Below, in pieces: positions 1 through 53,808 of a stretch of DNA of 53,808 nucleotides (its first letter is position 1; each line of letters starts with the position of its first letter). The stretch is from the IMG/VR virus record IMGVR_UViG_3300027522_000002, positions 1 through 53,808 of that record. One strand, written 5' to 3'. The notes under the pieces are model-generated. The model was not told the origin of the DNA. It was given only the letters and a program-made list of their open reading frames with translations, and did no database searches. The position numbers were made by a program, and so were the translations under genes. Source of the DNA: a virus (Duplodnaviria; Caudoviricetes).

Positions 1-76
1 ACAAAAAGGCTTTGACAGGGAATGTAGAATCCGCGCCTGATCCAGGCCAAAAATTGCCGAAGACCGTTTCACCAGT
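1..76. repeat. Terminal direct repeat, copy 1 (circular assembly overlap)
   Basis: 1-76 is identical to 53733-53808; 76 = k-1 for k=77; the junction falls inside a continuous ORF. Confidence 0.97.
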
Positions 77-310
77 AGTCGAAGAGACATACTCGCATCC
101 GCCAAAAACACCCACGATTGACACGTTACCACCGGCCGCAGCCTGTAGATCGTCAATCACACCACCAGCTAACGGGATAACCGCCATGCCGCTGAAGATT
201 GGGTTAGTGTTGCCGGCCGCAATTCTGTACTCAGTCATACCAGTAGAATTAGTCGATTGACCAATCTTACCAATGGGACGTAGCCCAAAAGCTCCGTTAG
301 AATTTGCCAT
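1..310 (-). CDS. 5' part of a 214-aa capsid-associated (decoration/auxiliary) protein spanning the circular junction
   Basis: ATG at 310 with a GAGG SD reads MANSNGAFGLRPIG... and continues in frame through the overlap into ...YDDPNQ at 53398-53736; it lies immediately upstream of the MCP gene. Confidence 0.8.
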   Translation of the reverse strand, partial: MANSNGAFGLRPIGKIGQSTNSTGMTEYRIAAGNTNPIFSGMAVIPLAGGVIDDLQAAAGGNVSIVGVFGGCEYVSSTTGETVFGNFWPGSGADSTFPVKAFL

Positions 311-326
311 AATAGCACCTCAAAAA

Positions 327-788
327 TTACTCGGAGTCTCTTCGTGAGCCTCCGAAGGATACACGACTTTGCCGACTATTGGTTATCGGCATAGAAGGAT
401 GTTGGTCCTTCATTAAATCCTGATCGACTGATACCATTTGTTCGCGGGTCCGGGTCCCGTAATACTCGGATCTTTCATTGGCGGTTTCGACAGGTATGCG
501 ACACAACATAAGTCCCCCTTGCCCGATGATTCCCTCAAAACGACCTTCGTCAATTGTGGGGGCTTCGTAGTCTGGATACTCGTCCTTACGAACAGGTTCC
601 CATCCTTCGCGTAGTTTAGTGTTGACGTTCATCTTATCGTCTTCACCACGCATTGCGGTACGAATCCAACGATGCACATAGCCCTCTGGGGCGTCAGGTG
701 CAGCAAGGCGGCTGGGCGGAGCCCAAGGTTTTCTGCGAGTTTCTGTTTCTCGAGTTGCGTTTTTTCGCGGTGTTCGGTTGTCAGTCAT
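327..788 (-). CDS. Conserved head-module protein
   Basis: 153 aa, WIR...LREGWEPV; located between the scaffold and capsid genes. Confidence 0.75.
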   Translation of the reverse strand: MTDNRTPRKNATRETETRRKPWAPPSRLAAPDAPEGYVHRWIRTAMRGEDDKMNVNTKLREGWEPVRKDEYPDYEAPTIDEGRFEGIIGQGGLMLCRIPVETANERSEYYGTRTREQMVSVDQDLMKDQHPSMPITNSRQSRVSFGGSRRDSE

Positions 789-792
789 TTTA

Positions 793-1695
793 TCAATCCT
801 TCACAAATTTAGCGTATTCTTCAAGAGGTACGCCTAGCTTTTTAGCAATCGCAACTTGTGAGTGCGTTAACTTGACCGTCCTGCGCCCCTGTTTAGTACT
901 GCGGGATGCGGAGTTGCCAGCGGATGCGACCTGACTACCTCCTCCCGATCTTTTCGCGGGTTGGAACTTGTGTGGAAATTCCGACCTGATGCGTTTATCC
1001 ACTTCAGTATAGTACTCAGTTGACTCTGAGTCAAACCCCTCATCGTTAGTCAACTGTGAGTGGATTGCAAATGCTGCGGCAGTCATCACCTTATCTTCAC
1101 CGAACCAAGTGTTCTTAGCCGCCCATTTCTCCGCTTGAGGATCTGCTTGAGGTCTTTGCTGCTGCTGCTGCTGTTGAACAGGCTGGACTTGTTCCTGCGG
1201 TTGAACTTGAACCTTCGCCTGCTGCTCTTGCCGAGACTTAGCGGTGTTGTATCGAGCCTGCTCATTAGTAACTTGAGCTAAAGCCTGCTGCGCTTCCACC
1301 ATCTTGTCGGTGTCACCATTTTCGTAGGCTTCTTTGTAGATTCTCTTAATCTCTTCAGTCTGCGCCTGCAGACGAGTGCCAAACTCAGATAGATACCCAG
1401 TGTCTAAAGCCTGCATTCGGGTCTTTAGCTGTTTATTTTCATTAATCAATTCTTGTGATAAACGAACAGCTTCAGATTTATCTCGCTCTTCTTTGCGATA
1501 CTTTTCAGTCAGTTTTTTAATTCTGGACTGAACCCCTTTACTATAACTGTCGAGCTCTTCGTCCCCGTTAGAAGTCTCTACTTTTGTTTCTGGGGTAGTT
1601 TCCCCCGAGGCACTCTCAGACTCAGGTTCAGTGTCAATATACACTTGCTCCTGTTCTTGATCTTCGGCCACCATTTTTTCTTCTGACATAATCAT
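793..1695 (-). CDS. Putative capsid scaffolding protein
   Basis: Acidic, coiled-coil, Q-rich linker, basic C-terminal helix (IAKKLGVPLEEYAK); upstream of the capsid genes. Confidence 0.7.
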   Translation of the reverse strand: MIMSEEKMVAEDQEQEQVYIDTEPESESASGETTPETKVETSNGDEELDSYSKGVQSRIKKLTEKYRKEERDKSEAVRLSQELINENKQLKTRMQALDTGYLSEFGTRLQAQTEEIKRIYKEAYENGDTDKMVEAQQALAQVTNEQARYNTAKSRQEQQAKVQVQPQEQVQPVQQQQQQQRPQADPQAEKWAAKNTWFGEDKVMTAAAFAIHSQLTNDEGFDSESTEYYTEVDKRIRSEFPHKFQPAKRSGGGSQVASAGNSASRSTKQGRRTVKLTHSQVAIAKKLGVPLEEYAKFVKD

Positions 1696-1700
1696 GTCTC

Positions 1701-2189
1701 CTATACTTGCTTAACATCGTCTGGCTCAAGAAGAGTCGCGATAACTTCATCATCATTGATGATGCGAACTTCCCCTCCATCGATCTTAAATCTAGAACCC
1801 GAGTAACGGCCAATACATACCCATTGACCTTCTTTGCACCAAGGCTGCGGATTTGGGCCAAACTTGGCCGAATCCCTGTAAGCCAAGGGGCCAAGACGCA
1901 TAACGTAGGCCACAACCGTAGCCACCGTTTCACGTTCTCGAACTTCGTCTGGGATATAAAGACCCGATGCTGTCTTGGCTTTGCCTTGGTACGGCATAAC
2001 CAAAAGACGCCAACCTGTCGGCTGCGGCAATCGATCGAGCAATGGTTTTTCTAAAAGGTTTGGGTCTAACACCCGGTCTTCTGATGTCACATACGCGCTA
2101 TCCAAAGACGAAGATGGGGCTGCGGTTGCAGCTTTCTCTTTGTTCATTTTCTGCGCAACGGAATCAGGAAGATATAAAGTCTTCGACAT
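1701..2189 (-). CDS. groES: GroES/Cpn10-like co-chaperonin
   Basis: PTGWRLLV, mobile loop TASGLYIPD, and YSG...IDG.EVRIINDDEVIA. Confidence 0.85.
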   Translation of the reverse strand: MSKTLYLPDSVAQKMNKEKAATAAPSSSLDSAYVTSEDRVLDPNLLEKPLLDRLPQPTGWRLLVMPYQGKAKTASGLYIPDEVRERETVATVVAYVMRLGPLAYRDSAKFGPNPQPWCKEGQWVCIGRYSGSRFKIDGGEVRIINDDEVIATLLEPDDVKQV

Positions 2190-2376
2190 CGTCTACGTTT
2201 CTTTCCAGCAGGGTCTTGATTTCTTCTCTAGCAAGAGAGAGTCCCCGTATCTCTCCGACAGACATTTTGTATTGCTCCCAATCCTTCACAGCACCGAGAG
2301 AAAGAGCATTTGCAATATCTTTTTCACGCTCTTCAATTTTCTTGTATAGATGTTTTGCCAAGTCTACAACATCCAT
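2164..2376 (-). CDS. Hypothetical protein (70 aa, helical)
   Basis: Start chosen at ATG 2376, which forms a TAATG overlap with the upstream stop. Confidence 0.7.
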   Translation of the reverse strand: MDVVDLAKHLYKKIEEREKDIANALSLGAVKDWEQYKMSVGEIRGLSLAREEIKTLLERNVDDVEDFISS

Positions 2377-2735
2377 TATAGTATGTCCTTGTATTCTTCT
2401 TGTGCTTCCGATGTAATCGGGCCACCGCTGGCCCATATGTCACAGACATACTCTGTGGAACATACAAATTTCAGAACTTGACAGTACCCTAAGTCCCCTG
2501 AGTCTGTTTCGATGCAATTCATTATCTCATCCGTTTGGTTATAGTTGGCACAAATCCCACAATACTCATCCGTGTCCGCTTCACGGTAGTTATGCTCATA
2601 CTCCGCCATATCCATGTTTTCCATATTGGCGTCAGGATCTTGAGTCGGCAAAGGACAAGTGTACCCTTGTTCTGTTTCTTCCATTTTATCGACGGGCATA
2701 CCGTCTGGTAAAATAGTGATCATTATCGTAGTCAT
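2376..2735 (-). CDS. Acidic Cys-rich protein with HiPIP-like Cys spacing
   Basis: CxxC...GYC-x12-CxxW; GGAGG-like SD (GAGGAAGG). Confidence 0.6.
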   Translation of the reverse strand: MTTIMITILPDGMPVDKMEETEQGYTCPLPTQDPDANMENMDMAEYEHNYREADTDEYCGICANYNQTDEIMNCIETDSGDLGYCQVLKFVCSTEYVCDIWASGGPITSEAQEEYKDIL

Positions 2736-2757
2736 GTTGGGTCCTTCCTCAAGTGGT

Positions 2758-3369
2758 CTATTTTAACCAAGCATAGACCTTGTTCGTCTCTTTAATTCTA
2801 TGATCCAACCCCGTATATCCGCCGTTTATTTTTCGAGTTAGACGTTTAATTGTGTCATCGTTAACACCTTCGTCACAGATTTTCCACAGGTTGTTGGATT
2901 TAAAGAACCAGACTCCTGTGTCAAAGGCATAATCTTCTTCCAAAAGTGAGGGATCTGTCATCACCTCTGGAACTCGCATGTCTGTGGCAAAAGCTTTAAC
3001 GTTGTTATACCCGGTCAACTGAAGAAATCCACGACCTATCCACTTGTGGCCTTCGCCCTCGGGAATGCCCATACGACCACTGTACACCTTGTCCGCCAGT
3101 GCTTTAGGGTTTCGTTCATAGGGCTTTGCGCTCTCTTCTGTGGGAAAACGGCTAGGCCAAACCTTCATCATTGCGTCAACACTATAGTTCAAGTTTTCAC
3201 GAACATACTTAAACGTACCAGATTCATGGATAATTTGACCCAACAGATGAGCCCCGCGTTCTGGGGATAGCTCGTAATGCTCTGCGATACCTCGAGCCGT
3301 GTTCGGTCCAAAAGATCCGTCCGGTGTACACCCGCATTTTTTCTGCAGTATCTTTAGAGCGTCACTCAT
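2758..3369 (-). CDS. Endolysin, GH19 (chitinase-like) with short N-terminal peptidoglycan-binding segment
   Basis: HES...ENLNYS, GRGFLQLTG, INGG.GL..R; N-terminal LQ...DG.FGP.T. Confidence 0.9.
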   Translation of the reverse strand: MSDALKILQKKCGCTPDGSFGPNTARGIAEHYELSPERGAHLLGQIIHESGTFKYVRENLNYSVDAMMKVWPSRFPTEESAKPYERNPKALADKVYSGRMGIPEGEGHKWIGRGFLQLTGYNNVKAFATDMRVPEVMTDPSLLEEDYAFDTGVWFFKSNNLWKICDEGVNDDTIKRLTRKINGGYTGLDHRIKETNKVYAWLK

Positions 3370-3544
3370 TTTCGTTCACCTCAACTATTGTTTGAACACA
3401 TGCAACCGTGATGTTAATCTGAGTGATCATCACCCTTGCTTTCTCTTGCTCCTGTAGACAAAGAGCCTTGCTTTCGTATGCGCCTAGTTGAAAGTACTGC
3501 AACCCGTGTAGGTTAGTTACAGTCAGCCAGACTAAAATCCACAT
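3362..3544 (-). CDS. Small membrane/secreted protein of the lysis cassette
   Basis: Hydrophobic N-terminus, two Cys, overlaps both neighbours. Confidence 0.6.
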   Translation of the reverse strand: MWILVWLTVTNLHGLQYFQLGAYESKALCLQEQEKARVMITQINITVACVQTIVEVNENE

Positions 3545-3933
3545 TATTTATTTCGGCCAAAGAACTTGGTAGCGGATCTCACGGCGAAGCTACTTGCTAC
3601 GATCACACCTAACGTATATTGATACCACTCGGGCATATTGGACAACGCACCGAAACCATCCGCCACAGCCGTTCTGCCCCACTCCCCGGTGAACGAAAGT
3701 ATAAGAGGTATACTAAAAAGTATTACCAAATACTCGTCCTTCCAACTGTTCTGCGTACCTTGGGCCATGATCTTTTCCCAATCCGCTTCTGACGTGGCAG
3801 CAGACAACATAATTTTTGCTCTCGCGTCTGCCTCGCTAACCTTCATCCTCGTCTCGGCCTGCTTGGTTTCGACTTTCGAGTTCAACCAAGTCCCCGCCAG
3901 ATTTGCAATAGGTCCTAAAAATGCTTGTATCAT
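3544..3933 (-). CDS. Putative holin
   Basis: Two or three TM segments, SWKDE motif, basic C-terminus, near the endolysin. Confidence 0.7.
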   Translation of the reverse strand: MIQAFLGPIANLAGTWLNSKVETKQAETRMKVSEADARAKIMLSAATSEADWEKIMAQGTQNSWKDEYLVILFSIPLILSFTGEWGRTAVADGFGALSNMPEWYQYTLGVIVASSFAVRSATKFFGRNK

Positions 3934-4241
3934 TATTTTTTCCCCATGTTAGTTACGCCGAAGAACACTCCAACGATACCCGCAACACTGACAAAGTAAA
4001 CGCCAGCGATAGATGACAGGGCGGACACAGCCTCATGCAACCCACCCAAGGCCGTAACCATAATCGCAAACGGGTAAAGAAGCATTCCGCACAAAGCAAA
4101 CCAAACCATCTTGCGCTGTTGGTCCCGTTTGGAATCCTCATCGTCAAGCCGTCTGCGCCTGTCCTCATAGTCAAGAGCATCCCATTCGGACTTCTCCACT
4201 ACGCCACTTCCGTTAGTGTCAACTTTCTCAAACTCTGTCAC
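3933..4241 (-). CDS. EF-hand-loop plus two-TM membrane protein
   Basis: DTNGSGVVEKSE followed by two hydrophobic helices; GTG start with GGAG SD. Confidence 0.65.
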   Translation of the reverse strand: MTEFEKVDTNGSGVVEKSEWDALDYEDRRRRLDDEDSKRDQQRKMVWFALCGMLLYPFAIMVTALGGLHEAVSALSSIAGVYFVSVAGIVGVFFGVTNMGKK

Positions 4242-4374
4242 GGTTTTGTCTCCGTCTTGCGTAACTCAAAGCAATGTCTTTGTAGCGTGTTATTATAATG
4301 ATTTTCCCGTTTTTGTCTACAACAGACCAGTGCGGAGTCTTTACTCGGCCTATATAAGTCACATAGATGTACAT
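4228..4374 (-). CDS. Small hypothetical protein (48 aa), not in ORF track
   Basis: MYIYVTYIGRVKTPHWSVVDKNGKIIIITRY... fills the gap in the minus-strand operon. Confidence 0.45.
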   Translation of the reverse strand: MYIYVTYIGRVKTPHWSVVDKNGKIIIITRYKDIALSYARRRQNRDRV

Positions 4375-4395
4375 CAGAACCCATCCGGACTTGCA

Positions 4396-4866
4396 TTACC
4401 ACTTACCTTGATTTGCGCCAATAATGTACACAACAACAGCTAAGATGCCGAGCCCAGAAAAAGCCGCAGAAAGCCCAACTGCCCAGTTGATGCATTTGTC
4501 TATAAACTCCTGCTTGGCGTATACCAACTCCCGTTGTTCTTTACGTTGCTGGGCCTCGATCCTGACAATTTCTTCCCACGCTTTTGGCCCGTAATTCCAA
4601 CTGATAAACGCACGAATCTCCTCTCTCATTTCGTCTAGTTTTTTCTTTTGGGTCCATATCTCCAATGCGCTCGACTGAGTGTCAGTGAACATCTTATACA
4701 TTGGGGGTTTTTTAGCTTTGTCTTCTAAAAAGTTTAAATCACTGACAGCCTTACTCCACGACGATATGGATTTTGACATGTCACTTAGCTCTCGGCCAAG
4801 TTGAACGCTTTTCTTTATTCCGTTATAAGCAGCAGTTGCAGCCGCCATGGCAGTAAATGGATCCAT
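4396..4866 (-). CDS. Hypothetical membrane-anchored protein
   Basis: MDPFTAMAAATAA N-terminus, coiled coil, C-terminal TM. Confidence 0.75.
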   Translation of the reverse strand: MDPFTAMAAATAAYNGIKKSVQLGRELSDMSKSISSWSKAVSDLNFLEDKAKKPPMYKMFTDTQSSALEIWTQKKKLDEMREEIRAFISWNYGPKAWEEIVRIEAQQRKEQRELVYAKQEFIDKCINWAVGLSAAFSGLGILAVVVYIIGANQGKW

Positions 4867-4881
4867 AATTCAAACCCTAAC

Positions 4882-7362
4882 TTAGCCTCGCTGCAATTTC
4901 TGTCGCTGGATGTCGATGCGCTCACGATTAACCTCGTTCCGATTATCCGCAATTTCTTCTTGGCTTTCGATTCTCGCAGAGTCAGTGGTTGCACGTTGCT
5001 GCATTTTCTGGAGCTCAACCAACATCTGACCCTGATCTTCTTCCGTCTTACGAAGTAGATCTTTTTCTTTAATTTCCAACTCTTGCATACGAATCTGCAC
5101 CAGAGGATCGTCCATAGGGCTGTTGCCTTGAGGCATAAGCTGCGGCATCACCTCAGTCATTAACTGCTCCATCTGCATGGATATCAGTTTTTCCATCTGG
5201 GCTGGGTCTTGCATATCCTGCTGAACTTGCGCCATTTGTGCTTGAGCAGCCTGTGGATCAAGCTGTCCCGCGCTTACAGAGGCTTGCGCCTGCTTCATGA
5301 TCTCGGAAATCTCTGTCTCAACCATCATACGGGCCTTCTGAGATAGGTGCTCCATGACATGAGCATAAAACGTACCCATGACTGTCGGAGACGTCGACAC
5401 CAAGGGAGTCTTCATAAACATCAAGTGAATGCGGATGTGGGCATCGTGATCCTGATCTGGAAATGTTGTCAGAATCTCGCCCATTAACGCACGGGCGTTC
5501 TCGATAGCTGGATCCAAAGGCTTGGGTTGAGGAGGAGGGGGCAACACCTCATCAATATTCTGGACCTCAAGTGCTTGGTACATACGTTTGTACGCAGCGT
5601 GGAGGTTATGCATTTCCGGATTAGACTGCGCCAATTGCAACTGCGTTTGTGCCAAGGTTACGCGCTGGGCCATCGAGAATATGTTGGGGTCACTGACCGG
5701 AACAACATCAACACGATTGTCAAAGTCCGAAGCCATGATCTGACGTTCGCCGCCTTGAACATCGTAAGGGTATTCTTGGGGCAGATTGTCTCTGAATATC
5801 CTAGCTAACACTCGGAACTCTTGCTTCTGAGCATAGTGCAGACGTTTGTGTATAGCGGACATAACTTTCATGCCGCGCTCTAGGAGAGCCACAGTGGTCC
5901 CTACAGGGGCTTGAGAGTTAGCATCGCCTGTCTGTTGGTCAGCAAGCTGTACGAAGCGTCTACCGCCCTCTATGAGCGTCCCAAGTAGGTTTGCGAGAGT
6001 TCCCGAAGGCTCTTTGTACGGAAGCGGGATAATTGCATCCCGTATGTTTCCACCAGGAGCGTCAATATCTCGCCATTCTCCGGGCTGTAAGGGCTCATCG
6101 TCATTCCGAACCCTTACACCCCGAGCCTTGAAGCCAGCGGGGAGGTTCGCCAGCGTTCCGGCATCGATCAACTGGCGAAGAATACTTGTAGCCGCACGAC
6201 CCAATCCACCAATCATGTGAATTAAACCAAAGCCATAGAATCCCAAACCAGGCATAAACTTGTAGTGAACAAAGTACTGCTGCTTCTTGGCAAGAGGACT
6301 GTCTTCTTCAAAGTTTCTGCGAATAGACAGAATGTGTCCCGAGCCTTCATCAACAGAAACAATATACGGGAGAGCAATTCCAGTAGGCTCTCCGTCCGGA
6401 GACATATCCTCGAAACCCTCGATATCTAAATCGACGTGCATTTCTAAAATAGTGTATATATCGTCCATGTATGTTTTGGACGTGCCTTGAATCTCGTCAA
6501 CTTTTTGACGGACCTCATCAGCATCGCCCTCAAAGGTGCTTAACTCTACATCACGGTACATCCCCGCAATCTGCAACTTGCGTATGGCATTAGCATCCAT
6601 TTTAAGAACGTGGGTAACCCTAGAAGCGGTAGCCAAGTCCGATGCTGCGTAGGGTACAACCAAGTCTTGCGCAGGAATAAACTGAGCGACAGCCCGTTGT
6701 TTAGCCTCATCGTAGTAAACTTTTTTGAAACATGATCCCGAAAGTGGTAAATAAAACAGAAGCTGATCCATATCCGGATCAAACTCTTCCATGACTTCCA
6801 TGATCTGGTAGTTCATGTAGTTCTTAACTCGAGTAGCCTGCTCTTCTCTCTCGGCATCCTGTAGACCAAGTACCTGTGTCTTGACAGGGCCACCGGACGG
6901 TAGGAGCTCCTTGTAAGCCTGTGCTTGGAATTGGGTAACACTCTCCGCTATAAGCGGGTGAGTGACGCCTGACGCGCCTGCAAACGGCTGTGTGCGCTCC
7001 ATGTACTTAATGCCAAGTTGATCCAAGCCTTTAGTGTAAGCTTCCTCCCACTCAGACCTAGACTCCATGTCATCTTCGAAAGACTGACGAAGCTCAGAAG
7101 AAAGCTCTCCTAAGTAACCATCCTCGAGATGATCCGCCAAGTTAACGGAGTGTTCTAGGGGCTCTTCCATGACTTCCCCGTTAAGAGAGTCCAGAAGAGA
7201 TTGGATAACTGCGCCACCTTGGCCGTCTTCTATAACCTCGGCCCCGCCTTCAAACGCCTCGGGCTCCATTACATCTATATTAACAGACGCCTCGCTGGGC
7301 ATCATGTCTTCCATTGTAATTCCAGCATCTACTGGGCCCATTGGGCGAGGTGGCAAAGCCAT
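4882..7362 (-). CDS. Portal protein (P22-like, long Q/M-rich C-terminal barrel)
   Basis: 826 aa directly after terL; HPLIAESVTQFQAQAY and PGLGFYGFGLIH; coiled-coil tail. Confidence 0.9.
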   Translation of the reverse strand: MALPPRPMGPVDAGITMEDMMPSEASVNIDVMEPEAFEGGAEVIEDGQGGAVIQSLLDSLNGEVMEEPLEHSVNLADHLEDGYLGELSSELRQSFEDDMESRSEWEEAYTKGLDQLGIKYMERTQPFAGASGVTHPLIAESVTQFQAQAYKELLPSGGPVKTQVLGLQDAEREEQATRVKNYMNYQIMEVMEEFDPDMDQLLFYLPLSGSCFKKVYYDEAKQRAVAQFIPAQDLVVPYAASDLATASRVTHVLKMDANAIRKLQIAGMYRDVELSTFEGDADEVRQKVDEIQGTSKTYMDDIYTILEMHVDLDIEGFEDMSPDGEPTGIALPYIVSVDEGSGHILSIRRNFEEDSPLAKKQQYFVHYKFMPGLGFYGFGLIHMIGGLGRAATSILRQLIDAGTLANLPAGFKARGVRVRNDDEPLQPGEWRDIDAPGGNIRDAIIPLPYKEPSGTLANLLGTLIEGGRRFVQLADQQTGDANSQAPVGTTVALLERGMKVMSAIHKRLHYAQKQEFRVLARIFRDNLPQEYPYDVQGGERQIMASDFDNRVDVVPVSDPNIFSMAQRVTLAQTQLQLAQSNPEMHNLHAAYKRMYQALEVQNIDEVLPPPPQPKPLDPAIENARALMGEILTTFPDQDHDAHIRIHLMFMKTPLVSTSPTVMGTFYAHVMEHLSQKARMMVETEISEIMKQAQASVSAGQLDPQAAQAQMAQVQQDMQDPAQMEKLISMQMEQLMTEVMPQLMPQGNSPMDDPLVQIRMQELEIKEKDLLRKTEEDQGQMLVELQKMQQRATTDSARIESQEEIADNRNEVNRERIDIQRQKLQRG

Positions 7363-8828
7363 TAGTAATACTCCCGTTTACGAGGAACAAAGTTTTCTTC
7401 CCCATCGTCCTCTCCGTTCAACGAGATAAACCCGCCTTGTCGAAAACGCATCAGTGCTAAAGTCATACTATCACAAAAGTCATCGTTGTCACCATTAGGA
7501 AATGAAACAACCTCTTCGATAACTTCATCCGCAAATTTCTTGTCGTGTGGGGCCCACACCATTCCAGATTCAAACATGGGGGCCACCATGTGCATTCGGG
7601 TAACCTTATCGTTTCCTTTGCCCGGAGAAAACCCTAAAGCTGGAATACCTTTTAGCCGAAGTTCTTGGATCAAAGGAGTACCTGTAGCTTTGGCCTCGAT
7701 AAGAACCATATCAGGCTCCCAATACTCGTATTCCTTAAACGCCTGCTCTTTTAACTCAGGGAAATTCCACCTTCCGCGCTGGGCATCAAGTAAAATAATA
7801 TGGTCCGGACCACCCTCCTCGGGTTTAAACACACCCCAAGTAGTAATCGCAGAATAATCCGCCGTTTCTTTCTTGGAAAACGCCGTGTCGTAAGACTGAA
7901 GAATGTAGTCTAGCCGAGGAACCGTCTCTTCCTCCCACCGTTTCCACCACTCGGTCTTAATAATCGCGGATGCGGAACCTGTTGGGTTCTGCTGCCACTG
8001 AGCGTTCCATTTTCCAACAGGCAACGAAGCTTTAATCGACAGCAGAGCGTCTTTTGCCCAGAACTCAGGCCACAACGGCTTGTCACTAGGCATAATCGCA
8101 GGAAATTCCACAACCTCCCACTGGTCAGACATCACATCGCTGCCCTGTTGGGCCAACAAACGGCCCGTCAAATCCTTTTTACCCCACCGAGTCATAACAA
8201 TTATGATGGCACCGCCCGGTTGAAGACGCTGGCGAGGACCAGAAGTGTACCACTCGTAGGCATTATCAAACGCAGATGCACTTAGGGCGTCTTGCTCCGA
8301 ATGAGGGTCATCAATGACAAGTAAATCCGCGCCACGGCCTGTGATAGCCGCTCCCACACCCGCCGCAAAGTACTCTGCACCCAAGTCAGTGCCCCAAGTA
8401 CCCGCTCCTTTATTGTCTTCTTTAAGGTTTGTGTTCGGAAATATAGTTTTGTACTCTGGATCATCAATTAAATCCCTTACTTTACGGCCAAAACGCACAG
8501 CCAACTCTGTGTTGTGAGTGGCTTGAATGATTTTTAACTTAGGGTTTCTACCTAGAAACCAAGCAGGCATCAAGTAAGACGCAAACTCGGACTTAGAATG
8601 ACGAGGCGGCATGTTTATAATCAAACGTTTGAGCTCTCCTCGCGCAACACGTTCAAGTTTTTCCGCAATAACTCGGTGATGCCGACCCTCGATGAAGTTA
8701 TCGTACACATGGTGGACAAAAGGCATGAAGTTCTCATGCGCTTTCTCCCTTAAATCCATGCGTTTCTTGGCCTCAGTTAAGGCCAAGATCTCCTTTAGAG
8801 CGTCCTCTGGTAGTGCCTGTAGGTTCAT
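7362..8828 (-). CDS. terL: Terminase large subunit
   Basis: Walker A MPPRHSKS, Walker B LLVIDDP, MTRW coupling motif, nuclease SYDTA and FPNGDNDDFCD. Confidence 0.97.
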   Translation of the reverse strand: MNLQALPEDALKEILALTEAKKRMDLREKAHENFMPFVHHVYDNFIEGRHHRVIAEKLERVARGELKRLIINMPPRHSKSEFASYLMPAWFLGRNPKLKIIQATHNTELAVRFGRKVRDLIDDPEYKTIFPNTNLKEDNKGAGTWGTDLGAEYFAAGVGAAITGRGADLLVIDDPHSEQDALSASAFDNAYEWYTSGPRQRLQPGGAIIIVMTRWGKKDLTGRLLAQQGSDVMSDQWEVVEFPAIMPSDKPLWPEFWAKDALLSIKASLPVGKWNAQWQQNPTGSASAIIKTEWWKRWEEETVPRLDYILQSYDTAFSKKETADYSAITTWGVFKPEEGGPDHIILLDAQRGRWNFPELKEQAFKEYEYWEPDMVLIEAKATGTPLIQELRLKGIPALGFSPGKGNDKVTRMHMVAPMFESGMVWAPHDKKFADEVIEEVVSFPNGDNDDFCDSMTLALMRFRQGGFISLNGEDDGEENFVPRKREYY

Positions 8829-11800
8829 GCTGCAGGTGTCGCTGCGGTGTAAGTCCTTCTATCGATGACTTTCCTGCGTTGGCCGGGGCCAGTGTCCCCT
8901 GGACGTATAGTTTGTCCGGTGTAGGGTCGAGTACTTGCTCCTGCCCGTAGACGATATGACTCCTCAATCTTAACACAAGTAGGTCCGTTTGGCCCATCCA
9001 CAAGCTCGTAACCCTCTGGGCATTCCATTGTAGGATCACCCGCCACATTCGTGCCAAGAACAGGAGCAACGCCGTCACCGCCATCCGATGGAAGACCAAC
9101 CGTTACGCCGTCATCCGTTGTAGTGAATGTTGGGATGCTAGGATCGTCACCGCCATCGTCGCCAAACACCTCTGGAGGAACGTATGCGGTATTAAACGGA
9201 ACAAACGGCCTGTTTGTTTTTTTCTCAACAGGGACTTCAACTGCAACAGGGACTTCCTGATTAGTTAGCAATGGTGGGTTCTCAACTACCGTCTTCATAG
9301 TTGACGCTGGCTCCTCCTCAGTAATCACTACCTCTTCCGTAGGCACCGCCACGTCTACGGTTTTAGCAACAGTGGGTAACTGATCTTCCACAATGACCTC
9401 TGTTCCCGTTTGGTTAGAAGCGTCGAGCATATCTGCTTTAGCTTCGGACAAAGCCACATCGGTTCCCGTCTCCGGAACATCAACTTCCACAAAATCTGTT
9501 TGCAGGTCGTTGTCTACTACCGTGCCTTCATCAATCTGGCTCTTCCCGTCTCCAACAATGCCTCTAAGATACTTAGCCGAGTCCGACAAAGCTGCATCGT
9601 AGGAAGGCGTTGCTTGAATTTCACTAACCTCTGGAGCATCCACCTCAACAAACGTGTCATCAATCGGAGTCTCAAGGTCCAAAGCTAGTTGCTCTTCGAC
9701 AGGTACTTCAACTGCGAACTGATCCGCAACGTCCGTAATCGAAGGCTGAACACCAAGCATGTCAGAACGGCGAGTATCAATCGGCTGATCCGTAGTACTC
9801 ACCATGGGCGCAGTCATGTCCGCCGGAGCAACCATCTTTGGGGTGTCGTACATAGCCGCAAGGTCTGCAATCGAAGGTTTAAGAGGAGCAACGTTGTTAA
9901 CAGTTACAGAGCCGTCCGCTTCCGGTGCACTAAGTTTTGGAGCAACAGCGTTGTCATACGCTGCATTCCCCGCTGCTTCCGCAGCCATCGCATCCCCAGT
10001 TTCCGTTAATGTCTGATTGTATGCCGCCTCTTGGGCCGCTATCGCGTCATAGTTCTCTTGAGCTTGAAGATTAGAAACCTCGGTTGTAACACTCGGAGCC
10101 TCTGTTCCCGTGATGATGTCCTCCGCAACGTTAGATCCGCGTGACCCATCGTCAGGTCCTTTTCTTTCCGCTGCCATGGGCGCAAGTTCAATGCCGCTCA
10201 TGGACGAAAGAAGCTGGGCGTCTGCGGTTGCTTTAGCATTTTCCGCTGCTGAAATTCTATCTACTGCCTGTCGTTTAGCCGTGGCAGTGTTGATGTCCTC
10301 CTCCAAGAATAAATCCAGCGCAGTCTGACCGTCCAGACTTTCGTTGGCGTTGGCCTGATCGATAACGTCCGTTGCCATTTCTTCTGACAACATAGCGTTG
10401 ATCTCGGCAAGAGTCTCCGCGTTAATGCTGCCTGTCGTTGCAACCTCGTCACTGGCGATTAAACCAAGCATATCCGCTTTGTTACGCTCTGCTTCTTTGG
10501 ACACCTTGGTGGCAACCTCAATCGCATCGGTCATAGGGAGCTCTAGTTTCGAGGCCAACTCAGCAATGTTACCTGTTGTGGCAGACTGCTCAAACGCTGC
10601 ATCGTCCAAAATCATCTCAGATAGCAACGCTGCGCTGTCATCCTTAGACTTCTGCAATAACTCCTGCTCCATCAAGGTCGTTTGGTCCGCAACCTGCGTG
10701 TTGTTGTCCGTCCGAGGGGTTACAATAGGGCCTGATTGGAACTTAGTAGGATCGTTAATAGTGCCATCAACCGTGTTGTTATATGCAGTATCAACCGTTG
10801 AACTCGCAAGCTGACCAGCAGTAGGACTCAACAAAGGATCTAATACCTGACCGTACATCGTTCCGGGCTCTTGGTTGGTCAAAGGACCACCTTCTGTTAC
10901 AGTCCCAGATCCGTCTCTCCTCGCGCCCGAAGTATTTGCACCCGAAGCAAGAGTCCCCCCAAATGCACCAAGAGCAGCACCTGTGATTGCTCCTTCCTTA
11001 TCAATATCGAGAGTAGGGACTATATTTTGTCCGCCACCCGCGAGAGCAGAAGCAACAAGAGAGGGTTCTCCGACCCCTTCACTCAAACCTCCTTCTAACA
11101 TAGTAGCACCAAGTTTTGATTTAAATCCCGGTAAGAATTTGCTGCCGAGGCCATAGGTTAAACCTTCAACTACACCCATACCAGCCGCGTAAGGCGTGAT
11201 CGTTTGAACATAATCAGTTACCAACTGACGCTGTTGATCTTTACTAATAGGACCATATTCTCCTTTAGCGATCCTTGCGTCCATCCTGTTTTCAATTTCA
11301 GAAGTAAGTTCCCCTGTGGTCATCGTTGCACCAAGAGCCGCACCCGCAACAGGATTAGCCACCGAAGTTGCGACAATCCCCGCAACAGTAGGAGCACCAT
11401 ACACGATTTCCGAAAAGAGGGCCTCCATATCCGGACCAAGTTTCCCAGTTCCAAGTATATCTCTGTCTTTGGCGGCTTTAGCGCGTGTACCTGTAAGGTT
11501 GCCAAGAGTGCGGTCTTTCAATCGGCCAAGAGTGTCTGCAACTCCCCCGACCTTGTTAGCAAATTGGTTTTCCGTTCCCGCAACCATGCCCCGTCTGTTT
11601 GGATCCGCGCCCAACGCCTTGGCAAAGCCCATGTCAATCTCAGGAATAATATTCCCGCTAGAATCTAACTGATCAAGGCCAATCGATGAGTCGCCAAACT
11701 TGTACTGATCCGCCGGATCAAAGTACTTAATTCCCTTTTCAACACCACGTCCAATTAACTCGGCACCTTGCAGAAAACCCGCGCCTAATAATCCACCGTA

Positions 11801-13084
11801 CCCAGTGCCCTGATCGGCATCATTACGACCAAGAGGGAATGTAAGGTCCGGCATTGCTCTAGGGCCAAGTTGAGCGTTTGGATCAGTGTTAAATACTGAT
11901 GGAAACTCCGCTCCAGGGAACATGTCCCGATATGAAACAGGCTCCGGCGCGTTACTTGTCTCCGTGAAATCTGTTGCGTTGGGATTCTTTCCTTGTCTCT
12001 CCAACTCTGCCAACTCAAGCATGGTCAATGCATCGCTGGCAACACCACTATTTTGAGCCATCTGAACGCCGCCAGCGTCAAGAGCAGCTAACTTAGCCTC
12101 AAACTCCTCGGGAGTGGAAGTCGCGGTCCGGAAATCATAGCCCCCCCTATCAGGAACAGGAGAAGGGATGTTATTACCGGGAGCAAGGCGATCTCCAATA
12201 CCAAAGTCTAATTGAGTAATGCCCCCTGATGTAGGGGTGTAATTTACCGCTGAACGATCCCCAAGGGCCTCAACAACGTTGCCGCGACCACCCCCCACAG
12301 AGGGAACGCGATTTGGATCCAAGAAAGGATCTCCGCCGCCCAATGTAGGAGTGTAATCAACAGGACGAGTTCCAACGTCAATAGGATCAAATAAGTTGGC
12401 CTGCGGATCACCCGTCATAGTAGGTGCCGCCGCAGGACGAAGCTGCGGACGTAAACTTGTAGCAGGAGCCGCAGGAGCAACAGGAGCGTAGTCCGTAGTA
12501 TAACTCTTGCCCTGATAATCAAACGTCTTCCCTGGGCCACCAGACTTACGAGCCGCCGAAAACGCATCGCCAAACGAACCAGAGCTGTCTGAACCGCCAG
12601 TGAACCCCGTGATCTGAGGAGTGTAGTTGTTATTTCCCTGCTGTGCCGCGTAGGAAGGACTACTGCCAAAACTGCCCGTTTTTAAAAAATTACCAATGCT
12701 GCCGTCAGTAGAAGAAGACTTAGAACCCGCGTAACGACTACCCTCGTTTAACGAAATCTGCGCGATTCTGTTCTTAGTTTTGTTGTCCGAACCACCAGCC
12801 GAAGTAACATCCTGCCCCAAACCAGCGTTCTTGTTTGCCCCAGTGTACGTCCGAGTAAGCATCTCACTGCCGTTCTCGTTCGTGCCGTGCGACTTCCACT
12901 CAAACCCGTCACCAGCATACTGACCAGTTGACGAAACAGAACCAACGTTCTTTGTCGGAGATCCTTTGCTTAAATTACCAGTAGACTTCTTCTGTTTCTT
13001 ATCATCCCCGCCGCCGCCAGAACCGCCGCCATCAGAATCAAACACCGGAGTCTTGTGGCGCAATGGCCCAAATAAATTGATCAT
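8825..13084 (-). CDS. Giant acidic low-complexity protein (1419 aa), probable internal virion/ejection protein
   Basis: Gly/Lys-rich N-terminus, central Gly/Ala hydrophobic segments, acidic tail, CPEGY...C motif; ATGA-coupled on both sides. Confidence 0.6.
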   Translation of the reverse strand: MINLFGPLRHKTPVFDSDGGGSGGGGDDKKQKKSTGNLSKGSPTKNVGSVSSTGQYAGDGFEWKSHGTNENGSEMLTRTYTGANKNAGLGQDVTSAGGSDNKTKNRIAQISLNEGSRYAGSKSSSTDGSIGNFLKTGSFGSSPSYAAQQGNNNYTPQITGFTGGSDSSGSFGDAFSAARKSGGPGKTFDYQGKSYTTDYAPVAPAAPATSLRPQLRPAAAPTMTGDPQANLFDPIDVGTRPVDYTPTLGGGDPFLDPNRVPSVGGGRGNVVEALGDRSAVNYTPTSGGITQLDFGIGDRLAPGNNIPSPVPDRGGYDFRTATSTPEEFEAKLAALDAGGVQMAQNSGVASDALTMLELAELERQGKNPNATDFTETSNAPEPVSYRDMFPGAEFPSVFNTDPNAQLGPRAMPDLTFPLGRNDADQGTGYGGLLGAGFLQGAELIGRGVEKGIKYFDPADQYKFGDSSIGLDQLDSSGNIIPEIDMGFAKALGADPNRRGMVAGTENQFANKVGGVADTLGRLKDRTLGNLTGTRAKAAKDRDILGTGKLGPDMEALFSEIVYGAPTVAGIVATSVANPVAGAALGATMTTGELTSEIENRMDARIAKGEYGPISKDQQRQLVTDYVQTITPYAAGMGVVEGLTYGLGSKFLPGFKSKLGATMLEGGLSEGVGEPSLVASALAGGGQNIVPTLDIDKEGAITGAALGAFGGTLASGANTSGARRDGSGTVTEGGPLTNQEPGTMYGQVLDPLLSPTAGQLASSTVDTAYNNTVDGTINDPTKFQSGPIVTPRTDNNTQVADQTTLMEQELLQKSKDDSAALLSEMILDDAAFEQSATTGNIAELASKLELPMTDAIEVATKVSKEAERNKADMLGLIASDEVATTGSINAETLAEINAMLSEEMATDVIDQANANESLDGQTALDLFLEEDINTATAKRQAVDRISAAENAKATADAQLLSSMSGIELAPMAAERKGPDDGSRGSNVAEDIITGTEAPSVTTEVSNLQAQENYDAIAAQEAAYNQTLTETGDAMAAEAAGNAAYDNAVAPKLSAPEADGSVTVNNVAPLKPSIADLAAMYDTPKMVAPADMTAPMVSTTDQPIDTRRSDMLGVQPSITDVADQFAVEVPVEEQLALDLETPIDDTFVEVDAPEVSEIQATPSYDAALSDSAKYLRGIVGDGKSQIDEGTVVDNDLQTDFVEVDVPETGTDVALSEAKADMLDASNQTGTEVIVEDQLPTVAKTVDVAVPTEEVVITEEEPASTMKTVVENPPLLTNQEVPVAVEVPVEKKTNRPFVPFNTAYVPPEVFGDDGGDDPSIPTFTTTDDGVTVGLPSDGGDGVAPVLGTNVAGDPTMECPEGYELVDGPNGPTCVKIEESYRLRAGASTRPYTGQTIRPGDTGPGQRRKVIDRRTYTAATPAA

Positions 13085-13494
13085 GCTACTTTCCTATGCC
13101 ATTTTTCGTCGCGCCGACTTCCGTCAGGATATAACCGTAATCCCTCCGCAGTGGCAATTTCTGGGTGATTATCCCACATAAACTGCTGAATGTCTCGTAT
13201 AAACCGTATTACCTGACGCCTGCCAGCCCTACACTGGAACTTCGGGAAGTACAAAATTCCCTCCTTCCTAGAGAAAACCTCGTCGCCAACCCACAAATCA
13301 GTGTCAATCTCCTCGCGGGTGAAAAACCCCCAAGTGCAATAACCAACAACCTCGCCACCATCACGATGAATAAAACAACGGTCATGACGTAACGCCGATA
13401 GTATCGAGTTCCGAGCACCGCCAATCGTCCGATCCTCGTAATAATCATCCTCCAAAACCAAAGTCATAACCCGACCCAGAAGATCATAGCTCAT
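13081..13494 (-). CDS. HlyC/TAAT-like (RTX toxin-activating) acyltransferase homolog
   Basis: LLGRV..L ... ILSALR ... VVGYCTW aligns without gaps to HlyC VLGHV..L ... VLPAIR ... PVAYCSW (HlyC recalled from memory). Confidence 0.65.
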   Translation of the reverse strand: MSYDLLGRVMTLVLEDDYYEDRTIGGARNSILSALRHDRCFIHRDGGEVVGYCTWGFFTREEIDTDLWVGDEVFSRKEGILYFPKFQCRAGRRQVIRFIRDIQQFMWDNHPEIATAEGLRLYPDGSRRDEKWHRKVA

Positions 13495-14186
13495 CCTTTT
13501 AAACTCCCAATGCCGCCCGGTGTGGAATACTTCTGTATCATGTCAGCATTAGGTAACGCCGTAGCAAGGCCACCGCTTAAAGGACTCATCTGACCACCCC
13601 GCTGAAAAGTGCCCGGAGGTGTAAGGCCCTTGGGCCGAGGAGCACTCGGCCTGCTCAACAACTTTCGTGCCGCCGCCATCAATCCACCGTCCTTCTCCGC
13701 AACCTGCGGAGTCAACTGCATACTGTCACGAGCCATGCGCTGTAAATCCTGCTGCTCCGCAGGTAACTGCTTACTAGGGATCTTCGAGGCATAATCCGAT
13801 AACCGTGTGCCATTGGAATCAGACGGATTATACTCCCCGTCAGTCTCAATAAACTTCTTCATTCCAGACTTGCCGCCTAAATGAGCCATTGCTAACATCG
13901 CCTCGGGAGAAATAATAACCCCGCCAACCTGCTGACCTATGTACTCATCTAAACCCTGATCAGCAACATACGATAAAATATCGTCCTCATGCCAACCCTG
14001 TACCTCTTCCTGTAATGCAGGGCTGTTCTGAAACTGAGACATGGAAAACTTCTTGCCTGTAGATGACATGAAGTCCGTTAAACGATCCGCACCAAACTGA
14101 TACTTCCCAACAAAACCCTCGTCATTACGAGCAGAGTAATCACCCCCACTCTCAAACTCAGCTAAACGTTCTCTAAAATTAGACAT
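13491..14186 (-). CDS. Lysozyme-fold peptidoglycan hydrolase / lytic transglycosylase, probably virion-associated
   Basis: ESGG.Y...N..G..GKYQF and AHLGG motifs; low-complexity C-terminus. Confidence 0.75.
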   Translation of the reverse strand: MSNFRERLAEFESGGDYSARNDEGFVGKYQFGADRLTDFMSSTGKKFSMSQFQNSPALQEEVQGWHEDDILSYVADQGLDEYIGQQVGGVIISPEAMLAMAHLGGKSGMKKFIETDGEYNPSDSNGTRLSDYASKIPSKQLPAEQQDLQRMARDSMQLTPQVAEKDGGLMAAARKLLSRPSAPRPKGLTPPGTFQRGGQMSPLSGGLATALPNADMIQKYSTPGGIGSLKG

Positions 14187-14338
14187 TCAATGATGCTCCG
14201 TGGCTCTCGGTCCTCTATACAACATTCCCGAATGAAATTACACCCACGATTTTTCTTGGGCCTTGGAGCTTGGGCACTGGGAACAAGTGGCAATGGAATT
14301 ATACTCAAATGATTTTACGACACCAACTAAACAGGCGC

Positions 14339-14378
14339 GGGGGGCGCGAGTAGGGGGGCCAAATAAGGGGGGTGGGGG
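14339..14378 (+). other. Four G-tracts (G6-N8-G6-N8-G6-N1-G5), G-quadruplex-capable; candidate genome-end/packaging site
   Basis: Tracts read directly; located in the divergent intergenic region between late and early genes. Confidence 0.55.
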
Positions 14379-14478
14379 TCGCGAACCGGTGCGATATCGA
14401 GCGCGATCCGGCGCAGTTACCCCCGTCCTTGGCGCTGCACTGCAGCATGGTCGCTGCATCGCGGCATAGATTGCCTGT

Positions 14479-14510
14479 GATCCGGTGCGATCCGGTGCGA
14501 TCCGGTGCGA
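14479..14510. repeat. 10-bp tandem repeat GATCCGGTGC x3.2
   Basis: Read directly; degenerate copies near 14382 and 14405. Confidence 0.9.
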
Positions 14511-14525
14511 AATAAAATGGTATGG

Positions 14526-14579
14526 CATGCAATTAATTGTATTTTACCTGTTGACTATATTAATTGCATGGACCATAAA
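14526..14579 (+). promoter_or_regulatory. Early promoter (TTGACT-17-CATAAA) overlapped by a 12-bp inverted repeat
   Basis: CATGCAATTAAT (14526-14537) and ATTAATTGCATG (14559-14570) flank the -35 at 14551. Confidence 0.6.
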
Positions 14580-14628
14580 GAATTTATGGAAGCAATAAAG
14601 CTTCCATTCAATTAAGGAAGTTTCAACC

Positions 14629-14853
14629 ATGAATATCAAAGATCAAATCGAAAAGATCGAGGCAAAGATCACCAAGCTTAACGCTCAAAAGGCCGCGCTT
14701 CGGTCCGAGGCCGTCGAGACCGGATTTGCCGAATATGTTGTTACCGTCCGGACACTGGCCCCGAACCTCACATGGTGGAAAGAGAACCGCCCCACAGTCT
14801 GGCAGCGGTACGCAAAAGAGTCCAAGGTCAATAAGTTTACTTGGATCGGCTAG
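14629..14853 (+). CDS. Early hypothetical protein
   Basis: SD AAGGA and shared leader motif; coiled-coil N-terminus. Confidence 0.75.
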   Translation: MNIKDQIEKIEAKITKLNAQKAALRSEAVETGFAEYVVTVRTLAPNLTWWKENRPTVWQRYAKESKVNKFTWIG

Positions 14854-14857
14854 AGCT

Positions 14858-14895
14858 CATCTGCATCGCCCCCCGAGCGGGGGGCGATCGAGATG
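14858..14895 (+). other. Long GC hairpin without U-tail (possible mRNA processing site)
   Basis: ATCGCCCCCC-GAGC-GGGGGGCGAT, extended by CATCT/AGATG. Confidence 0.55.
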
Positions 14896-14928
14896 GACTT
14901 TCCCATCATTCAACTAAGAGGACTTAAT

Positions 14929-15156
14929 ATGTCAGTTCAACTACCCCCGCCCCCCGCTTCGATCACTCTTACCCCCGCGCTAAAAGAGGCCGGAGACAAG
15001 GCCGACCTACTGGCTAAGGTCGATCGGTCAAAGAGCACCGGAAACCGGATCAAGTTTCAACTTGAGTTTATGTTTATGATGCTGGCCGCAGATCGGCAGA
15101 AAGAGGCCGGACAAGCCTATGATCGGATCATAGCAATGCTGGACGATCTTGCTTAA
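14929..15156 (+). CDS. Early hypothetical protein
   Basis: Start moved to ATG 14929 after the AGAGG SD. Confidence 0.7.
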   Translation: MSVQLPPPPASITLTPALKEAGDKADLLAKVDRSKSTGNRIKFQLEFMFMMLAADRQKEAGQAYDRIIAMLDDLA

Positions 15157-15199
15157 CTTAACGCGGGGGCTTGGCCCCCGCACCACCGGAGGAAATACA

Positions 15200-15382
15200 A
15201 TGAACGACAACATCAAAAGCTTTAAAGATATCGACATCGATGGAACTAATACATATCGCACCCTGCTATCTGTTCTTAATGAAGCGGCATATGCGGCATA
15301 TCGCAAAGCACCACCGGAGGACCGCGATGTCTTGATAAGTATGCTCAAGACAACAGACCGTCTTGTTGACGATCTAGACTAA
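15200..15382 (+). CDS. Early hypothetical protein
   Basis: GGAGG SD before ATG 15200. Confidence 0.7.
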   Translation: MNDNIKSFKDIDIDGTNTYRTLLSVLNEAAYAAYRKAPPEDRDVLISMLKTTDRLVDDLD

Positions 15383-15386
15383 GAAC

Positions 15387-15414
15387 TTGTGCTCCGGTCA
15401 CAGTCTGCTATGAT
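15387..15414 (+). promoter_or_regulatory. Sigma70-type promoter TTGTGC-16-TATGAT with extended -10
   Basis: Same architecture as 16352-16379. Confidence 0.6.
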
Positions 15415-15451
15415 CGGGGCACTATCAACTTTCAATTAAACGGAGGCTAAC

Positions 15452-15754
15452 ATGCCAAGAACTACATTCGGAAAGACCCGCCCACAGGATAACCCTTACG
15501 CGACCTATACGAACGCCCAAGGTTGGACTTGGAAAGTTTTAAAAACCTATAAGCATTCGAGCTCGGAGGATAATTATTCTCGGTGGTTTGTGGCGGCGAC
15601 ATCGCCCATGATGCATGGCGGGGCATACGAGCTCGGAGATACCTACGCCCATGATATCAAGAACTATGGCACTCTGATCCAAGGCGACCCGCTCTGGATC
15701 GAGCAATACCATAAAGCTTTTGACCTCGACGACCACAACAAAAACCAAGCGTGA
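15452..15754 (+). CDS. Early hypothetical protein
   Basis: GGAGG SD; globular-looking sequence (WKVLKTY, RWFVAATSP, ELGDTY). Confidence 0.8.
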   Translation: MPRTTFGKTRPQDNPYATYTNAQGWTWKVLKTYKHSSSEDNYSRWFVAATSPMMHGGAYELGDTYAHDIKNYGTLIQGDPLWIEQYHKAFDLDDHNKNQA

Positions 15755-15837
15755 CAGCAAGGGCCCCCGCGTGGGGCCCTAAGACCCCCGCCCATGCGCT
15801 CCAATATATTGGGTTTCCGCGCATGGGCTTTCCGCTT

Positions 15838-15910
15838 GGCCGCAGGCCGCAGTGCAACGGGGCCGCAGGCCGCAGAGACGGGGCCGCAGGGCCGCGCAGC
15901 AAGGCCGCAG
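15838..15910 (+). repeat. GGCCGCAG cluster 1 (6 exact copies, 1 variant)
   Basis: Copies at 15838, 15845, 15861, 15868, 15882, 15903. Confidence 0.95.
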
Positions 15911-15933
15911 GGATCTGACTTGTGTTTAACTTG

Positions 15934-15962
15934 TTGACCTGGACCAAGTCTTTTGATATTCT
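15934..15962 (+). promoter_or_regulatory. Sigma70-type promoter TTGACC-17-TATTCT
   Basis: Near-consensus hexamers upstream of the ORF at 16003. Confidence 0.65.
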
Positions 15963-16002
15963 GATCTTGCCAATCAAGGCATTCAACTAGAGGAAACGAA
16001 CC

Positions 16003-16206
16003 ATGCGTAAATCTTATGTCAACGAAACATCGATGACGGTCCAGCTTGTGATCGAGCTCGATGAGGTCCAAGGTCTGATCGAGATCATAACCAAGATCGA
16101 GGATCCGGACCACCGAGCCAAAGGTATATTGACCAGCCTCAAGACCGTCAAACGAGAGGCGGCGATCGAGGCGCACCGAACGTTCGAACACATGATGAAC
16201 GAGTAA
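16003..16206 (+). CDS. Early hypothetical protein
   Basis: GAGGA SD, own promoter, hairpin after the stop. Confidence 0.75.
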   Translation: MRKSYVNETSMTVQLVIELDEVQGLIEIITKIEDPDHRAKGILTSLKTVKREAAIEAHRTFEHMMNE

Positions 16207-16295
16207 GAACGGGGGCCCTGCGGGGCCCCTTACTACATCCGAGCCCCCGCGCTGCTGCTGCGCTGGCGATCGATACAATATAAAGAATAAGACGG

Positions 16296-16327
16296 GGCCG
16301 CAGGGCCGCAGAGTAACAAGGCCGCAG
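16296..16327 (+). repeat. GGCCGCAG cluster 2 (3 copies)
   Basis: Copies at 16296, 16304, 16320. Confidence 0.95.
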
Positions 16328-16351
16328 AGATTTATCTTTTGAAAAAAAGAC

Positions 16352-16379
16352 TTGTGCGCCGCTTGTGTCCTGCTATTAT
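16352..16379 (+). promoter_or_regulatory. Sigma70-type promoter TTGTGC-16-TATTAT with extended -10
   Basis: Matches 15387-15414; A/T tract upstream. Confidence 0.6.
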
Positions 16380-16415
16380 GTAGTAGTTAACTTTCAACTA
16401 AGAGGATTTATACTA

Positions 16416-17111
16416 ATGAAAAGCGGAGTCATATACAAAGGGCCAAGCCTATTGGATGGCAAGCCTATAATCGCGATCGCAACATGGTCCAATCGCAACA
16501 CAAAAACGGGCGCGGTGGTCCAGACTTACATCTTGTGCGATGATGGAATTAATCCATTGGAAGCAAGCAAGACGGGCGCGGATGTTAGCATTTGCGGCGA
16601 CTGTCCTATGCGCGGAGAAGTAACAACGGATCCGGTGCGCAAACAAGCAAAGGCGCGGCGCTGCTACGTTAACCTAGGGCAAGGCGTCCTGATCGTTTGG
16701 AAAGCAAATCAGCGCGGAGTGTATCCAATGGCAAACACAAACGAGGCGCGGCGGACACTAGGGCGCGGCCGCTTTGTAAGGGTTGGCACGTATGGGGATC
16801 CAAGCGCGGTGCCTGATTTTGTTTGGACGCAATTACTTGCCGAGGCGGACACGTTCACAGCCTACACACATTCCAGCGGATGGAATCCAGAAATTGCCAT
16901 GCAAAGCGCGGACAACAAGGCGCAAGCAATCGCCCATTGGAAAGCAGGACGGCGCACCTTTCGAGTCATCGCGGACCTTGGGGAATTAGACAAGGTAAAC
17001 GAGGCCCTGTGTCCTGCGTCAAAAGAGGCCGGACGCCGCGTCCAGTGTACCGCCTGCAAATTATGCAAGGGATCCAGCAAGGGGAAATCTATCGCAATTG
17101 TAGAGCACTAG
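16416..17111 (+). CDS. Cys-rich putative Fe-S protein (DUF7227/gp88-like, radical-SAM-like)
   Basis: NTKTG, CGDCP...CYV, RVGTYGDP, YTH, C-terminal CPA...CxxCxxC. Confidence 0.6.
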   Translation: MKSGVIYKGPSLLDGKPIIAIATWSNRNTKTGAVVQTYILCDDGINPLEASKTGADVSICGDCPMRGEVTTDPVRKQAKARRCYVNLGQGVLIVWKANQRGVYPMANTNEARRTLGRGRFVRVGTYGDPSAVPDFVWTQLLAEADTFTAYTHSSGWNPEIAMQSADNKAQAIAHWKAGRRTFRVIADLGELDKVNEALCPASKEAGRRVQCTACKLCKGSSKGKSIAIVEH

Positions 17112-17117
17112 CCGCAA

Positions 17118-17151
17118 GGGCTCGGGGGAAACCTCGAGCCCTTTTCTTTTT
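17118..17151 (+). terminator. Rho-independent terminator
   Basis: GGGCTCGGGG-GAAA-CCTCGAGCCC followed by TTTTCTTTTT. Confidence 0.85.
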
Positions 17152-17206
17152 ATCGGGGGAAACCCGCCCAGAATCGAAGCCTCCAGGGCAGCGAACCAAT
17201 AGTCGA

Positions 17207-17345
17207 GGCCGCAGACCCGCAGGGCAACGGGGCCGCAGGGCAACGGGGCCGCAGGGCCGCAGAGCTATAAACTAGACCGCAGAGCGCAGGGCCGCAGAGT
17301 ATCGGGCCAAGATGCGAGGCCGCAGACCCAAGAACAAAGCCGCAG
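17207..17345 (+). repeat. GGCCGCAG cluster 3 (6 exact copies, 3 variants)
   Basis: Copies at 17207, 17231, 17247, 17255, 17290, 17318; the cluster runs into the 3' end of the nuclease gene. Confidence 0.95.
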
Positions 17346-17694
17346 AGCTCTCGAACCTCTCCCCTTGGGTGCCGGACAGCCCATTCTCGACAAGCTGACC
17401 GCTCTGATTCCCGTCAAATAAAAGTAGGTCACGCTCCGAGGACCTCTTTACTAAGATAAAATTTGCGCCACCTCTAGCCCAATATACTGTGTTCCAAGCG
17501 ACTTGATGAGCCGAGAGATTTACCCCGTTGCCTTTGGATACCTTGAGTTCGACCCAGCAAGCGAAGCCGTCCCAGATGAGGTGAACGTCAGGAACGCCAC
17601 CCCCGTGCTTGTTTTCAATCCTTGTCGCTTGGCATTTCGGGGGTAGATTCGATCTCAATGTGTTCCAAAAGTTGGCCTCTGGTCCCTTGCTCAT
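17272..17694 (-). CDS. PD-(D/E)xK nuclease (VRR-NUC / Holliday junction resolvase-like)
   Basis: E..FW, RIEN...GVPD, WVELK, LSAHQVAW; start at MSKGPE. Confidence 0.85.
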   Translation of the reverse strand: MSKGPEANFWNTLRSNLPPKCQATRIENKHGGGVPDVHLIWDGFACWVELKVSKGNGVNLSAHQVAWNTVYWARGGANFILVKRSSERDLLLFDGNQSGQLVENGLSGTQGERFESSAALFLGLRPRILARYSAALRSAV

Positions 17695-18184
17695 GTGGCG
17701 TGATATCCTTTGCTGTTCCCTCGATCTCAAAAGCTTGAGGATATTTCTTTTGTAGGTCTGCCAAACGTCCGACAATTTCATCCCGCGAAAGCTGATCGAT
17801 GCTGTTGACCTGTTCTCTTCTGTCCACAGTCAGACCTCCCAATGCAGACCGAATCTTCTCCGCATTGATGGCTGCTGAAAACTGGCCGTTCTCTTCTGCG
17901 CCGAGGGATAGTTTATGCAACCGTTCAAGCTGTCCGATTGTGGTGACAGCATACCTGCGCTCCCGCTCTTCCCGCATCTCTTGGATGTACTCAAGGACAT
18001 GAGGATAGTCTCGACCATTCAGCAAAAGAGATGCATGTTTGGCCGCAGTGGTTTCAGCAAAGCCAGCCTTACGAGCGGCCTCTGCATTGGAGTAGATGCC
18101 TTCCACGATAAAACGAGAGAAGGTCTTTTGTCTGTTGGTCAGGACCCTTTCGGCCCCGTCTTGCGTAGTTTCTTCTATCGACAT
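17615..18184 (-). CDS. terS: Terminase small subunit
   Basis: LTNRQKTF...SNAEAARKAGF HTH followed by helical AAINAE segment. Confidence 0.85.
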   Translation of the reverse strand: MSIEETTQDGAERVLTNRQKTFSRFIVEGIYSNAEAARKAGFAETTAAKHASLLLNGRDYPHVLEYIQEMREERERRYAVTTIGQLERLHKLSLGAEENGQFSAAINAEKIRSALGGLTVDRREQVNSIDQLSRDEIVGRLADLQKKYPQAFEIEGTAKDITPHEQGTRGQLLEHIEIESTPEMPSDKD

Positions 18185-18245
18185 ATGTTCGCCCCATTGT
18201 GCTCTACCAACAAGATAAACTATAGACATGAAATTGTCCATCTTT

Positions 18246-18445
18246 CCTATATAGGGACTTTTTCCCAGATAAACGTACTACCGTCCTCAGAGTGTACTAT
18301 TTTATGGGCTACTTAGAAGGTTGTAAACAAACAAGTTTGTTACTTGATAGTACGTTTAGTACGTTTATTACATCATATTTGAATGGATAAAAACTTTTTT
18401 ACTTTTTTTCTGGAGAATATGCCTATAAGGGTACTCGGCGTACTT
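18246..18445. other. AT-rich divergent intergenic region with GTAC repeats; candidate replication origin
   Basis: GTAC at 18275, 18294, 18350, 18359, 18431, 18440; tandem TAGTACGTT x2; palindrome CCTATATAGG; T-tracts. Confidence 0.4.
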
Positions 18446-18460
18446 TCCCCAAAATATTTC

Positions 18461-18489
18461 TTGACCCATGGACCGAGGTCCTATAGCTT
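18461..18489 (+). promoter_or_regulatory. Sigma70-type promoter TTGACC-17-TAGCTT
   Basis: Heads the 18.5-23.5 kb operon. Confidence 0.6.
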
Positions 18490-18524
18490 GTGGTCTATCA
18501 ACAATTCAATTATGAGGTTTAATT

Positions 18525-18839
18525 ATGAGAGATACTTTAACGAAGACTTATAAGGTAGGCACCAACCGTGGACACAAGCGCGTATGGATCGAGGGCAATA
18601 TTCTTTTGTCTTTTGGTTTCACACGGGGGCTCCGGTTTGCTCGGACCATGCGCGATGGTAAGATGTATTTGATCCAAGACCCACAAGGCAAGCACCGTGT
18701 TGCGGGGACCGAGGCCCGTCCGATCATTGACTTGAACGGTCAGTATCTGGATGATTTTTTTCATGGCTACACTCACTACGATGCCACGTTCAATGCGTTT
18801 GGCAATGCGTTTCTTGTGATCGAGGGGGTGAACACATGA
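18525..18839 (+). CDS. Hypothetical protein (possible AbrB/SymE-like beta fold)
   Basis: RVWIEG..L..FGF..G pattern; GAGG SD. Confidence 0.7.
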   Translation: MRDTLTKTYKVGTNRGHKRVWIEGNILLSFGFTRGLRFARTMRDGKMYLIQDPQGKHRVAGTEARPIIDLNGQYLDDFFHGYTHYDATFNAFGNAFLVIEGVNT

Positions 18840-19558
18840 GCACGGTGATAAGTTTATATGATTTCACGGGCGAGGCATTGAAGCCATGGGCTGATGCCGG
18901 ACACGAATGCTATGCGTTTGACATCCAGCATGACCCGCATGAGATCACGAAGGAATATTCTCGCAAGCACATGGGTGGCTCGATTGAGTATCGTCACGCT
19001 GACTTGCATGACCCTGAGACTTTGCGAGATATTAAGTTGGCCTTCGAGGGTTATGCGTGTTTTGGCATGGCGTTTCCTGTCTGCACAGACCTCGCGGTTT
19101 CGGGCGCGGCATGGTTCAAGAAGAAGGCCGAGGCCAATCCATGGTTTCAAGACGAGGCTGTTGGTCACGCCATGTCCTGCGCTCGATTGTTTGAGGACAT
19201 GGGCGTCCCGTATTTCATTGAGAATCCTGTCAGTGTTTTGGCTACCAAGTGGCGCAAGCCTGACTATTCGTTCCACCCATATGAGTATGGCGGGTACATC
19301 CCTTACGATGAGATGAACCACCCCCGCTGGCCTGAGTACATAGCCCCTCGCGATGCATACAAGAAGAAGACTTGTTTGTGGACTGGTGGTAACTTTCGTA
19401 TGCCTACCAAGGTATCGGTTGACCCAGAGGGTTATCACGGTAATGGTTACAGCACCGCTATGATGAAGCTTGGTGGCAAGTCCAAGCGGACCAAGGACAT
19501 ACGCAGCGCAACCCCTCGAGGCTTTGCTGCGGCGGTTCAACAGTTTAACGGGAGGTAA
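18836..19558 (+). CDS. Compact phage DNA cytosine-C5 methyltransferase-like protein
   Basis: Motif I-like VISLYDFTG, motif IV-like FPVCT, motif VI IENPV, KKTCLW, RSATPRGFA. Confidence 0.75.
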   Translation: MSTVISLYDFTGEALKPWADAGHECYAFDIQHDPHEITKEYSRKHMGGSIEYRHADLHDPETLRDIKLAFEGYACFGMAFPVCTDLAVSGAAWFKKKAEANPWFQDEAVGHAMSCARLFEDMGVPYFIENPVSVLATKWRKPDYSFHPYEYGGYIPYDEMNHPRWPEYIAPRDAYKKKTCLWTGGNFRMPTKVSVDPEGYHGNGYSTAMMKLGGKSKRTKDIRSATPRGFAAAVQQFNGR

Positions 19559-19560
19559 TT

Positions 19561-20205
19561 GTGGAAGAAGATTTCAACATCAAGGTATCGGTCAGGAACG
19601 GCAGGTTGTTGAGGGCGATCAGGGACAGGTATGATTCGGTTGCTGAGTTATCGCGTCAATTAGTCAGAGGTAAGTCGCAGGTAAATGCTCTCGTTACTAT
19701 GAAGTTGAAACCATTTAACCACAAGGGTTGGACAGATTTAGCTTTGGATGTTGCGGCGATGGTTGGCAAGGAGCCCGAAGACTTATGGCCTGATCATCTT
19801 CGTGAGTTGCAGTTAGCCAAATCCACATCTGAAATGGAAGTTGGTTTGGACAGCGTCAAGCGATTAATTCAAGACGGGACTACCGAGAAGACTTTATCTC
19901 AGATCAGTGCGGTCTCAACGTTATCTGAAGCACTGACGCCGAGAGAAAGAAGGTGCTTGGCAATGCGTTTTGCATTGGGGCATTCTTTAGAAGAGACTGC
20001 CAGAGTCTTGGGAGTTACGAGGGAGAGGGCGCGTCAGATAGAAGCCAAGGCTATCCGAAGGATGAAACGTGCAGCTACGGTACACGGTTACCGCAAGGAA
20101 GACGTTTGGGCCAACGTCTTTGACCCAGAACATCAGATGAAAATGACAACAAAGATAAGCAGTGAGCGTATAACCAACAAAGGTTTAGACCTTTTCAACG
20201 ATTAG
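19561..20205 (+). CDS. HTH plus sigma70 region-4 domain regulator
   Basis: LTPRERRCLAMRF...SLEETARVLGVTRERARQIEAKAIRRMK; no region 2 visible. Confidence 0.8.
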   Translation: MEEDFNIKVSVRNGRLLRAIRDRYDSVAELSRQLVRGKSQVNALVTMKLKPFNHKGWTDLALDVAAMVGKEPEDLWPDHLRELQLAKSTSEMEVGLDSVKRLIQDGTTEKTLSQISAVSTLSEALTPRERRCLAMRFALGHSLEETARVLGVTRERARQIEAKAIRRMKRAATVHGYRKEDVWANVFDPEHQMKMTTKISSERITNKGLDLFND

Positions 20206-20219
20206 CCAAGGAGGAAACA

Positions 20220-20663
20220 ATGCCTAATCACACCGCACAACAGGTTCACTTTACTGGGCCACAATATCTCATGGAGCATTTATATCAGGCCGTAAAGCTT
20301 GGCACTTTATGCCAGACCGTTTGCCCCATGCCTTTCGAGGTTTGGGCGCAGGAGGCAACCACTTCTTCTCCAGCATGGTATCAATGGCGTCTCGATAACT
20401 GGGACACCAAGTGGGATATTTATAGCGTCGATATCAACGACGAACTTACAACCCGCGAGGGCTCCGGTTCTCTTGCGGAGGTCAGCTTTTCATTCACATG
20501 CGAGACTGCGTGGAGCCCCCCGATCAAGGTTTGGGAGAAGCTCCACGACATGGGTATCTCTATTGACGCATCATACCAAGACGAGGGCATGATGTACGAA
20601 GGCACGTTCATCGATGGGGTGGACACAACTTGGACACCAGAAGAGGAGGAGGAACATGAGTAA
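20220..20663 (+). CDS. DUF1281/YubB ferredoxin-like family protein
   Basis: MPNH, WY.WR..NW.TKW, TAWSPP, Y.DEG. Confidence 0.75.
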   Translation: MPNHTAQQVHFTGPQYLMEHLYQAVKLGTLCQTVCPMPFEVWAQEATTSSPAWYQWRLDNWDTKWDIYSVDINDELTTREGSGSLAEVSFSFTCETAWSPPIKVWEKLHDMGISIDASYQDEGMMYEGTFIDGVDTTWTPEEEEEHE

Positions 20664-20853
20664 GCGCAAAGTTAGGGTCAAGGTTACCCGCGAAGAGACT
20701 TGGTATCCAACGTACATGGTTCCGGAGCATATGACTGCGGACGAGGCCCACGAATACATTATCAACGAGGCCCCTGATCAAGTGTTCGATGAGTACTTAC
20801 ACAAGGACACGTTGGACACAGACACATCAATAGAAATTCTGGAGGATAAATAA
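20656..20853 (+). CDS. Hypothetical protein
   Basis: GGAGG SD before ATG 20656. Confidence 0.7.
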   Translation: MSKRKVRVKVTREETWYPTYMVPEHMTADEAHEYIINEAPDQVFDEYLHKDTLDTDTSIEILEDK

Positions 20854-20854
20854 G

Positions 20855-21373
20855 ATGGCACTTCAACTACAATTAAAAGCGATTAAGTATTCTGGCTGGG
20901 CAAGCCAAGAGACTGCATGTTACGAGGCCAAGCTTTATGTGGACGGTAAGTCGTTTGCATATGTTAGCAACAATGGACACGGTGGCCCTGATCGGATTGA
21001 CAATGACCCTAAGTTCAAGGGCGATTGGCGCAAGGTTTATGACCAGATTATTGAGGAGTTTAATGACGAGAAACTGTATCCTCGGGACGAGCCGTGCGAG
21101 TATTTTCCGGACGGGTTTGCCCAGACTTTGGAGACATGGTGCGGCAAACGTTTGGACGAGCACCTTGCTCGGAAGGACATGAAACGCTCGATGAAAAGGA
21201 AGTGTTTGTTCCTGCTTGAGAACGAGGAGGGTGTATACGAATCCGATTGGCATCCACCTGTGACCAAGGGCGATTGGACCTTGTTTAATAATCAGAAGGT
21301 TCGACGCAAGATACTGAATGATTTGCCAGAGGACATTGCTTTGATGTATTATATGGGGAAGGTTAAGATATGA
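20855..21373 (+). CDS. Hypothetical protein
   Basis: SQET.CYEA.LYVDGK...N.GHGG; in operon. Confidence 0.75.
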   Translation: MALQLQLKAIKYSGWASQETACYEAKLYVDGKSFAYVSNNGHGGPDRIDNDPKFKGDWRKVYDQIIEEFNDEKLYPRDEPCEYFPDGFAQTLETWCGKRLDEHLARKDMKRSMKRKCLFLLENEEGVYESDWHPPVTKGDWTLFNNQKVRRKILNDLPEDIALMYYMGKVKI

Positions 21374-21618
21374 AAGTTAATGGAGCGGAGCGCGGATACA
21401 ACCCCCCGTCAGCGGAGAGATTATCGGACAGTGTGGTCAACACGGTCCATCACTGGACTATAAATAAGATGCACACTGATCCTGCACATCGCGCTCGATA
21501 TCAAAATTTGCCATACAACCGAGCGTACCGTCAAATCTTTGCGATTGAGTTGGATAGAATTATGGAGTCCATCGAAGAGGCCGGAAACAAATGGATGGAA
21601 ATTAACAGGGAGGGATAG
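21370..21618 (+). CDS. Hypothetical protein
   Basis: ATGA overlap with upstream gene. Confidence 0.65.
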   Translation: MKVNGAERGYNPPSAERLSDSVVNTVHHWTINKMHTDPAHRARYQNLPYNRAYRQIFAIELDRIMESIEEAGNKWMEINREG

Positions 21619-21831
21619 ATGATGGAACAGGCAGAGAGCATGATGCCTTGCCCCGAATGCTGGGGTGAGGGCAAGGTCGAGGTTGAGTACGCTGTGCCTC
21701 ACAATATAAATCGGGACGTAGGGTATTTGGATACGAGGCTCGAGGATTGTGATTATTGCAGAGGTTCTGGTGAGGTAGAGAACGATGGGATTGAGGATTT
21801 CGAATTAGAGGAGGACCCTGATGATGTTTGA
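21619..21831 (+). CDS. DnaJ-type zinc-finger miniprotein
   Basis: Two CxxCxGxG motifs: CPECWGEG and CDYCRGSG. Confidence 0.8.
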   Translation: MMEQAESMMPCPECWGEGKVEVEYAVPHNINRDVGYLDTRLEDCDYCRGSGEVENDGIEDFELEEDPDDV

Positions 21832-21973
21832 TCAGAAGGATAAGAACCTTGCTGCCATGCATTCCAAGATAGTTGAGCTGACTGCCGAGGCAGACGTACT
21901 ATTGAGGGCGTTGGAAAAAGTAACGGCTGAAAAGCTAGAGTTACTCGAGAAAATCAGAGGAGGTGGTAAGTGA
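21821..21973 (+). CDS. Small coiled-coil protein (50 aa), not in ORF track
   Basis: GGAGG SD; MMFDQKDKNLAAMHSKIVEL...; fills the operon gap. Confidence 0.55.
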   Translation: MMFDQKDKNLAAMHSKIVELTAEADVLLRALEKVTAEKLELLEKIRGGGK

Positions 21974-22164
21974 AAGTACAGAATTGGGACCATATGCGCG
22001 GTTGGAATTTCCCAACACATAAGCACCGACCAAGCAGCAATCGATACCGAGAGCCCACGTCACCGTGCAAGCATCTCGGAGTTGCGATCTCAACGAGCAA
22101 TCGATACCGCGACATCAAGCCCCCGACTTTGGCGATCCCGCCATGGGGAAAACAGAAGGAATAA
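21970..22164 (+). CDS. Hypothetical basic protein
   Basis: GTGA overlap, GGAGG SD; SNRYR occurs twice. Confidence 0.5.
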   Translation: MKVQNWDHMRGWNFPTHKHRPSSNRYREPTSPCKHLGVAISTSNRYRDIKPPTLAIPPWGKQKE

Positions 22165-22166
22165 AT

Positions 22167-22571
22167 ATGTACCAAGTAACAATGAAGACTCACAAGGATG
22201 GGGTCGAGGTCCTGTTCATGGACCGATGGTCCGAGGTGATCGATTGGGTTGCCGACCTCGAGCTTGGAGATAAGATCCAGAATCCATTCGAAGAATACTA
22301 CACCATTGCTTTGGTGTTCGAGGGTTCTCTCGATACGCACACAGAGTTCTATCCGGAAGACTCAAAGGAGAAGGGCAACCTGATCAACAATATGGTCAAG
22401 CTTTTGCCGGACAGGATGGGACAGGATGAGATAGTCGCAACGATAATGACTACGGCTTCGACGTATTGGAACCCTGATGAAATGGCGCAAGGGTTCGACA
22501 CACTTTCACAGATAGCTGACACCGTTAAGGAGCAGGGCAAGAATGCAGGACACAAGCGAAAGCTGCACTAA
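22167..22571 (+). CDS. Hypothetical protein
   Basis: AAGGA SD before ATG 22167. Confidence 0.7.
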   Translation: MYQVTMKTHKDGVEVLFMDRWSEVIDWVADLELGDKIQNPFEEYYTIALVFEGSLDTHTEFYPEDSKEKGNLINNMVKLLPDRMGQDEIVATIMTTASTYWNPDEMAQGFDTLSQIADTVKEQGKNAGHKRKLH

Positions 22572-22749
22572 GAGTTTAAATCCGGCGGAGCAAGCACATC
22601 TTACATACCTTCGCCAACGTGTGGATAATTTACAGGAGGAGAGGTTTCGTCGGGACGCCCGACTATCAATCAACAACGAGATACATGCCGCAGTAAACGA
22701 GCTACGGCAATTCACTAGCAATCTTAGAAAAGAGGGACGTAGAATATGA
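22543..22749 (+). CDS. Hypothetical protein
   Basis: Helical sequence; in operon. Confidence 0.6.
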   Translation: MQDTSESCTKSLNPAEQAHLTYLRQRVDNLQEERFRRDARLSINNEIHAAVNELRQFTSNLRKEGRRI

Positions 22750-23057
22750 AATGGACTCCGGCAAAGGAGGAGAGGTTTCTTGACATGTGGATGAGACAAA
22801 ACAGGAAGGACGTAATTGATCGTCCGACTGTAGCTAAATACCACAACCAGGAATTATTAAAATCATCAGCCCGTAAAACGCAGGGCCCATACGAGCATCA
22901 GTCTGAAAGACGTAGTAGACGCGCCGAGCAGATCAACGCTTTGCTGCTGAAGGACTTGGACATAGAGACTATTTCAGAAGTTCTGGCGATCACACAAGCA
23001 ACCTGCATAAACATCATCAACCGCAACAACCTGCCCATAGAAGGGACATCACCATGA
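22746..23057 (+). CDS. Hypothetical protein with C-terminal HTH-like segment
   Basis: LDIETISEVLAITQATC; ATGA overlaps. Confidence 0.65.
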   Translation: MKWTPAKEERFLDMWMRQNRKDVIDRPTVAKYHNQELLKSSARKTQGPYEHQSERRSRRAEQINALLLKDLDIETISEVLAITQATCINIINRNNLPIEGTSP

Positions 23058-23524
23058 CCGATGCTACACACTTCACCTACAAGTCTTTCAGCACCACTGA
23101 TTTCTATGTCATGATTGAAGACATGACTACTGCTAACTCTGCATTCGGTGTGACCGATGAGGGCGAGACAGTGTTTTTCGGTCAACGTATAGTTGACAAA
23201 ATAAACATAAACTCTGGAGATTTTGTCGAGGCACAGTGCGTACCTAACTATGCGGACAAGAGGGACCACATACCGTGGCGGTGTGTTCGAGCCACTAAGA
23301 TCAAGGTCGAGAGTCCTGCGGATGCGGTGGACCACATACAGCTTACTGACTTCAATGTTATCGCAGATACCATGAGATCGGAGGAAGGGTGGTGGACCCA
23401 GGTTGAACTGGAAGAGCACTTGTCTGATGAAGGTATTTCTGCAGCTAGGATTGACGAGTTTCTCATGGACGAGAACCAACCGCTCGAGCAAGCTGTTGCT
23501 TTCCGCATACTCCCAAGGGAATAG
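23054..23524 (+). CDS. Hypothetical protein (OB-fold-like N-terminus)
   Basis: AFGVTDEGETVFF...GDFVEA...PN...PWR. Confidence 0.65.
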   Translation: MTDATHFTYKSFSTTDFYVMIEDMTTANSAFGVTDEGETVFFGQRIVDKININSGDFVEAQCVPNYADKRDHIPWRCVRATKIKVESPADAVDHIQLTDFNVIADTMRSEEGWWTQVELEEHLSDEGISAARIDEFLMDENQPLEQAVAFRILPRE

Positions 23525-23531
23525 CTAACAC

Positions 23532-23592
23532 TTGCATTCAGCCCCCAACTTGTGTATGTGAGGTCAACATACTTAGTACAACTGGGGGCTGA
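23532..23592 (+). promoter_or_regulatory. Promoter TTGCAT-17-TATGTG with inverted repeat covering spacer and RBS
   Basis: TCAGCCCCCA (23538-23547) / TGGGGGCTGA (23583-23592); inner GTATGT/ACATAC. Confidence 0.55.
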
Positions 23593-23593
23593 C

Positions 23594-23767
23594 ATGGCTA
23601 GAAAAAAGATGGAAGAAGATAAGAAACAAAAATTTCAGAACGTAGGTCTGATAAAAGAGGACCATGACTTACTTCGTGAGATTGCAAGTAAAGAACAGAG
23701 GTCCATGGCGCGACAACTATCGGTGTTGATACGTCAAGCTCATGAGTTTCAAGCAAAAAGTGTTTGA
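23594..23767 (+). CDS. Ribbon-helix-helix DNA-binding protein
   Basis: NVGLIKEDHDLLREIASKEQRSMARQLSVLI. Confidence 0.75.
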   Translation: MARKKMEEDKKQKFQNVGLIKEDHDLLREIASKEQRSMARQLSVLIRQAHEFQAKSV

Positions 23768-23798
23768 CTTGATTGGCTTGATAGGGATATTATATCCC

Positions 23799-23856
23799 CA
23801 CCACTTGCATGTTTTCTGCTCGACTAGGCTTCTCTTAATTTGAGGAGCCTTTTTTT
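23799..23856 (+). ncRNA. Candidate small RNA (~55-60 nt)
   Basis: Promoter-like TTGACT-18-TATTAT (23764-23793) followed shortly by a terminator; no ORF. Confidence 0.35.
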
Positions 23857-24078
23857 CTTCTTGCCTTCGATCTGATAGGGTTTTTCCTTTGAGTACCCCC
23901 TGATCTGCGTGACGGTTGAGTAGGATTTGTTCATGCCTCTAAGCAGCGCACGGGCAACATCTTCCTCGAGTCCGGTCTGCTCGGCAAGAACCTTGGTCCC
24001 TGTCTCGAGAGTCCGGAGCCCTTTCTTAAAGTCCACCATCGTTTCTATTATTTCTTCGTGGGCTTCAAACTTAGCCAT
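23824..24078 (-). CDS. Hypothetical protein
   Basis: 84 aa, overlapping the end of the helicase gene; GAGG SD. Confidence 0.65.
   Translation of the reverse strand: MAKFEAHEEIIETMVDFKKGLRTLETGTKVLAEQTGLEEDVARALLRGMNKSYSTVTQIRGYSKEKPYQIEGKKKKRLLKLREA
23826..23856 (+). terminator. Rho-independent terminator
   Basis: AGGCTTCTC-7nt-GAGGAGCCT followed by T6. Confidence 0.7.
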
Positions 24079-25517
24079 TCCCGTGCCTCTTCTCCGAGGA
24101 CCTTGGCCCCGATACTGATCTTGTTTCTCAGAGACTCAACGATCTTCTCGTCTATCGTGCCTTCAGTAATCAGATCGATGTACGTCACGTTGTGCTTCTG
24201 TCCGATCCGGTGGGCTCGATCCTCTGATTGGATGCGTGTCTCCAAGTTGTAGTCGTTGGCATAGTACACCACAAGATTGGCCTCGGTCAACGTCAGGCCA
24301 TAGCCAGCGGTAGCAGGGTTGCCTACAAAAAATCGGAGAGGATGGTTTGGATTCTGGAAGTTAAGAACTGCCGCCGCCCGATCATCGTCTGATGTATCTC
24401 CAAAGTATGCCACCGCAGTGCCTTTGCCAAATTTCTTGTTCAACATTTCTGTGATCTGCTTGATGTCGTATCGGAACCGAGACCAGATGATAGCCTTCCC
24501 CTGGTGTTCTTCCATGATCTCATCGAGCGCATCCATTCGGCGCGAGGAAAAGTATTTCATTGTGCCATCATCAGTCTTGAGGTGACCGGACATAACCTGC
24601 TGAAGCCGAAGCATCTGTGTTATGATAGCTGGAGCCGACACCATTTCACCATCATCGAATAGGATCAGGGCCTGCTGCTGTAGTTTCTCGTACATCTTTA
24701 GCTGTTCGTCGGTCAGCGTAACGTACCGAGCCGTGTATATTTTGTCAGGAAGATCGAGGCAGTCTTTCTTGAGCACTCGATAAGCAAACATGTCGATCTT
24801 TTTTGTAAGCTCATCGATGTTCTTGTATCCTACGATCTGTTGAAAAGCTTGAGCACCCATAGACCTGCGTTGTGTGACAGCGTACCTTCCTTGAAAAGCA
24901 TAGTATGATTCGTATCCGAGCAGACCTTTCCGCATGAACTCAAACTGCGAGTAGATATCCATTGGACTTTTTGTAACCGGAGAACCTGTCAACAGTCTTC
25001 TGTAGTTAAAACCGTCAGCGATTTTCATTAGGTGTTTACTGCGCTTGGCTTTGTGATTCTTTATCGTTGTTGATTCGTCTATTGCAATTAACCCATAGGG
25101 TCCGAGCGCACGACTTAACCACTGACCCGCTGCATTTCCTTTGACCGAGGAGAAAGCTTCGACGTTCATTACAAAGATTGTTAGACCAGCGAAGGGTTGC
25201 TTTACAGACTGCACTTCTGCCTGTTGTTTCTTTGTGCCGCCAGACACCCATCGAATCACACGGTGCGGGACATCGTCGGACATATGCTCGGGGATTTCTT
25301 TGGCTACCCAGTTCCTATAGACGCCCTTGGGTGCGATGATTAAAGCGAAGTTAATTTTTCCTGCTAGGAACAACAAGCCGATGTTATCGATAAGAACTTT
25401 AGACTTCCCAGTTCCCATCTCCATGAAGTAACCGAACTCTTGCCGATCCCAACCTTGTTCCAGCGCAGTCACCTGGTGATCAAATGGTTTTAATTTATAT
25501 TTGTAGTTGACAGTCAT
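24048..25517 (-). CDS. SNF2-family (SF2) helicase
   Basis: EMGTGKS, IDES, LTGSP, GYGLTL, QSEDRAHRIGQ. Confidence 0.95.
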   Translation of the reverse strand: MTVNYKYKLKPFDHQVTALEQGWDRQEFGYFMEMGTGKSKVLIDNIGLLFLAGKINFALIIAPKGVYRNWVAKEIPEHMSDDVPHRVIRWVSGGTKKQQAEVQSVKQPFAGLTIFVMNVEAFSSVKGNAAGQWLSRALGPYGLIAIDESTTIKNHKAKRSKHLMKIADGFNYRRLLTGSPVTKSPMDIYSQFEFMRKGLLGYESYYAFQGRYAVTQRRSMGAQAFQQIVGYKNIDELTKKIDMFAYRVLKKDCLDLPDKIYTARYVTLTDEQLKMYEKLQQQALILFDDGEMVSAPAIITQMLRLQQVMSGHLKTDDGTMKYFSSRRMDALDEIMEEHQGKAIIWSRFRYDIKQITEMLNKKFGKGTAVAYFGDTSDDDRAAAVLNFQNPNHPLRFFVGNPATAGYGLTLTEANLVVYYANDYNLETRIQSEDRAHRIGQKHNVTYIDLITEGTIDEKIVESLRNKISIGAKVLGEEAREWLSLKPTKK

Positions 25518-25593
25518 CACATATCTCCACTATTGTCTTTCTTGTGGATAGCATGAGGCTCCCACACAAATCAACCCTGAAGAGGAAAAACTT

Positions 25594-26154
25594 ATGAGCG
25601 AACTATTTGAAGACTTTTTCGACGAGGCTTACGCGGTAGGCAAAGTCGATACTGGGGTAACTAAAAACCTTAGTCATCTGGTGCGGACGTTACGAAACGT
25701 TGAGTCCCAGATCGAGGATGCGGAGTCCCATCTTAAAGCACTCAAGCAAGAGAAGCACAAACTGTCTGTCGAAGGTATCCCTGCCTTGATGGATGAGATG
25801 GGCGTCGAGCGTTTGGATGTAGACGGTATGACCGTCGAGCGTAAAATGATTGTCGCTGCGTCAATCCCTGCGGCGAACAAAGATCAAGCTTTTGATTGGC
25901 TCCGGTCCAATGGTTTAGATGATATCATCAAGAACGATATCACTGTGTCCTTTGGTAAGGGCGAGGACAACTTAGCTGGGGATGCTGTCGGTATCCTGCG
26001 TGATCGAGGTTTCGATCCTAAGACTAAGACACACGTCCACCCATCAACACTGAAAGCATTCGTTAAAGAACGGATCACTGATGGAAAACCAATCGATCTC
26101 GATATGTTCGGGGCATTCATTTCAAACACCGCAGTTATCAAGAGGAAAGTATAA
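25594..26154 (+). CDS. Conserved replication-module protein
   Basis: IP.LM.E.G, AF.WL..NG..DIIK, VHPSTLKAFVKE; upstream of SSB. Confidence 0.75.
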   Translation: MSELFEDFFDEAYAVGKVDTGVTKNLSHLVRTLRNVESQIEDAESHLKALKQEKHKLSVEGIPALMDEMGVERLDVDGMTVERKMIVAASIPAANKDQAFDWLRSNGLDDIIKNDITVSFGKGEDNLAGDAVGILRDRGFDPKTKTHVHPSTLKAFVKERITDGKPIDLDMFGAFISNTAVIKRKV

Positions 26155-26948
26155 TGGCTAACGCAGTAGCAACTAAGAAAGAAACCGCAATCTCAACCGA
26201 TATCATGGACGATATCTTAGAGTTCGCGGGTGAAGGTGCAACCTTTGACAGTTCCGAAATGCAGATCCCGTTCATCCGTATCTTGCAAGCGATGTCTCCC
26301 CAGCTAAAGAAGCGGGAAGCAGAGTACATCGAGGGTGCGGAGCAAGGTGATATGTTCAACACAGTCACTGGTGACAAGTTCAAAGGTGAGGATGGTATGA
26401 TTGTACTGCCCTGCTACCAGACAGTGAAGTACCTTGAGTTCGTGCCCCGTGATTTGGGTGGCGGGTTCCAAGGAGAGATCAGCCCGACTGATCCTGTTCT
26501 CCAGAAGACAACTCGTAATGGCTCCAAGGAGATACTTCCCAACGGTCACGAACTGGTTAAGTCGGACCAACACTTCTGCTTGGTGATCGATGCAGACGGT
26601 ATCACACAGCCTGTTGTGATTGACATGAAGTCAACACAGCTAAAGGTTAGCCGCCGTTGGAAGACAAAGATTGCAATGCAAAAGGTCAAGCACCCCAAGA
26701 CAGGTGCCATGGTTCTACCGCCGCTGTTCGCAACCCAGTGGAAATTCTCCACTGTTGAGGAGAGCAATGACCAAGGCTCATGGTTCAACTACGCTATTGA
26801 GAAGATTGGTTTGGTCAATGACCGTGACCTTCTTCAAGAGGCTCTCACCTTCCGCACCAGTGTTGCTGCGGGAGAACTAAAAGCTGCTAAAGATCCAGAA
26901 CATCAGCAGAAACGTGCTGAAGAGGATGCTGATTCCATCCCGTTCTAA
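26154..26948 (+). CDS. Putative single-stranded DNA-binding protein
   Basis: Acidic C-terminus ending DSIPF; located in the replication module. Confidence 0.75.
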   Translation: MANAVATKKETAISTDIMDDILEFAGEGATFDSSEMQIPFIRILQAMSPQLKKREAEYIEGAEQGDMFNTVTGDKFKGEDGMIVLPCYQTVKYLEFVPRDLGGGFQGEISPTDPVLQKTTRNGSKEILPNGHELVKSDQHFCLVIDADGITQPVVIDMKSTQLKVSRRWKTKIAMQKVKHPKTGAMVLPPLFATQWKFSTVEESNDQGSWFNYAIEKIGLVNDRDLLQEALTFRTSVAAGELKAAKDPEHQQKRAEEDADSIPF

Positions 26949-26956
26949 GTAGCTTT

Positions 26957-27002
26957 GGAGAAGGTTAACAAAAGTATCTTGATTGTTAACCTTCTCCTTT
27001 TT
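26957..27002 (+). terminator. 15-bp perfect hairpin plus T5 (terminator/attenuator)
   Basis: GGAGAAGGTTAACAA / TTGTTAACCTTCTCC. Confidence 0.7.
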
Positions 27003-27016
27003 CCAAGGAGACACGC

Positions 27017-28549
27017 ATGACACAGGCAGAAAGACTGCTTGCCTCTTTTGCTGGGGCTCATAACGCACACGGTACAACAACCGTTGGTCGCGTTGGCCGC
27101 AATGGAAAGGCAGAGTCAAAGAGTATGATTGTTCGGGAGCCTCTGACACAGGAGCTAGTTCAATCCCACATAGATGGGAAGAACGGCGTTGGGGCAATAC
27201 CGATCAACGACCAGAACAAATGCCAGTTCGGGGCATTGGATATTGATGTATACGATTTGAACCAAGATGAACTACAGGCTAAGATTAAAAAGTTGAAGCT
27301 TCCTTTAATCCACTGCCGATCTAAATCAGGTGGGGCTCACCTCTACCTGTTCATGAAGGATTGGGAGCAAGCTGCGGACATAAGAGATTACCTGACAGAA
27401 ATGTCGATAGCCTTGGGTTACAGTGGTTGCGAAGTATTTCCGAAGCAAGACACAATTATTGCAGAGCGTGGAGACGTGGGTAACTTTATTAACATGCCCT
27501 ACTTCAACGCCGAACTTCCACAGAGATACGCCTTCAACAAGAAGGCCGAGGCAATGGAACTGGATGAGTTCCTAGACGCGGTGAAAAAGGCTAGGGTTTC
27601 TTTGTCAGACCTCGAGGGTCTTCGCCTGTCCAAGCCTCGAAAGCATTTCACAGATGGGCCTCCCTGCCTTGAGCACTTGTTCTCGGACGGACCTGTCGAG
27701 GAGTTCCGCAACAACACTCTGTTTAACGTGGCTAGATACTGCAAGATGAAGAGCCCTGACCAGTGGCAACAAGAGTTCGAAGGGTACAACCGTACACTTG
27801 CAAGCCCTCCCCTTCCATCCAGTGAGATCGTAAACCTCACCAAGCAGCATGAGAAAAAAGAGTATCTCTACACCTGTAAGGATGAGCCGATGCGGGGATA
27901 CTGTGACCCTGCAGTATGTGCCACCAGGAAATTTGGTATAGGCAACGATGCGCCAGATGCTGTTTCGGTTGGTGGTCTTACAATTATGTTGTCCGAGCCA
28001 CGCCTGTTTTTCATGGACGTGGATGGAGACAGAATACAGTTGAGCACTGAGCAACTACAGAATCAAACGCTGTTTCAACGTGCTTGCATGGATCAAAAGA
28101 ACATGATGCCTCCGCCGATGAAACCTCAGAAGTGGCAGCAACTGGTCAACAGTTTGATGCAGGGTGCGACCTTCTTAGAAGTGCCGCCGGAACTGACAAC
28201 CGCAGGACAGTTCAAAGATCACTTGCGTAGTTACTGCACAAGCCATGTACGAGCCATGTCCCCAGAGGAAATGGATATGGGAAAGCCATGGACGGATGCA
28301 GGTACAACGAAGTTTAAGTTAGATGGTTTGTTAGAGTATCTTCATCACCGTAGATTCTCGGGCCCGACCAGAGGACAACTCATGCAGATGATTCGAGACT
28401 TGGGGGGAGACACTGGTAAGCAGAACATTGTTAAGCGCAGCCCGAAAGGCGAAGTCAAATCAACTCTTAGGTGTTGGATAATTCCTGCCTTTGACGAAGG
28501 CGAAGTTGAACTACCAATTAAGGAGATATCAAATGACATCCCGTTCTAA
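27017..28549 (+). CDS. AEP-superfamily DNA primase (prim-pol) with PriCT-like and Cys-containing C-terminal domains
   Basis: LDID, RSKSGGAHLY, EVFPKQ, GNFINMPY, PPCL, RNNTLF. Confidence 0.85.
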   Translation: MTQAERLLASFAGAHNAHGTTTVGRVGRNGKAESKSMIVREPLTQELVQSHIDGKNGVGAIPINDQNKCQFGALDIDVYDLNQDELQAKIKKLKLPLIHCRSKSGGAHLYLFMKDWEQAADIRDYLTEMSIALGYSGCEVFPKQDTIIAERGDVGNFINMPYFNAELPQRYAFNKKAEAMELDEFLDAVKKARVSLSDLEGLRLSKPRKHFTDGPPCLEHLFSDGPVEEFRNNTLFNVARYCKMKSPDQWQQEFEGYNRTLASPPLPSSEIVNLTKQHEKKEYLYTCKDEPMRGYCDPAVCATRKFGIGNDAPDAVSVGGLTIMLSEPRLFFMDVDGDRIQLSTEQLQNQTLFQRACMDQKNMMPPPMKPQKWQQLVNSLMQGATFLEVPPELTTAGQFKDHLRSYCTSHVRAMSPEEMDMGKPWTDAGTTKFKLDGLLEYLHHRRFSGPTRGQLMQMIRDLGGDTGKQNIVKRSPKGEVKSTLRCWIIPAFDEGEVELPIKEISNDIPF

Positions 28550-28757
28550 TAAGCTGATGAGGGTATCCGAAGTAGCCGATCTGCTTGGGGTATCTAGGTC
28601 CTATGTCTACAAGCTGGCGCAAACAGATCCAAACTTCCCGCAGCCTATTGTGCTGGGCAGTGAGCACAGCAAACGATCCGCCAGCCGCTGGGTTCTACTG
28701 GAGATCGAGGATTGGGTTAACAACAGACCAAGAGGAAAAGATTATGATTCCGAATAG
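28533..28757 (+). CDS. AlpA/excisionase-like HTH protein
   Basis: LMRVSEVADLLGVSRSYVY...FPQPI.LG...RW...EIEDW. Confidence 0.85.
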   Translation: MTSRSNKLMRVSEVADLLGVSRSYVYKLAQTDPNFPQPIVLGSEHSKRSASRWVLLEIEDWVNNRPRGKDYDSE

Positions 28758-30273
28758 TAAGCTCTTGTTGGGTCCCCCTGGATGCGGGAAAACATTTCGT
28801 TTGATACAGGAAATACAGAACGCTCTTGACTCAGGAGCCCACCCCTCAAGGATTGGGGTGATCTCATTCACTCGAAAAGCAATCGAGGAAATGATCTCAA
28901 GGTCCTGTGCCAAGTTTAATCTGGAGCCCAAAGATTTTCCTTACATGAAAACATCTCATGCGTTCGGGTTCCATGGGCTGGGACTCAAGACTACGGACAT
29001 CATGAGCCCCGAAGACTATGCCAACATAGGCCGTGAGATTGGGCTAACGTTCGAGGGCAAAGACTACACGTCATTGGATGGTGGGGTCACACTGCCTACA
29101 GTGGGCGGGTCAGGAGCACGGTACTTGCAGCTAGACAACAGGGCTCGGCTCCGGAAGATCGAGATCGAACAGGAGTATAACGAGGAAGCGGATTGGAGTT
29201 TGTTTTTTGCCAAGCTGAAACAACTATCCGAGCAGTTGGTCGAGTACAAAAGATCAACAGACAAGTACGACTTTGTTGATATGATAGAACAGTACATCGA
29301 GCACGGCGAGACTCCGAATCTGGACTACCTGTTTATTGATGAGGCCCAAGACTTCACCCCGCTGCAGTGGGAAATGGCTCGTAAGATTGCGTCGAGCTCC
29401 GAGAATGTTTGGGTTGCTGGAGACGATGATCAAGCTATCCACCGATGGACAGGCGTGGATGTTGCGGAGTTCAACAACTGTTCGACTAACATCGAGGTGC
29501 TGAGTCAGTCGTTTCGGATCCCTAAGTCTGTCCACCGTCTTGCGCTGTCTGTATCAAAAAGAATTTCGGGACGCCATGAAAAGACGTTCACCGCTCGGGA
29601 GGAAGAGGGCAAGGTCGAATACATAAACTATCTTTCAGAGGCCCCGCTGCACGAAGGATCATGGACGTTGATGGCGCGGACCAACGGGTACGTCTCAGAG
29701 ATGGCGAATTATCTGCGAGGGCAGGGCTACAAGTACTCTCGCAATGGTAGGTCCAGCTTGTCAGAGATCTTGGTGCAAAACCTTTTGACTTGGGATGAGT
29801 TGTGCAAGGATGGATCAGTTCCTTTGCCTGACGTTAAGCGTTTGTACGACTCAGTAAAGAAACAGGGAGTGGACGCTGTTGTCCGAAGGGGCGCGATGCA
29901 ACTGCTTGACGCTCTACCTGCAGATACTACGCTGTCAATGAAAGAACTGGTAAAGGACTACGGTCTGTTGAAGGACTCGGCTTACGGCGCATACGAGATA
30001 CTAAACGTGCCGAGCTCCGAGCAAGAGTACATCGATGCTATCTTCCGAAGAGGAGAGAATCTTTTATCTAAACCTCGGATCAAAGTCTCTACGTTCCATG
30101 CTATGAAGGGCGGGGAAGATGATAACTGTATGGTCTGGACTGCATCGACCAAGGCGTGTGACCGCAGTAAATTTCCTGACGATGAGCATCGAGCTTTTTA
30201 TGTCGCAGTAACTAGGGCGAGGCATAACTTATACATCCTGCAGTCCAGCAACAAATATAGGTACACGTTATGA
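28744..30273 (+). CDS. UvrD/Rep-like SF1 helicase
   Basis: GPPGCGKT, DEAQD, GDDDQAI, STFHAMKGGE, YVAVTRA; start at MIPNSK. Confidence 0.93.
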   Translation: MIPNSKLLLGPPGCGKTFRLIQEIQNALDSGAHPSRIGVISFTRKAIEEMISRSCAKFNLEPKDFPYMKTSHAFGFHGLGLKTTDIMSPEDYANIGREIGLTFEGKDYTSLDGGVTLPTVGGSGARYLQLDNRARLRKIEIEQEYNEEADWSLFFAKLKQLSEQLVEYKRSTDKYDFVDMIEQYIEHGETPNLDYLFIDEAQDFTPLQWEMARKIASSSENVWVAGDDDQAIHRWTGVDVAEFNNCSTNIEVLSQSFRIPKSVHRLALSVSKRISGRHEKTFTAREEEGKVEYINYLSEAPLHEGSWTLMARTNGYVSEMANYLRGQGYKYSRNGRSSLSEILVQNLLTWDELCKDGSVPLPDVKRLYDSVKKQGVDAVVRRGAMQLLDALPADTTLSMKELVKDYGLLKDSAYGAYEILNVPSSEQEYIDAIFRRGENLLSKPRIKVSTFHAMKGGEDDNCMVWTASTKACDRSKFPDDEHRAFYVAVTRARHNLYILQSSNKYRYTL

Positions 30274-30593
30274 ACAGAGATGAAGTCTTAGACTCCGCAA
30301 AAGAGTTGATCAATGGGCAGAGGGCCAAGGATTATGGCGATGCATACGAGAACTTCTCGCGTATTGCTGATGGATGGAATATAATTGTAAGAGAATCACA
30401 GCGCACCCATGGGTTCATTACCCCACAACACGTTGCGCTAATGATGGATTGGATGAAGTCTGCCCGTCTGTTGAATGGCATCGACCATGAGGACTCTTGG
30501 ATCGACAAGTGCGGGTACAGTGCATTGGGTTCAGATTTCTCTGAGCGTGAGGCTAAGATCCTTGAGAGGCTAGGAAAGGTGTTAGCTAAATGA
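30270..30593 (+). CDS. DUF6378-like all-helical protein (putative nucleotide hydrolase fold)
   Basis: R..DYG....NF.RIA..W, K..R...H.DSW.D..GY. Confidence 0.75.
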   Translation: MNRDEVLDSAKELINGQRAKDYGDAYENFSRIADGWNIIVRESQRTHGFITPQHVALMMDWMKSARLLNGIDHEDSWIDKCGYSALGSDFSEREAKILERLGKVLAK

Positions 30594-32524
30594 GTCAGAA
30601 GTTTTTGTTTACAGATGATAGTGGTGATTCCAGTGATCTCAATTACCAACTCAAGGGTGAGATGAACGTGATCGAAAGCGATTGGAACATCCCTACGGAG
30701 TTCCCTGACCTTACTGCGTACAAAGAGGTTGCTGTCGATCTGGAAACAAAGGACCCCCACCTGACTACGCTCGGCCCTGGATGGGCTACGAACAACGGAC
30801 ATATCATTGGGATTGCTGTCGCTGCAGGAGAATACAAAGGGTATTTCCCCATGCGGCATGAGAACGGTCACAACATGGACCCGAGGATCACGCTCAAGTG
30901 GATCAAGAAGCAGCTATCTGTCCCTGATATGGACGTGATTATGCACAACGCAACCTATGATGCGGGTTGGTTGAGGGCAGAAGGTGTGGAGATCAAAGGC
31001 CGAATCATTGACACGATGGTTACTGGTGCTTTGGTGGATGAGAACCGCTGGTCCTTTGGCCTCGATGCTATGGCCCGTGACTACGCTGGGGTACGGAAGA
31101 ACGAGCAGTTGCTCAAGGCGGCGGCGGCGGACTTTGGCGTGAACCCTAAGTCGGAGATGTACAAGCTTCCCCCTAAGTTTGTTGGCGCATATGCCGAACA
31201 GGATGCAGTTGCCACGCTCAAGCTTTGGACCGCTCTAAAAGTACGACTCGATCAAGACGAGCTCTGGGACGTTTGGAACATGGAGACAGGGTTGATTCGT
31301 TGTATTCTGGACATGCGTACCAAGGGTGTGCGGGTAGATCTTGATCGAGCGGACCAAAACAAAAAGGCTTTGCAGTCCCAAAGCAAACTTCTTAGGGGGC
31401 TACTGGAGAAAGAAGCTGGTATGGAAGTGGACATCTGGGCGTCTGCGTCTATCCAAAAGATGTTTGATAAGTTGAAGTTGGAATATCCCCGCACAGAGAA
31501 AGGGGCTCCATCGTTTACCAAGAACTTTCTCAATGATCACCCCGAGAAGATTGCCCAGATTCTGGTTAAGCTGCGGGAGTTTGACAAAGCGGACAGCACA
31601 TTTATTGATAGCATTCTTCGCCATGAACACAACGGCAGGATCCACACCGAGTTGCACTCTACGCGAAGAGATGCAGGGGGAACTGTGACGGGTAGATTTT
31701 CATCGTCTAACCCCAATCTTCAGCAGCTTCCGGCGCGTGACCCTGATATCAAGCGGTACATTCGAGGCATCTTTGTACCAGAGGAGGGCCAGAGGTGGGG
31801 ATCGTTTGACTACTCGAGCCAAGAGCCAAGGCTCCTCGTTCACTTCGCCTCGATGATACCGTCCACTATCCGTCATCCAATCGTGGATCAGATCGTGGAA
31901 GAGTTTCACACAGGTGACGTTGATCTTCACCAGATGGTTGCGGACCTTGCGAACATCACTAGGAAGCAAGCGAAGACCGTGAACCTCGGCATTATGTACG
32001 GTATGGGTGTGGCTAAACTGGCCGACCAGCTTGGCATTTCAAAGGAAGACGCTAAGGATTTAATCGGTAGACACCACTCTAAGGTTCCTTTCGTTAAGGG
32101 ATTGGCAGACCTAGCCAGTAAGCAGGGCGAGAAGAACGGGCAGATACGCACTGTAATGGGCCGTAAGTGCCGATTCCATCTTTGGGAGCCTGTCACCTAC
32201 GGAGTAGGCAAGCCACTGCCCTACGAGGAAGCTATGAAGGAGTACGGGGGCCCTGGAGGTAAAGGCATACGCCGAGCGTTCACATACAAGGCTCTGAACA
32301 AGCTTATCCAAGGCTCCGCTGCCGATCAGACTAAGAAGGCAATGCTTGATTGCTACAATGAGGGGCTCACCCCTATGCTAACGGTGCATGACGAGTTATG
32401 TTTTAGTATCGAAAGTGACGAACAAGCTTCGCGGATTAAGGAGATCATGGAGACAGGAATGCCTCTTGCTATCCCATCCAAAATTGACGTTGATATCAAA
32501 GAACACTGGGGAGACATCGAATGA
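30590..32524 (+). CDS. polA: Family A DNA polymerase with 3'-5' exonuclease
   Basis: DLET, HNATYD, TGRFSS.NPNLQQ, DYSSQEPR, R..AK.VNLGIMYG, VHDE. Confidence 0.97.
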   Translation: MSQKFLFTDDSGDSSDLNYQLKGEMNVIESDWNIPTEFPDLTAYKEVAVDLETKDPHLTTLGPGWATNNGHIIGIAVAAGEYKGYFPMRHENGHNMDPRITLKWIKKQLSVPDMDVIMHNATYDAGWLRAEGVEIKGRIIDTMVTGALVDENRWSFGLDAMARDYAGVRKNEQLLKAAAADFGVNPKSEMYKLPPKFVGAYAEQDAVATLKLWTALKVRLDQDELWDVWNMETGLIRCILDMRTKGVRVDLDRADQNKKALQSQSKLLRGLLEKEAGMEVDIWASASIQKMFDKLKLEYPRTEKGAPSFTKNFLNDHPEKIAQILVKLREFDKADSTFIDSILRHEHNGRIHTELHSTRRDAGGTVTGRFSSSNPNLQQLPARDPDIKRYIRGIFVPEEGQRWGSFDYSSQEPRLLVHFASMIPSTIRHPIVDQIVEEFHTGDVDLHQMVADLANITRKQAKTVNLGIMYGMGVAKLADQLGISKEDAKDLIGRHHSKVPFVKGLADLASKQGEKNGQIRTVMGRKCRFHLWEPVTYGVGKPLPYEEAMKEYGGPGGKGIRRAFTYKALNKLIQGSAADQTKKAMLDCYNEGLTPMLTVHDELCFSIESDEQASRIKEIMETGMPLAIPSKIDVDIKEHWGDIE

Positions 32525-32778
32525 TGGAAATGGAAGACTTCAAAACTATTGGCTTCAAACAAATGCACCAGATGCAAATCGATACACTGATCAACTACAT
32601 CTCTACCACCGTAGAGATTGCCGCGTCACTCGGAGATCAGGCTGTATTGGCTGAAGTTGAGGAAGAGTCAGACGAACTTATTAAAATGTTCGGTGGAAAA
32701 GGACTGTTCGTCACCGTAACAACAGGGGAGCTTGTTGTTCGGGAGATAAACACGCATCCGAATAATGGAAAAAGATAA
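32521..32778 (+). CDS. Hypothetical protein
   Basis: ATGA overlap with polA. Confidence 0.7.
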   Translation: MMEMEDFKTIGFKQMHQMQIDTLINYISTTVEIAASLGDQAVLAEVEEESDELIKMFGGKGLFVTVTTGELVVREINTHPNNGKR

Positions 32779-32974
32779 CGTAATCCGCCCATGGTGTTGG
32801 TTGCATCCTCTCGACGGCTTCGAGCTCACGCAAGCGGACTTAGTGGAGCAGCAATGGGATACTCTTTTGCACGACGAAGAACAAGCTATCTGGGATCAAT
32901 ACTACAAGCTTGAGGCTCAGAAAGAACTGATCCGACAACAACTGCAGAAGATTACTGATTCAAGAAAGAGTTAG
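32765..32974 (+). CDS. Hypothetical protein
   Basis: Last plus-strand ORF; converges on the virion genes. Confidence 0.55.
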   Translation: MEKDNVIRPWCWLHPLDGFELTQADLVEQQWDTLLHDEEQAIWDQYYKLEAQKELIRQQLQKITDSRKS

Positions 32975-35900
32975 CTGCTCGTTCCGCTGGAGTTCCTCCC
33001 AACAACTCAGGGTTCACGGGCCCTGGGGCTCGGGCTTGAATGATTGGTGAAGCCGCCGGAGTCAAACTCCCCTCCTGTTGAAGGTACGGGTTGACAGGGC
33101 TTGGTGCCTGCGGAGCAAGATCTAAGTATGGATTTGACCTTGTCGGTGGAGCAGGCGGATTAATCTCAACGGGTTTCATCTGCCGATCATCTTCTACCTG
33201 CGGATCCAACGGGCGTCCAAAGTAATTATCCTGCACGTTTTGAATAGCTGCCCTTGGCAAACTATCCAGGGCATCAACTCTCAATAGTTTTTTGTACACG
33301 TCTGGTGTGATTTTAAAGGGCTCGAACTCTCCGCGCATAATTCCTTTGATCCCACCGATGTTGTTCTCTTTAAGAGTCCGGCGAATTTCAGACTCGCTGA
33401 CACCCATGGTCCGAAGGTCTTGGATCATGCGGTAGTAGCCACGGTCATTGCGATACTTGGCGGCGTTAGCGTCTTCATAGCCCTTCAACAGTTGGTCCGG
33501 AGTAACGCCGAAGTCATCTGTCAGGCTGTTGAACATGCGCTTTGAGTCCGTCTGTCCACGTTGAAATCCGTATGCTGCAAACCGAAGGCCCTGCTTTGGG
33601 TCAAACGTTTGTTCCGAAACACCTGTACTAAGTCGAGCTAATTCTTGTTTCCAAGTCCGCTCACGGCCCATCTTATCTTGAGAGGCGATGGCATCGATAC
33701 CAAGTCCGTCACCCGCAACGCCGCGCAAGAAACGGCTGGCTTCGATTTTACCACCGGATATATCCGCCGCCGCCAGAACGTTTGGAATCATTGTGTTTGC
33801 CACATGCCCTGCCATCTTAAACAGCTTTGTGGCACCATCGTCCTTTGGATTATAAACTTGCGCCCCAGTTGATGTGCGTCCGCCACGGTATGTGATATCT
33901 AAAAGAGCATCTGTTAGCATGGCTTCGTCTAAGAACGGAGCAAACGCTTCGCCCAAGGTGCCAAATCCTACGTCCACAATAAATTGATCGAGGTCCTTTC
34001 CCTCTGCCCTAGCGGCATCAAATTCTGTAATGGCACGGTTGGCAAACCGAGACAGCACATCGTAAGGGTTCGAGGTACTGTAGTTGATGTATTTAATTTC
34101 CCCGTCTTTTGTTTTTCCCGTAGGAATCAAGGTTGCGCCCTTCATCCAAGGAGCAGCAAAGGATCTCTTAAGGGCTTCCATTTCTTCTCGAGTCACGTCT
34201 GAAATTGCATACGCGCCTTCCAGTACCGCAGCGGGAACAATCGCCGTTGTAGTAGCAAAGCCCAACAAACGCTGTTTGCCTCGTCTTTGAACGGCCTCAA
34301 TCGGAGAGGCCATATCGTCCAGACCCTGCCTCACAATGTTAAAACTTGTACGATACATCTCTGCAGGGAACGTGATGAAGTTACCAAACGGAAGCTTACG
34401 CCCCAACTTAATGAACTCAGACGCACCCTTGTTGTAGTTTGGCACAGTGTCCCGCACGATCTGTGACGCTCGGGTCTTGATAAGATCATCAATGTCCGCC
34501 GTTCCAGACCGTATCAATTGTTTTGCTTCGATTGAAACATCGTCCATGTTCTTGGTCAGGTACTTAATCTTGTCAGCCTCTGACGCACCGTCCAGCATGT
34601 GCCGTATCTTGGCTTGCTCCGAATGGTACGAGAAGTATTTCCAAATATCATCCGACCCTTGGTAGGCTTTCTCAAAACCCGCCGCAACTTTGCCGACACT
34701 TTTTGCCAGCTTACTGTCTACGGGCTTGCCTCTGACAGCCTCAATGAAGTTCTTTGGCCGAGGTTCTGCAGCGTTAGAGTACCCAATACCTTTGCTTAAC
34801 TGGTCTTGGATCTCCCTTAACTCTGCATTTGTTCCCAAGACTCCACGCCGTTGTGCGTCAGCTAGGTCATCAAATACAGCTTCACTGCCTTTGTTAAAGA
34901 TATCCGATGTGACCGCAGTCACAGCATCTTTGAAGTTGCTGCCTCTGCCAAGGCCCGGCCAATTACCGTTAGCCGTTGCAAAAGCAACAGCCGTTGTAAA
35001 GTTTCGTACCTGAGTGATGGGAGACAGAACAGTCTTGGCGTATTGAGATAAACCTTTACCCTTCAACGCTACACCTAAACCACCTCGCAAGAGTTCAACC
35101 CCAAAGTTTGACTCGCCCATAATTTGGTTGGTCAAATCTTTGTAAATTTGTTTTGGAACGTAGTGTCCGTCCAAGCTGCCCCAGCCTGTTCGCCCAATAA
35201 GCTTTTCTACTTGATCTGCGTCCTTGCCTACGGCTCCGACAACACTTGCTGCGCCGTCATCTCCGCCCAATTTAACATAGCCACGGCGAACTAATTCTTT
35301 TTTCTGTGCCGCACTAAGGTCCGCTCCGTCACGAAAGAACTTTCCAATGCCTGTGTTTGTTTTAGCCATCTTAGCGACAGTGCCGAAGTAATCATCAATG
35401 GCGTTGAACTGAGCAAGGTCGGCAACAGTGCCAAGGACAGCGGCCCGTGGATCATCGATCTCTCCAAGAAGAGCGCGAAGCTGTGGGGCTATCTTTTCCC
35501 TGGTAATGAACATGCCTGTGTCCAAACGGTCCTTCGCCACAAAGCCACCCTTTAGCTTTTCGTTTTTCTTCAAGGCGTATTTGTTCAAGAACCCTTCCCG
35601 AGCCATCTTAACTACAGTGTCGGTGGGACTGCCTCGTACTATAATTTTCTGTTTGTCCCCCGTCCCCGAACGAGCCAGACCATTTGATCGCAGGAACTGA
35701 TCGTTGAATACGTTATCAACGTCCGCTCGAGCCAGAGCGGAAAGCTCTTTCCCGATTAAGTTTTTGTTTCTCCGGAAGAAACCGTCTGCTACTCTAAGGG
35801 TCTTCTCATCAGGGACATACTTCGCATCCTCAAAGATTTTATAACGCCGACGAACGTAGCTTCCCAGCCCGTCTTGAATAACGTCCTTAATCATACGACC

Positions 35901-37082
35901 ATCTTTGGTCATAAAATTGTTATCACTTAGGAACTTACTGTCCAAAACACCTTGGCTCAGTGTGTCCACATGCTGGCGAATCTCAACTGCATCCCGTCTG
36001 ATCTCTCTTGGGAGAGCTCTTAATGCCGTAGCCTTGTCCGCAGGGTCCGCGATGCGTAGGAAATCCAACACTTTGTTAAGGGCGTTTGCTTTCTCTAACG
36101 AACCACCGTCCGGCAAAGACTTCATAGTTTTGTCCAGAGACTTCTCTATCTTGTTCATCATCCGCCCAGCTTTATCCAAGTCAGGCTTGATCTGTCCGTC
36201 CAGCAACAAACGTTTGTCTGCAATTTGTTCCGGAGTAGCACCGCGATATCTAGTAAAGACAACCGCGTCCGCAATACCTTTTTGGAACCCAGACAGGTCA
36301 TCTCCCGGTGCGTTCAATGTGCGTTTGTCCACCAGATCATCGAAATACTTACCCGCTGCGTCAATCTTTTTCTTGGTTCCCGCTGCAATATCCTTAGAAA
36401 CCTTTGCATCACCAATAGTTTTACCCGCCGCAGACAACCCACCTTGGATTGCCCCGCCAACAACACCAGCTTCTGCCAAGACCTTTAGGCGGTTTCCTGC
36501 CCGAGCAAGAGATTTCTCAGTGCCTTCCAGACCGATGAGATCTGTAGTTTGAGTAGGTCCTGCCTCGACCCAATCACCAATGGTGGTTGAGTTATCACCG
36601 GACACGGCCATTTCTATGCCAGCAACTGCGCCAAGTTCCCTCAGTGCAAGGTTAGTGCGCTCAGTCTTAGAAAGCTTGCCTGTCTTACCAGCAAGCTGAC
36701 GAGCTTTCATAAATCCTTTGCCGACTTTGCCAGCAATACCAACACCTGGAACAACAAACTGTGTTATTACTTCTGCACCAACACCAGCAATACCCTCGGG
36801 ATCAAAACCCGCCAAGTCTCGTAGGTACTCAGCCTTTTCGGTTACACTGTCTGTGTAGTTAGTGCCTGCAACAAGGTCCACGCCAAGTGTTCCAAGGCCA
36901 ATCACACCTTCACCGATGCCGATCAACCCAGAGCCAACGCCCTCGAACACTTCACGGCCTATGGAACCTTCCATGAACTGTTCTCTATTACGCCCAGTTT
37001 CTTCTTCCGGCTGTAGATAAGGGTTAGAATTTTCAACAGGGGCTTGGGGTTTGTCCAAGTCTAGGTAAGGATTAGTAGCCAT
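32952..37082 (-). CDS. Large internal virion / DNA ejection protein (1376 aa)
   Basis: Largest gene at the end of the ejection operon; helical; NPY repeats at both termini. Confidence 0.7.
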   Translation of the reverse strand: MATNPYLDLDKPQAPVENSNPYLQPEEETGRNREQFMEGSIGREVFEGVGSGLIGIGEGVIGLGTLGVDLVAGTNYTDSVTEKAEYLRDLAGFDPEGIAGVGAEVITQFVVPGVGIAGKVGKGFMKARQLAGKTGKLSKTERTNLALRELGAVAGIEMAVSGDNSTTIGDWVEAGPTQTTDLIGLEGTEKSLARAGNRLKVLAEAGVVGGAIQGGLSAAGKTIGDAKVSKDIAAGTKKKIDAAGKYFDDLVDKRTLNAPGDDLSGFQKGIADAVVFTRYRGATPEQIADKRLLLDGQIKPDLDKAGRMMNKIEKSLDKTMKSLPDGGSLEKANALNKVLDFLRIADPADKATALRALPREIRRDAVEIRQHVDTLSQGVLDSKFLSDNNFMTKDGRMIKDVIQDGLGSYVRRRYKIFEDAKYVPDEKTLRVADGFFRRNKNLIGKELSALARADVDNVFNDQFLRSNGLARSGTGDKQKIIVRGSPTDTVVKMAREGFLNKYALKKNEKLKGGFVAKDRLDTGMFITREKIAPQLRALLGEIDDPRAAVLGTVADLAQFNAIDDYFGTVAKMAKTNTGIGKFFRDGADLSAAQKKELVRRGYVKLGGDDGAASVVGAVGKDADQVEKLIGRTGWGSLDGHYVPKQIYKDLTNQIMGESNFGVELLRGGLGVALKGKGLSQYAKTVLSPITQVRNFTTAVAFATANGNWPGLGRGSNFKDAVTAVTSDIFNKGSEAVFDDLADAQRRGVLGTNAELREIQDQLSKGIGYSNAAEPRPKNFIEAVRGKPVDSKLAKSVGKVAAGFEKAYQGSDDIWKYFSYHSEQAKIRHMLDGASEADKIKYLTKNMDDVSIEAKQLIRSGTADIDDLIKTRASQIVRDTVPNYNKGASEFIKLGRKLPFGNFITFPAEMYRTSFNIVRQGLDDMASPIEAVQRRGKQRLLGFATTTAIVPAAVLEGAYAISDVTREEMEALKRSFAAPWMKGATLIPTGKTKDGEIKYINYSTSNPYDVLSRFANRAITEFDAARAEGKDLDQFIVDVGFGTLGEAFAPFLDEAMLTDALLDITYRGGRTSTGAQVYNPKDDGATKLFKMAGHVANTMIPNVLAAADISGGKIEASRFLRGVAGDGLGIDAIASQDKMGRERTWKQELARLSTGVSEQTFDPKQGLRFAAYGFQRGQTDSKRMFNSLTDDFGVTPDQLLKGYEDANAAKYRNDRGYYRMIQDLRTMGVSESEIRRTLKENNIGGIKGIMRGEFEPFKITPDVYKKLLRVDALDSLPRAAIQNVQDNYFGRPLDPQVEDDRQMKPVEINPPAPPTRSNPYLDLAPQAPSPVNPYLQQEGSLTPAASPIIQARAPGPVNPELLGGTPAERAANSFLNQ

Positions 37083-38129
<1,047 letters not shown>

Positions 38130-38137
38130 GACTATCC

Positions 38138-39349
38138 TTACCTGAGAGCACCAAGCCCACCGAAAATGTTCCCTTGCCCTTGTGCGCCACCGTAAATATT
38201 AGCTCCCGCCATAACATTTGACATGGGGCTGGCCTGTGGTGTTGCTGCTGCAGCGAGAGAGGTTCCGCTGGATGGTACGCCGGACAAGACATCTCTCATG
38301 TAAGAGAACCGTGAGAAGGGCTCGTAAGCTTCTTCTAGTTGTCCAGCACGTTGCACATCGTATTCTTTTTGTAGTTGGTTTTGTTCTAGCTGACCAACGT
38401 TAAACAAAGAGTTTATGTCCGTCATGCCCAAACTTTGAGTTGCCTCTCCTAAAGCCCCGATGCCTGTGCCTAAACCTTGGAACAGTTGGCCTGCATTTTG
38501 ACCTCTTTTCTGTTGGTTTTCAAAAGCACTCTGCGCTTGATTCTGTGCTCCGGTATACGCTGCGGAACGAAGCTGAGATCCAGTACGAGCTTTTTGATCA
38601 ATGAGGTTTCGTTGTAACTCGGACTCTTGAAGGGCCTGACGAGATCCGCCAAACGCTCCTGCACCAACAGACTGTGCGCGTTGCCCAACATTCTCTATTG
38701 CGCCAGCACGATCAATGTCAGCATAGGTCGCGTCGATAACGTCCTCAACAAAGGGGTCGTAGAAATCTTTGTAGCCGCCTGTGCGAACAGGATTGCCTTG
38801 ATCATCGAGCCGAGGAGTTCGGACAACTTCCCCTGTCGCAGGGTCAACCGATTCGTCGTATTGAATCTGACCAAGAGGGTCGTATTGAGCGGTGCTTGCG
38901 TCTAAAGAAGCAATGCCTTTGTCATAAGTGCTTTCAGCTTTATCAAGGTAATCTTTGTATGCCCCAATGCCACTCTCGTATACAACCTCCCCCGTCTCAG
39001 GGTCGGTGTATCCGGTCATACGGCGAAGAGCTTCAGTCTGTGCGTCTGTAAAACGCATAACATCTGGAGCAGCAACGCCGCCCTCAGTTCCCTCAATCGG
39101 AGTTCCGTACTGATCCGTCTTCGCCAAAGAAACATCCGAAGTAAAACCGCCGCCATCAGCGGCCTCGTACATAGGATTGCCTTCTTCATCTAAAACCGGA
39201 TTGCCAAACAAAGGAGATTGTGAAGCTATGCCTGAGACTTCGCCCGTGGTTTCATCTGTCTGATAGATGTTTGCCAAAAGATCTTTAAGATACTTCTCCT
39301 GATACTCAGGTAGAAGATTCATACTCTTGGTGATATACTCTTCGGCCAT
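38138..39349 (-). CDS. DNA transfer / ejection protein
   Basis: GAGAFGGSRQ motif, Q/G/A-rich helices, Gly-rich C-terminus. Confidence 0.65.
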   Translation of the reverse strand: MAEEYITKSMNLLPEYQEKYLKDLLANIYQTDETTGEVSGIASQSPLFGNPVLDEEGNPMYEAADGGGFTSDVSLAKTDQYGTPIEGTEGGVAAPDVMRFTDAQTEALRRMTGYTDPETGEVVYESGIGAYKDYLDKAESTYDKGIASLDASTAQYDPLGQIQYDESVDPATGEVVRTPRLDDQGNPVRTGGYKDFYDPFVEDVIDATYADIDRAGAIENVGQRAQSVGAGAFGGSRQALQESELQRNLIDQKARTGSQLRSAAYTGAQNQAQSAFENQQKRGQNAGQLFQGLGTGIGALGEATQSLGMTDINSLFNVGQLEQNQLQKEYDVQRAGQLEEAYEPFSRFSYMRDVLSGVPSSGTSLAAAATPQASPMSNVMAGANIYGGAQGQGNIFGGLGALR

Positions 39350-39354
39350 TAGGT

Positions 39355-40128
39355 TTATGCCCTCCGCTCGAATTGGTTCATCATTTCGTACATTTTAGCT
39401 GCGCCAGCACCACGATTACCGCTGCCAGCACCCTTGACTGCGTCTGCCGTCATAACAAACTCTCCGTCTGAAAGCCTAGCCTCTTGAACGGGGCCACCGT
39501 TTTGGTAAATAGTCGCAGGAATGGAATCACTGGTCCCCGTTCCGGGGCCCTCGATCATACCGCCCATGGCTCGAGTCTGGACTCTTGGAGTACCTGGGAC
39601 CGCTGTCCCTTTGTAATCAGGGCGTCTTTCGCCTGTGTTGTACTGAGCTAATTCTGTGTCGGACATAAGGTTCTCGAACCGAGGTCGGCGTTGTTGATAC
39701 AACATCTCTCTCATTATCCCACCCATGATCGGATTTGTTTGCCCGTTGGCGTCACTAATTCCAATGCCCTGCATTAAGTTCTGAGCTAGACCGCCCTGCA
39801 TTGGACCGAAACTACCGCCCGTGCCACCGCCCGTGCCACCGCCCGTGCTTGCTATTGTACTCATAGGGCCACCCATGCCGCCCATGGATCCACCGAACAA
39901 CGAAGCAATCCCCGCCGCTTGGTTGTTCCCACCACCGCCAAGAACGTTTCCTATCATGCCAGCCTGACCCATGGTCCCTGCTGTTATCGCGTTGCCTATA
40001 CCTGATTTAAACGCATCAGACATTGACCCGCCTTCTCCCAAGGACCCAATGCCGCCACCAATAGCGGCCCCCATAGGACCACCAACCGCCATGCCTACAA
40101 GACCACCTAACGAAGATAAAAGACCCAT
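39355..40128 (-). CDS. Pilot-like ejection protein
   Basis: Gly-zipper N-terminus; GG.I.GPGTGTSDSIPA...LSDGEFV motif. Confidence 0.65.
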   Translation of the reverse strand: MGLLSSLGGLVGMAVGGPMGAAIGGGIGSLGEGGSMSDAFKSGIGNAITAGTMGQAGMIGNVLGGGGNNQAAGIASLFGGSMGGMGGPMSTIASTGGGTGGGTGGSFGPMQGGLAQNLMQGIGISDANGQTNPIMGGIMREMLYQQRRPRFENLMSDTELAQYNTGERRPDYKGTAVPGTPRVQTRAMGGMIEGPGTGTSDSIPATIYQNGGPVQEARLSDGEFVMTADAVKGAGSGNRGAGAAKMYEMMNQFERRA

Positions 40129-40166
40129 TACCAATTACCCCCGCCGTTTTTGTTTTCATTTGCCAT
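40128..40166 (-). CDS. 12-aa leader micro-ORF MANENKNGGGNW
   Basis: AGGAG SD 7 nt upstream; stop overlaps the next ATG (TAATG). Confidence 0.45.
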   Translation of the reverse strand: MANENKNGGGNW

Positions 40167-40185
40167 TAGGTTTCTCCTGAGATAG

Positions 40186-40214
40186 CTTATACTTCGTTTT
40201 TCCGCCCCTGTCCA
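40186..40214 (-). promoter_or_regulatory. Sigma70-type promoter TGGACA-17-TATAAG for the ejection-protein operon
   Basis: Near-consensus hexamers in the intergenic gap. Confidence 0.6.
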
Positions 40215-40240
40215 AGCCAAAACTTGATTTAAACTTATGG

Positions 40241-40555
40241 TCACGATATGCTCACGGTAACCGCCCCCACTCCACCCGTCGAAAATATCCCCAATAAGTT
40301 AGGTTGGTTCGCTGTTGTTATCTTAACAACTCCCATTGTTCCCGCCGCATCTCTGTATTGAAACAAGGATCCAACCTCCAACCCTTGGTCACTTAAAGGC
40401 AAGTCCGTAAGGACAAGGCGAGTGTTCCGCCCTTCCCCTGGGTTCTGCATTTGCTCCAAATACAAAGAAAACGAAAGCACAACTTGCTCCATGTATCCTT
40501 TGTTATACGTTTCCGGCGCAGTAGGAAAAAACGGTTTAATTAAATTCCTAGACAT
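40241..40555 (-). CDS. Virion protein (tail-associated)
   Basis: Coupled to the tail gene by TAATG. Confidence 0.65.
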   Translation of the reverse strand: MSRNLIKPFFPTAPETYNKGYMEQVVLSFSLYLEQMQNPGEGRNTRLVLTDLPLSDQGLEVGSLFQYRDAAGTMGVVKITTANQPNLLGIFSTGGVGAVTVSIS

Positions 40556-42675
40556 TATCTACGTCCGTCTTTTTGAAGATCAACTCTAGGAGTTCCTAAT
40601 CTCCACCCAACCCCCACGCCAGTAGACTCTAGCTTTAAAGCAAAAGCGCGTCCGCGAAGACGCAAATTAACCTGCTCCGTCCACTGTTCAATGGGCGTTG
40701 TAGATGTTCTTGTAACTGACTTTTCCTGTGTCTGAAGATACAATCCACCGGGGTAGTTCCTAGCAGAAAGCGTCATGGTAGCTGCAGGAGCCCCCGCAGT
40801 TGAATCTCTAAATGTTAGGTCAGGAATCATTCTGTTAATAAAAACAAAATCTTCTCCGTCCCCAATATCTATCTGACTGCTTTGAACAAAAGCCGAGATG
40901 GCAGAACTGGGAGAGGTGCTACCATCGTCAAAACCTGTTTCGTGGCTATACATAAAATGGTCTGTGGACGCGGCTAACGGCAAGTTAATAATGCCTCGAT
41001 CAAGCCAAGCTGTCCTTTCTATAGATCCGTAAGACCAAACCTGCTCCATGTAGTTGTAGGTTACATAGCTGTCGTTCTCTTCACTACCGGCAGAAGGATA
41101 GAACCACCAGATTTCGCCAAACGCTGTGTTGGAACCCGCAGTAATTTTTTCAAGCTGCGCCGTGTTTAGGTTATCAAACACATAATCCCGCACAGTGCAG
41201 GGAAGTCGCTGCACCTGACCAGAATAAGCATAGAACTCGTTTCTGCCCATCCAGTAGACCGTGTCCTCAACGTTAATAGCGGACAAAGGACTCGCAATAG
41301 TAATGTTTTCGGACACCACGTTAATACCGAATGTAAAAGGTGGCCCAAGAAATTGCATGGCATGAAGAGAAACATCAGTAAAAACAACAACCTGTTGTTT
41401 GGTTTCAATTGCAGCAATAATTTGAGAACCAGAGCCAATACTTAAATCACCTGCAGTGTTGGTAGGTTCCGGCAACCATTTTGCAGGAGAAGACTGATCA
41501 CTAAATCGAATAAGCAAAGGATCTTCAACAGTTGATCCAATTGGGTTGCAACCAAAAGCTATAACATGTCGATCTTTGTCAGACACAATAACAATTTTAG
41601 CTGAGACGGGAGGGCTCTGGGGATCGGATAATGCGCTTAAAAAAACTGCGCGTGTGGTTACGCCATTAGTTTTGTCCCAGTAAAAAATCCCCTCGTCTCG
41701 AGCGTTCAGCACTAAATCCTCTCCGAAATTGTCGTGGCTCCAGATACGAAGGCTTTGCCCTGGAGCCGAAATGTCTGTTGCCGATCCCCAAGTCCCACGA
41801 CTCCAAGCCCCTGCGTTCCAACCGTTTCCGGTGATTGTTGTGTCAAGACCAGTGTTTATTTGGTACGTACCTACCGCAGAAGAACCCCCGCTTCCGCTGT
41901 CAGAGGCGTTAGCAAACACAAGTGTGGGTTCAAGACCATTGGTTGTAGTAATAGCGGAAATAGGTGCCACGGTTCTTGCTTCGATTAAATAAACGTTACC
42001 ATCAACAATAGTTTTAATTTGGTACTCTTGGTTAAGAACTGCGGCACTAATAGCACCGCCACTTGAGAACAAAGAAGCGGCACCTGTAAACGTTACAAAG
42101 TCGTTGTCTAACGCGCCGTGCGCTGTGTCCGTCACCGCGATTGTTGCACAAGTTACAGCAGCCCCGTCCGCATGACTTGCGGCAGTAGTTCCATTCTGGC
42201 CTCTAGCACAACCGTTTAATGTAGCCGAAGTGATCGAAGCATATGTTATTTCTTCGTTATCTATTTTTATAGTTCCCGTTGTTGGAAACCCAGAAGCACT
42301 ATCTAAAACAATAGTTTCAACCGCGGCGTTAATTGCTCCGTCAAGAGTGTCAGCCCCCGTGACAAACGTCACATCTCCTGCTGAAGTAGTAAGTCGAATT
42401 GGTGTAATGTCGTAAAACCCGCCACCCTCTAAGATATAGTACTTTAAATTAGTACCTACCCCAACGTATTGAGTACCGTCGAGAGCGACCCACGGATGCA
42501 ACGCTCGGCATGTCCCTAAAAAATTAGTACCAGAGTTTTTTACCCACCCGCCAATTTTTTCTGGAAAACCAAACCGGAACCTAACCTTGTCCATGTCAAA
42601 CCAACCACCCTTATTACTGTAAGAGGTGGTTTCTCGGTTGATTCCCGGCTTGAACTGAAGTTTGGTTAAGGGCAT
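40555..42675 (-). CDS. Tail hub / packaged-DNA stabilisation protein (P22 gp10-like) with inserted beta domains
   Basis: PGINRE...VRFR.G.PEKIGGW, beta-propeller-like repeats, EIWWFYPS. Confidence 0.75.
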   Translation of the reverse strand: MPLTKLQFKPGINRETTSYSNKGGWFDMDKVRFRFGFPEKIGGWVKNSGTNFLGTCRALHPWVALDGTQYVGVGTNLKYYILEGGGFYDITPIRLTTSAGDVTFVTGADTLDGAINAAVETIVLDSASGFPTTGTIKIDNEEITYASITSATLNGCARGQNGTTAASHADGAAVTCATIAVTDTAHGALDNDFVTFTGAASLFSSGGAISAAVLNQEYQIKTIVDGNVYLIEARTVAPISAITTTNGLEPTLVFANASDSGSGGSSAVGTYQINTGLDTTITGNGWNAGAWSRGTWGSATDISAPGQSLRIWSHDNFGEDLVLNARDEGIFYWDKTNGVTTRAVFLSALSDPQSPPVSAKIVIVSDKDRHVIAFGCNPIGSTVEDPLLIRFSDQSSPAKWLPEPTNTAGDLSIGSGSQIIAAIETKQQVVVFTDVSLHAMQFLGPPFTFGINVVSENITIASPLSAINVEDTVYWMGRNEFYAYSGQVQRLPCTVRDYVFDNLNTAQLEKITAGSNTAFGEIWWFYPSAGSEENDSYVTYNYMEQVWSYGSIERTAWLDRGIINLPLAASTDHFMYSHETGFDDGSTSPSSAISAFVQSSQIDIGDGEDFVFINRMIPDLTFRDSTAGAPAATMTLSARNYPGGLYLQTQEKSVTRTSTTPIEQWTEQVNLRLRGRAFALKLESTGVGVGWRLGTPRVDLQKDGRR

Positions 42676-42740
42676 TCATCTACTCCAATAGCCTAATCCG
42701 TTAATTACCGTCTAATAGGATGAAACTGTTCGTTTGTCCA

Positions 42741-43085
42741 TTATGTCGCCTCAACCCAGCGTGTTGTGTCTTCATTCCAAGTGTATCTTTTATCTTCACT
42801 AGCATCACTAGGATACGCAACAGGGCAATTCCAGATACAAGTATCTTCATTTAATACCCAACTTAGATAAGGCTGTGGAAGATAAAAAGCATCCCTTGTG
42901 GTATCATACATGTAGCCAATACCTGCATAGTTTTTGCGTAATGGTGTACCTCCCAACAAGTGTTTACCGCCCGTTGTGTTGTATGATGTTTGAACCCAAG
43001 TGCCTTCCTGAGTGTCAATAAAATCTTGCTCTGCCACAATCACGCTTGTAACAATCCCATCCTCAATTTTTGCATAATGTGCCAT
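42741..43085 (-). CDS. Tail-fibre-associated (assembly) protein
   Basis: MAHYAKI, WVQTSYN, RKNYAGIG, PQPY.SW; follows the Gly-rich fibre gene. Confidence 0.7.
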   Translation of the reverse strand: MAHYAKIEDGIVTSVIVAEQDFIDTQEGTWVQTSYNTTGGKHLLGGTPLRKNYAGIGYMYDTTRDAFYLPQPYLSWVLNEDTCIWNCPVAYPSDASEDKRYTWNEDTTRWVEAT

Positions 43086-43093
43086 AATTAATC

Positions 43094-43987
43094 CTACGCT
43101 GTTGTAAACGTGCCAGAAGATGTGAATACATGATAGGTGTAACCACCGCTTTCTGTTACCGATCCACCTGTCGCAGTTTGTGAACCACTATATCTAATAG
43201 CAACAATGCCCGAACCACCCGCACCTGATGAATAGCTACCTGTACGTGTACCGCCACCGCCACCGCCACCGCCTGTATTTGCTGTGCCAGACGTTGCATT
43301 CCCAGTGGTGCCGCCAGCACCGCCGCCACCAGCACCGCCAGCACCTGTCTGACTGGTGGCATCATAACCGCAACCACCACCGCCGCCACAAACAGATGAA
43401 ATACCGGGATACGAAGAATATGTACTTATTCCTGCACCACCATCACCAGCTTTGGAACCTGTCGCATCTTGACCAACCGCACCAGCACCACCGCCACCAC
43501 CGCCGCCGTAAGAATTGCCAGCGTTAGTAGCATCACCACCAACATTACCTTGACCGGAAGATGGAGTTGTAGCAACGGAAGTACCAGTTGCAGCACCACC
43601 ACCGCCAGATGAACCACCTGTTCTACCTTTGGCACCAGAATTTGGAGAATAAAACCCTTGTCCACCGCCACCACCCCCGACACTAGAGGTGTTTACACTA
43701 GCAATTTGGGAAGAAGTGCCGTCATTCCCAACTCCACGACCAACATTAGCATCAGAAAGCAACGCCCCACCAGCGCCAATAGTGACAGTATATGCAGTTG
43801 AAACATCAAGTGTTTGTGTGCCTGTAACGTGTCCTCCTGCGCCACCGCCACCAGACTGATAGTCTGTGTGTGCTGCTTTCCCGCCGCCACCGCCACCAGC
43901 AACAATAACATAAGTAATGTCATAATCAACGCCAGCACCCCTGTTTGGGAAGCTGCCGAAACCTAAAACAGAATAACCAAAGCTCAT
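43094..43987 (-). CDS. Glycine-rich tail fibre/tip protein
   Basis: VAGGGGG, ANTGGGGGG, GGSGIV.IRY, HVFTSSGTF. Confidence 0.75.
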   Translation of the reverse strand: MSFGYSVLGFGSFPNRGAGVDYDITYVIVAGGGGGGKAAHTDYQSGGGGAGGHVTGTQTLDVSTAYTVTIGAGGALLSDANVGRGVGNDGTSSQIASVNTSSVGGGGGGQGFYSPNSGAKGRTGGSSGGGGAATGTSVATTPSSGQGNVGGDATNAGNSYGGGGGGGAGAVGQDATGSKAGDGGAGISTYSSYPGISSVCGGGGGCGYDATSQTGAGGAGGGGAGGTTGNATSGTANTGGGGGGGGTRTGSYSSGAGGSGIVAIRYSGSQTATGGSVTESGGYTYHVFTSSGTFTTA

Positions 43988-43996
43988 TGCTATCTC

Positions 43997-45355
43997 CTAC
44001 GCATCATTGGCTGCATCTGTCGTGAAGAATAGTTTGATGCCTAGCAAGCGAGACACACCAGTAAACGTATCGCCACCCGCATTTGCATCCCTAAATATTT
44101 GAAAGTACGATTGCGTATCAACCGCTGCATTTGTAAGGGTAACTTCTCCGCTTAATGGAGAAACCTGCTGATCTTCTACCGTGCCTATCCCTGCGTCTGT
44201 AACTGTTACGGCTGTACCAAACGCAACATCTATAGTGGCACCATCGGCAACCGAAACTCCCTGCAAGCCCCAGATGCAATCCCCAGTATTTGTTGTGCTA
44301 GGCGTCCAAAAAACTTGAAATTTTATTACTCCTTCATTCCAACTTTTTGGAAATCCGATTGAGAACTGAGCAAAGTCATCCGCCGCTGCCGCAAAATCTA
44401 AGACTTTCATGTCAGGCCGTAACGCGGTTGTTTCCACTTGAGTAAGGTCTGAGCATGGGTTTGTTGTGCTGGGATACATCGCAGCGGCAGGAACCCAAAT
44501 TGTTTCCAAGCCTGCGACTTTAGCCGCAACACCACCAACCGTAAGTCCGTCTGTTTCTAACGTTCCATCAATATCAGCGTCTCCTGATATGTCTAAACTT
44601 GCAGCGATAATTTCACCACTAGCGTTTATCGCGCCGTTAATGTCGATTGTAGTAGCCGCAATTTGAATTTCAGTGTCTGCTACAATATCAAGCTGCCCGT
44701 CAGTAGATGAGTTAATATAAATAGCGGCGTCACGAAACTTTATCTTTTTGTCGGTTCCAACAAGAGAATCTGCGTTACTAGCAAATCCACCATTGAAGAC
44801 CGTAGCCGCTGTAGTTGTCAGAACCCCCGTAACGCCAAGAGTTTCACCGATTGTGACCAATCCAGTAACTCCTAGATCATCGCCAACAACCAGATCGTCA
44901 CTAACTACCAAGTCATCAACAGTGGTTGTTCCAGCTAAATTAACAGCCGTAAGAAGATCGTGAACCACGCCACCTGACCCGAGGCCGTCTGTCGCAATAA
45001 CTTTAGTCTGATTCGCAGGAATGATTACATTAGCTCCGCTGCCGCAAGTAAAAGTCAAAGCCGCAGCCGTTGCGTTATACATGAACCAAGTTTTGGAACT
45101 GGTGTTGGGCAAAAGAGTGACCGTGCAAGCCTGACCGCCGCCCGTGAGCTTCAGCCCAAGGCATCTATCTGCGTCCAGCGCACCGTCTGCAATCGTAATG
45201 TTGTCCGTTGAGGCGTTCGCAATAGCTCTGGTTCCCCAAGCAACGGCCTGCCCAATTATTTCTAGGTTAGTGTTAGTCGTATCGCCCCAAGAACCAGATT
45301 GTTCTCCAGAACCGATTTCTTCTAACCGTAAATTGTTTACATATGTGCTTGCCAT
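43997..45355 (-). CDS. Tail fibre protein
   Basis: MASTY...GEQSGSWG..TN.N anchor, beta-repeat shaft, C-terminal globular domain. Confidence 0.75.
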   Translation of the reverse strand: MASTYVNNLRLEEIGSGEQSGSWGDTTNTNLEIIGQAVAWGTRAIANASTDNITIADGALDADRCLGLKLTGGGQACTVTLLPNTSSKTWFMYNATAAALTFTCGSGANVIIPANQTKVIATDGLGSGGVVHDLLTAVNLAGTTTVDDLVVSDDLVVGDDLGVTGLVTIGETLGVTGVLTTTAATVFNGGFASNADSLVGTDKKIKFRDAAIYINSSTDGQLDIVADTEIQIAATTIDINGAINASGEIIAASLDISGDADIDGTLETDGLTVGGVAAKVAGLETIWVPAAAMYPSTTNPCSDLTQVETTALRPDMKVLDFAAAADDFAQFSIGFPKSWNEGVIKFQVFWTPSTTNTGDCIWGLQGVSVADGATIDVAFGTAVTVTDAGIGTVEDQQVSPLSGEVTLTNAAVDTQSYFQIFRDANAGGDTFTGVSRLLGIKLFFTTDAANDA

Positions 45356-45364
45356 TTTTCCATC

Positions 45365-45877
45365 CTATGCCGCAATGTTCGTCCAAGACGGTGACTGCGA
45401 GGGAGTAATCCCTGAGAAGTTTGGGGTCAGGGCGGGTATAATCTGCCCCCACGGTTGTTGCAGGATGCCAATCTCGCCAGTTGCTGACAACCCGGTTACA
45501 TGTACATTAGCGGTTCCAACGATGGCTGTCGATGCACTATTCACCGATGCCGTCATTGCCACCATTGTATTGGTGGTAAAGAAACTTCCGAGCGTTGCTG
45601 TTCCTACAACTCCGGTAACAAAAGCATTATCGCCTCTTGTTGTAGAAATTGCTCCAATGGAAGTGGTGGCACTAACACCCATGTTTGTGGTAAAGGTGTC
45701 ACCTACCGCTCCAGTACCTGCAACCCCTGTAACAGATACTACAGCATCGCCTTCTTGAACCGCCTGTCCAACACTACCTGTAGCAGTAAGCGCAAAAGCA
45801 GGACTTGTGTTCCAAGTGCTTGTATTCCAAGCTCTTGCTGAACTGTTCCAGCCTACAAACGCTACAGTAGAGGACAT
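45365..45877 (-). CDS. Virion structural protein (Thr/Gly/Val-rich)
   Basis: W repeats at the N-terminus; VTG..ATG..G repeats. Confidence 0.65.
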   Translation of the reverse strand: MSSTVAFVGWNSSARAWNTSTWNTSPAFALTATGSVGQAVQEGDAVVSVTGVAGTGAVGDTFTTNMGVSATTSIGAISTTRGDNAFVTGVVGTATLGSFFTTNTMVAMTASVNSASTAIVGTANVHVTGLSATGEIGILQQPWGQIIPALTPNFSGITPSQSPSWTNIAA

Positions 45878-46311
45878 TAGGCTATCCTAATAATCGCGTT
45901 AGACGCATCCGCAGTTGGGAAAATAATAGTAAAGTCCCCGCTACTAGCAGCTTTATCTGCGCCAAAATCCAAAACACAAACGGTAGGATCCCCAGATGCA
46001 GGGGCATTATAAATTAACGCGCCACGAACTGCCGAAATACTTACGTTAGAAAACACTTCATCCGCAAAGTCTGTTAAAGCGGTAGTTCCACTTGCCACAG
46101 GCGTTACACTGGTGAGGAATTGTCCGCCAGCACCGTAGTTTGTGCCACTAACCTCGTTGGTAGCAGTGTACGCAGTAGTCGCAGCCGTAAAGGTTGCGCT
46201 GTTAGTGTACAGAGCTAACTTAAATACGTTGCTTGCTGCTGTAAAATTGTGGACGCTCTTCATTAGTTCTACTTTGAACGAGGTACACAGAAAGTTTCCA
46301 TTAAATGCCAT
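45877..46311 (-). CDS. Virion structural protein
   Basis: CTSFKVEL, FKLALYT, GALIYN, VLDFGADK. Confidence 0.7.
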   Translation of the reverse strand: MAFNGNFLCTSFKVELMKSVHNFTAASNVFKLALYTNSATFTAATTAYTATNEVSGTNYGAGGQFLTSVTPVASGTTALTDFADEVFSNVSISAVRGALIYNAPASGDPTVCVLDFGADKAASSGDFTIIFPTADASNAIIRIA

Positions 46312-46611
46312 CTACATTTTCCTTATATATTCGGCCAACGTAGGCTGACCAGCATCTTTTATTGCATTATATACCGTAGTTCGGTCACTTTGTATAGCTT
46401 GGCGCATATAGACGGCGACAAGCTTTTCGATCTCATTACGGTACTCAATTGTCTGAGCGCGAATAGTAGGATGCGCGGTTTCTGAAACAGACACAATTTT
46501 GTTCACGCAACGGTTCGCAACTTCCTCGGGAGTAGAACCTCGGTTGTTGGTCGTAGCGACTTCAACTTTGAAGTCGTTAGACATTGTAACTGGAAAAGAC
46601 ATGTTGTTCAT
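46312..46611 (-). CDS. Conserved hypothetical protein
   Basis: TT.NRG.TPEE; AIQSDRTT. Confidence 0.7.
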   Translation of the reverse strand: MNNMSFPVTMSNDFKVEVATTNNRGSTPEEVANRCVNKIVSVSETAHPTIRAQTIEYRNEIEKLVAVYMRQAIQSDRTTVYNAIKDAGQPTLAEYIRKM

Positions 46612-46622
46612 ACGATACCCCC

Positions 46623-47480
46623 TTACGATTTGTTTCGGATAAGTTGACCTGTGCGGTACTCATCCGTTACCTCTAGGGCCTCACCTAAGTTTTTCAAACG
46701 AGATACCGACTCCCCAAATTTTTGCGTATACAACTGCATTAGAGTGGGATCTCCTTTCATGTAAGTGTAAGCCTCCGTTAAAGACCCGTACAGCATCGCT
46801 AATTCTGCGTTCTCACTAAGCCATGTTAATGTTGTATCCGCACCAATAGCCGAAATTACGCCCGTAGCCCCACTCGGACTAGCTGTAATTGTCTCACCAA
46901 CAACATAGTTGCTGCTAGGAATTACCACCACCAAGGAGGTGCCCGAAGGAACCAAATCTACGCCACTGCTTTCCCCGCTGGTGCCCCCAGTAATAGTGTC
47001 GCTTGTGGTAAACGTTCCAACAACACTTGTTAAGGTTAGCGTGTAGCTGCTTTGAGTTAGACTTTCGGGCCTGTAGAAATAATGAAGTTCTGCACTATAA
47101 CTACTATTAGGTGTAGGTCCCAAGATGAAGTTGTTTAGATCAAACATCCCATAGTATTTAGGAGCTCCAGTTGTAGCCGAATTTGGAGTGTACATCTGAA
47201 TAAACTCAGGGTCTTTGTATTCCACAAAAGATGTGTTGCTGTCGCTGTCTGTAAAAGACAGGGCAAACGGAGCTAAAAAATCACTCGGAACAGCTAAGTA
47301 TTTGTTGTTCTGAGTCATGGCTCCTGCGGAGTTCTTTCGAAACAAACTTAGTTGAACGTTTTTAAGAATGCGTTCCTCGGTAAGACGAATAAACAAAGGC
47401 AGGTTTCTTACAAAAGAAGTTTCATTGTTCTCAGTGTAATCTTCTATTGCCGTTTTCAACTGTGTGTATGTAAAACTCAT
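46623..47480 (-). CDS. Head-tail adaptor-like protein with inserted beta domain
   Basis: TY..LK.AI.DY.E, G.PKYY, LGPTP, LYGSL.EAY.YMKG. Confidence 0.7.
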   Translation of the reverse strand: MSFTYTQLKTAIEDYTENNETSFVRNLPLFIRLTEERILKNVQLSLFRKNSAGAMTQNNKYLAVPSDFLAPFALSFTDSDSNTSFVEYKDPEFIQMYTPNSATTGAPKYYGMFDLNNFILGPTPNSSYSAELHYFYRPESLTQSSYTLTLTSVVGTFTTSDTITGGTSGESSGVDLVPSGTSLVVVIPSSNYVVGETITASPSGATGVISAIGADTTLTWLSENAELAMLYGSLTEAYTYMKGDPTLMQLYTQKFGESVSRLKNLGEALEVTDEYRTGQLIRNKS

Positions 47481-48301
47481 GTGTTAATCTGACCTCCCAT
47501 ACCGCTATGATTTGTGCAATAGTAGTACAGGGTAGGAGCCCCAGAAGCAACTTCAATTTGACTATATGCTCCAGCACTCCCTGGCGTTCCGTTAATGGTT
47601 ACGCCTGTGGTGTACGCACTTCCACCCCCCCACGTTCCGTTAGAGGTAATAGAAAATCTTAAAGGGTGGTTGGAATTAGAAGAATTTGATTGATCGAATC
47701 TATAGATGCTACCTTCTGACAAGTTAAGGGTAGCTGCCCTTGAGCCATCAATATAATAATAGTTAGCTCCGGAATAAGAGGCAACTGTTACCGCGTAAGT
47801 AGCCGTAATGTCCGATGTTGTTGTAGTCGACACCGCGCCAACAGACGATGTTAAAGCCGCTAATGTAGGATATGCTTTGTTCTCTGCCTCTGGGGCTGTA
47901 GACGTTGCAGTACCAACAGACGATGTTAAAGCTACTAATGTAGGATATGCTTTGTTCGCTGATTCATCTGGGTTTATAACGCCAGTTACTGTTACTGTGC
48001 CTATCGCACCAACAGGTGCTAAATTACTCAAAGGTGTTATACCAGGGATACTATTAAACCCAACAGGATTAAAACCGTACTGTATGTTTCTTTGTTCCGC
48101 CAGATTATGTTCTGGACGGGGCCCTTTCAAAGCCTGTGGGTCAGGTCCAACTTTAGGAGCGGACAGTTGCGGTTGTTTTGGATCAAATTCGTCCGGCCCA
48201 ACTTTAGCTCCCGTCCATTCTACCATCATGTCACGAAGGCGGTATCGCCGCCCTGATCTATCAGATATCCCCCAAGCATGTTTTCCACTAGCGTATGTCA
48301 T
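47477..48301 (-). CDS. Virion protein with C-terminal cupredoxin-like domain
   Basis: N-terminal ISDRSG...EW.G...PKQPQL; C-terminal HPLRFS...YYYCTNHSGMG. Confidence 0.65.
   Translation of the reverse strand: MTYASGKHAWGISDRSGRRYRLRDMMVEWTGAKVGPDEFDPKQPQLSAPKVGPDPQALKGPRPEHNLAEQRNIQYGFNPVGFNSIPGITPLSNLAPVGAIGTVTVTGVINPDESANKAYPTLVALTSSVGTATSTAPEAENKAYPTLAALTSSVGAVSTTTTSDITATYAVTVASYSGANYYYIDGSRAATLNLSEGSIYRFDQSNSSNSNHPLRFSITSNGTWGGGSAYTTGVTINGTPGSAGAYSQIEVASGAPTLYYYCTNHSGMGGQINT
47838..47957. repeat. 45-bp direct repeat x2 (period 75 bp) within CDS
   Basis: 47838-47882 and 47913-47957; encodes NKAYPTL.ALTSSVG twice. Confidence 0.9.
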
Positions 48302-48966
48302 TACACCCTCAAATAACTCAAGCTGGGTTGTAGCTTCAAAGGAGTTCGTCCGGAATCTTCGTCTGCAGCCCGTTGAAACTCTTCTTCGTAAACCGATTTT
48401 AACATCTGGATTCGGTCAGGTACTCGTTTCATGGCAAGATAATACGCCAAACCTGCCACCATGCAGGGGAAAAACCTAAACGGCATATCCGCAGTGTTTA
48501 CTAACGCACCAGCATCTTCAATTCTTTGGACGTAGTAGTAAATTATCTGGTCGGTGGAGTTGTCCGGAACAGACCACAAGTTTATAATTGGGTCAATTTG
48601 TCTATTAAGCCAGTACTGACTTGGTCTTCCTTGGGTAGTTTTATTCGGGAGATTAGCATAGTCCCCACGGCTGATGCGCTCTACCTCGTAATCAGTGTTG
48701 TTGCGACGAAGAACAACGTCTAACAAATCAACCACATCATCCGTCAAGGGTTCTTGCGCCTTACCCTGAGTTAAGTTGATTGTGCCTTGTCGAACAGTCC
48801 ACAAGTTTAAACCTCTGTTGGCCCACTCTGCAAACATAAGATTCAAAGATCTACGCGCTGTTTTAGCATCGTAGCCCGTGCGAACCTCAAGTCCACAACG
48901 CTCATAAGCTTCTTCGATGACTTCAGCAACGTCAAGGTTAAAGTCTCTTGTTCCAGATGTTGCCAT
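48301..48966 (-). CDS. Head completion / adaptor protein
   Basis: MATSG...IEEAYERCG, ARRSLNL.F.EW.NRG.NLW, GRPSQY. Confidence 0.7.
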   Translation of the reverse strand: MATSGTRDFNLDVAEVIEEAYERCGLEVRTGYDAKTARRSLNLMFAEWANRGLNLWTVRQGTINLTQGKAQEPLTDDVVDLLDVVLRRNNTDYEVERISRGDYANLPNKTTQGRPSQYWLNRQIDPIINLWSVPDNSTDQIIYYYVQRIEDAGALVNTADMPFRFFPCMVAGLAYYLAMKRVPDRIQMLKSVYEEEFQRAADEDSGRTPLKLQPSLSYLRV

Positions 48967-48968
48967 AA

Positions 48969-49112
48969 CTAAACTAACTTCGGTTGTTGATTAGTTCTAG
49001 TCATAACACAGCCACCTTTTTTGTAACCCATTTTAGCCACCGCCGCTGGGGCCACTTTTTTCAACTCTGTTATGCCCTTACCTTTGGGTCCGCTAGGTAT
49101 CGGTTTTTTCAT
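48969..49112 (-). CDS. Small basic protein (47 aa), not in ORF track
   Basis: MKKPIPSGPKGKG...KMGYKKGGCV...; fills the operon gap. Confidence 0.55.
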   Translation of the reverse strand: MKKPIPSGPKGKGITELKKVAPAAVAKMGYKKGGCVMTRTNQQPKLV

Positions 49113-49791
49113 CTCCATCGTCCTCGTTATAAAGATTATCAAACACTCTATTCACATCCAGTGTATAGTCTAAATCACTTTTTGAATAGTGTATATGTTG
49201 GGATGGTCTGAAGTCTGGAGCACCCTCACCTAACGCAAACCAAGCAGGATGCGTCACACGCACTCGATTGTTAGGTAAAGCAACAATGTTGCCTGTCCAT
49301 TCTCCTGCGTCTAACAATTGCAAAACATGGCTTTGTTTATGCTGTGCAGGATCATCTGCTATTTCAGAGTCAGTGTAGTCAACCGTAAACAAATACTTTG
49401 CGGGAAAGAACTGACCATCAATCTTTGCCATCCAAGGACAAGGTGTAGCTCTGTCCAAAACGTATACTGCGTGGTGGTGCGAAGCACAGTCCCAAGGTTG
49501 AGCATCGTGTGTTGCCATTGGAGTAGGCCATTCCGATAACGGGATATCTGCGACCAACGCCGTAAGAGGCATCCGAGCCCACATTGCACCACCATGAACT
49601 GTGTCCTCTTCCTCGTCTTCGGCTTCGCAACCCGTAAAGATTACTTGAAAACTTAGGGACCTATTCGGCATACTTGTTACAGCTATGACCATCGCGTGTA
49701 AAAACTCTCCATGATATTTCTCATGGTTATGAGTGTACTCGCGACGAACCCAGCATTTAAAGTATGGTATGTTGCTTTGTAAATAAGACAT
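49093..49791 (-). CDS. Conserved hypothetical protein (His/Trp-rich)
   Basis: 232 aa globular sequence in the late operon. Confidence 0.75.
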   Translation of the reverse strand: MSYLQSNIPYFKCWVRREYTHNHEKYHGEFLHAMVIAVTSMPNRSLSFQVIFTGCEAEDEEEDTVHGGAMWARMPLTALVADIPLSEWPTPMATHDAQPWDCASHHHAVYVLDRATPCPWMAKIDGQFFPAKYLFTVDYTDSEIADDPAQHKQSHVLQLLDAGEWTGNIVALPNNRVRVTHPAWFALGEGAPDFRPSQHIHYSKSDLDYTLDVNRVFDNLYNEDDGDEKTDT

Positions 49792-49796
49792 CTACG

Positions 49797-50057
49797 CTAG
49801 AACACCCCCCTAAAACCAAATCCTTTGACTTGACCGCCAGCCCTCATGCCTTTGACTTGACCGCCAGCCCTCATGCCTTTGACTTTGCCACCAGCCTTCA
49901 TGCCTTTGACTTTACCACCAGCCTTCATACCTTTGACTTTGCCGCCAGCCTTCATGCCTTTGACTTTGCCGCCAGCTTTCATGCCTTTGACTTTTCCACC
50001 AGCTTTCATGCCTTTGACTTTGCCGCCAGCCTTGTAACCTTTTTTCTTCATTTTCAT
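49797..50057 (-). CDS. Basic repeat protein (KGMKAGGKV)x8
   Basis: AGGAG SD; variation between units is mostly synonymous. Confidence 0.8.
   Translation of the reverse strand: MKMKKKGYKAGGKVKGMKAGGKVKGMKAGGKVKGMKAGGKVKGMKAGGKVKGMKAGGKVKGMRAGGQVKGMRAGGQVKGFGFRGVF
49822..50037. repeat. 27-bp tandem repeat x8
   Basis: Unit approximately CCTTTGACTTTGCCGCCAGCCTTCATG. Confidence 0.95.
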
Positions 50058-50069
50058 TTTATCTCTCCT

Positions 50070-50297
50070 TTAAAAGATTCGGACTAATCCGCCACTTGCT
50101 TTCCAATTTATACGCTTAGAAGACTTTTTCTTTTTAGACGCCGAAGTACACTGAGACATAGTTGGTCTACACGCTGGATAACCTTTTCGCTTCTCGCCCT
50201 TCTGGCGACCACAAGGCTTCCCTGTTTTACAGTCAACCCATCCTTTACCATCGTTTTGGCTAAACCATTCTTGCAAAGAGTTTTTCTTTTTAGCCAT
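50070..50297 (-). CDS. Small basic Cys-containing protein
   Basis: L..WF...WVD...GKPCGR...YPACRP; TGATG coupling. Confidence 0.7.
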   Translation of the reverse strand: MAKKKNSLQEWFSQNDGKGWVDCKTGKPCGRQKGEKRKGYPACRPTMSQCTSASKKKKSSKRINWKASGGLVRIF

Positions 50298-50572
50298 CAG
50301 TACGTCCTTGTAACCTTGCGGCGAGGTTCTTCTACTTGACCGCAACCCGCAGCGATAACACCGCCACTATTGTAATTACGAGCAGGACGTTTGGGTTTGT
50401 CTATAGCCGAAATGATGCCACCTGTAGCAGCCTTCTTAGTAGAGTTTCCCCAGTTTGCGGCCCCCACTTTTCGACACTTGGCTACCGCTCCGCTTGCGTA
50501 TGCGCTGGGCCACACCTTGTACCGAGCCTTTACCTTTTTGGCGCAAGCGTCGAGCTTTTTCTTTTTTGCCAT
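50297..50572 (-). CDS. Small basic protein
   Basis: DAC..KVK.RYKVWPSAYASGA..KCRK.G..NWG. Confidence 0.75.
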   Translation of the reverse strand: MAKKKKLDACAKKVKARYKVWPSAYASGAVAKCRKVGAANWGNSTKKAATGGIISAIDKPKRPARNYNSGGVIAAGCGQVEEPRRKVTRTY

Positions 50573-50805
50573 TACTTGTCCTTTCTGGAGGTGTGGAAAC
50601 TTGAAAACTCATCGCCCCACGATTCATCATTTCTTGCGCTCCTGACCAAAAAATCCTGCCACATAGGCTTTATCATATCGTAATTTTCTTCCACTTTGTA
50701 AGAAATTAAACTTACACTAGCGTTCATCTGGTAAACTTGCAAAGATGCCCAGCCCAACATTCCCAAGGCAACCGCAGAAAAAACACTTTGCAAATCTAAT
50801 TTCAT
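50572..50805 (-). CDS. Small membrane protein
   Basis: N-terminal TM helix. Confidence 0.6.
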   Translation of the reverse strand: MKLDLQSVFSAVALGMLGWASLQVYQMNASVSLISYKVEENYDMIKPMWQDFLVRSARNDESWGDEFSSFHTSRKDK

Positions 50806-50809
50806 TACG

Positions 50810-51055
50810 TCACCACGCCTTACATGACCAGTATTTGGCCTTTAGTTTATCCAAGGTGCCTTTGTCACAACCATGTCTTGCACGAAACGATTTTCTGCGC
50901 TCGGGGTTAGACTTCTTAATTGTCATGTTGGCATCGCCAAACCGAACAATCTTTTCTTTCCCCTTGTCGCAAGCCTTAACAACAGACTTTTTGCCGCCGG
51001 ATATTTGGCGTTTCGGCTTGTTGCATTTCATTTTGGACTTGTCGATCTTAGCCAT
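50810..51055 (-). CDS. Small basic protein
   Basis: VRFGD..M.IKK..P.RRKSFRARH.C...YWSC..W. Confidence 0.75.
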   Translation of the reverse strand: MAKIDKSKMKCNKPKRQISGGKKSVVKACDKGKEKIVRFGDANMTIKKSNPERRKSFRARHGCDKGTLDKLKAKYWSCKAW

Positions 51056-51066
51056 TTTAAATCGCC

Positions 51067-51678
51067 TTATGCGTGGTAAAACATCATAAGATCAAATTGC
51101 GGAACAACGAATGTAACGTAGCAACCATCCTTAAACAAAACACCCTCATCTGGTATAAACGGATCGTCCGAGGAGTTATCAGTTCCAATCGAGCGGAACT
51201 GTATGACTTCTGTTCCCGTAACACCACCGTTACGCAAGTTAGCTATCCCAGCAGTTCCACCGGAAACAAAAGAAAACCCTTGCAAACGAGTGCGCCCCGC
51301 AAAAACTACCCCCGCTGCGTTGGCGTTTATACCAGCAGACACGTTTCCTGCGGGGTTGCCAACTGCGGTTATGCTTGCAATTGTTTTAAAATATCCGGTA
51401 CTGGTTGCCGTTCCATCATTAGCCCCCGTAAGGTTTTCGGTAAGAGCCGCACCATTTACATCTGTGCCGACTATATTAAACGACTTTGAAGAATCGTTAC
51501 CTGCTGACAAAATGGTTACTTGCCTTGCAGAAGCGTTTGTAACGCTGCCGCCAGAAGCTAAAGCCCCGCCAATAACCAAGGCTGCGTTGTTTCCCACTGA
51601 AGTGGCTGTTGAAATTCCGTCCGCATCTAATGCCACCTCATCGCTGATGATGACCGGGGTTACGTCTGATCCTGCCAT
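51067..51678 (-). CDS. Virion structural protein
   Basis: Ala/Gly/Thr-rich beta protein in the late operon; GGAGG SD. Confidence 0.7.
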   Translation of the reverse strand: MAGSDVTPVIISDEVALDADGISTATSVGNNAALVIGGALASGGSVTNASARQVTILSAGNDSSKSFNIVGTDVNGAALTENLTGANDGTATSTGYFKTIASITAVGNPAGNVSAGINANAAGVVFAGRTRLQGFSFVSGGTAGIANLRNGGVTGTEVIQFRSIGTDNSSDDPFIPDEGVLFKDGCYVTFVVPQFDLMMFYHA

Positions 51679-51698
51679 TTTGGCCTCCTATAAATGAA

Positions 51699-51718
51699 GG
51701 CGGGGCGTTAACCCCGCC
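51699..51718 (-). terminator. Intergenic hairpin / weak terminator
   Basis: GGCGGGG/CCCCGCC stem with a short U-rich tail. Confidence 0.45.
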
Positions 51719-51728
51719 AAATTAAACA

Positions 51729-52340
51729 TTAGGCTGCAAAAGCAAACGTACCTGTAGTACCCGCGCCAAGATGCTGGAAGTTAAACGAAACATTCCACAG
51801 ACCCTTTGTTGTGCAGGTGAAGTAGATATATGAGCCAATGCTCATCAAGTTCGTTGCTGCGCCTGCTGGAGTAAACTTCAACAAAGTTTCTCCCGCAGCA
51901 GACGTATCGAACACAACTGCGTTGCTTGTACGGCTTTCTATAACGCTGCCTGTCTCATAAGCATCACTACCCGCGCAATCAAAGCTCAAGAAAGCAGTTC
52001 CGCCAGTAGTGTCTACGGACTGAGCGTGTACAACAACAACACCTGCTGTCGCTGCTGGCAGAGTCGTGATCTGCTGGGCACCGCCAGTGAATGGGTTGAC
52101 GTTAATTCCAGCAACATAAGTAACTGTAGCACCAGTGGCTTTAGCCGTTACAGCTAGACCGTTTAGCGTGGGGTGAGCACCACCAGAAAGGACAGACCCA
52201 AGTACCGTAAGATCCCCGCCAATCGTAGCGTTGGTTCCGTATGTAGAGTTAGTGGTATCAACGCCAGTTGTAGCGTTGGTTGTAATGTCTTGAAAACCGT
52301 TTTGCGAACGAACTGGTCCGCTAAAAGTAGAATTGCCCAT
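51729..52340 (-). CDS. Virion protein (head fibre/decoration candidate)
   Basis: M.NSTFSGPVRS.NGF anchor and TLPAATAG; first gene after MCP. Confidence 0.7.
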   Translation of the reverse strand: MGNSTFSGPVRSQNGFQDITTNATTGVDTTNSTYGTNATIGGDLTVLGSVLSGGAHPTLNGLAVTAKATGATVTYVAGINVNPFTGGAQQITTLPAATAGVVVVHAQSVDTTGGTAFLSFDCAGSDAYETGSVIESRTSNAVVFDTSAAGETLLKFTPAGAATNLMSIGSYIYFTCTTKGLWNVSFNFQHLGAGTTGTFAFAA

Positions 52341-52418
52341 GAGAATCTCCTGTCTTGGGTTAAGTCAGCCACAGAATGCGACTGTCAGGGATATCTCTAC
52401 AATACAACAGGTCTATTC

Positions 52419-52447
52419 AAAAAGAAAGGGGCAACCGAAGTTGCCCC
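52419..52447 (-). terminator. Rho-independent terminator after MCP
   Basis: GGGGCAAC-TTCG-GTTGCCCC followed by TTTCTTTTT. Confidence 0.9.
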
Positions 52448-52472
52448 TTGTCCCCCTTGGAAGTAGAGGGTC

Positions 52473-53384
52473 TTAGGCTCCAGGGGAGCCAAAGATACAA
52501 CGGGGATCGCTGAAGCCGAAGCTATAACGTTCCCGTGCTTTGAAGCGCATGTTACCCGTGTCGAAATCAGCTTCCATGTTAGTGGAAAGAGGAGTCCGCT
52601 CAAAGTGAACAAAGCCGCGAGGCGCGTCAGTTTTGATGAAGAACGCATCTGGATCAGTAAGGAAGTCGTTGACGGCATAGCCTTCTGGCAACATCCCCAT
52701 GGAACGGATTGCGTTAGTGTCATTGTCCGAAGTACCAACACGAAGGTTAGAGACCATCAGACGTTCGGCAACGAATTGCAACTGACGAGGGATCATCAAC
52801 TTTATGCCACGAAGAGCAACCTTCAAACCACGTTCGTCAACATAACCAGCGATGTTGATCAAAGCATCTTCAAGAGATGTTTCATTCAAATCCGCAGGAG
52901 TTGATGGTTCGTTGGCAAAAGTCCCACCGTTTGTAAGTGGGTGATCCGTAGCACAAAGTGCAACACCGTCACCGCCAGCAGAAGCACCCGCAGTGAACGC
53001 ATTGTTCAGCACAGCGGCAGCTTTAACCTGCTTAGAGTGAGCCATTGAACGAGCGAGGGCTTTCGTGTAACGACTGCCGAGGCGGTCATACAAGTTGTCC
53101 TCGATTGCTTCCTCAGTAATGGAGAACGCAAGCGCAACGGTTTCGTGGTTGTAACGAGCTGTGTATGCTTCGTTAGCATCGTCAAAGTTAATCGCAGAAC
53201 CTTCTGACTTAGTAGGTGCTGCGCCAAACCCGGCCAACATAACCTCTTCTTCGAATGCACGATCCGATGATTCAGTTGTGAAGATCTCAGCGTGTTGGTT
53301 TTCGTAACGATTGTACTCCATACCAAACAGCGCGTTGAGGCCCGGTTCTAGCTCTTTCGCTAGTTGTGCGCGTGAAATAGCCAT
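52473..53384 (-). CDS. Major capsid protein
   Basis: MAISRAQLAKELEPGLNALFG, FSITEEAIEDNLY, KARERYSFG.SDPR; GGAGG SD; strong terminator downstream. Confidence 0.9.
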   Translation of the reverse strand: MAISRAQLAKELEPGLNALFGMEYNRYENQHAEIFTTESSDRAFEEEVMLAGFGAAPTKSEGSAINFDDANEAYTARYNHETVALAFSITEEAIEDNLYDRLGSRYTKALARSMAHSKQVKAAAVLNNAFTAGASAGGDGVALCATDHPLTNGGTFANEPSTPADLNETSLEDALINIAGYVDERGLKVALRGIKLMIPRQLQFVAERLMVSNLRVGTSDNDTNAIRSMGMLPEGYAVNDFLTDPDAFFIKTDAPRGFVHFERTPLSTNMEADFDTGNMRFKARERYSFGFSDPRCIFGSPGA

Positions 53385-53397
53385 TTTTTAGACCTCC

Positions 53398-53808
53398 TTA
53401 TACGCCAGTTGTAGAAACAGAACCAGCCGCAATAGAACCCGTAGGCGCATTGAAGTGGTTGTTTATACGAACGATTAATGGGATACCCGCAGCGGTAAAG
53501 TCAGCATTGTCGGGGTCATTTTGGACACCCATAATGCGTAGAGCCAATGTGTTGGTAGCTGCGATTGTGTTCAGATCCGCTGTAGCAGAAGACATGCCAG
53601 TAGAAGTAGTTCCACTGTTGCCTGTTGCAAACGCGATGTTCGCAAATACGGCAGCACGAATTTCCGTTTCAGTGTTGGCCCCAGCCACTACGTTAGACGT
53701 AGCAATTGTGAACAACTGATTTGGGTCATCATACAAAAAGGCTTTGACAGGGAATGTAGAATCCGCGCCTGATCCAGGCCAAAAATTGCCGAAGACCGTT
53801 TCACCAGT
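53398..53808 (-). CDS. 3' part of the junction-spanning capsid-associated protein
   Basis: In frame with 1-310 across the terminal overlap. Confidence 0.8.
   Translation of the reverse strand, partial: TGETVFGNFWPGSGADSTFPVKAFLYDDPNQLFTIATSNVVAGANTETEIRAAVFANIAFATGNSGTTSTGMSSATADLNTIAATNTLALRIMGVQNDPDNADFTAAGIPLIVRINNHFNAPTGSIAAGSVSTTGV
53733..53808. repeat. Terminal direct repeat, copy 2
   Basis: Identical to 1-76. Confidence 0.97.

Follow-up and report, generated by a model that had tools for sequence, protein, structure and literature searches.

The complete genome of this marine phage (53.8 kb), which is the window analysed here, that is the whole stretch of DNA, carries near the head of its minus-strand late operon a short gene resembling hlyC, placed between a lysozyme-like gene and a very large one. 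HlyC is one of the toxin-activating acyltransferases (TAAT), bacterial enzymes by which toxins are fatty-acylated. This raises the question of whether a protein of the phage is lipidated by the phage itself. The comparisons presented below, which are based on sequences and predicted structures, suggest that this may be so.

Organization of the late operon

The operon begins with the gene of a 231-aa lysozyme-like protein (13491..14186, minus strand), followed on the same strand by the HlyC-like gene encoding 137 aa (13081..13494), the gene of an acidic 1419-aa protein (8825..13084), terL, encoding the large terminase subunit (7362..8828; phrog_38, E 9.4e-106; PF17289), and the portal protein gene (4882..7362; phrog_1216, E 1.1e-44). 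The first three genes form a cassette with which the packaging and structural operon begins, in a clade of marine podovirus-like phages akin to HTVC023P-type pelagiphages. A previous sequence-only reading had described ATGA overlaps connecting these genes with one another and with terL, and these were confirmed at all three junctions (231-aa/137-aa, 137-aa/1419-aa and 1419-aa/terL). In the ORF map, an intergenic region (14187..14628, no strand) separates the operon from plus-strand genes. The minus strand of this region has a single sigma-70-like site (14563-14536); since shuffled sequences give an expectation of 0.9, this is not significant.

No T1SS gene was detected among the 25 genome ORFs compared with PHROGs, in a general scan not aimed at T1SS. 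An ACP gene is absent from the genome and any acyl donor must therefore be host-derived. A second endolysin-like gene is present elsewhere, apart from the 231-aa gene, as well as genes for candidate ejection proteins (phrog_4287 at 38138-39349 and a tape-measure-like gene at 39355-40134).

The 231-aa protein, called a muramidase in the sequence-only reading, matched phrog_26675 (endolysin) with an E value of 2e-14. Its score against PF06737 was 19.4 bits, under the cut-off of 27, NCBIfam lysozyme-like matches were sub-threshold and a PDB sequence search gave no match. Its lysozyme-like/transglycosylase-like domain (approximately residues 1-135) is followed by a Pro/Gly-rich C-terminal tail terminating in a GG..GLG-type motif. 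Across loci, the neighbour upstream of the TAAT-like gene differs in family or is missing: at L008 the positional counterpart is an SLT transglycosylase (E 6.3e-26), and the upstream proteins at L011-L023 have a conserved Lys-containing motif. As judged from these sequences, the small proteins encoded first in the cassette have a C-terminal tail in common and often a predicted peptidoglycan hydrolase domain.

Family and predicted fold of the 137-aa protein

Similarity of the 137-aa protein to the N-terminal half of HlyC had been proposed previously and was recovered in Pfam. The protein matches PF02794 (HlyC) with 29.5 bits (E 7.6e-7; curated cut-off 25), and the match is limited to residues 6-68, which align with positions 2-63 of the 127 in the profile. 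The same profile was matched independently by 25 of 38 family members. When the profile of the window family was aligned by hhalign with that of relatives retaining the catalytic Asp, a probability of 99.7% was obtained (E 7.9e-26), and these relatives in turn matched ApxC (4whn_A) by sequence profile (E 6.7e-8).

The AF2 model of the protein (pLDDT 88.4) gave 4whn (ApxIC) as best Foldseek match (E 6e-6, TM 0.66), and the three matches found at E<=0.001 are all chains of this entry. With VIA, 4whn was again the best match (Z 11.6, rmsd 2.6 A, 123 residues aligned), the next one having a Z of 9.5. A TAAT/GNAT fold, whose lack the sequence-only reading had named as refuting it, was therefore predicted, with ApxIC on top. 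Together, these profile and model comparisons indicate that the 137-aa protein, about 30 residues shorter than ApxIC, is a true TAAT homologue with a predicted GNAT-like fold.

Active-site positions

Residues were mapped by transitive alignment from the window family through distant relatives to the ApxC chain. The catalytic His position (ApxC His24, CdiC His37) corresponds to Tyr19 in the 137-aa protein and the HlyC Ser20 position to Asp16, as had been read earlier for the Ser/His pair. The alignment additionally places Lys85 at the catalytic Asp position (CdiC Asp107; the Asp of ApxC ..FIDW..). According to this mapping, both residues of the published TAAT His/Asp dyad are replaced in the window's protein. 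Among 62 short relatives, the His position is occupied by Tyr (54), Phe (4), Trp (3) or His (1); since Trp or Phe is found in 7/62, a catalytic hydroxyl is not universal. The Asp position is Lys in 44/62 and Asp in 8/62. In 56/62, either position 16 or position 85 carries a carboxylate, never both, a switch that may represent one evolutionary event. Glu62 and Arg76 are invariant (62/62) and Arg120 is present in 61/62, with identities within the family falling to 27%. The counterpart of Arg120 in the alignment is the Arg of ApxC '..IR', in agreement with the later LR..P element previously likened to IR..P of HlyC. As aligned, the protein is a short TAAT-like protein with remodelled active-site positions.

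Pairing with a large-protein gene

Forty-one viral loci were collected, and downstream sequence was available in 37. The ORF downstream of the TAAT-like gene overlaps it by 4 nt in 33/37 loci, so that the homologues are tightly linked to large, putative virion proteins; the sequence-only reading had named the lack of such a linkage as refuting it. The 22 complete downstream ORFs encode acidic, Lys-poor proteins of 534-2027 aa. In a reverse search by the N-terminal motif of these proteins, 11 loci were found and the TAAT-like gene was directly upstream in 11/11. TAAT and terL identities are not congruent (52% vs 84% for L033, 73% vs 61% for L013).

The large partner protein

The 1419-aa protein, the presumed cognate partner or substrate of the TAAT-like protein, is acidic (pI 4.27) and rich in Gly, Ala, Thr and Asp. 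No Pfam (E<=0.1), PHROG or NCBIfam family was matched and RTX repeats were not detected, consistent with the earlier description. The Lys/Gly-rich N-terminus claimed at the same time was also found, with a Lys cluster at residues 19-45, but the central hydrophobic helices are a weakly apt description as segment 567-585 alone exceeds a Kyte-Doolittle mean of 1.4. Residues 420-1000 have 24 homologues (59-100% identity), all metagenomic, and AF2 modelled this region with low confidence (pLDDT 39.9).

Residues 1-26 (13007..13084, minus strand) consist of a hydrophobic stretch, then ..VFD-S.., then a poly-Gly run. This motif is common to all 34 downstream proteins (window included, 27 distinct N-termini), and a related form was found downstream of Asp-retaining TAAT-like genes. 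Within the motif, no Lys, Ser or Thr is universal in the 34 partners, nor is any Lys conserved throughout these proteins over their length. Among 21 close homologues of the 1419-aa protein, 18 of its 55 Lys are conserved at a level of at least 90%, three of them in a Gly-Lys context (186, 193 and 1181). Residues 45-159 (12608..12952, minus strand) form a mobile module that recurs internally in the otherwise unrelated partners L014, L029 and L030 (BLASTP, 40-43% identity, E 9e-22 to 6e-17). Near the C-terminus, a C-x-[ED]-G-x(6-14)-C motif (residues 1355-1370; 8975..9022, minus strand) is present in 18/23 complete partners, window included, and is the block with the top 50-residue conservation (0.94) among the 21 close homologues.

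Several partners carry recognizable elements: an Amidase_2 domain in L017 (E 6e-17), LysM domains in L033 and L036, and long coiled-coil stretches in L036. The ESM Atlas returned a cluster in which 57% of members have LPD22, a mark of large polyvalent phage proteins, with a score of only 0.86 that makes it a lead and no more. By these comparisons, the third part of the cassette is a large, acidic, Lys-poor and fast-evolving protein, whose sole universal feature appears to be the N-terminal peptide with poly-Gly.

Variants of the slot in terL relatives

In the 80 closest terL relatives, the slot contains an A1-type TAAT-like gene in 2, the Asp-retaining type in 5 and a classical GNAT in 5, plus 1 remnant. 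A related cassette type that keeps the catalytic Asp is found at L064, L067, L083 and L134, and slot genes of 149-163 aa with PF00583 signatures at L116, L119, L131 and L132; two of the three slot GNATs scanned scored 21.8 and 22.5 bits with PF00583 (cut-off 20.7). Every filled slot type precedes a large protein with a near-N-terminal poly-Gly or Gly-Gly-Asp/Glu run. Of 13 close terL relatives whose upstream sequence extends over 5 kb or more, 8 have neither a TAAT-like gene nor a GNAT, and L117 and L120 keep the poly-Gly protein without any acyltransferase gene. On this gene content, the acyltransferase is dispensable in relatives. The occurrence of GNATs and Asp-retaining TAAT-like genes in the same slot makes it more probable that the downstream protein receives an acyl group than that the slot gene has a pure chaperone function.

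Comparison with known systems

Classical GNAT acetyltransferases (PF00583) are comparable in that they occupy this slot in close terL relatives. Moreover, what the partners conserve lies at their very N-terminus, where enzymes of the RimI/RimJ/RimL type, which are small classical GNAT protein acetyltransferases, act. The 137-aa protein differs from them in being TAAT-like, not PF00583, and in its putative donor, acyl-ACP instead of acetyl-CoA. The 1419-aa protein has in common with phage internal/ejection and large polyvalent proteins its large size, a gene beside head/packaging genes, modular mosaic evolution and, in some members, peptidoglycan hydrolase or binding domains; T7 gp16 is an example of an internal/ejection protein with a wall-degrading domain. 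It differs in that no sequence or fold match to these proteins was obtained, and no phage ejection or large polyvalent protein is known to have a dedicated acyltransferase.

The phage protein resembles the TAATs of RTX systems (HlyC, CyaC, ApxIC; PF02794; PDB 4WHN) in that it scores above the Pfam cut-off of the family, has a predicted GNAT-like fold matched best by ApxIC, and keeps the LPA, ..E.. and ..R..P elements. In both cases the small gene immediately precedes that of a very large partner. In contrast, the phage protein has 137 aa instead of about 170 and Tyr/Lys instead of His/Asp at the dyad, its partner has no detected RTX repeats and no Gly-Lys site conserved across the family, and the genes belong to a phage late operon, with no T1SS among the 25 ORFs compared with PHROGs.

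By analogy, CdiC/CdiA of class IV contact-dependent inhibition is a closer precedent than the RTX-like activation put forward by the sequence-only reading, whose parallel is loose; the acylation module that it proposed is partly supported, by the predicted fold and the linkage. The published study describes CdiC as a TAAT co-opted outside RTX toxins, encoded just upstream of the giant CdiA, a modular and fast-evolving protein that engages the envelope of another cell, and as in the phages the acyltransferase is lost from some loci (PMC8510554). CdiC lipidates one Lys of CdiA, and the lipid, reported to be an anchor in the outer membrane, promotes binding to that of the target cell (PMC8510554). 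In the same study, CdiC keeps His37 and Asp107, both needed in vivo, whereas the phage dyad is missing; CdiA has a defined conserved acylation site, Lys1467, whereas the phage partners have no conserved Lys; and, unlike the phage protein, CdiA leaves the cell through a two-partner secretion system (PMC8510554). Partial activity is described for ApxC His24Ala and CdiC H37A, but the CdiC D107A allele phenocopies deletion, which counts against dyad-less catalysis (PMC8510554).

Possible acylation of the large protein

We consider it quite possible, at somewhat under an even chance, that the 137-aa TAAT-like protein acylates the coupled 1419-aa protein, which then engages the host envelope. We infer the donor, the target and the site, as well as the virion location of the large protein and its role in entry. 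The 137-aa protein would act on the product of the translationally coupled downstream gene, and an acyl group, by TAAT family precedent probably taken from host acyl-ACP, would be transferred to the large protein while this is being synthesized or shortly afterwards. The acylated residue could lie in the conserved N-terminal peptide or close to it, or be some Lys elsewhere. Without the His/Asp dyad, catalysis might use Tyr19 as proton donor, the base being Asp16 or Glu62. Once lipidated, the wall-acting protein would make contact with the host envelope, most probably upon infection. This interpretation is favoured further because Amidase_2 or LysM domains occur in some partners and Asp-retaining TAATs or GNATs in the same slot. 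It is weakened by the replaced dyad, by the shortness of the protein relative to ApxIC, by the lack of a Lys common to the partners, by the relatives that have no acyltransferase gene, and by the low-confidence model of the central region of the 1419-aa protein.

It is rather unlikely, in our estimation, that the 137-aa protein is a pseudoenzyme, that is a non-catalytic, TAAT-derived chaperone or assembly adaptor that binds the nascent large protein by its conserved N-terminal peptide and might, for instance, keep a disordered acidic protein soluble or deliver it to the procapsid/portal. Both dyad residues are replaced, the aromatic at the His position is Trp/Phe in 7/62, the 4-nt translational coupling suits a dedicated chaperone, the sole universal partner element is a peptide without a universal nucleophile, and some relatives have no TAAT-like gene. 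Nevertheless, Glu62, Arg76 and Arg120, the latter aligned with the '..IR' Arg of ApxC, are kept despite divergence to 27% identity, the carboxylate present at either position 16 or position 85 in 56/62 speaks for an enzyme, and the Asp-retaining TAATs and classical GNATs in the slot are hard to explain unless acyl transfer is selected. An active enzyme could also have another target. This might be the tail-motif/hydrolase protein encoded upstream, a different protein of the virion, a small molecule or a constituent of the host envelope, and the large gene would then only happen to be adjacent at a variable cassette site. The segment preceding terL is indeed a cassette-exchange hot spot with incongruent TAAT/terL identities, the large proteins have no conserved Lys, and the upstream proteins of L011-L023 do conserve a Lys-containing motif. 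This possibility appears very unlikely since the small gene overlaps the start of the large gene in 33/37 loci while the upstream neighbour varies or is absent, and since the displacing GNAT genes are likewise followed immediately by that of a large protein in which poly-Gly or Gly-Gly-Asp forms an N-terminal run. In the RTX system, hlyC is directly upstream of its substrate gene hlyA. Known TAAT genes directly precede the substrate gene, as described for cdiC-cdiA in the study cited above (PMC8510554).

With the same chemistry, the large protein might instead be an external fibre or adhesin, the lipid aiding outer-membrane adsorption as in CdiC/CdiA, where lipidation is reported to promote receptor binding (PMC8510554). 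Receptor-binding proteins typically combine a conserved N-terminus with a hypervariable rest, long coiled-coil stretches occur in the L036 partner, and candidate ejection proteins are already encoded elsewhere (phrog_4287 and the tape-measure-like gene). We hold this to be decidedly unlikely: Amidase_2 and LysM act on peptidoglycan, out of the reach of an external fibre in a Gram-negative host, the large gene sits with terL and the portal gene and not in the tail module, and the ESM Atlas cluster with LPD22, a lead only, points in the same direction. Acylation of a wall-acting large protein is thus the reading that we prefer.

A link of the cassette to the envelope is also suggested by the separate endolysin-like gene elsewhere in the genome, by Amidase_2 or LysM in some partners and by SLT or lysozyme-like genes upstream.

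Genomic context of the cassette

The window is a single contig of 53,808 bp with direct terminal repeats, rated 100% complete. Its minus-strand late operon begins after a 442-bp intergenic region (14187-14628). The first gene encodes a 231-aa protein (13491-14186) and is followed on the same strand by those for the 137-aa protein (13081-13494), the 1419-aa protein (8825-13084), terL (7362-8828; phrog_38, E 9e-106) and the portal (4882-7362; phrog_1216, E 1e-44). The ATGA junctions described in the sequence-only reading are present, all three reading ATGA. No PP-binding (ACP) gene was found in the window genome.

Sequence profiles and predicted fold of the 137-aa protein

The 137-aa protein matched the Pfam HlyC family PF02794 with 29.5 bits (curated cut-off 25, E 7.6e-7), residues 6-68 aligning on profile positions 2-63 of 127. 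A word-indexed search returned 45 relatives of 81-162 aa, all metagenomic and five of them bearing the source label hemolysin acyltransferase, while phmmer, run exhaustively on 1.84 billion representatives, gave 36 relatives at E<=0.001. Among 38 aligned family members, 25 had a PF02794 match of their own. By tblastn, neither the 137-aa protein nor P0073, a more distant relative, had a match in 50,697 GenBank phage records, and PHROGs holds no family for the 137-aa protein. A fused longer form of the TAAT-like (toxin-activating acyltransferase-like) protein was not found, which is a weak negative.

The AF2 model, calculated without templates (pLDDT 88.4, pTM 0.83), gave three Foldseek hits in the PDB at E<=0.001, every one a chain of 4WHN (ApxIC; E 6e-6, TM 0.66). 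An independent all-against-all aligner ranked 4whn_A first (Z 11.6, rmsd 2.6 A, 123 residues aligned), with generic GNATs behind it (Z <=9.5). The model covers residues 6-139 of the 170 in the 4whn chain, so that the phage protein would be without roughly the last 30 residues of ApxIC. In BFVD, similar proteins of 125-147 aa from uncultured phages were found, one of them named HlyC.

When PDB chains were searched, ApxIC was reached neither by the 137-aa sequence nor by the profile of window-type short TAAT-like proteins (A1). The connection was made by A2, an alignment of eight more distant relatives that retain the Asp of the ApxC motif. A1 aligned to A2 with an hhalign probability of 99.7% (E 7.9e-26), all eight A2 members matched PF02794, and A2 was the only one of the profiles tried that reached ApxIC (E 6.7e-8 against the ApxC chain). 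By its PF02794 match, the profile chain and the modelled fold, the 137-aa protein is a TAAT homologue.

The catalytic dyad is replaced in the window protein

Residues were mapped transitively, from A1 through A2 to the ApxC chain. The ApxC His (chain index 35; His24 in PMC8510554) corresponds to Tyr in A2 and to Tyr19 in the window protein. The Asp of the ApxC ..FIDW.. motif is Asp in A2 and Lys85 in the window protein, and HlyC Ser20, which is Thr in P0073 and differs between A2 members, corresponds to Asp16. Across 62 short TAAT-like proteins, the His position holds Tyr in 54, Phe in 4, Trp in 3 and His in 1; the Asp position holds Lys in 44, Asp in 8, Gln in 4 and other residues in 6. Glu62 and Arg76 are found in all 62. 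Arg120, to which the later LR..P motif of the sequence-only reading corresponds, is kept in 61, and that motif therefore stands. A carboxylate is present at position 16 (48 sequences) or at position 85 (8 sequences), and at both together in none of the 62. This exchange is suggestive of a relocated base, but a single event may account for it.

TAAT catalysis is described as relying on a conserved His/Asp dyad and, in the direct-attack model, the substrate Lys is deprotonated by the Asp and the leaving thiolate protonated by the His (PMC8510554). According to the same source, replacing the His by Ala leaves ApxC and CdiC partially active, whereas in competition cocultures the CdiC H37A and D107A alleles each phenocopy the deletion (PMC8510554). 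In the window protein the dyad is replaced while homology holds, which makes it a TAAT by descent and not by the catalytic definition. Tyr commonly serves as proton donor in GNATs. A candidate His/Cys metal site in the 137-aa protein (His37, His43, Cys53, Cys88) was considered and not retained.

The TAAT-like gene is paired with a large protein

The family alignment, used to scan IMG/VR, retrieved 41 loci, four of which end ahead of any downstream gene. In 33 of the 37 loci with downstream sequence, the next ORF overlaps the TAAT-like gene by 4 nt (in two of these, only if translation begins at an ATG 18 nt into the ORF from its first possible start), and the complete downstream ORFs (n=22) encode 534-2027 aa. 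For 19 of the 41 loci, the DNA retrieved includes terL downstream; in two others (L029, L030), terL and portal are upstream of the TAAT-like gene instead. The conserved feature of the locus is the pairing with a large protein. Four loci (L038-L041) have a different cassette architecture: their distant TAAT-like genes (38-44% identity) precede a 168-215-aa Lys-rich protein ending ..KKKK(T/A)LI(A/G), and in the two with a complete upstream gene (L039, L040) that gene matches the terminase large-subunit family. Among 185,579 species genomes, a single contig matched (L045, 2.8 kb, 86% identity, from a Gammaproteobacteria MAG). Its gene order is that of the window (lysozyme-like, TAAT-like, giant protein). 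The contig is probably a phage fragment that was binned with the MAG, and as a pointer to the host it is weak at best.

The 34 partners, the window's included, form one BLAST-linked set with little sequence in common. They are acidic (pI 4.05-4.6) and Lys-poor (0.9-4.8%), with abundant Gly, Ala, Ser, Thr and Asp. All 34 open with a short hydrophobic peptide ending ..(I/V/A)(V/A)(F/R/C)(D/E)(S/T/V).G and continue with a run rich in Gly, Ser and Asp; 27 of these N-termini are distinct. A T4-like signal for capsid targeting and cleavage, ending at ..VF(D/E), was considered and not retained. A C-x-[ED]-G-x(6-14)-C motif is located 34-83 residues before the C-terminus in 18 of 23 complete partners. 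When the N-terminal motif of one subgroup was itself used as the query, 11 loci were returned. Of these, 10 were contigs already known to carry a TAAT-like gene, and the eleventh contains the end of a TAAT-like ORF within its 119 upstream bases; the test is biased to relatives in that its patterns derived from TAAT-linked loci.

Residues 420-1000 of the 1419-aa protein, modelled by AF2 with 21 homologues, gave helices and disorder (pLDDT 39.9). In the ESM Atlas, the protein fell into its own cluster (0.97) and other leads were weak, among them a cluster with LPD22 in 57% of its members (score 0.86). Complex prediction with A1 and the 60-residue partner N-termini (A3), run without controls, scored 0.01, a value that has no bearing on binding. 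A conserved Gly-Lys acylation site was rejected: Lys186 and Lys193 are kept in close homologues, but Lys186 is Gln in the related locus L024.

The slot ahead of terL holds different acyltransferase-superfamily genes

IMG/VR contains at least 599 relatives of the window terL, a lineage related to HTVC023P-type pelagiphages, which are reported to rank with the most abundant viral clusters of the sea (10.1101/2019.12.14.876532). The best 80 (identity >=85%) were examined for the slot ahead of the large-protein gene and terL. Among these 80, it holds an A1-type TAAT-like gene in two, an Asp-retaining TAAT-like gene with Tyr at the His position in five, and a classical GNAT in five, plus one short remnant. 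The GNATs scored 21.8 (L119), 22.5 (L132) and 20.3 bits (L116) against PF00583 (cut-off 20.7), and no slot GNAT matched the TAAT profile with filters off. The remnant (L115:1495-1674), 60 codons between genes for 219-aa and 637-aa proteins, matches the L116 GNAT (E 9e-7) and has the appearance of an acyltransferase gene in decay.

Proteins of 474-650 aa are encoded after the Asp-retaining genes, and their N-termini show a variant of the partner motif, ..PQI(A/C)(F/Y)GG(D/E)S.GGGG. Downstream of the L116 and L119 GNATs are genes for proteins of 629-634 aa with a hydrophobic start and then poly-Gly; the L131 and L132 GNATs are followed by a gene for a 1213-aa protein, in which a Gly-Gly-Asn-Asp run is all that the N-terminus shows. 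In the 13 loci with >=5 kb upstream of terL, some of which are near-identical pairs, the slot holds a TAAT-like gene in three, a GNAT in two and neither in eight. Two loci (L117, L120) have the poly-Gly protein and no acyltransferase gene. TAAT and terL identities are incongruent (52% versus 84% in L033, 73% versus 61% in L013, for example), so that the cassette moves among genomes. At the DNA level, the window terL is ~64% identical to those of Pelagibacter phage HTVC027P, phage DSL-LC04 and phage 023Pt_psg01; none of these three cultured or assembled relatives has a TAAT-like match, and none of their proteins inspected near terL opens with the N-terminal motif.

Upstream gene and cell-wall links

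The 231-aa protein matched an endolysin PHROG (E 2e-14), with lysozyme-like families below threshold. In L008 the protein encoded at the corresponding position is an SLT transglycosylase (E 6e-26), and in L083 and L090 this counterpart is lysozyme-like. In L011-L023 it is a 141-175-aa Pro/Met/Gln/Gly-rich low-complexity protein (for example L011:2459-2884, L013:9474-10001, L017:2263-2769 and L021:9525-10001) with a C-terminal tail similar in kind to that of the 231-aa protein and a conserved YGGS..GRA.FK motif; these proteins have no Pfam family. Of 13 partner proteins scanned, L017 contains Amidase_2 (E 6e-17), and L033 and L036 contain LysM. A second, stronger endolysin candidate of 203 aa is encoded inside the head module (2758-3369, minus strand; phrog_181, E 3.5e-47). 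Lysis may therefore not be the task of the 231-aa protein, and the two candidates (2758-3369 and 13491-14186) would give the genome two wall-degrading enzymes.

A C-terminal motif of the type GG-(V/L)-(V/A)-(T/P)...F/L..G(L/M)(G/R) recurs on different proteins of the module, as well as on products of the terL-portal interval in cultured relatives. It was found in the tail of the 231-aa protein (13491-13760), in the upstream ORFs of L011-L023, at the C-termini of the L013, L014, L017 and L020 partners, in gp41 of L001 and in a 616-aa protein of L044. These proteins may have it in common as a signal for docking or packaging.

Possible functions of the cassette

Acyl transfer to the large protein is the leading, if tentative, reading, possible without being probable. 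The strongest argument that such transfer, rather than mere binding, is the selected function is that three acyl-transferase-superfamily types occupy one position, each before an N-terminally Gly-rich large protein. This reading is weakened by the missing dyad in the window's own enzyme, by the lack of a conserved nucleophile in the partners and by the frequent absence of the enzyme in relatives. The 137-aa protein could instead be a non-catalytic partner of the large protein, a role that we consider unlikely and against which the sharing of the slot by three distinct acyl-transferase-superfamily members argues. As a pseudoenzyme, it would still be a clear example of an enzyme of toxin activation that was taken up to serve one hypervariable phage protein. 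Acyl transfer to a target other than the large protein appears improbable. The large protein could be a fibre or an ejected protein, a question separate from that of its acylation. A slot with three kinds of GNAT-superfamily enzyme, or none, constitutes a natural experiment.

A more specific form of acyl transfer to the large protein, which we regard as rather improbable, is a clade-wide, self-encoded N-terminal lipidation. Small acyltransferases, with TAAT-like and classical GNAT enzymes interchangeable, would acylate the N-terminal peptide of the packaged giant protein, either at the alpha-amine of the hydrophobic peptide or at a neighbouring residue, and the resulting poly-Gly-tethered, lipid-tipped probe would insert into host membranes during genome entry. 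Such a probe would be to bacterial viruses what myristoylated penetration peptides are to animal viruses, and its acyltransferase the first known phage-encoded protein lipidation enzyme for the phage's own virion.

TAAT-type lipidation is known so far for RTX toxins and, since 2021, for CdiA; CdiC/CdiA is the precedent closest in logic to the phage cassette. A phage TAAT acting on a phage protein would extend this lipidation to viruses and would represent a new principle in the handling of the host envelope by tailed phages. No functional study of a phage TAAT was found in the literature searched, and the sole mention found there is in the main article of 10.1101/2019.12.14.876532, where one figure legend lists 'HlyC' as an abbreviation.

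Other features of the genome

A second giant ORF of 1376 aa (32952-37082, minus strand), with no PHROG family, closes the tail and ejection module. Its neighbours are a gene assigned to phrog_4287, 'DNA ejection protein' (38138-39349), and one whose product has tape-measure-like matches (39355-40134). The structural region contains, on the minus strand, a GroES-like co-chaperonin (1701-2189; phrog_3188, E 1e-13) and a member of a PHROG annotated ferredoxin (49093-49791; phrog_3704, E 4.5e-28). Two minus-strand ORFs of 169 aa (17272-17781) and 208 aa (17615-18241) overlap by 167 bp, and the latter looks, from its sequence, like a candidate small terminase subunit.
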